24,000 bases of DNA, taken from an uncultured Thermoplasmatales archaeon (GTDB lineage: Archaea > Thermoplasmatota > E2 > DHVEG-1). A program made the translations under genes and the position numbers. The DNA lies in NCBI GenBank assembly GCA_964615235.1, contig CAZTMK010000015.1, positions 31,439 through 55,438 of the forward strand, written 5' to 3'. Positions 1 through 24,000 of this stretch are shown here, piece after piece; positions within the stretch are counted from its first letter, which is position 1; each line of letters starts with the position of its first letter. The notes below the pieces were generated by a model. It ran no database searches and was not told the DNA's origin. It saw nothing but the letters and a program-made list of their open reading frames with translations.

Positions 1-429
1 TGCTGGAGATGAACGATTTAATGATACTGTTAAAATCGCAACCTGTGGTTTATCCGGTTTTTTAGTATTAAGTGGTTGATATACGATATCTGGTGTAATT
101 TCACAATTGCAATAATCTGGTGCCTCAATTGATAGTTTTATGGGAACGATTTTGTTTTTCAATAGAGGGATGATTACTCCAGAACCAAAACCTGCGACGT
201 AATGATAGATATAGATTGGTATTTTTACGATTTCTTTTTCCGGTTCGATTGTGTCTGGGATGAATTCGGAATCATAATCTATATCAATAACCCTATTGAA
301 AAATGGCTTTAATAACGTTGTTTTATACTCAACTGTAGAATCGTTGTTTTTTGAAGCGATGGATGGGGTTAAACTGGCGATAATTAAAATTGAAGAAATT
401 ATGAAAATATAACCACATCTGAATTTCAT
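1..429 (-). CDS. hypothetical secreted protein, N-terminal part only (gene runs off the left edge)
   Basis: Hand translation of the reverse strand from ATG (rc of 427-429) stays open to position 1: 143 codons, MKFRCGYIFIISSILIIASLTPSIASKNNDSTVEYK... The N-terminus is hydrophobic and signal-peptide-like. GGAGGA (rc of 436-441) lies 6 nt upstream. It is absent from the ORF track because there is no stop inside the window. No family recognised. Confidence 0.6.
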   Translation of the reverse strand, partial: MKFRCGYIFIISSILIIASLTPSIASKNNDSTVEYKTTLLKPFFNRVIDIDYDSEFIPDTIEPEKEIVKIPIYIYHYVAGFGSGVIIPLLKNKIVPIKLSIEAPDYCNCEITPDIVYQPLNTKKPDKPQVAILTVSLNRSSPA

Positions 430-752
430 AAATTTTCCTCCTTTTTTAAATATAATAATAGTACATGTATAAAATTTTATCGAATTACATTTTTAATTTA
501 ATGGGATTGTTATTTCATTAAAACCTAAATCTTCAGGAGAATGGATCGCTGAATGTCTGCTGATTGTTGAAAACGAGATTGAAATTTCTGTTTTGTTGGA
601 ATATATTGACCTAGTTACAAGGATGGCAACTCCTTTGCAATGTGAATAATTGTTCAATTACCTAAATAAAAATTGAAAAAATCCTATTTTGAACCATATT
701 ATTTCAATAATATTAATATATACTAATTTTATTAATTATATTGGAGGAAAAT

Positions 753-1151
753 ATGAAAAAAAGAATATTAGCACTTGCTTTTATCTCGATTATGGTTCTT
801 GCAACATTATCTAATACTGTTTTTGCGAAAGAGTCTGAGGAATCTTTTAAGGAAAATATTTTACTTGAAAAAATAAATGATATGAGCATTTTTAAAAATA
901 TAAATTTCAATTTTTTTGAACTATTAAACGAAATATTGGAATGGATCTTATTAGGATTAGGTTTTTTATACTTTTTACCATATATATTTGCTAAAATACT
1001 TGATTATCTTTTCCCTGAAGTAATCAACGAAGGCTTATTTGAAATTATAGATATTATTACACGAGTATTATCTTACACTACACTTCTTATTTTTAATGTT
1101 TTATGGAAAATAATAGACTTCTTTGACACCATTATACCATTAAATAGATGA
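753..1151 (+). CDS. small membrane/secreted hypothetical protein
   Basis: The ORF track starts at TTG 741. ATG at 753 (MKKRILALAFISIMVLATLSNTVFA...) is preceded by GGAGGA at 743-748, so 753 is the likelier start. Signal-peptide-like N-terminus plus at least one clear hydrophobic helix (ILEWILLGLGFLYFLPYIFAKIL). No family recognised. Confidence 0.6.
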   Translation: MKKRILALAFISIMVLATLSNTVFAKESEESFKENILLEKINDMSIFKNINFNFFELLNEILEWILLGLGFLYFLPYIFAKILDYLFPEVINEGLFEIIDIITRVLSYTTLLIFNVLWKIIDFFDTIIPLNR

Positions 1152-1272
1152 GTAAAAGTATGAAAAATGAAAAATAGCAAATTAATCTATTTAAATTTAG
1201 ATAAAAAGCAATCTTTTCATTTTTTAACAAAAAAACCTTATTTATTAATCTTGATTTCAATTTAATGATAAT

Positions 1273-2346
1273 ATGGATAATGACATAAAGAAGTTAATAA
1301 AGGAATTAGCAGAAATTTATGATAAAGACAGTCTTGATACTTTCATTTCTGTATATTTTAATAAAAACATAGATGATTCATTTTTGGAAAAAAGAACAGG
1401 TGTTTGCACATCTCTTCTAAAAGGGGAAGAAAAAGAAAATTTTATAAAAACAATTGACGAAATCACCGAATTTCTTAAAACAAATAAAAATAATAATATT
1501 GCAATTTTTGCGTCATCTAAATATAATTACTTTAGATTCATTCCACTTTCAATTGAGATAAATAATTCTTTAATTGTTGATTCCTCACCATATATACGTC
1601 CTCTTGCAAGAATTCTTGATGAATGGAAATCATTTACTTTGGTACTTCTAAATTCAAATCAAGCAAAAATCTTCTCTGTTTCTCTTGGACAGGCAAGACA
1701 GCAAGAAAAACTTTCAAAGGATATCATTAACAAACATAAAAAGGGAGGATGGTCACAGGCACGTTTTCAGAGAATTCGAAAGGGCGCAATCCATGATTTC
1801 TTTTTAGAAGTTAAAGATCATCTTGAAAAAATTGCTGATGAACAGATTGTTTTAGCTGGACCAGGGACTGCAAAAATACATTTTAAAAACTTACTTTCAA
1901 AAAATCTTGGTAAACGAATTATCGATACAATTGATATTGATATTGATGACGAGCAAAATTTATTGAAAGAATCTATTGAGGTAATGTCAAAACTTGAGGA
2001 TGTACAAAGTCATGAAGCAGTAAAACGCCTCAAGGAGGAAATTCTTATGGATGGTCTAGGAGTATATGGTTTGGATGATACGTTAAATGCCGTAAAAAAT
2101 GGACAAGTCGATTTACTGATAATTCAAAAAGATTATAAAATCAAGGGTTGCATCTGCGAACACTGTCAGATTTTGAAATCAGGTCCGATTAAGGACTGTC
2201 CAATCTGTGGAGGACCTGTTTCTGAGGCAGATGTAATTGAAGAAATTATTGAATTTGCTGAAAGAACTGATGCTAAAATTGAATTTACAGATGATGAAGA
2301 AATTTCAAAACTTGGACATATTGGAGGAATACTCAGATACAAATAA
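1273..2346 (+). CDS. eRF1/aRF1-fold release-factor paralog (Vms1-like/baeRF-like), GGQ replaced by GGWSQ, Zn-ribbon insert in C-domain
   Basis: Residues ~120-357 read like eRF1 middle and C domains: FTLVLLNSNQAKIF, KHKKGGWSQARFQRIRKG, VLAGPGTAKIHF, VYGLDDTLNAVKNGQVDLLII. The loop GGWSQ is at nt 1744-1758. CxCxxC...CxxC is at nt 2149-2208. The N-terminal ~120 aa do not resemble the NIKS codon-recognition domain. Confidence 0.85.
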   Translation: MDNDIKKLIKELAEIYDKDSLDTFISVYFNKNIDDSFLEKRTGVCTSLLKGEEKENFIKTIDEITEFLKTNKNNNIAIFASSKYNYFRFIPLSIEINNSLIVDSSPYIRPLARILDEWKSFTLVLLNSNQAKIFSVSLGQARQQEKLSKDIINKHKKGGWSQARFQRIRKGAIHDFFLEVKDHLEKIADEQIVLAGPGTAKIHFKNLLSKNLGKRIIDTIDIDIDDEQNLLKESIEVMSKLEDVQSHEAVKRLKEEILMDGLGVYGLDDTLNAVKNGQVDLLIIQKDYKIKGCICEHCQILKSGPIKDCPICGGPVSEADVIEEIIEFAERTDAKIEFTDDEEISKLGHIGGILRYK

Positions 2347-2562
2347 AGTTTTTACCTTTATTGTATTTATGGCAAATTGCAACGCAATTTAAGGAGAAAC
2401 ATGATTTAAAATGTGCCTTTATATAAATAGGAAAAAACAAATTTTGAAGAAAATCTTAGTTTATACAAACAAGGTAAATAGCCTCTGTATCAAAACGACA
2501 CAATAAGAATAAAATATCTAAACTTATTAGATCAAAAAATTAAAGTAGACAAGAAAATGAAT

Positions 2563-3000
2563 CTATAAATAATCAAATTTCTTTGTGCTGTAAAATGCAT
2601 CCTTTGCATTCATCTGGCTAACCAACTGATTAAATTCGGTTTTAATTTCATCTACAATTTTTTTTGATAAAAACTTATCTGTTTTTAATTTTAAACAGGG
2701 CAAATCTTCAACATTTCCTTGCAATCTGCAAACAATAGGGCGAACAGGATAAATCAAGCACCCATCATTTTTCAGATATGGACATCTCATTTTATTGCTT
2801 TTAAATTCATCAATTGACCAAACAATATAATCCAAATTGTTCTGCTCTAGGTATTCCCTAATAATGATTTCTTCTGGTTTAAACCAAACAATAGGTCCAC
2901 AGCAACTGTGGCAGTGAAGACAGGGAAAATTGTCAGGTATCTTTGCATAAATTTTGTTTAGTCTTTCTTTTATTTCATTGTCTCTTAACATCGATTCCAT
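2563..3000 (-). CDS. YkgJ-family cysteine-cluster (CxxCxxCC) protein
   Basis: 145-aa ORF with FPCLHCHSCCGP (CxxCxxCC) and a second cluster MRCPYLKNDGCLIYPVRPIVCR. This is the typical UPF0153/YkgJ zinc/iron-chelating domain pattern. Confidence 0.8.
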   Translation of the reverse strand: MESMLRDNEIKERLNKIYAKIPDNFPCLHCHSCCGPIVWFKPEEIIIREYLEQNNLDYIVWSIDEFKSNKMRCPYLKNDGCLIYPVRPIVCRLQGNVEDLPCLKLKTDKFLSKKIVDEIKTEFNQLVSQMNAKDAFYSTKKFDYL

Positions 3001-3114
3001 CAGGAAATATCAAATTACTTTATTATTCTAATTATGTACATAATATCCACATATATAACCACAACTACTTTAAAATAAAACCATATTCTACTTTGTCTTT
3101 CAGGGGAGAAAAAA

Positions 3115-3399
3115 ATGTTATCGAAAATACCAATAAACCTTGAAAAAATTAGGCCAGAAGACATTGACAAGGAAATTTTAAGAGCCGCCTTAATTGCGGA
3201 ATTAGATGCAATTAATCTTTACGAAGAGATGGCAGCATTGGCCAAAAACAAAAATATAAAAACAGTTTTACTTGATGTGGCTAAAGAAGAAAAAGAGCAT
3301 GTAGGCGAGTTTCAGACACTTTTATTAATTCATGATAAAGAACAAGTCGAGGAATTAAAAAGTGGGAAAGAAGAAGTTGAAGAACTAATTGGAAAATAA
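3115..3399 (+). CDS. EncFtn-like / rubrerythrin-like mini-ferritin
   Basis: 94-aa ORF. AELDAINLYEEM ... AKEEKEHVGEF matches the two-helix di-iron ligand pattern (E...Y, ExxH) of encapsulated-ferritin-type proteins. A GGGGAG SD-like element lies upstream. Confidence 0.75.
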   Translation: MLSKIPINLEKIRPEDIDKEILRAALIAELDAINLYEEMAALAKNKNIKTVLLDVAKEEKEHVGEFQTLLLIHDKEQVEELKSGKEEVEELIGK

Positions 3400-3401
3400 A
3401 A

Positions 3402-3548
3402 ATGTGGGGAAAAAGCATGGAAAAATGTTATATATGTTGCTGTTGCGGTGAAGAGCACGATTTGGACGAAGTCCATGATGTTGAGATAAAGGGAGAAAAT
3501 AAAAAGATCTGTCAAGAATGTGTAACGGCTGTTAAAGGTCTTATCTGA
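3402..3548 (+). CDS. small Cys-rich zinc-ribbon-like protein (48 aa, below ORF-track cutoff)
   Basis: Hand translation gives MWGKSMEKCYICCCCGEEHDLDEVHDVEIKGENKKICQECVTAVKGLI*. It has CxxC(CCC) ... CxxC spacing. The ATG is 2 nt after the stop of the ferritin-like gene on the same strand. An alternative start is Met6 at 3417. The competing antisense ORF 3330-3515 is low-complexity. Confidence 0.45.
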   Translation: MWGKSMEKCYICCCCGEEHDLDEVHDVEIKGENKKICQECVTAVKGLI

Positions 3549-3563
3549 ATTTTTTAAAAAACC

Positions 3564-4559
3564 TTAAGATACAATGACAGGTATTTCTAAAATGCCTGCA
3601 AATATCGTCAATATAGCAAAACCCAGTGCAAAGAAAATATACTCTACGTACATAATAGACCAAGCATGAATATTTTCAAGGGTCTTACTTTCTTCACCTT
3701 TGAGCATTAAGTAGCATACAAAGCAAGAAACAAACGTCATAAGTGTTAACGGCCAAAGGTAATAGGCAAGTAGCCCCATATCAATGAAAACTGGAATAAA
3801 TGCAAACGGGAAAAACATAAAAGGAAATGCGATTAAAGCCGATTTTTTAACCCCATAAGTGTTTACCAAGGTTTTCGTACCTGTCATTTGATCGGCTTTT
3901 ATATCAACTATGTCTTTTGTGGTCATTCCACCAATAAAATACACCATGGCAATAAATCCGATGGTTAATGGTAGTGGGTGAAAGGGATTGCCAAAAACAC
4001 TCCAAGATGCCAAAATTCCAAGAAGACCACGAGGAATTGCTATCCAAATCTGATTAATAAACAAATATTTCTTTATTCTAGGTGGAAGCGAATAGGTTAC
4101 GGTAAATAACATTATAAGAAAGACAAACGCTCCAAAATATGCATTAATTGTTACAGCTCTAATTAAAGCAAAAAGGTAGAATATATATGCCAGGCTCTGG
4201 GCCTCTTCAGGTCTGATAATGCCTCTGGGAATCGGTCTATAGGGTTTTGATATCTTGTCGGATTCGTAATCAGTGGCTTGATTTAGGGAATTAGATGCAG
4301 CGTTTACTAATGCCAAGGTTAGGCTTGCGTTTCCTGTGGTAACCCACCAGTCGCTCGGTATATTTGTTTTGCTGAAAACCAATCCTGCAACAACAATTGA
4401 CATTGATACAATAAAAGGGGCAGCAAGGGTAAATGGCCGAAGAAGATCAATATATCCTCTAATATGTTTTGAAAGTAACCGTGTTTTGGCATACGGTTCT
4501 TTCATTGTGAGCTTACCAAAATCTAAATGTTTACCTTTTTTTGCTTTGGCAGTCATCAT
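3564..4559 (-). CDS. UbiA-family prenyltransferase (paralog 1; ChlG/homogentisate-prenyltransferase-like first motif)
   Basis: 331-aa polytopic membrane ORF. First Asp-rich motif is LNQATDYESDKISKPYRPIPRG. Second motif is KDIVDIKADQMTGTKTL. Confidence 0.9.
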   Translation of the reverse strand: MMTAKAKKGKHLDFGKLTMKEPYAKTRLLSKHIRGYIDLLRPFTLAAPFIVSMSIVVAGLVFSKTNIPSDWWVTTGNASLTLALVNAASNSLNQATDYESDKISKPYRPIPRGIIRPEEAQSLAYIFYLFALIRAVTINAYFGAFVFLIMLFTVTYSLPPRIKKYLFINQIWIAIPRGLLGILASWSVFGNPFHPLPLTIGFIAMVYFIGGMTTKDIVDIKADQMTGTKTLVNTYGVKKSALIAFPFMFFPFAFIPVFIDMGLLAYYLWPLTLMTFVSCFVCYLMLKGEESKTLENIHAWSIMYVEYIFFALGFAILTIFAGILEIPVIVS

Positions 4560-4839
4560 CTCCTAATATCTGATAAACCATTATATGCTTTTTCCAAATC
4601 ACAAGAATTCTTTATTCTTGGTTAATTTTCCTGAAGCTTTGCAAAGTAAATCATTTAAAATTAGAACGGAAAGAAGATTTTTCCGGTTAACACTATAATA
4701 TCAAGGCTAATTTGTTCAATAAACTATTTTTTTTTAGAAAAAATATTATTTTGAACATACTTTTTGCGATAAAGCTTTTATAATATAATGAAATTTATTT
4801 ATTTGGAGGAATTGCTAAAAGATAATTGGAGGCAAAAAT

Positions 4840-5295
4840 ATGAAAAGAAAAATTATTGGTTTTTTAGTTTGTATGCTATTTTTAATGCAGATTATTCCAA
4901 TATCCATGGGATTAGCCAATGATGTAGAAAATACCTTAAATGAATCTGAGCCAGAATTTGAAGTTGGACTTTATCCTGGCGTTTATTCAGGCGTTTTTAA
5001 TAATTTTTTACCCTTTGGTAGTCTGCGGATATCGGTAAAAAATATTGGTGATGAAACTGCTCATAATGTAACGCTTATCAATTTAAGTATTGATGAAAAT
5101 GTGCTATACAACAGTCGTGTTACAGAATGGAAAAAAGACATCGAACCAGGTCAGACAATAAAACAAAATCCTTCTGGTATGTTTGTTGGTTTTGGAAGAT
5201 TCAATGCCACAATGACTGTCACATGTGATGAAGGGGTAATTGGTACAGGAAGTAGTAGTGGATTTATCTTTGGTATTGTAATATTTGTTCCTTAA
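4840..5295 (+). CDS. small secreted protein with CARDB-like beta-sandwich
   Basis: 151 aa. GGAGG lies upstream. Signal peptide MKRKIIGFLVCMLFLMQIIPISMG. The SVKNIGDETAHNVTL strand pattern is typical of CARDB-type domains. The C-terminus GFGRFNATMTVT...GFIFGIVIFVP resembles the C-terminus of the 1232-aa protein. Confidence 0.7.
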   Translation: MKRKIIGFLVCMLFLMQIIPISMGLANDVENTLNESEPEFEVGLYPGVYSGVFNNFLPFGSLRISVKNIGDETAHNVTLINLSIDENVLYNSRVTEWKKDIEPGQTIKQNPSGMFVGFGRFNATMTVTCDEGVIGTGSSSGFIFGIVIFVP

Positions 5296-6683
5296 AACTG
5301 GAGAATATCGTTCAGTTTACGGGCAGAATTAAGGGCACAATTGAATCCTATCCCCATTGCTTTTACGGAATCGCCTATTAAAAACAAATTTTCAACTGGA
5401 GTCTTTATTTCAGGTTTTTCGTTATCAATTGTCTTTGCTACCCCATCAAGATGCCATATACTGGGATAAATTGCCCAGTTAAGATGTGAATGATAATCCG
5501 GAATTAAAATTTCTAGATTTTTGTCCATTAAGCCTTTAAGTTTTTCTAAAGTTGTGCTGTTTCTGGCTTCATCCGGTGTACAGATTATGTATGATTGGAT
5601 TAGATGACTGTTTTGGGGACAAACATGTGCTTTTTTACTGGCAGTCATAAAATCTATCATGCCAACTGCATCTTTTCCATCAACGCCAATATTTCTTTCT
5701 ATAAAATGAAAAGTTTTTCCAATCAGTTCATCAGGACAGCTTGATAGAGAATAATATGCGCATAAACTACCTGTACCCTTCAATGATTTTATGTATTTTA
5801 CATATTCTGGGGGAAAATTACTTTCATCTGCAAATTTAAAAAGATCCTGAACCAAGGCATTTGAAACAATTAAATCAAAGTTTATTTCTTCATCGTCAAC
5901 AACTAATCCAGTGGCTTTACCATCCTTTATTATTATTTTTTTGACTGATTTGTTTAATTTGATTTTTCCTCCGCATTTTTTTATTATGATTGCAAGTTTA
6001 TTATGAATATTTGAAAGTCCCTTAATTGGATATCCGCAAGGCTTTGATCCCTTGTACAAGTTACGTTGAGACCTGAACATCTCACCTGTCGAAATTTTAT
6101 CAAGATTATTTACTGTAGTAATCGATCGGGAAAATATCTCAAGAATAAGTGTCATTTTACCCTTACCATATTTTTTTATTGTTTCGGTAATAGAGACACT
6201 ATCAAGCTGCCTTAAAGTATTTTCAGATGCAAATAAAAGCCGAAGGATATTTGGAAGTATCTTTAATTTATCAAATCTTGAAAGAAAAGGAAAATCGTAA
6301 CCATCTTTTTTTACAAGTCCTACGAAGGACTCCATAAAATCGACATGTTCACCAAATTCAGATAATAAAGTATTTACGTTTGATAAAACCCCTCCACCGA
6401 TTGCATGATATCCAAGATCTAACTTGTAACCATCCAACATATGTTTGTTAAAAATCGTATCTAGGTCAGGCTCGGATTTGTATACTTTCATATTAAATCG
6501 AGACAAAACATCTACATAATCCTTTGCAGAAATGCCAGAAAAATTTTCAAAGGTAAAAGCCCTACCACCGATAAATGATTCTTTTTCAAAAATAGTTACA
6601 TCAAATCCCTTTTTAGAAAGTAATGCGCCTGCAGTCAGTCCACCGATTCCGGCTCCGATAATTCCAATCTTTTTTCTTTGCAT
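5292..6683 (-). CDS. CrtI/phytoene-desaturase-family FAD-dependent oxidoreductase
   Basis: 463 aa. The N-terminal dinucleotide fold is KIGIIGAGIGGLTAGALLSKKGFDVTIFEKESFIGGRA. The C-terminal LFLIGDSV motif and the length fit the amine-oxidase/phytoene-desaturase family. Confidence 0.85.
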   Translation of the reverse strand: MQRKKIGIIGAGIGGLTAGALLSKKGFDVTIFEKESFIGGRAFTFENFSGISAKDYVDVLSRFNMKVYKSEPDLDTIFNKHMLDGYKLDLGYHAIGGGVLSNVNTLLSEFGEHVDFMESFVGLVKKDGYDFPFLSRFDKLKILPNILRLLFASENTLRQLDSVSITETIKKYGKGKMTLILEIFSRSITTVNNLDKISTGEMFRSQRNLYKGSKPCGYPIKGLSNIHNKLAIIIKKCGGKIKLNKSVKKIIIKDGKATGLVVDDEEINFDLIVSNALVQDLFKFADESNFPPEYVKYIKSLKGTGSLCAYYSLSSCPDELIGKTFHFIERNIGVDGKDAVGMIDFMTASKKAHVCPQNSHLIQSYIICTPDEARNSTTLEKLKGLMDKNLEILIPDYHSHLNWAIYPSIWHLDGVAKTIDNEKPEIKTPVENLFLIGDSVKAMGIGFNCALNSARKLNDILQF

Positions 6684-6760
6684 TTTACTAAAGGGCTGCG
6701 AATATCTGCTATTTTATAACATTTTCCTAGTCAATCCAATATCGGAATTAATATTGCATA

Positions 6761-8008
6761 TCAAATTCTAAATGCTTGCTTTAAATATCCAATTGCATAT
6801 CGTCTAAAAACCTTCCACTTGTATTGTCGAAGGGGCAATTTTCCTATCATAATTTTTAAAAAAAGATCTGAAAGAACATCATCTTTTGTAGCAACTTTAA
6901 AAATATTTTCATTTGGCCTGTTTCTTTGGTTTTTCGCTAGATTGTAAAAGGCGTAAATATCTTTTCCAAACTCTTTCATCCATAGTTTTTGATATAAGGA
7001 TAACAGATTTGCATCAAAATTTTCGTAGTTTGATGCCTTTTCTATTACAATTGATGCAATTTCTCCAGAAACCATTGCATAATATATGCCCTCCCCACTA
7101 AATGGATTAATAAAACCTGCAGCATCACCAACCAAAATTGTTCTGTTACAATATGTTTGCTTGAGAGGAACAATCGGAAGAGATCCTCCATGATATCGAT
7201 TGATTTCCAATTCCTCTGGAATGATTTTTAATTTCTTCAAAGTTGAAAAGAAATTTTTGTATAAATTTACAAAATTTATTTTGGGCCGATTTTTTGGCCG
7301 ATAGCCGACTTCCCCAATTCCAATATTTAGATGTTTATTTTTTGGAAATACCCAGCCGTATCCATAGATATTTTGAAATCTAGATAATATGCTTACAAAA
7401 CGCTCTCTACCAGCAATTTCATCTATTGTTTTTTCATCAACTTCATACTCGTTGTATATACAAATTCCTGTCCCTTCGCCACTCTTTCTTAGTCCTGTTT
7501 TTTCTGCTATTTTACTGAAAACTCCATCTGCGCCAATTACAATATCACAAGAAATTGATGTGCCGTCATTCAAAAAAACCAATGCTTTGTCATTTGTAAT
7601 TTCTACATTTACCACGGCTTTTCCGTCAGCAAAATCTACGCCTTTTTCAACTGCCAGATCCACAAGATTTTTGTCAAATTTTTTTCTCAGGGTCATTGCT
7701 AAAATTGGCTCGTGATCCCTTACTACAATTTTGTGATTTAGAGAAGAGGAATAAGCATAACCTCCATAAGAATATGAATCAACAAAATTTTCGTTGTCAA
7801 TATAGGGGTAGCGAGTTAAGATTTGGTAAGGTAAACCGCCACCACAAGGTTTGTCACGAGGAAATTTTTCTTTATCTATAAGATTAACTTTGAATCCTTT
7901 CTCGGAAAGAAATTTCGCAGCTGTTGAGCCTGCAGGCCCTGCGCCTACAATACAAACATCTGTTTTTTTTGCCATATTACATTCGTGGTTTGAAGAGTTT
8001 TTCTCCAA
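6761..8008 (-). CDS. geranylgeranyl reductase family flavoprotein
   Basis: Motifs DVCIVGAGPAGSTAAKFLSEKGFKV, KPCGGGL, LRKKFD and GDAAGFINPFSGEGIYYAM. The longest frame starts at 8008 and overlaps the upstream UbiA gene by 32 nt. An alternative ATG at 7975 (MAKKTDVCIVG...) sits 1 nt after that gene's stop. Confidence 0.9.
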   Translation of the reverse strand: MEKNSSNHECNMAKKTDVCIVGAGPAGSTAAKFLSEKGFKVNLIDKEKFPRDKPCGGGLPYQILTRYPYIDNENFVDSYSYGGYAYSSSLNHKIVVRDHEPILAMTLRKKFDKNLVDLAVEKGVDFADGKAVVNVEITNDKALVFLNDGTSISCDIVIGADGVFSKIAEKTGLRKSGEGTGICIYNEYEVDEKTIDEIAGRERFVSILSRFQNIYGYGWVFPKNKHLNIGIGEVGYRPKNRPKINFVNLYKNFFSTLKKLKIIPEELEINRYHGGSLPIVPLKQTYCNRTILVGDAAGFINPFSGEGIYYAMVSGEIASIVIEKASNYENFDANLLSLYQKLWMKEFGKDIYAFYNLAKNQRNRPNENIFKVATKDDVLSDLFLKIMIGKLPLRQYKWKVFRRYAIGYLKQAFRI

Positions 8009-8981
8009 TCAACGGTGCAAAACTAATATACCAGCCTATAGGGAAAACAATCAAAATTATTGTAATCGTTTCACCAACTGTAGAGAGTAACGTGATTGGT
8101 ACAAGCGAATATCGCAAAAACGATTGAATTCCTATATATTTTCTTATCCGGCTTCTGTCAAATTTTTTAATTGTCAACAATCTTAAGTTGAAAAATAGTA
8201 CACCAGACGATCCTAGTACAAGTATTGCCAATTGAAAAATGCTATAAGATACATTAAAAAATACAAATGGCGAAAATAAAAGAAAAATTGAAAATAATCT
8301 AATACCCATACCAAAAATCTTGAAGCTGTTGGGAATAAAAATATTTTCACCCTTGACTTTTACACCGACATTTAAGGCAATGTTACTAACACCCATTTTG
8401 TAATCATGATCAGCATCTTTTATTCCTCCCTCTACTGCATTCATATGAAGAGTCTGATTAAAGGTCAAAATAAAAATTATCCAAGTCAAAATTCCGGGAG
8501 CACCAAATGAAAGCGCTCCAAATAAAAAAACAAATGACATTGATATTGCTACAAAAAAATCAGAACCTGCAATTTTTTTACCATATATGTTATAAAAACT
8601 TCCGAGAATGCCTGCGATTATTATACAAATTAATGCCATGAATTTGTATTCATCAAGAGTTTTTCCCCTCCACAGAATAAAAATAAATAAAAATGTTAAC
8701 AAAATTAAAAATATACTTATAGTAAGGGCACTTTTTTTTGAAATGTCTCCGCTTACCAAAGGCTTACCATGAAGTTCTGGGATTAATTTGTCAAGCTCAA
8801 CATCGGAATAATCATTTAGAATAAAACCGTATATTGCAGCAAAAGCACCTATTATAAAAAGTAAAGACAAGCTGTAGAGATCTACAACCCCAACGGTAAT
8901 GGCTGCAATTATTGTAGGAGTGGCAAGTGCAGCGAGACCGGGAATGCGTAGCAATCTGGCATACGCAGCAACTTTATTCAT
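7977..8981 (-). CDS. UbiA-family prenyltransferase (paralog 2)
   Basis: 334-aa polytopic ORF. Motifs LNDYSDVELDKLIPELHGKPLVSG and IKDADHDYKMGVSNIAL. The C-terminal signature KKFDRSRIRKYIG...LVPITLLS...KPRM is shared with paralog 3. Confidence 0.9.
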   Translation of the reverse strand: MNKVAAYARLLRIPGLAALATPTIIAAITVGVVDLYSLSLLFIIGAFAAIYGFILNDYSDVELDKLIPELHGKPLVSGDISKKSALTISIFLILLTFLFIFILWRGKTLDEYKFMALICIIIAGILGSFYNIYGKKIAGSDFFVAISMSFVFLFGALSFGAPGILTWIIFILTFNQTLHMNAVEGGIKDADHDYKMGVSNIALNVGVKVKGENIFIPNSFKIFGMGIRLFSIFLLFSPFVFFNVSYSIFQLAILVLGSSGVLFFNLRLLTIKKFDRSRIRKYIGIQSFLRYSLVPITLLSTVGETITIILIVFPIGWYISFAPLIGEKLFKPRM

Positions 8982-9030
8982 ATTTGTTAGAAGAAATGCT
9001 GGTATTAAATATTTTTCTAAATTTTGGTTA

Positions 9031-9330
9031 AAACCTAATAAAATTTATCTAGAATTACTAAAGCGAGAGTGGGATATTATCTACGTTTACAGATTAGATA
9101 GATGGGGTAGAACGCTTAAAGATTTAATCAAGGAGATTGAAACTTTGGTAAACCATAAGGTTAATTTTGTGTCATTAACTTAGAACATTGATTTATCAAC
9201 AGTAACTAATAAGTTACAATTTCATATTATTGGTCCATTTGCAAAATTTGAACGACCAATCGTAAGTGAAAGAACAAAACTTGGTCCAGAGCATGCAAGG
9301 AAACAAGGAAAAAAATTGGCAGACCATAAG
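9031..9330 (+). pseudogene. serine recombinase (resolvase/invertase) remnant, N-terminally truncated with in-frame TAG
   Basis: The frame reads KPNKIYLELLKREWDIIYVYRLDRWGRTLKDLIKEIETLVNHKVNFVSLT*NIDLSTVTNKLQFHIIGPFAKFERPIVSERTKLGPEHARKQGKKLA. This matches the resolvase core pattern (..LDRxGR...l...gv.f.s..e.iD......l.f.i...a.fER..i.eRt..G...Ar..G). The catalytic-Ser N-terminus (~60 aa) is missing. A stop lies at 9181-9183. The GRP/HTH tail is degenerate. Confidence 0.7.
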
Positions 9331-9481
9331 GTTCAAGAGACAAAAAAGAAGAAAGAGCGGTTACTATCTCAGATATGCAAAGAATTAGTCATTTTAATGT
9401 ATCATTTGTTCCTTTATAATTTCGTAACATTTAAATTAAATTATATTATTGTGTCATAAAATCCAAAGGGGGTAAAGTAAC

Positions 9482-10474
9482 ATGGAAGGAGGAATGTTTA
9501 GAAAAAGTATAATTGTAGTATTAGTGATGCTAATAGCCAGTACAGTAATACTTCCTACAATAACGGTGATAAGTGAAGAGTTAAAAAATGACATAGTTGT
9601 TCCGAGGGACTATCAAACCATCCAAGAAGCAATCGATAATGCAAATCCGGGGGATTCAATCTTAGTCTGGAGCGGCATTTATCAGGAAAATATCCATATT
9701 TATCAGGGTAAAAACAATATTCAAATTATTGGAAATTACTCTGATAGACCCGTTATTGATGGCGGTAGAAATTGTGATGTTGTAAAAATAGTTGCCAATA
9801 ATATAATTTTAAGTAATTTTTATATTAGAATGAGTGGCGAACTTAGTAATGGTATATCAATTCGCGCTCAAGGAATTCAAATAGAAAATTGTTGTATAAC
9901 CAATAATTTTCAAGGTATTTTTATTAATTCACAGGTCTCCTTCAATATAAATATAAGTGATTGTGAGATTGTTAATAATAGTTATTGGGGAATATTGATA
10001 GAAGATAATTGTAATGATATTACAATAAATAATTCTGTTATATCACAAAATAAAAATGGAATTACTGCAAAAGATTCACAGCTTATAAGTATTATCGACA
10101 ATCAAATTAATGAAAACGATTGGATAGGAGTCGCTATTGAGGGAAAATCTTCACACGATAATTTAATTGATTCAAACGACATTATCAATAACGACATTGG
10201 TATATATTTTTGGTGTTCTGGGCGTAATAACATTGTTAGTGGAAATAATATAATTGACAATGACTCTCCAATTGTATTCAAATGGTCTAGCAGACAGAAA
10301 TTATCTGGAAATTATTGGGAACCGAGAAGATATCCTTCATTTGTGAATATTTTATATAACTTATTAAATAAACCAATTCCGTACTACATAATCGGGCATG
10401 GTGGATATCCACCAGCATTCTATCTACCTCCATTTATCTACATTGATAGCGAACCAAAAATGGAAAGAATATAG
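9482..10474 (+). CDS. secreted right-handed parallel beta-helix repeat protein (NosD/PbH1-like)
   Basis: 330 aa with an N-terminal hydrophobic anchor/signal. YQTIQEAIDNANPGDSILVWSGIYQENI is followed by many N/I/G-rich ~22-aa coils (NNIILSNFYI, IENCCITNN, ISDCEIVNN, ITINNSVISQN, IIDNQINEN, LIDSNDIINN, IVSGNNIIDN). The start may be ATG 9482 or 9494. Confidence 0.85.
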   Translation: MEGGMFRKSIIVVLVMLIASTVILPTITVISEELKNDIVVPRDYQTIQEAIDNANPGDSILVWSGIYQENIHIYQGKNNIQIIGNYSDRPVIDGGRNCDVVKIVANNIILSNFYIRMSGELSNGISIRAQGIQIENCCITNNFQGIFINSQVSFNINISDCEIVNNSYWGILIEDNCNDITINNSVISQNKNGITAKDSQLISIIDNQINENDWIGVAIEGKSSHDNLIDSNDIINNDIGIYFWCSGRNNIVSGNNIIDNDSPIVFKWSSRQKLSGNYWEPRRYPSFVNILYNLLNKPIPYYIIGHGGYPPAFYLPPFIYIDSEPKMERI

Positions 10475-10541
10475 AGCTCTATAATAATGAATTATCATAC
10501 AAAATTCATTGGCTTTAGTAATAAATACACATTAAAATTTT

Positions 10542-10560
10542 GAGGGTAAAAAAATCCCTC
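10542..10560 (+). terminator. possible stem-loop between convergent genes
   Basis: GAGGG-taaaaaaat-CCCTC followed by T-rich sequence (cttaattttctttat). It lies 68 nt after the beta-helix gene stop. The stem is short, so this is weak. Confidence 0.3.
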
Positions 10561-10637
10561 CTTAATTTTCTTTATATTATCTCTTTATTTCACAATCTAG
10601 TAAAATAGTGTTCAATTTTTTAGAATTTATGATGATG

Positions 10638-11672
10638 TTACATTGTTTTTGGCTGAAGCAATGTTTTATGTAAAATTAAATTTGATAAAATAAAGCCAAT
10701 ACCTGGGAAGAACATCAGTATTCCCGCCCAGGGATTTAGACTCATTAGCATTACTGGAACAAGTGCGAAATTTATCATATAATGGCTTCCTATGTACTTT
10801 CTTGCTTTTTCTCTCTCAAATTTTTTCATTGAAAGTAGTCTATAAGAAAGAATAAACATCAAAATTGCAACAAATGCAAGTATTGCCCATTGTATGTATT
10901 GTAATGTAGCATTTTGTGAAAAACCTGTAATTATGAAGAAAGGTAAAAACACTACAACAATGTCGCATATCTGGATAAAAAATGCTAGTGCTTTAAACTT
11001 GTTAGATACAATTAGTAAACCATCAGAAATTCTTACACCTAGTTTTATTGCCGCTGTTTTTGCACCCTTTACATAGTCATTTTCAACATCCTTCATCCCT
11101 CCTGCGACAATTTGCATAAACAGCACTTGAATGGCACCTAGAATACAAACAATCCAGCCAATAAAAGAAATATCAGAAAAACTCCTTACTGCTTCTCCAT
11201 TAGAATATCCGTAAAATGCACCATATAAAATTAAGAAAAATATTCCTATAGAAACCAAAATGTCCATGAAAGGCAATTTTTTGCTTATTAGATCGTATAG
11301 AACTATAAAAAATGCTGAAGCTGCGATTACTACAGTTGGAATAAAATTTGAAAACCTCATTACCAGATAACCTGCAATAATAAATGCAATAAACATTGAC
11401 ATTATTGCAAAAGCCTTCGCATTTCTCATTGAAATTGTCCCGCTTATCAATGGTCTATCACTGATTTCCTTTGATGACTCATCTAGCTTATAATCGATAA
11501 TGTCATTGAAAACAAATCCAAAAGTATGACCAAAAAAACCTACTAGAAACAAAAGTAGTAGAATGAAAATGTCATACTGTTGCATAGCAATTGCACCCAT
11601 AACTGGTGAAACCCCTGTCAAAACTGCATTAAATGAACGGGCAAGTTTGAGATATTCTCGGATTTTAACCAT
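10638..11672 (-). CDS. UbiA-family prenyltransferase (paralog 3)
   Basis: 344-aa polytopic ORF. Motifs FNDIIDYKLDESSKEISDRPLISG and MKDVENDYVKGAKTAAIKLG. The C-terminal signature KKFEREKARKYIG...LVPVMLMS...QPKTM parallels paralog 2. Confidence 0.9.
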   Translation of the reverse strand: MVKIREYLKLARSFNAVLTGVSPVMGAIAMQQYDIFILLLLFLVGFFGHTFGFVFNDIIDYKLDESSKEISDRPLISGTISMRNAKAFAIMSMFIAFIIAGYLVMRFSNFIPTVVIAASAFFIVLYDLISKKLPFMDILVSIGIFFLILYGAFYGYSNGEAVRSFSDISFIGWIVCILGAIQVLFMQIVAGGMKDVENDYVKGAKTAAIKLGVRISDGLLIVSNKFKALAFFIQICDIVVVFLPFFIITGFSQNATLQYIQWAILAFVAILMFILSYRLLSMKKFEREKARKYIGSHYMINFALVPVMLMSLNPWAGILMFFPGIGFILSNLILHKTLLQPKTM

Positions 11673-11785
11673 ATGGCTTCTATGGAAATATATAAGACAT
11701 AAAAAACCATCGATTAAAAAATGCAGTTTTAATCTAATTTTCCTTAAATTTTAAAAAGGAAAATACAATTTCGAGGACAAATATT

Positions 11786-12397
11786 ATGAAAATACTAGCA
11801 GCAGCAGATATTCATGGTTCGCAATACCGTTTAAATTTAATTTTATCAAATGTTTCTAAATACTCACCCGACTTAGTTATCATTTGTGGAGATATTACCC
11901 AATTCGGACCTGGCGAAGTGGCTACCCAATTTCTCAATCAAATTCCTGTTGAAACACTTGCACTTACCGGCAACATTGATCCATCGGAGGTAAACGGGGC
12001 AATCGATGAAAGCAGAGCAACAAATGTAAATATGAAAATAGTAAAGAAAGACTCATTTACATTTGCTGGAGTTAGCGGTGTTGATGAACGTCAAACAAAG
12101 GAATTTGCAGAAAATTATGGAAAACTAATTGATAAAGATACTATTTTAATAACACATGTCCCTCCCCACGGTTTACATGATAGGGTTTTTCTTGGGATGC
12201 ATTCTGGAAGCAAGGAGTTAAGAAAATTAGTAGACAACCGTCATCCAAAACTTGTATTGTGCGGTCATATTCATGAAGACCCTGGTTTTACAAAAATTAA
12301 TAACACTGTCGTTGTAAATTGCAGTCTTGGTAAAAGAGGAGAAGGTGCACTTATTACTTTTGAGAAAGATAATTTAGATGTTCAAATGATAGAGTAA
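11786..12397 (+). CDS. calcineurin-like metallophosphoesterase
   Basis: 203 aa with the ordered motifs ADIHG, CGDITQFG, GNID, THVPPHG and CGHIHE. GAGGA lies upstream. Confidence 0.85.
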   Translation: MKILAAADIHGSQYRLNLILSNVSKYSPDLVIICGDITQFGPGEVATQFLNQIPVETLALTGNIDPSEVNGAIDESRATNVNMKIVKKDSFTFAGVSGVDERQTKEFAENYGKLIDKDTILITHVPPHGLHDRVFLGMHSGSKELRKLVDNRHPKLVLCGHIHEDPGFTKINNTVVVNCSLGKRGEGALITFEKDNLDVQMIE

Positions 12398-12399
12398 TT

Positions 12400-14079
12400 T
12401 CATTTTTGTTGATTTTGAATCTTGGCCCATGTATCCCTAAGTCCTACGGTTTTGTTAATTATCAAGGAATTCTTCTTTGTATCTGAGTCAATGCAGAAAT
12501 AACCAAGGCGCTCGAATTGAAAACGATCAAAAGGTTTTAGATTCTTTATTGATGGTTCCACTTTACAAGAATTTAAAATTTTTAATGAGTCTGGATTGAT
12601 AAATTCCTTGTAATCAACTCCTTTATGCCCGGTTGGGTTTTCTACGGTAAATAATTTTTCGTATAACCTAATTTCTGCATCAATTGCATGAGGTCCAGAG
12701 ACCCAGTGAATAGTTGATTTTACGCGTCTTCCGTCTGGTGCATATCCACCTTTTGTGACGGGATCATAGGTACATCTGAGTTCAACAACTTTGTCACCCT
12801 CTTTAATTGCTTCTTGACAGGTAATAAAATAAGCATATCTTAGTCTAACCTCTCTACCAGGTGCAAGCCTGTAGAATTTTTTTGGAGGATTTTCCATAAA
12901 ATCGTCTTGTTCAATAAATAAGGTTTTTGAAAATGGAACCATGCGAGTTCCAGCATCAGGATTTTCTGGGTTCATTATTGCCTCTACTTGTTCTACTTTA
13001 TCATTTGGATAGTTATCTATTACTACTTTTAATGGATTTAAAACCCCCATAAATCTGGGAGCAGTTTTATTTAAATCATTTCTTACGCAATGTTCCAAAA
13101 ATTCCATTGAAATTATGCTGTTTACCTTGGCTACCCCAATGCGGCTACAAAAATCTCTAATTGATGAAGGAGAGTATCCTCGTCGTCTCATCCCACTTAT
13201 TGTAGGCATTCTGGGATCATCCCAGCCTTTTACTAGACTACTTTGGACCAACTCAAGAAGCATTCTCTTGCTCATAATTGTGTAGGTTAAATTAAGTCTT
13301 GCAAATTCTATCTGCTGGGGATGGTAAACTCCAAGTTGATCAAGAAACCAGTCGTATAAAGGTCTGTGATTTTCAAATTCCAAAGTGCAAATTGAATGAG
13401 TAATACCTTCAATTGAATCTTCAAGCCCGTGTGCCCAGTCATACATGGGGTATATGCACCACTTATCCCCGCTTCTATGGTGGGATTGATGAAGAATTCT
13501 ATACATGACAGGGTCTCTCATATTGAGATTTGGATGAGCCATATCGATTTTTGCCCTAAGGACCTTTTCACCGTCAGCAAATCCACCTGCCTTCATCTTT
13601 TCAAGTAATTCTAGGTTTTCCTCTATGGATCTATTGCGATATGGGCTTTCTTTTCCAGGCTGTGTTAATGTACCACGATTCTTACTTATTTCATCAGAAG
13701 GTGAATCATCAACATAAGCTTGTCCTTGTTTTACCAACTGAACTGCATATTCATACATTTTGTCAAAATAATCTGATGCAAAAAGTAGACGATCTCCCCA
13801 ATTAAATCCAAGCCATTTTACATCTTCAATTATAGATTTTACGTACTCTTGTTCCTCCTTGGAAGGATTGGTATCGTCAAATCGTAAGTTACACAAACCA
13901 TTGTACTCTTCAGCGATTCCAAAATTTAGACAAATTGATTTTGCATGACCGATGTGAAGATAACCATTTGGTTCTGGTGGAAAACGTGTGTGAACTCTTC
14001 CATCGTATTTGTTTGTTCTTAGGTCCTCATCTATTATTTCTCTTATAAAATCACGTGGAGATTCATCTTTATTTTCCAT
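12400..14079 (-). CDS. glnS: glutamine--tRNA ligase (GlnRS), bacterial-type with no N-terminal extension
   Basis: 559 aa. The class I HIGH motif is in [25 protein letters not shown] and the KMSKS-type motif in TIMSKR. Long strings are identical or near-identical to E. coli GlnRS as I recall it ([44 protein letters not shown]). GGTGAT SD lies upstream. Confidence 0.95.
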
Positions 14080-14475
14080 CTCATCACCATATAGATTATA
14101 CTACTATATTGCTTTGACATCTTAAATGATAAACAGCAGTAATTAAAAAATAAACAAATAAAGATTTTGTATAATTTCATTGTTAAAAATCATCTTTACA
14201 ACAGCAAATTAAACAAAATTCACTTAAATAAGTTCAACTGAAACGGTTTTAATATTAACATAGAAAAATTTATAAAATAATAACTGATAAATATCTTAGA
14301 ATAAAACTTAGAATAAAATAATGATCTTCTTATAGATATATATTGGATATTATCTATATTAATAAAGGGGGAAAATATTCAAAATATGGAGGAAATGTTA
14401 ACGGAAGAGTAGGAAATACATAAAGAGGAATTTTTGAAATATGTTTAAAATAAAATTGTAAATGGGGAAGAAATT

Positions 14476-17400
14476 ATGAAAAATAAATATTTATTAATAA
14501 TAATATGTACGATAGTGTTTTTTGCTATTTTGGCAGCAAATACAGTAAATGCAGTAACAATTGAACCAAATCCAGAATTACAAGCAACATGTGGCATTGA
14601 TATTGCCCTTGTTCTTGACAGTTCGGGAAGCATTAGTTCCTCAGATATGGTCGTCATGAAAAATGCATTTATAGGATTTGTTAATATCCTATTACCTAAC
14701 ACTCCTACACAATTTAGTGTCATCGATTTTGATGATAATGCGGTAATATTGCAATCATTTACTAATAATAAAACAGACATTATTAATGCAATCAATATGC
14801 CTACATCAGGTGGTTGTACAAACTGGGAGGATGGTCTCATAAAAGCAAATGACACCTTTGATCCCAGAGTTGATAAACCAGACCTTGTTTTGTTTGCATC
14901 GGATGGTAACCCCAATACTGTTTATGGCGGATCGCCATGTGGTACATCTGAATCCGCTGCAGTTTCCGCAGCAGTTGCGATTGCTAATACAATGAAATTA
15001 GATGGCATTCGTATTATCACTCTTGGAATTGGAGATGATATAGATTCAGCTAATCTAATCGCGATATCAAGTTCAGATGCATATTACGATGTTGATGAAT
15101 TTGATGAACTTGAAGATACGCTTGAAACTATTGCCAGCGAATTGTGTGGGGGAACAATATCAGTACAAAAGAAAGTAGATGGCGAACCAGAAGCAGGTTG
15201 GGAATTTACCCTGACCGTAACAAATGGTACAGCAACACCAAATCCTGGGATAACAGATGATTTGGGATTTGTTGTTTTTGATATTAATATTACCCAAGGT
15301 TCCGAGGCAATTGTAAATATTACTGAGACTCTAAAAACTGGTTATCTGTTTGATAGTGTATACGCCCAAAACTGTACAGGTGCTATAGTTGGAACTCCGG
15401 GCACTAATGCAATATATGGTATACCAGTGAGGGGAGATTGCGCGATCTATTGTCTGTTCAATAATACTAATCTAACTGGTTTGGATGACACACCACCTGT
15501 TACAAATAAAACTGTTAGCGATCCAAAGTATGGACCAAATGATGAATGGGTCACGGAATCGACTGAATTCAATCTAACCGCATTTGATAATGAGTCAGGT
15601 GTCAATGCAACCTATTATAGAATCTGGTATATGGGTTCATGGAGTCTTTGGGAGGTATATGATGGGAATTTCACACTAGATGGAAATTGTATGCATTACA
15701 TTGAGTTTTATTCTGTAGATAATGCTGGTAACATAGAACCCGTGCAAAACCAAACTCACTATGTTGATGAGATGGCGCCAATAACTAATCCTTATCCACC
15801 TGAATTTGGAATTCCATACACAACGATTGAATATGAGGGAGAACAATATGTTGTTATCAATTGTACTACACCCATGTGGATCAATGTAACAGATCCAAGC
15901 TGCGGTATTGGAGTTTTAAATATTTCATATTCTGTTTGGTATTATGATACATCATCTTCAAGTTATGTAAAGATACCTGGTTCAGAAAGGGAAGTACATG
16001 ATAATGATATTTATGATCTTGATCCTGATCTGGGCGAGATATCTGTGTCACTAACCATTGATGAGGAATGTTTGCATCAAGTAAGATGGACGGTTTTTGA
16101 CCTGTTTGGGCATTTCGCAATTTATAATTATTCATTTGCAGTTGACTGCACACCGCCTACTATAACAAAAACACACCCAATTTGCTATATTCCAATAGAT
16201 CCTGATACAGGATGGATTGGAGTCTGTAACGAGATAACACTTAGTGCAATAGATGGTGGTACTTTTCCATGTATATCTGGTGTTGATGATATATTTTGGG
16301 GTTTCACATATGAAGGTACATGGCATCCTATAGACCCATTTGATAGTTATGGTGGCAACACTGTTGGTTATTTTAAAGATGATAAATGGTGGTATACATA
16401 TAGTCCTTCACTTAATGTACATTGGCTTGAAACAGGCTTGCATGTTTTGGAATATTGGGCAAAAGATAAAGTAAACAATATGGGTCCAACACATACACAG
16501 ACCTATTGGGCTAACATATGTCAACCGGAAATATGGGTGGATGATGATTATACAAGTTCCACGCCTGGCTGGCGGATAACTCATTTCAACAGTATTCGTT
16601 ATGGTTTGGAATGGCTTGAATCTGGGGGAACTGCTCATATCCATAAAGGCATTTATCTGGAAGATATTGTTGTTGATGATGTTCCATGTTGTGATAACAC
16701 CGGTATTACAATAGAGGGAGTTGAGTGTTATCCTTCACTTCCAAAACAAAGTGGAGCAGTTATTGTCGGAACTATTACAATTAAAGTAAATGACGTAAGT
16801 ATTAATTGTCTAATGTTTGAGCCCACAAGTGATCCGGCAATTACTGTAGAGGGAAGCGGAGCGGTAATTCAACATAATATATTCTTTAAGGAATGCTTAG
16901 CTGATGCCACAGCCATTGAAAACATGGGTCAATCAATGGTTGAAGCACGTTACAACTATTGGGGAGCACCAAACGGCCCCTCAGGAGGAGTTATAGATCC
17001 AGTTACAGGAATGGAAGCAGATGGCTATGGAACGATTCTGCTTGGAGATAATATTAGATTTGATCCTTGGGCAGGAGTACACGCACAGATAAAAGCATCA
17101 AAAACAGAAGTTGAACCTGGACAAAGCATAGTATTCAGCTCAGAACCATACAGCTTTGCATACTATATCGATGGTACACCAAATGACTATCACGTACTAT
17201 GGGATTTCGGTGATGGAGAGTACAGCCAGGACAAGACAATAGGCCATGTATTCGACATGCCAGGTACCTACCAAGTAAGCTTAAGGATAAGAGCAGGTGA
17301 CACGTCATTACATCCGGGTTTCATGTATGACTGGGATTATGTAACCATTCATGTATTAGAGCCGGGAGCACCATTGACGGTAAGTGCTGATGGCCCTGGA

Positions 17401-18174
17401 CTTAGCGGCTATGAGACGCTTGTTGGCGATCCCGTCCAGTTGTTTGGTCAAGCTTATGGCGGCGATGGAGTATATACTTGGTCCTGGGATTTCGGTGATG
17501 ATTCTGCTGGAAGTAGTATTCAGAATCCGACCCATGCTTATGATGCACCTGGAACTTATACTGCAACATTAACTGTGACTTCTGGCAGTGAGACTGCTTC
17601 AGATACCGCTGAGGTAGTTGTGTATGATGTTGAGGAATTACTTGTGAATGTTGGTCATGATCTAGATACGATTGTTGGTATTGATAACCTGTTTACAGTG
17701 TCTGTGAAGGGCGGTCGTGCCCCATATTCCTATTTATGGAACTTTGGTGATGGTGCTACTTCAACGGTTGCAAATCCAGTTCATGTGTTTACGAGTCCTG
17801 GCGAGTATGTTGTCGAAGTTACGCTTACCGATTCTCTTGGTAAATCTAAATCAGATAAATCGATGGTTTCGGTTGTTGAGGACACAACAATTGAGCAATG
17901 TGAGATCCTTAGTGTATCTGGTGGTTTTGGGGTTAAAGTTTCTATTTCATCTGGCGATGAACCAGTTGACTGGTCAATAGATGTTGACGGAGGAATTGTT
18001 TTACTAGGTGGACACAACAGTGGAAACATACCAAAGAAATCTGAGCAGGCGGTCCAAATTCCACTTACAATTGGATTCGGTAAAGTCGATATTACAGTAA
18101 CTGTAAATGATCTGGTGGAAAAGAGAAGTGCATTCTTGCTAGGACCATTCTTCCTGGGAGTAAGGGAAATTTAA
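14476..18174 (+). CDS. large secreted surface protein: vWA, prealbumin-like fold, Ig-like modules, beta-helix, 3x PKD, CARDB-like C-terminal module
   Basis: 1232 aa with a signal peptide. The vWA domain spans ~14596-15150, with MIDAS DSSGS at 14617-14631. A SpaA/Cna-B-like stretch follows (ISVQKKVDGEPEAGWEFTLTV...ITETLKTGY). The Ig-like modules are bounded by TPP (DNESGVNATYYRI...YSVDNAGNIE). A beta-helix head is present (WVDDDY...IHKGIYLEDIVVDD). There are three WDFGDG-type PKD domains. Confidence 0.9.
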   Translation: MKNKYLLIIICTIVFFAILAANTVNAVTIEPNPELQATCGIDIALVLDSSGSISSSDMVVMKNAFIGFVNILLPNTPTQFSVIDFDDNAVILQSFTNNKTDIINAINMPTSGGCTNWEDGLIKANDTFDPRVDKPDLVLFASDGNPNTVYGGSPCGTSESAAVSAAVAIANTMKLDGIRIITLGIGDDIDSANLIAISSSDAYYDVDEFDELEDTLETIASELCGGTISVQKKVDGEPEAGWEFTLTVTNGTATPNPGITDDLGFVVFDINITQGSEAIVNITETLKTGYLFDSVYAQNCTGAIVGTPGTNAIYGIPVRGDCAIYCLFNNTNLTGLDDTPPVTNKTVSDPKYGPNDEWVTESTEFNLTAFDNESGVNATYYRIWYMGSWSLWEVYDGNFTLDGNCMHYIEFYSVDNAGNIEPVQNQTHYVDEMAPITNPYPPEFGIPYTTIEYEGEQYVVINCTTPMWINVTDPSCGIGVLNISYSVWYYDTSSSSYVKIPGSEREVHDNDIYDLDPDLGEISVSLTIDEECLHQVRWTVFDLFGHFAIYNYSFAVDCTPPTITKTHPICYIPIDPDTGWIGVCNEITLSAIDGGTFPCISGVDDIFWGFTYEGTWHPIDPFDSYGGNTVGYFKDDKWWYTYSPSLNVHWLETGLHVLEYWAKDKVNNMGPTHTQTYWANICQPEIWVDDDYTSSTPGWRITHFNSIRYGLEWLESGGTAHIHKGIYLEDIVVDDVPCCDNTGITIEGVECYPSLPKQSGAVIVGTITIKVNDVSINCLMFEPTSDPAITVEGSGAVIQHNIFFKECLADATAIENMGQSMVEARYNYWGAPNGPSGGVIDPVTGMEADGYGTILLGDNIRFDPWAGVHAQIKASKTEVEPGQSIVFSSEPYSFAYYIDGTPNDYHVLWDFGDGEYSQDKTIGHVFDMPGTYQVSLRIRAGDTSLHPGFMYDWDYVTIHVLEPGAPLTVSADGPGLSGYETLVGDPVQLFGQAYGGDGVYTWSWDFGDDSAGSSIQNPTHAYDAPGTYTATLTVTSGSETASDTAEVVVYDVEELLVNVGHDLDTIVGIDNLFTVSVKGGRAPYSYLWNFGDGATSTVANPVHVFTSPGEYVVEVTLTDSLGKSKSDKSMVSVVEDTTIEQCEILSVSGGFGVKVSISSGDEPVDWSIDVDGGIVLLGGHNSGNIPKKSEQAVQIPLTIGFGKVDITVTVNDLVEKRSAFLLGPFFLGVREI
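17090..17880 (+). repeat. three tandem PKD domains (protein-level repeat inside the 1232-aa CDS)
   Basis: The three domains read HVLWDFGDGEYSQDKTIGHVFDMPGTYQVSLRI, YTWSWDFGDDSAGSSIQNPTHAYDAPGTYTATLTVT and YSYLWNFGDGATSTVANPVHVFTSPGEYVVEVTLT. At DNA level only short strings recur (tgggatttcggtgatg at ~17203 and ~17485). Confidence 0.8.
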
Positions 18175-18176
18175 TA

Positions 18177-18192
18177 TTTTCCTTTCTTTTTT
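18177..18192 (+). terminator. oligo-T tract after the large surface-protein gene
   Basis: TTTTCCTTTCTTTTTT begins 3 nt after the stop (18172-18174). Oligo-T runs act as archaeal termination signals. No stable hairpin is seen. Confidence 0.3.
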
Positions 18193-18365
18193 ATTTATTC
18201 AAAAATCCAATTAAATAATGTTGTCAGTAATTTTCTAATATGATCAGCAATCCCCAAAAAAGCAATTTAGTATCTTTTACATATGCAAACTAACGTGTAT
18301 AACATAACAAGAAACTGCAATATTTATGGCAGAGAGAATGTCGAATTATAAAAGATAATTTTTAA

Positions 18366-20357
18366 TTATTGATAATTTGTATCAATCATTTCTCCATGGA
18401 ATGCAAAATCAATCTTACCAAAACCTGTTGAAATAGAAGAAGGTGCGATGTCTATCTTAATTATATTTTCGACATCATGTGAATAATGAAAACTTCCGCC
18501 CCATTTACTGTTTATTTCGTATGCATCGTATGTTCCTGAAGGAACCGTCGTTTTTACTTCCGATATCGACAAATCGGGTATTGTGGGAATAATAATATCT
18601 GTCTTACCAAGTAATTCATTAAGGATTTCCTCGAATCTAATAACAGGTAAAAATCTAGCAAATTCTTTAGGGATTAATTCCACTTTAAATAATGAGGCGA
18701 TTTTATTTGCAAAATTAATAATGTTTAGCAACGGTGATGAAATATCGCCATTTACTATTAATTCCGTTGATGGATTATCATATTTCTTGTTATCAAACAG
18801 CGGATAATTTACATATTTTAAGTCAGGATTAAATTCAATTGAAATATCTGTTTTATATGAAAATGGGATGGGAAGAAATTTGGGAAAAATTATTTTGCCA
18901 TCAATGTTACAATCCACCTGATTTATACTTTGATTTCTTTTTGAAAAAATAATTTCACCGGAAATACTTGTTTTTGTTAATTGAGCAAGGATATTAAAAA
19001 TATTATATTCTAAAGAGATTTCTGCATCAAGTGTCCCAGAAAATTTCATAACATATGTTTCTGGAGTTTCTTCATTGATTTTAAATTTTATTTGAGGAAT
19101 ATTTACTTCCAAAATAATCTTTGTTTGGTCCTCTATTAAACTTAATTCTAAGTTATCAAAGAGATACTCCCATTCGTTTCCAATAGACCAGATATCAACA
19201 AATGCAGCAGTGTTTGTACTACCTTGTTGTCCTATTTGATCCCTTATAGTTAATGTAACATTGTATATTCCTTTGCTATCGTATTCATGTGTAACAGTAA
19301 TTCCTTTACCTGTAGTTCCATCCCCAAAATCCCATATGTAGTCGGCTATTTCCCCTTCTACATCAAAGCTATCTATTCCAGAAAAGGTAATGGGATTTTC
19401 AATAGATCCATGATACATTCCACCTGTGCTTGCTACAGGCTCCCAGTCGAAGGATTCAGGGTTATAATCAACCCAGGCAATTGTGCCAGAGTCAATATTC
19501 AATGCACCATATTCAATATTAAAAAATCCGTTATTTGCCCAAAAAGGACTCCAGCTATTTTTACAAATCCAGTATCCACCATTTCCAATTGATGAATCGT
19601 CTTTCCATCCAGCAATTATCACAACATGATTCTGCCAGGGACTGGGCCCTGCATAGGGATAAAATTGATCGGAATCATGATTTATCAGCCCCCACGCAGT
19701 AAAATCATCTGATGCATACATGCTTGTTATAACTGGTCCTTTTTCAATGATTGTTGATTTGATAATTTGTTTATCTCCAGATACAGTGGCATAAAAAGAA
19801 TCATAATCGAGGAGTGGGACAAGTTTTTCTTGCCAATCGGAAGATTTGTCACTGCAATCAATATTGTCATCTGCTTGATAAGGCATACAAGATTCCAATG
19901 GTAAACCGTTACAAAAATTTCCCACTAAATCAGCATCCATTATATTTTCTAACGCTCGCATAAAACTTCCCCCCTTACAACTTCCTGCACTTCCTAGGCA
20001 AGAAAGTATATACTGCTCTGATAAATCTGGGTCAAGACAGGGGTTGTTTTCCTTTATGTTTATAACTGACTCAATTACCGCAACAGCGGCAAAAGCCCAA
20101 CAGCTCCCACAGTTACCTTGGTATCTTGCCGGTGTTGTCCAATCACCGTTATAATTGGTCCAACTGAATTTTGAAGGAGTATCTATTGCCATAGGTTTAG
20201 GGTTGTTAGATGGAATTGGTTCCTGCATTACTTGCTCCATTGTTCTACAAATTAGAAAATTGCTATCATACCTTGTTTCTATTTTACTGAAGGCAATAGT
20301 ACTGTATGAAAAAAGCAGCGAAATAATAAATATAATTAATAAATTTTTAAGTAGCAT
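18366..20357 (-). CDS. secreted papain-family (C1) cysteine peptidase, PKD domain, ~270-aa unknown C-terminal region
   Basis: 663 aa with a signal peptide. Catalytic motifs are QGNCGSCWAF (Cys), QNHVVIIAGW (His) and ICKNSWS (Asn). The PKD domain reads YIWDFGDGTTGKGITVTHEYDSKGIYNVTLTI. No ERFNIN-type I29 propeptide is seen. Confidence 0.9.
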   Translation of the reverse strand: MLLKNLLIIFIISLLFSYSTIAFSKIETRYDSNFLICRTMEQVMQEPIPSNNPKPMAIDTPSKFSWTNYNGDWTTPARYQGNCGSCWAFAAVAVIESVINIKENNPCLDPDLSEQYILSCLGSAGSCKGGSFMRALENIMDADLVGNFCNGLPLESCMPYQADDNIDCSDKSSDWQEKLVPLLDYDSFYATVSGDKQIIKSTIIEKGPVITSMYASDDFTAWGLINHDSDQFYPYAGPSPWQNHVVIIAGWKDDSSIGNGGYWICKNSWSPFWANNGFFNIEYGALNIDSGTIAWVDYNPESFDWEPVASTGGMYHGSIENPITFSGIDSFDVEGEIADYIWDFGDGTTGKGITVTHEYDSKGIYNVTLTIRDQIGQQGSTNTAAFVDIWSIGNEWEYLFDNLELSLIEDQTKIILEVNIPQIKFKINEETPETYVMKFSGTLDAEISLEYNIFNILAQLTKTSISGEIIFSKRNQSINQVDCNIDGKIIFPKFLPIPFSYKTDISIEFNPDLKYVNYPLFDNKKYDNPSTELIVNGDISSPLLNIINFANKIASLFKVELIPKEFARFLPVIRFEEILNELLGKTDIIIPTIPDLSISEVKTTVPSGTYDAYEINSKWGGSFHYSHDVENIIKIDIAPSSISTGFGKIDFAFHGEMIDTNYQ

Positions 20358-20601
20358 TTTGGCGGTTCCCCAATTATATTAACAATATAATTTATAGATT
20401 TTATATGTATAATAATTTTTTTGTATAAATCTGTTTTGCACAATAAAACAATGACAATTATTATTTCGTGTGGAAATTTTTAGAATTTGCAATTTTCATT
20501 TTAATAAAAATTTATATATAACATTTGTCCATTATTATATAAATAAGTTAAGTATCAAAAAACATATCATGGGAAAAAATAAATCGGGGGCAATTTAAAA
20601 G

Positions 20602-22215
20602 ATGAAGAAAATCATAGGACTATTCACCGTATTTTTAATAGTTACTTCGATGGGATCTGCATCTGGATTATTGAGAGATAATTCACAATTTCCATTTTCT
20701 TTACAACCTTCACAAGTTGAGGATTTCGATCCACTTGTTGATATTACTGTTACTGTGCAGATTTTGAAAATAAGATCGCTAGAGAAGCGCGACATCCAAG
20801 TCAATGCCATTGAAAAAATCGACTGGGAAAACGATCCAGATTTTTACGTAAAGTTATATATTAACAACGATGAGTTCAAAAGTCCTGTTTGGAATAATCT
20901 AAAGTATATTGAAAATGTAGGCTGGGAGGCAAAACTGAATGTTCCTGACGATGAAGAATTTGTATATATCCGTATAGAATTGTGGGATTGGAATCTCGGT
21001 CTTGATATGCCTTGCGATGTTAGCAATATGAACTATAATAGTGAGAAATATAAAGAAAGTTTTGGCGTCGATTTGATCTACAGTATTGCAACAGGACACT
21101 GGTGGGGAGAGGACTTTGCCTGTTATGATTTTATAAGTGCAGACCCAAGTGGTTATGGAAGATTAAATGGTTGCGATGATGGAAGTATCTATCAACGCGA
21201 AAGGGATTGCGAACTCTGGTTTGACATAACTCAAACTGATTATGATAACGATGGAATTCCTTACTGGACAGAGGTAAATTTTTATGGAACTGATCCAACA
21301 GTTTGTGATCTTGGAACTGATATTGATAATGATGGAGTGCCCATAGAATGGGAACATAGATGGGGCCATTATGCTTGGTATCATTGGGGAGATGATACCT
21401 ATTATCATGAATGGATTTATCTACCAAATGAATATAACGATCATGCAAATCTGGATCCTGATGAGGATGGACTATCCAATTACCAAGAATACCTTCTCAG
21501 CCAATGGGGTTCAGATCCTTTCCGAAAAGATATCTTTCTAGAAATCGATCAAATGGAAAAGGGACCTAAAGGTGAAGGAAGCTATTTACCAGAATTATCT
21601 AAGGAACTGATTACAACCGCATTTGATAGAAGAAATATCGTATTTCATATTGACGACGGATGTATGGGCGGTGGTCAGAAAAATATCCCCTTTGATGAAG
21701 AAACAACTGACCAGGAATTAAGGACCATTTACCGAAATTTTTTCTTAAACGGAAATCCTAGCTATTGGCGGAAGGGCGTTTTTCATTATGCACTTATTAT
21801 TTATCATGCCGAGCGGTATCCTGGTTTCGTTTTCGTTGGAGACGATTGTCCCGATTCTCTTCAACTTTCTACGAAAGCACACTCTAAAATAGCAGGTCGA
21901 TATCCTATTTTAAACAGATTCGTCTGGCGTACTCTTGATATGGATGAAATATATGCAACAGTTTTTGCGGGGGCACTAATGCATGAAACTGGACATACGT
22001 TGGGAATTTTTAATCAAAATACTCCAGGATGTGACGATCAGGAGGGAAAATTCCCATATCAAATTAATTACTGGCGTTGGAAACCGTATAAAAGTGTTAT
22101 GAATTACGGTTACGTTTACAAAATCGTTGATTACTCTGATGGCTCTCGTGGCAAAAATGATTTTGACGATTGGGATAGAATTGACCTAACCTATTTCCAA
22201 AGATCTTGGCATTAA
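20602..22215 (+). CDS. secreted zinc metallopeptidase (HExxH) with C2-like N-terminal domain and TSP3-like Ca-binding repeats
   Basis: 537 aa with a signal peptide. HETGH is at nt 21982-21996 (ALMHETGHTLGIF). There are three DxDxDGxxxxxE repeats (DYDNDGIPYWTE, DIDNDGVPIEWE, DPDEDGLSNYQE) at ~21238-21489. The N-terminal beta-sandwich-like stretch is at ~20734-21021. Confidence 0.85.
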   Translation: MKKIIGLFTVFLIVTSMGSASGLLRDNSQFPFSLQPSQVEDFDPLVDITVTVQILKIRSLEKRDIQVNAIEKIDWENDPDFYVKLYINNDEFKSPVWNNLKYIENVGWEAKLNVPDDEEFVYIRIELWDWNLGLDMPCDVSNMNYNSEKYKESFGVDLIYSIATGHWWGEDFACYDFISADPSGYGRLNGCDDGSIYQRERDCELWFDITQTDYDNDGIPYWTEVNFYGTDPTVCDLGTDIDNDGVPIEWEHRWGHYAWYHWGDDTYYHEWIYLPNEYNDHANLDPDEDGLSNYQEYLLSQWGSDPFRKDIFLEIDQMEKGPKGEGSYLPELSKELITTAFDRRNIVFHIDDGCMGGGQKNIPFDEETTDQELRTIYRNFFLNGNPSYWRKGVFHYALIIYHAERYPGFVFVGDDCPDSLQLSTKAHSKIAGRYPILNRFVWRTLDMDEIYATVFAGALMHETGHTLGIFNQNTPGCDDQEGKFPYQINYWRWKPYKSVMNYGYVYKIVDYSDGSRGKNDFDDWDRIDLTYFQRSWH

Positions 22216-22230
22216 CTAAATTGCAATAAA

Positions 22231-22250
22231 TCCTCTTTCTTTTGTTTTTT
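22231..22250 (+). terminator. T-rich tract after the metallopeptidase gene
   Basis: TCCTCTTTCTTTTGTTTTTT starts 16 nt after the stop codon (22213-22215). No hairpin is seen. Confidence 0.3.
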
Positions 22251-22686
22251 ATTAATATAAAATGTATAAAAAGGATTCTACACCCCTCAATCAGGGCTTA
22301 GAAATTCAAATAGGAATAATTTCAATCGAAACAAAGGTAAAATATTATATCTATATTTCCTATTAGGAAGCGTAATATACTTCTCCTGTTTAATTGGATC
22401 AAAACTGAATTTTCTAGAAATGAATTTCCAAATGTTTTCTAGGTTTTGACTATTCCAATATCTTGCAGGACCGTTTTATATAAAGGTGTGTTCTTATCCT
22501 TTCGGTTGCCGTATAAGAAACATTTCTCCAATGATTAAGGATTAATAAACACAATATTCCACTAAAAACACCAACTTATCATCTTTTTTTCTATGTTAAT
22601 ATATATTCGAAACATTTAAATCATAACAATAGATGTATAATATTAACGGTTTTTAATTAGGACCTTAGCGGAGGTGCAAGATATAT

Positions 22687-24000
22687 ATGAGAAAAATATT
22701 TGCTGTTTTTATAGGAATGTTTGTATTAGCAAGCTCTGTTGTAGTGATAACTATAGGTAAAAATGTTAATGTAGAAATAGAAAATGAGGATTGTGGATGT
22801 GAAAATGACATTATTTATACAACAATACGACCTGATGGAACTGAATGTAAATGTTTGCTTTTAAATGGTAAGTATCCAGTAATGTCAGAATTGCCACCTC
22901 GTACTGAGGAGGAACTCAGGCTTATGGATTTAAATCCTCAGCCTACTATGGATCCTAATGATCTACCTGATTCTTTTAGTTGGTTAAGTTTTGGTGGTAA
23001 TTGGCTTACTCCTGCAAAAAATCAGGGAAATTGTGGTAGCTGTTGGGCTTTTGGTGCACTTGGTGCGATGGAATCAGCTATAAAGATAGCTTCTGCCGAT
23101 TCTGGTTGGAATCCTGATTTATCAGAGCAATATATTCTTTCATGTCTTAGTGCTGCTGGTTCCTGTGGTGGTGGTTGGATGTCGACTTGTCTTCAGTATA
23201 TAAAATCTACATCTCCTGGTTCCACAGGTAATGGTATAAATGGTTGCACAATTGAAACCTGTATGCCTTATCAAGCTGTTGATTGGATACCATGTTCTGA
23301 AAAATGTGATGAATGGGATCAATTTACATATCCATATCCAGAAAAGGATGACCATCTTTTCCAGATTTTAGATACTGGTTATTTTTCTACTGATCCTAAT
23401 GATCAAAATGACTGGGATTTATTGAAAACCTATGTTTTCGAATATGGCCCTATAGTTGTTGATATTTATGCATCAGGCGGTTGGTCCTCTTTCTGGAATA
23501 CTCACCATAGCCCAACTGATGTCTATGATGGATCAGAGCAAGGTACTACAAACCATGCACAAGTGCTTTGTGGATGGGTAAATGATCAGAATGTTAAAAA
23601 CGGTGGATATTGGATTATTAAAAATAGTTGGGGGACAGGTTTTGGTTATAATGGTTTTAGTAATATTGCATATGGTTGTCTTAGATTAGGGGATCGTGAT
23701 GTATCATGGGTTACAACAACAGAATGGGATATAGAAGAAGAGGAAGAGGTTCCAGATCCAACAGTTCCTGTTATTAAACTTGTTTATGCTGGATGGGATT
23801 ATTATGTGGGAAATGATCAGGGTGATCAATGTCCAAGACCCGGTGAAGAAATGCGATTCAGAGATCAATCCACTGGTCCTGTTGTAGATTGGCAATGGGA
23901 TTTCAATGGTGATGGCATTATTGATTCCACTAGCAACAGACCAACGTGGAGCTATGCTTCACCAGGGCAATATTCAGTCACATTAATTGTTTCAAATGAA
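22687..24000 (+). CDS. secreted papain-family (C1) cysteine peptidase with PKD domain, 3' end beyond window
   Basis: Hand translation from ATG 22687 stays open to 24000 (438 codons). It is not in the ORF track because there is no stop. GGAGGTG SD lies ~10 nt upstream. Signal peptide MRKIFAVFIGMFVLASSVVV. Catalytic motifs are QGNCGSCWAF, TNHAQVLCGW and IIKNSWG. A PKD domain begins at WQWDFNGDG...PGQYSVTLIVSNE. Confidence 0.9.
   Translation, partial: MRKIFAVFIGMFVLASSVVVITIGKNVNVEIENEDCGCENDIIYTTIRPDGTECKCLLLNGKYPVMSELPPRTEEELRLMDLNPQPTMDPNDLPDSFSWLSFGGNWLTPAKNQGNCGSCWAFGALGAMESAIKIASADSGWNPDLSEQYILSCLSAAGSCGGGWMSTCLQYIKSTSPGSTGNGINGCTIETCMPYQAVDWIPCSEKCDEWDQFTYPYPEKDDHLFQILDTGYFSTDPNDQNDWDLLKTYVFEYGPIVVDIYASGGWSSFWNTHHSPTDVYDGSEQGTTNHAQVLCGWVNDQNVKNGGYWIIKNSWGTGFGYNGFSNIAYGCLRLGDRDVSWVTTTEWDIEEEEEVPDPTVPVIKLVYAGWDYYVGNDQGDQCPRPGEEMRFRDQSTGPVVDWQWDFNGDGIIDSTSNRPTWSYASPGQYSVTLIVSNE

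Follow-up and report, generated by a model that had tools for sequence, protein, structure and literature searches.

Introduction

In its gene logic, the locus analyzed here resembles haloarchaeal crtD-lyeJ-cruF, but its range extends to lineages of dark, hot, anoxic settings. A second precedent is MA0127, an archaeal CrtI homologue that adds water to a geranylgeranyl chain in an ether-lipid precursor, according to passages on Mori 2015 in PMC10821996 and PMC12777485. In this study, we followed up an earlier note on three UbiA-superfamily prenyltransferase genes interleaved with two flavoprotein genes. We consider there to be good reason to regard the locus as a functional isoprenoid-tailoring module. 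It is apparently undescribed so far; our literature search found no paper describing the cluster.

Results

The window, meaning the whole 24,000-nucleotide stretch that was analyzed, is DNA of a low-GC sediment archaeon in the Thermoplasmatota, of the MBG-D/Thermoprofundales type. The five ORFs of the cluster all lie on the minus strand at the coordinates first proposed, except for one start codon, and they form three transcription units. UbiA3 (10638..11672, 344 amino acids [aa]) and UbiA1 (3564..4559, 331 aa) each stand alone, while the core operon runs from UbiA2 (7977..8981, 334 aa) through a geranylgeranyl-reductase (GGR) paralogue (6761..7975, 404 aa) to the flavoprotein Crt (5292..6683, 463 aa). 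The 1-nt spacer between the UbiA2 stop and the GGR ATG suggests translational coupling, and 77 nt separate GGR from Crt. Two secreted-protein genes on the opposite strand and a resolvase pseudogene part the three units, so that co-regulation of the cluster is not guaranteed in the window. A metallophosphoesterase gene at 11786 is divergent from UbiA3.

The gene for a NosD/pectate-lyase-like secreted beta-helix protein (9482..10474, plus strand; PF05048 and PF13229) was inserted recently between UbiA3 and UbiA2 and lies outside the pathway. It occurs only in the window, in Logan contigs L001 and L082, which are identical or near-identical to the window, and in L004; in relative L083 (82 to 92% identical), UbiA3 directly adjoins UbiA2. 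A serine recombinase (resolvase) remnant (9055..9390, plus strand) matches PF00239 with an E value of 8.4e-20 over model positions 63 to 145 of 145 only, lacks the N-terminal catalytic part, and has an in-frame TAG at 9181-9183 in the translation of the 8983 frame. It is probably a scar left by the insertion event that parted UbiA3 and UbiA2. The small secreted protein of 151 aa (4840..5295, plus strand) had no Pfam or NCBIfam match and has no family assignment. Its gene is convergent with Crt, overlaps it by 4 nt, and parts Crt from UbiA1 in this genome; it is kept only in L004 (66% identity), and the Crt-UbiA1 junction of the other relatives lacks it.

Profile searches placed all three prenyltransferases above the PF01040 gathering score of 34.2: UbiA1 with 114 bits (E value of 7.8e-33), UbiA2 with 65 bits (1.1e-17), and UbiA3 with 73 bits (2.6e-20). 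All three are polytopic in a hydropathy scan, and every Asp-rich motif that had been quoted for them is present. In UbiA1 these are NQATDYESD (aa 93-101, 4257-4283) and KDIVDIKAD (aa 215-223, 3891-3917), the latter of the DxxDxxxD type; in UbiA2, NDYSDVELD (aa 56-64, 8790-8816) and KDADHDY (aa 188-194, 8400-8420); and in UbiA3, NDIIDYKLD (aa 56-64, 11481-11507) and KDVENDY (aa 194-200, 11073-11093).

UbiA1 belongs to the DGGGPS/ChlG/HPT-like prenyltransferases, with NCBIfam scores of 112 bits for PRK12884, 85 for the DGGGPS model PRK12882, 69 for ChlG, and 57 for HPT, all below cutoff. A third motif of the DxxDxxxD form, the top PDB match (DGGGPS, 6m31, 8.8e-11), and the JGI annotation of its orthologues as DGGGPS or 4HB-prenyltransferase mark it as a DGGGPS-like enzyme, and as such it may be a core ether-lipid enzyme. 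At nine loci of relatives, UbiA4, a paralogue with 51% identity, follows a few kilobases on.

UbiA2 and UbiA3 are 30% identical and are paralogues within a large unnamed UbiA clade. The AF2 model of UbiA2 has about 10 transmembrane helices (pLDDT of 96.7), and the solved fold closest to it is that of MjDGGGPS, 6m31 (E value of 2.4e-8, 19% identity), which is also the best PDB match of UbiA3 (5.9e-9). Among NCBIfam models, UbiA3 matches PRK12884 best, with 76.7 bits where the cutoff is 269, and this model likewise gave the strongest named-model match (E value of 1.2e-24) in an NCBIfam scan of 99 representatives of the clade. UbiA2 has 555 homologues, with at least 64% identity among the 120 matches listed, and its family profile retrieved 1,090 representatives of 50% clusters. 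None of the three UbiAs reached the NCBIfam equivalog cutoff for DGGGPS, UbiA/Coq2, MenA, heme O synthase, ChlG, HPT, or MqnP, and MenA models gave no match. By these cutoffs, orthology of any of the three with the first six of those enzymes is ruled out.

GGR scored 205.8 bits against TIGR02032 (cutoff of 158.8) and carries the motifs GAGPAG, PCGG, YGWVFP, and GDAAG of an FAD-dependent enzyme family, while falling far below three DGGGPL-reductase equivalog cutoffs (104 versus 580, 96 versus 780, and 68 versus 700). The family originally given to the gene therefore holds. Its start is likely the ATG at 7975 and not 8008; the former lies 1 nt past the UbiA2 stop, and independent gene calls agree. 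The GGR clade is found only within the cluster, at 10 distinct loci. At each of them it adjoins UbiA2, immediately precedes Crt, or does both, and it invariably precedes Crt where both of its neighbors can be seen. GGR is thus an accessory in a minority of loci.

Crt is an FAD oxidoreductase of the CrtI/PDS/GDI fold, with an N-terminal GAGIGG...E...GGR signature and matches to PF01593 (66 bits, cutoff of 19.8) and PF13450. It scored only 54.6 bits against crtI_fam TIGR02734, below the cutoff of 238.1, so its earlier assignment to the CrtI/phytoene-desaturase family is valid only at the superfamily or fold level. Foldseek searches with the AF2 model (pLDDT of 81) returned 3ka7 (1.7e-24), 4rep (6.7e-22), and the PDS 5mog (4.7e-20); 4rep and 5mog are carotenoid desaturases. 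A family profile searched against the PDB found the Methanosarcina mazei oxidoreductase 3ka7 (1.2e-20) and Pyrococcus furiosus PF1083 (3nrn, 2.9e-19) ahead of the gamma-carotene desaturase CrtD (4rep, 3.4e-15) and CrtI (7e-6). Crt is thus nearer to non-carotenogenic archaeal proteins than to CrtD or CrtI.

A survey of synteny in relatives, set beforehand as a test, found conservation. Among 78 species-level loci, 72 were informative for the order of UbiA2 and Crt, and in 62 of these UbiA2 is followed by Crt, with a gap of at most 12 nt or overlapping ORFs in all but one locus. Crt is present in 69 of 75 related loci, 35 loci have a UbiA3 orthologue (54 to 92% identity) upstream of UbiA2, 31 have a UbiA1 orthologue downstream of Crt, and the order UbiA3-UbiA2-Crt-UbiA1 recurs in about 30. 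Divergence from the window co-varies for UbiA2 and Crt across loci (Spearman coefficient of 0.49, n = 60). The pair is lineage-wide, with 64 to 75% identity in most species-level relatives among the matches listed, and occurs also in the JdFR-43 and HyVt lineages, which inhabit deep-sea hydrothermal sediments (PMC9585477). The cluster is common to Thermoprofundales/MBG-D-type Thermoplasmatota, in dozens of uncultured species. The part of it that does not vary is the pair of UbiA2 and Crt; the five-gene set proposed earlier, with GGR at so few loci, is not the conserved unit. Chance adjacency of three housekeeping UbiA genes is ruled out, the order being kept in dozens of species-level genomes.

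Pfam scans, and tblastn with accessory families from relatives, did not find GGGPS, polyprenyl synthase, CarS, CruF, or radical-SAM genes in the window, as the earlier note had said. Relatives' clusters, unlike that of the window, do contain CruF-, CrtC-, CruG/HpnB-, and CrtM-like genes: 32 copies of PF07143 CrtC-like genes at 22 loci, PF04240 CruF-like genes at 4 loci, a GT2 glycosyltransferase that matches HpnB (213 bits) and CruG (196 bits) over the full length, and a CrtM-like synthase (fold match to 8is6, 2e-4). Additional UbiA families and paralogues bring relatives to as many as seven UbiA genes per 13 kb.

Discussion

The conserved neighborhood agrees with the proposal of a dedicated module; that its product is non-core is doubtful, given a UbiA2-Crt pair so widespread and strongly conserved. 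As substrates we tentatively favor membrane lipid precursors that bear geranylgeranyl groups, on either ether-lipid or polyprenyl chains, over light-related carotenoids. The kinship of Crt with proteins of non-carotenogenic archaea, the MA0127 precedent, DGGGPS as the nearest solved structure for each UbiA, and the pair's presence in hydrothermal-sediment lineages all incline us this way. The hydratases and glycosyltransferase of relatives fit an alternative, tailoring of C45/C50 carotenoids, equally well; to our knowledge, those accessory families have been described solely in pathways to carotenoids or hopanoids.

The third motif of UbiA2 and UbiA3, KD-x3-D, is a point against ether-lipid or polyprenyl-chain substrates: it is like that of UbiA/Coq2-type aromatic prenyltransferases and unlike the DxxDxxxD of DGGGPS. 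Other alternatives are a quinone pathway, in which UbiA2 would prenylate 4-hydroxybenzoate or DHNA, and core lipid synthesis, in which UbiA2 or UbiA3 would act as DGGGPS.

Under the favored reading of geranylgeranyl-bearing precursors, the catalytic steps, all inferred from superfamily membership, would begin with the membrane-embedded UbiAs, whose two Asp-rich Mg2+ sites would ionize a prenyl diphosphate and move its prenyl group onto a lipophilic acceptor. UbiA1 would carry out a DGGGPS-style transfer onto a glycerol-type hydroxyl, and UbiA2 and UbiA3 would use a putative different acceptor. Thereafter the two peripheral flavoproteins would determine which bonds of geranylgeranyl-type chains are saturated, GGR by C=C reduction and Crt by desaturation, isomerization, or hydration, by likeness to other archaeal CrtI homologues. 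In relatives, the CrtC-/CruF-like hydratases and CruG/HpnB-like glycosyltransferase may add hydroxyl and sugar groups to the terminal isoprene unit. The product of the cluster is probably an undescribed membrane isoprenoid and, if the favored reading is true, it would be a tailored one specific to this lineage.

RESULTS

Conservation of the UbiA2-Crt gene pair

All five minus-strand ORFs that the earlier note had read as an isoprenoid or ether-lipid tailoring locus are present in place, with their UbiA motifs, and three of them, UbiA1 (3564-4559), UbiA2 (7977-8981), and UbiA3 (10638-11672), belong to PF01040. The other two are GGR (6761-7975), a geranylgeranyl-reductase-family gene, and Crt (5292-6683), a gene for a CrtI-fold FAD protein. 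We scanned one genome per GTDB species with the UbiA2 alignment, called ORFs at each locus, and labeled them by blastp. The scan yielded 78 loci, nearly all with Thermoplasmata-type titles. Among the 75 with a UbiA2 ortholog, Crt lies directly downstream in 58, the order is UbiA2-GGR-Crt in 4, and the contig edge intervenes in 3, giving UbiA2 followed by Crt (GGR between them allowed) at 62 of 72 informative loci. With one exception, the two genes are spaced by 12 nt or less or overlap. The longer arrangement UbiA3-UbiA2-Crt-UbiA1 is found on a single strand at about 30 loci, including the closed genomes CP070798, CP070724, and CP070712. Gene order is kept across 34 to 94% protein identity in dozens of genomes, and the identities of UbiA2 and Crt to their window counterparts covary across loci (Spearman 0.49, n = 60).

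The UbiA2-Crt pair is lineage-wide and highly conserved; column identity averages 78% across 19 species. Deeper lineages, including the hydrothermal JdFR-43 and HyVt metagenome-assembled genomes (MAGs), retain the pair alone, and its neighbors there are unrelated housekeeping genes. The divergent GlcD/GlcF-like genes upstream of the pair in these lineages were set aside as housekeeping genes of the D-lactate/glycolate oxidase type. The GGR clade was found at 10 distinct loci, always beside UbiA2 and/or immediately upstream of Crt, and a metagenome scan with GGR as the query added two further loci where it is placed likewise; neither the species-level loci nor the metagenome scan contained a member of this clade outside the cluster. 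Most genomes have no GGR in the cluster. Taken as a whole, the cluster has the character of a terpenoid-tailoring island, variable in content outside a constant UbiA2-Crt core.

Interruption of the cluster in the window

In the window, the cluster is divided into three transcription units, namely, UbiA3, UbiA2-GGR-Crt, and UbiA1. Within the central unit, spacers of 1 and 77 nt separate GGR from UbiA2 and from Crt, respectively. A small plus-strand gene for a secreted protein stands between Crt and UbiA1, and the gap between UbiA3 and UbiA2 holds a plus-strand gene for a beta-helix protein. The 500 bp that separate UbiA2 from the beta-helix gene contain a truncated serine recombinase (resolvase) pseudogene (9055-9390, plus strand), which matches PF00239 only over model positions 63 to 145 and contains an in-frame TAG at 9181-9183. 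The interruption between UbiA3 and UbiA2 is recent because in L083, a close relative with 82 to 92% identity, UbiA3 abuts UbiA2 and the insertion is absent. The resolvase remnant implicates a mobile element in the interruption and is likely the scar of the insertion that split the two genes.

Family placement of the three UbiA proteins

UbiA1, UbiA2, and UbiA3 score 114, 65, and 73 bits against PF01040 (E values of 7.8e-33, 1.1e-17, and 2.6e-20), whose gathering score is 34.2, and the N-x3-D-x3-D and KD...D Asp-rich motifs are found in all three, which are polytopic proteins. None of them reaches an NCBIfam equivalog cutoff. Their top model, PRK12884, is an unnamed "prenyltransferase" and gives 112, 70, and 77 bits versus a cutoff of 269. 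The DGGGPS (EC 2.5.1.42) models PRK12882, PRK12883, and PRK12872 give at best 84.6, 40.9, and 46.9 bits versus cutoffs of 278 to 353, and the UbiA/Coq2 models TIGR01474, TIGR01475, and PRK12873 give no more than 41 bits versus 181 to 275. Scores for the heme O synthase (CtaB/CyoE) model TIGR01473 are 29, 20, and 36 bits (cutoff, 210), and the MenA models TIGR00751 and PRK06080 match none of the three at an E value of ≤0.01. UbiA1 is below the cutoffs for ChlG (69 versus 313 bits) and HPT (57 versus 226 bits); UbiA2 and UbiA3 give about 20 bits or no match with the ChlG, BchG, and HPT models. Roles in heme O, chlorophyll, MenA-type, and ubiquinone synthesis were rejected, given scores far under the cutoffs and missing pathway context. 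The earlier note had set its locus against the possibility of ordinary DGGGPS, MenA, and heme O synthase orthologs that are merely adjacent; scores beneath every equivalog cutoff, together with the conserved synteny, come down on the side of a locus.

UbiA1 is the most DGGGPS-like of the three in its motifs. The DGGGPS set comprises motif 1, a Y..K motif, and motif 3, D-x2-D-x3-D (PMC9385802), and UbiA1 has motif 1 (N..DxxxD), YSLPPRIK at the motif 2 position, and a DGGGPS/ChlG-type third motif, DxxDxxxD (KDIVDIKAD). Its best PDB match is the DGGGPS structure 6m31 (8.8e-11), and its orthologs are often named DGGGPS by JGI. A UbiA1 paralog that we call UbiA4, 51% identical, lies a few kilobases away in relatives.

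UbiA2 and UbiA3 are paralogs with about 30% identity. They have in common a C-terminal extension with a conserved FDR motif, which forms extra helices in the model, and the DGGGPS-type DxxDxxxD third motif is missing in both; the consensus of their clade at this position is KD-x3-D-x3-G (KDADHD in UbiA2 and KDVEND in UbiA3). Across 99 members of the clade, N56, D64, K188, and D189 do not vary; conservation of D60 and D193 is at least 90%. A profile of UbiA2 orthologs matched 1,090 representatives of 50%-identity clusters at an E value of ≤1e-3 and 114 at 1e-30. The clusters of ten distant representatives of the family had hardly any members with an organism name. When 99 full-length representatives of the clade were compared with NCBIfam, the strongest match to a named model had an E value of 1.2e-24, and the UbiA/Coq2 models reached 1.8e-20 at best. 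The AlphaFold2 (AF2) model of UbiA2 has about 10 helices (pLDDT, 96.7), and among solved structures it is closest to MjDGGGPS (6m31; E value, 2.4e-8; 19% identity), followed by AfUbiA, ApUbiA, and UBIAD1. The UbiA2 family profile retrieved nothing relevant from the PDB even at an E value of ≤10; only the structure-based search linked DGGGPS, AfUbiA, and ApUbiA. Judged by these sequence comparisons, UbiA2 and UbiA3 represent a sizeable clade without a characterized or named member.

The GGR and Crt flavoproteins

The earlier note had placed a GGR-family gene at 6761-8008. The family assignment holds, as the protein passes the TIGR02032 subfamily cutoff (205.8 versus 158.8 bits); the start does not, as independent gene calls and the sequence agree on an ATG at 7975, 1 nt past the UbiA2 stop codon. 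We located the motifs GAGPAG, PCGG (with its Cys), YGWVFP, and GDAAG in the protein, and YxWxFP is a GGR-family motif (PMC10821996). GGR is below the DGGGPL-reductase equivalogs NF041080, NF041160, and NF041385 (104 versus 580, 96 versus 780, and 68 versus 700 bits), and it has sub-cutoff matches to MenJ (102 bits) and BchP/ChlP (153 bits).

Crt matches PF01593 (66 versus 19.8 bits) and has the N-terminal FAD site GAGIGG...E...GGR. Its earlier designation as a CrtI/phytoene desaturase family member is thus sound for the superfamily and the fold but goes too far for the family, since the crtI_fam model TIGR02734 gives 54.6 bits versus a cutoff of 238.1. CrtD (63 versus 550 bits) and HpnE (51 versus 283 bits) are likewise missed, as are all other equivalogs of the CrtD and CrtN types. 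Conservation in the Crt family is close to that of UbiA2, with all 120 homologs listed being at least 64% identical, and the names given to its members are inconsistent. In the PDB, the family profile best matched 3ka7 (1.2e-20) and 3nrn (2.9e-19), the structures of a Methanosarcina mazei oxidoreductase and Pyrococcus furiosus PF1083, respectively, both uncharacterized, followed by the gamma-carotene desaturase 4rep (3.4e-15); CrtI (4dgk) was matched only via the N-terminal FAD motif. A Foldseek search with the AF2 model of Crt (pLDDT, 81) returned 3ka7 (1.7e-24), 4rep (6.7e-22), and the phytoene desaturase PDS 5mog (4.7e-20), and Rab-GDI/REP structures (6c87, 3cph, 1ukv, and 1vg0) followed at E values of about 1e-19, almost equal to those of the carotenoid desaturases. 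PF00996 (GDI) matches residues 213 to 274 of Crt weakly. This likeness of fold echoes a proposal that archaeal proteins of the PF1083 (3nrn) type are GDI/REP-like isoprenyl binders (PMC4915359). Another archaeal CrtI homolog, MA0127, leads to hydroxyarchaeol formation and not to desaturation (Mori et al. 2015, as cited in PMC10821996 and PMC12777485).

Accessory genes in related loci

In relatives, the cluster contains further tailoring genes, placed among the UbiA genes or next to them. Homologs of CrtC-type lipocalin hydratases (PF07143) are present in 32 copies at 22 loci, often immediately upstream of UbiA3. The PF04240 "carotenoid biosynthesis protein" family, to which CruF belongs, occurs at 4 loci, and a GT2 glycosyltransferase that aligns over its full length to HpnB (213 bits) and CruG (196 bits) occurs at 5. 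These CruF-, CrtC-, and CruG/HpnB-like proteins are all below equivalog cutoffs. A 340-aa protein with a class I terpenoid synthase fold, whose best profile match is CrtM (8is6, 2e-4), is found at 7 or 8 loci. None of these accessory families is present in the window, as the earlier note had observed for CruF. A tblastn search of plasmids with the CruF-like protein gave two Klebsiella matches only.

Relatives also have two extra UbiA subfamilies and more paralogs of the UbiA2/3 type; one related locus, L031 (1-13500), has seven UbiA genes in 13 kb. UbiA expansion is also seen at L028, L058, L081, L036, and L020, with at least six subfamilies overall (UbiA1 to UbiA4 and two that we call c23 and c35), and the expanded genes are interleaved with CrtC-like hydratases and the CruG/HpnB-like glycosyltransferase. 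A variant without the flavoprotein, L085 (6219-11989 of JGI Ga0272441_10000226), consists of UbiA3, a short 236-aa GT2, a UbiA2-like gene, a CrtC-like gene, a hexapeptide transferase, and UbiA1; the CrtC-like gene takes the place of Crt downstream of the UbiA2-like gene. Two radical-SAM/SPASM genes lie 2 to 5 kb downstream of this variant cluster.

An RND transporter of the MMPL/Patched type (about 1,125 aa, with a sterol-sensing domain) is encoded at 10 related loci. Together with an NAD-dependent epimerase, it lies 2 to 6 kb upstream of the cluster, upstream of UbiA3, at L002, L003, L010, L012, L014, L020, and L029. It could be a lipid exporter, and we did not count it in the cluster because MTHFR and DUF5981 genes intervene.

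Surroundings and host lineage

The 24-kb window has a GC content of 33.7%, and exact stretches of it are also present on two Logan contigs. Rfam and tRNA scans found no RNA elements in it. The closest homologs of its proteins are titled "MAG: Thermoplasmatales/Thermoplasmatota archaeon." L004, a MAG from Zodletone, has the gene order of the window and cluster genes that are 91 to 94% identical, and SG8-52-3, UBA202, JdFR-43, and HyVt-387 are among the related loci. PMC9585477 places the JdFR-43 and HyVt lineages in Thermoprofundales, formerly MBG-D, and describes these archaea as uncultured and ubiquitous in sediments.

A run of genes at 14476-18174 (plus strand), 18366-20357 (minus), 20602-22215 (plus), and approximately 22687-24000 (plus) encodes a secreted 1,232-aa protein with a VWA domain and three PKD domains, two C1 peptidases of the papain family (one has a PKD domain, and the window end truncates the other), and a secreted 537-aa protein without a Pfam family. 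These large secreted proteins are an extracellular protein degradation kit typical of MBG-D, and the papain-type peptidases and VWA/PKD proteins fit the Thermoprofundales/MBG-D lifestyle.

The minus-strand gene at 12400-14079 encodes a bona fide glutaminyl-tRNA synthetase (GlnRS; TIGR00440, 730 bits versus a cutoff of 426; NF011291, 849 bits), which is kept beside the cluster in L004 and L083 at 91 to 92% identity. Most archaea have no GlnRS and rely on transamidation instead, so the gene looks like a bacterial-type acquisition. A plus-strand gene at 1273-2346 encodes an aRF1/Pelota-like paralog with a C-terminal CxxC...CxxC pair (PF18854, baeRF_family10; E value, 6e-19); it scores 115 bits against the aRF1 equivalog (cutoff, 235) and is probably not a canonical release factor. 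A 94-aa rubrerythrin/EncFtn-like mini-ferritin (3115-3399, plus strand) is convergent with the 3' end of UbiA1 and adjoins a gene for a CxxCxxCC Zn/Fe-chelating-domain protein (2563-3000, minus strand). Neither gene showed a link to the cluster in relatives.

DISCUSSION

In this study, we delineated at the sequence level a conserved operon whose products belong to the UbiA, GGR, and CrtI-fold families, retain intact predicted catalytic motifs, and lie outside every named equivalog tested. Every part of the cluster belongs to a known superfamily. No description of the cluster was found in the literature searched, the coverage of which is incomplete; PMC9585477, the single relevant paper found, deals with a different cluster, for carotenoids and linked to heliorhodopsin, in Thermoprofundales subgroup E.

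We propose that the UbiA enzymes would move prenyl groups from prenyl diphosphates onto lipophilic acceptors, UbiA1 in the fashion of DGGGPS and UbiA2 and UbiA3 with an acceptor other than the DGGGPS-type acceptor of UbiA1. A new acceptor is suggested for the latter two because UbiA enzymes reportedly group according to acceptor (Hemmi 2004, as cited in PMC9385802) and their clade is unnamed. GGR would next reduce double bonds of the chain, and Crt may desaturate, isomerize, or hydrate them; in relatives, the hydratases and the glycosyltransferase would alter the terminal isoprene unit. The nearest relatives of Crt, the DGGGPS-like UbiA proteins, the coupled GGR, and the presence of the pair in dark, hot lineages lead us to lean, tentatively, toward geranylgeranyl-bearing membrane lipids as the substrates. 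It is possible, if more doubtful, that the UbiA2/UbiA3 clade has a new acceptor specificity and that, with Crt, GGR, and the hydratases and glycosyltransferase of relatives, it gives rise to an undescribed class of archaeal membrane isoprenoids, for example, with prenyl-elongated, partly saturated, and terminally hydroxylated or glycosylated chains.

A known enzyme to which Crt can be likened, by description only, is MA0127/MMP0146, a phytoene desaturase homolog that hydrates a geranylgeranyl chain to give hydroxyarchaeol. It, too, is an archaeal member of the CrtI superfamily, and it acts on lipid prenyl chains in non-carotenogenic anaerobes. The best relative of Crt by structure and sequence, 3ka7, is from M. 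mazei, with an identity of only about 20%. Reportedly, the 2015 work on MA0127 does not describe it as coupled to a UbiA gene.

The main rival to membrane lipid tailoring, which we consider unlikely, is a pathway for a bacterioruberin-like C45/C50 carotenoid or another acyclic carotenoid. UbiA2, UbiA3, and their paralogs would then be enzymes of the lycopene elongase type (LyeJ/CrtEb logic) that add C5 units to psi-ends, with Crt as a desaturase of the CrtD/CrtI type; relatives would build a C30/C40 backbone with the CrtM-like protein, hydrate it with the CruF- and CrtC-like proteins, and glycosylate it with the CruG-like GT2. Such a pathway has a parallel in gene order and families in the strongly conserved haloarchaeal cluster crtD-lyeJ-cruF (Haloarcula japonica; HVO_2526-2528), in which a UbiA gene likewise adjoins a gene for a CrtI-superfamily flavoprotein (PMC8305020). 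UbiA2 has a CrtI-fold neighbor in the window and at the 62 loci, and a PF04240 gene is present in 4 relatives but not in the window. The PF07143 and CruG/HpnB-like GT2 genes would also suit psi-end tailoring, as the CrtM-like gene within the cluster would suit backbone synthesis, and PMC9585477 reports bacterioruberin and zeaxanthin gene sets and CruF in Thermoprofundales subgroup E. Crt resembles the carotenoid desaturases 4rep and 5mog in its fold, but its scores are far under the CrtD, CrtN-type, and crtI_fam cutoffs, and its best relatives are from non-carotenogenic archaea. Unlike the haloarchaeal cluster, ours has several UbiA paralogs and not one, and a prenyl reductase coupled to UbiA2 is foreign to known carotenoid elongation. 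Its hosts include dark, hot, and anoxic-sediment lineages, with the pair in hydrothermal JdFR-43 and HyVt lacking carotenoid accessories nearby, and JGI names the genes ubiA, DGGGPS, or PPO, not lyeJ or crtD. The accessories of relatives match the families of bacterial psi-end tailoring (CrtC/CruF hydratases with CruG/CruC in purple and green sulfur bacteria and cyanobacteria) and hopanoid HpnB; however, they are absent from the window, they are below equivalog cutoffs, and they are joined with multiple UbiA enzymes, which the bacterial pathways lack.

Core ether-lipid assembly, as opposed to a side pathway, is a somewhat less probable explanation. The part of the housekeeping DGGGPS would fall to UbiA1 or UbiA4; UbiA2 and UbiA3 would make further ether bonds, for example, by replacing or complementing GGGPS or by accepting different chain lengths or backbones; GGR would saturate the lipids; and Crt would be an MA0127-like chain hydratase or a saturase. 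The motifs of UbiA1 and the JGI annotation of its orthologs are as expected from this, MjDGGGPS is the closest solved structure for all three UbiA proteins, and the UbiA2-Crt pair has the lineage-wide distribution and strong conservation of a core function. On the same axis, the DGGGPS equivalog scores of the three proteins (85, 41, and 47 bits) are under the cutoffs, and UbiA2 and UbiA3 depart from DGGGPS in their KD-x3-D third motif and helix-adding C-terminal extension. GGR shows the family motifs and exceeds the TIGR02032 cutoff, yet it is not an ortholog of any DGGGPL-reductase equivalog, and most genomes lack it in the cluster. Judged by cluster labels, GGGPS, CarS, and G1P dehydrogenase are nearby in none of more than 80 loci, and the variable content of hydratases, glycosyltransferases, and UbiA proteins resembles tailoring and not a fixed core pathway.

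Synthesis of a prenylquinone or chromanol-type cofactor is improbable. An aromatic head group would receive its prenyl chain from UbiA2 and UbiA3, GGR would work on this side chain in the manner of MenJ or ChlP, and Crt would serve as an additional oxidoreductase. UbiA2 and UbiA3 resemble UbiA/Coq2 in their third motif, the JGI family name is 4-hydroxybenzoate polyprenyltransferase, and TIGR01474 matches 80 of 99 family representatives at an E value of ≤1e-5; yet every score is far under its cutoff, and the MenA models have no match to the three window proteins. The logic of a prenyltransferase that attaches geranylgeranyl and a GGR-family enzyme that reduces it is likewise that of the phototroph pairs ChlG/BchG with ChlP/BchP and HPT with ChlP, and the sub-cutoff matches of GGR to MenJ and BchP/ChlP, of UbiA1 to ChlG and HPT, and of UbiA1 orthologs to HPT (up to 79 bits) are in keeping with it. 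Unlike in those pairs, there is no tetrapyrrole or homogentisate pathway context, and the cluster hosts are not phototrophs. Genes for UbiD/UbiX, methyltransferases, Mqn, and Men are found in neither the window nor the roughly 80 related loci, and the text of the Thermoprofundales genomics paper (PMC9585477) makes no mention of quinones or cytochromes.

Finally, that the UbiA, GGR, and oxidoreductase genes are unrelated, share no pathway, and are neighbors by chance, as might be read from the three transcription units of the window, parted by two unrelated opposite-strand genes and a recombinase remnant, is highly improbable, and this reading was rejected on the conserved synteny: gene order persists across dozens of genomes, the UbiA2 and Crt ORFs overlap or abut, the interrupting genes are recent insertions absent from L083, and the GGR clade was never seen outside the cluster.

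We know of no lipid or enzyme with a firm link to Thermoprofundales (MBG-D). The present work identifies a lineage-wide, tightly coupled prenyltransferase-flavoprotein operon within a variable belt of terpenoid-tailoring genes. UbiA2 and Crt form a minimal candidate set for expression that is small and directly testable and bears on the lipids of this dominant uncultured lineage of sediments. A product, once found, would give a function to a UbiA clade of more than 1,000 50%-identity clusters with no named member. It would do the same for the archaeal CrtI-fold family of the 3ka7/PF1083 type, which has solved structures and for which we know of no reported activity, and it might also yield a biomarker diagnostic of a major lineage in sediments. 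Were the product ordinary archaeol or a bacterioruberin analog, the value would be smaller, and the division of labor among UbiA paralogs would still be clarified. If instead an undescribed isoprenoid is made, its producer would be one of the most abundant uncultured archaeal lineages of sediments, and the compound could serve as a lipid biomarker.
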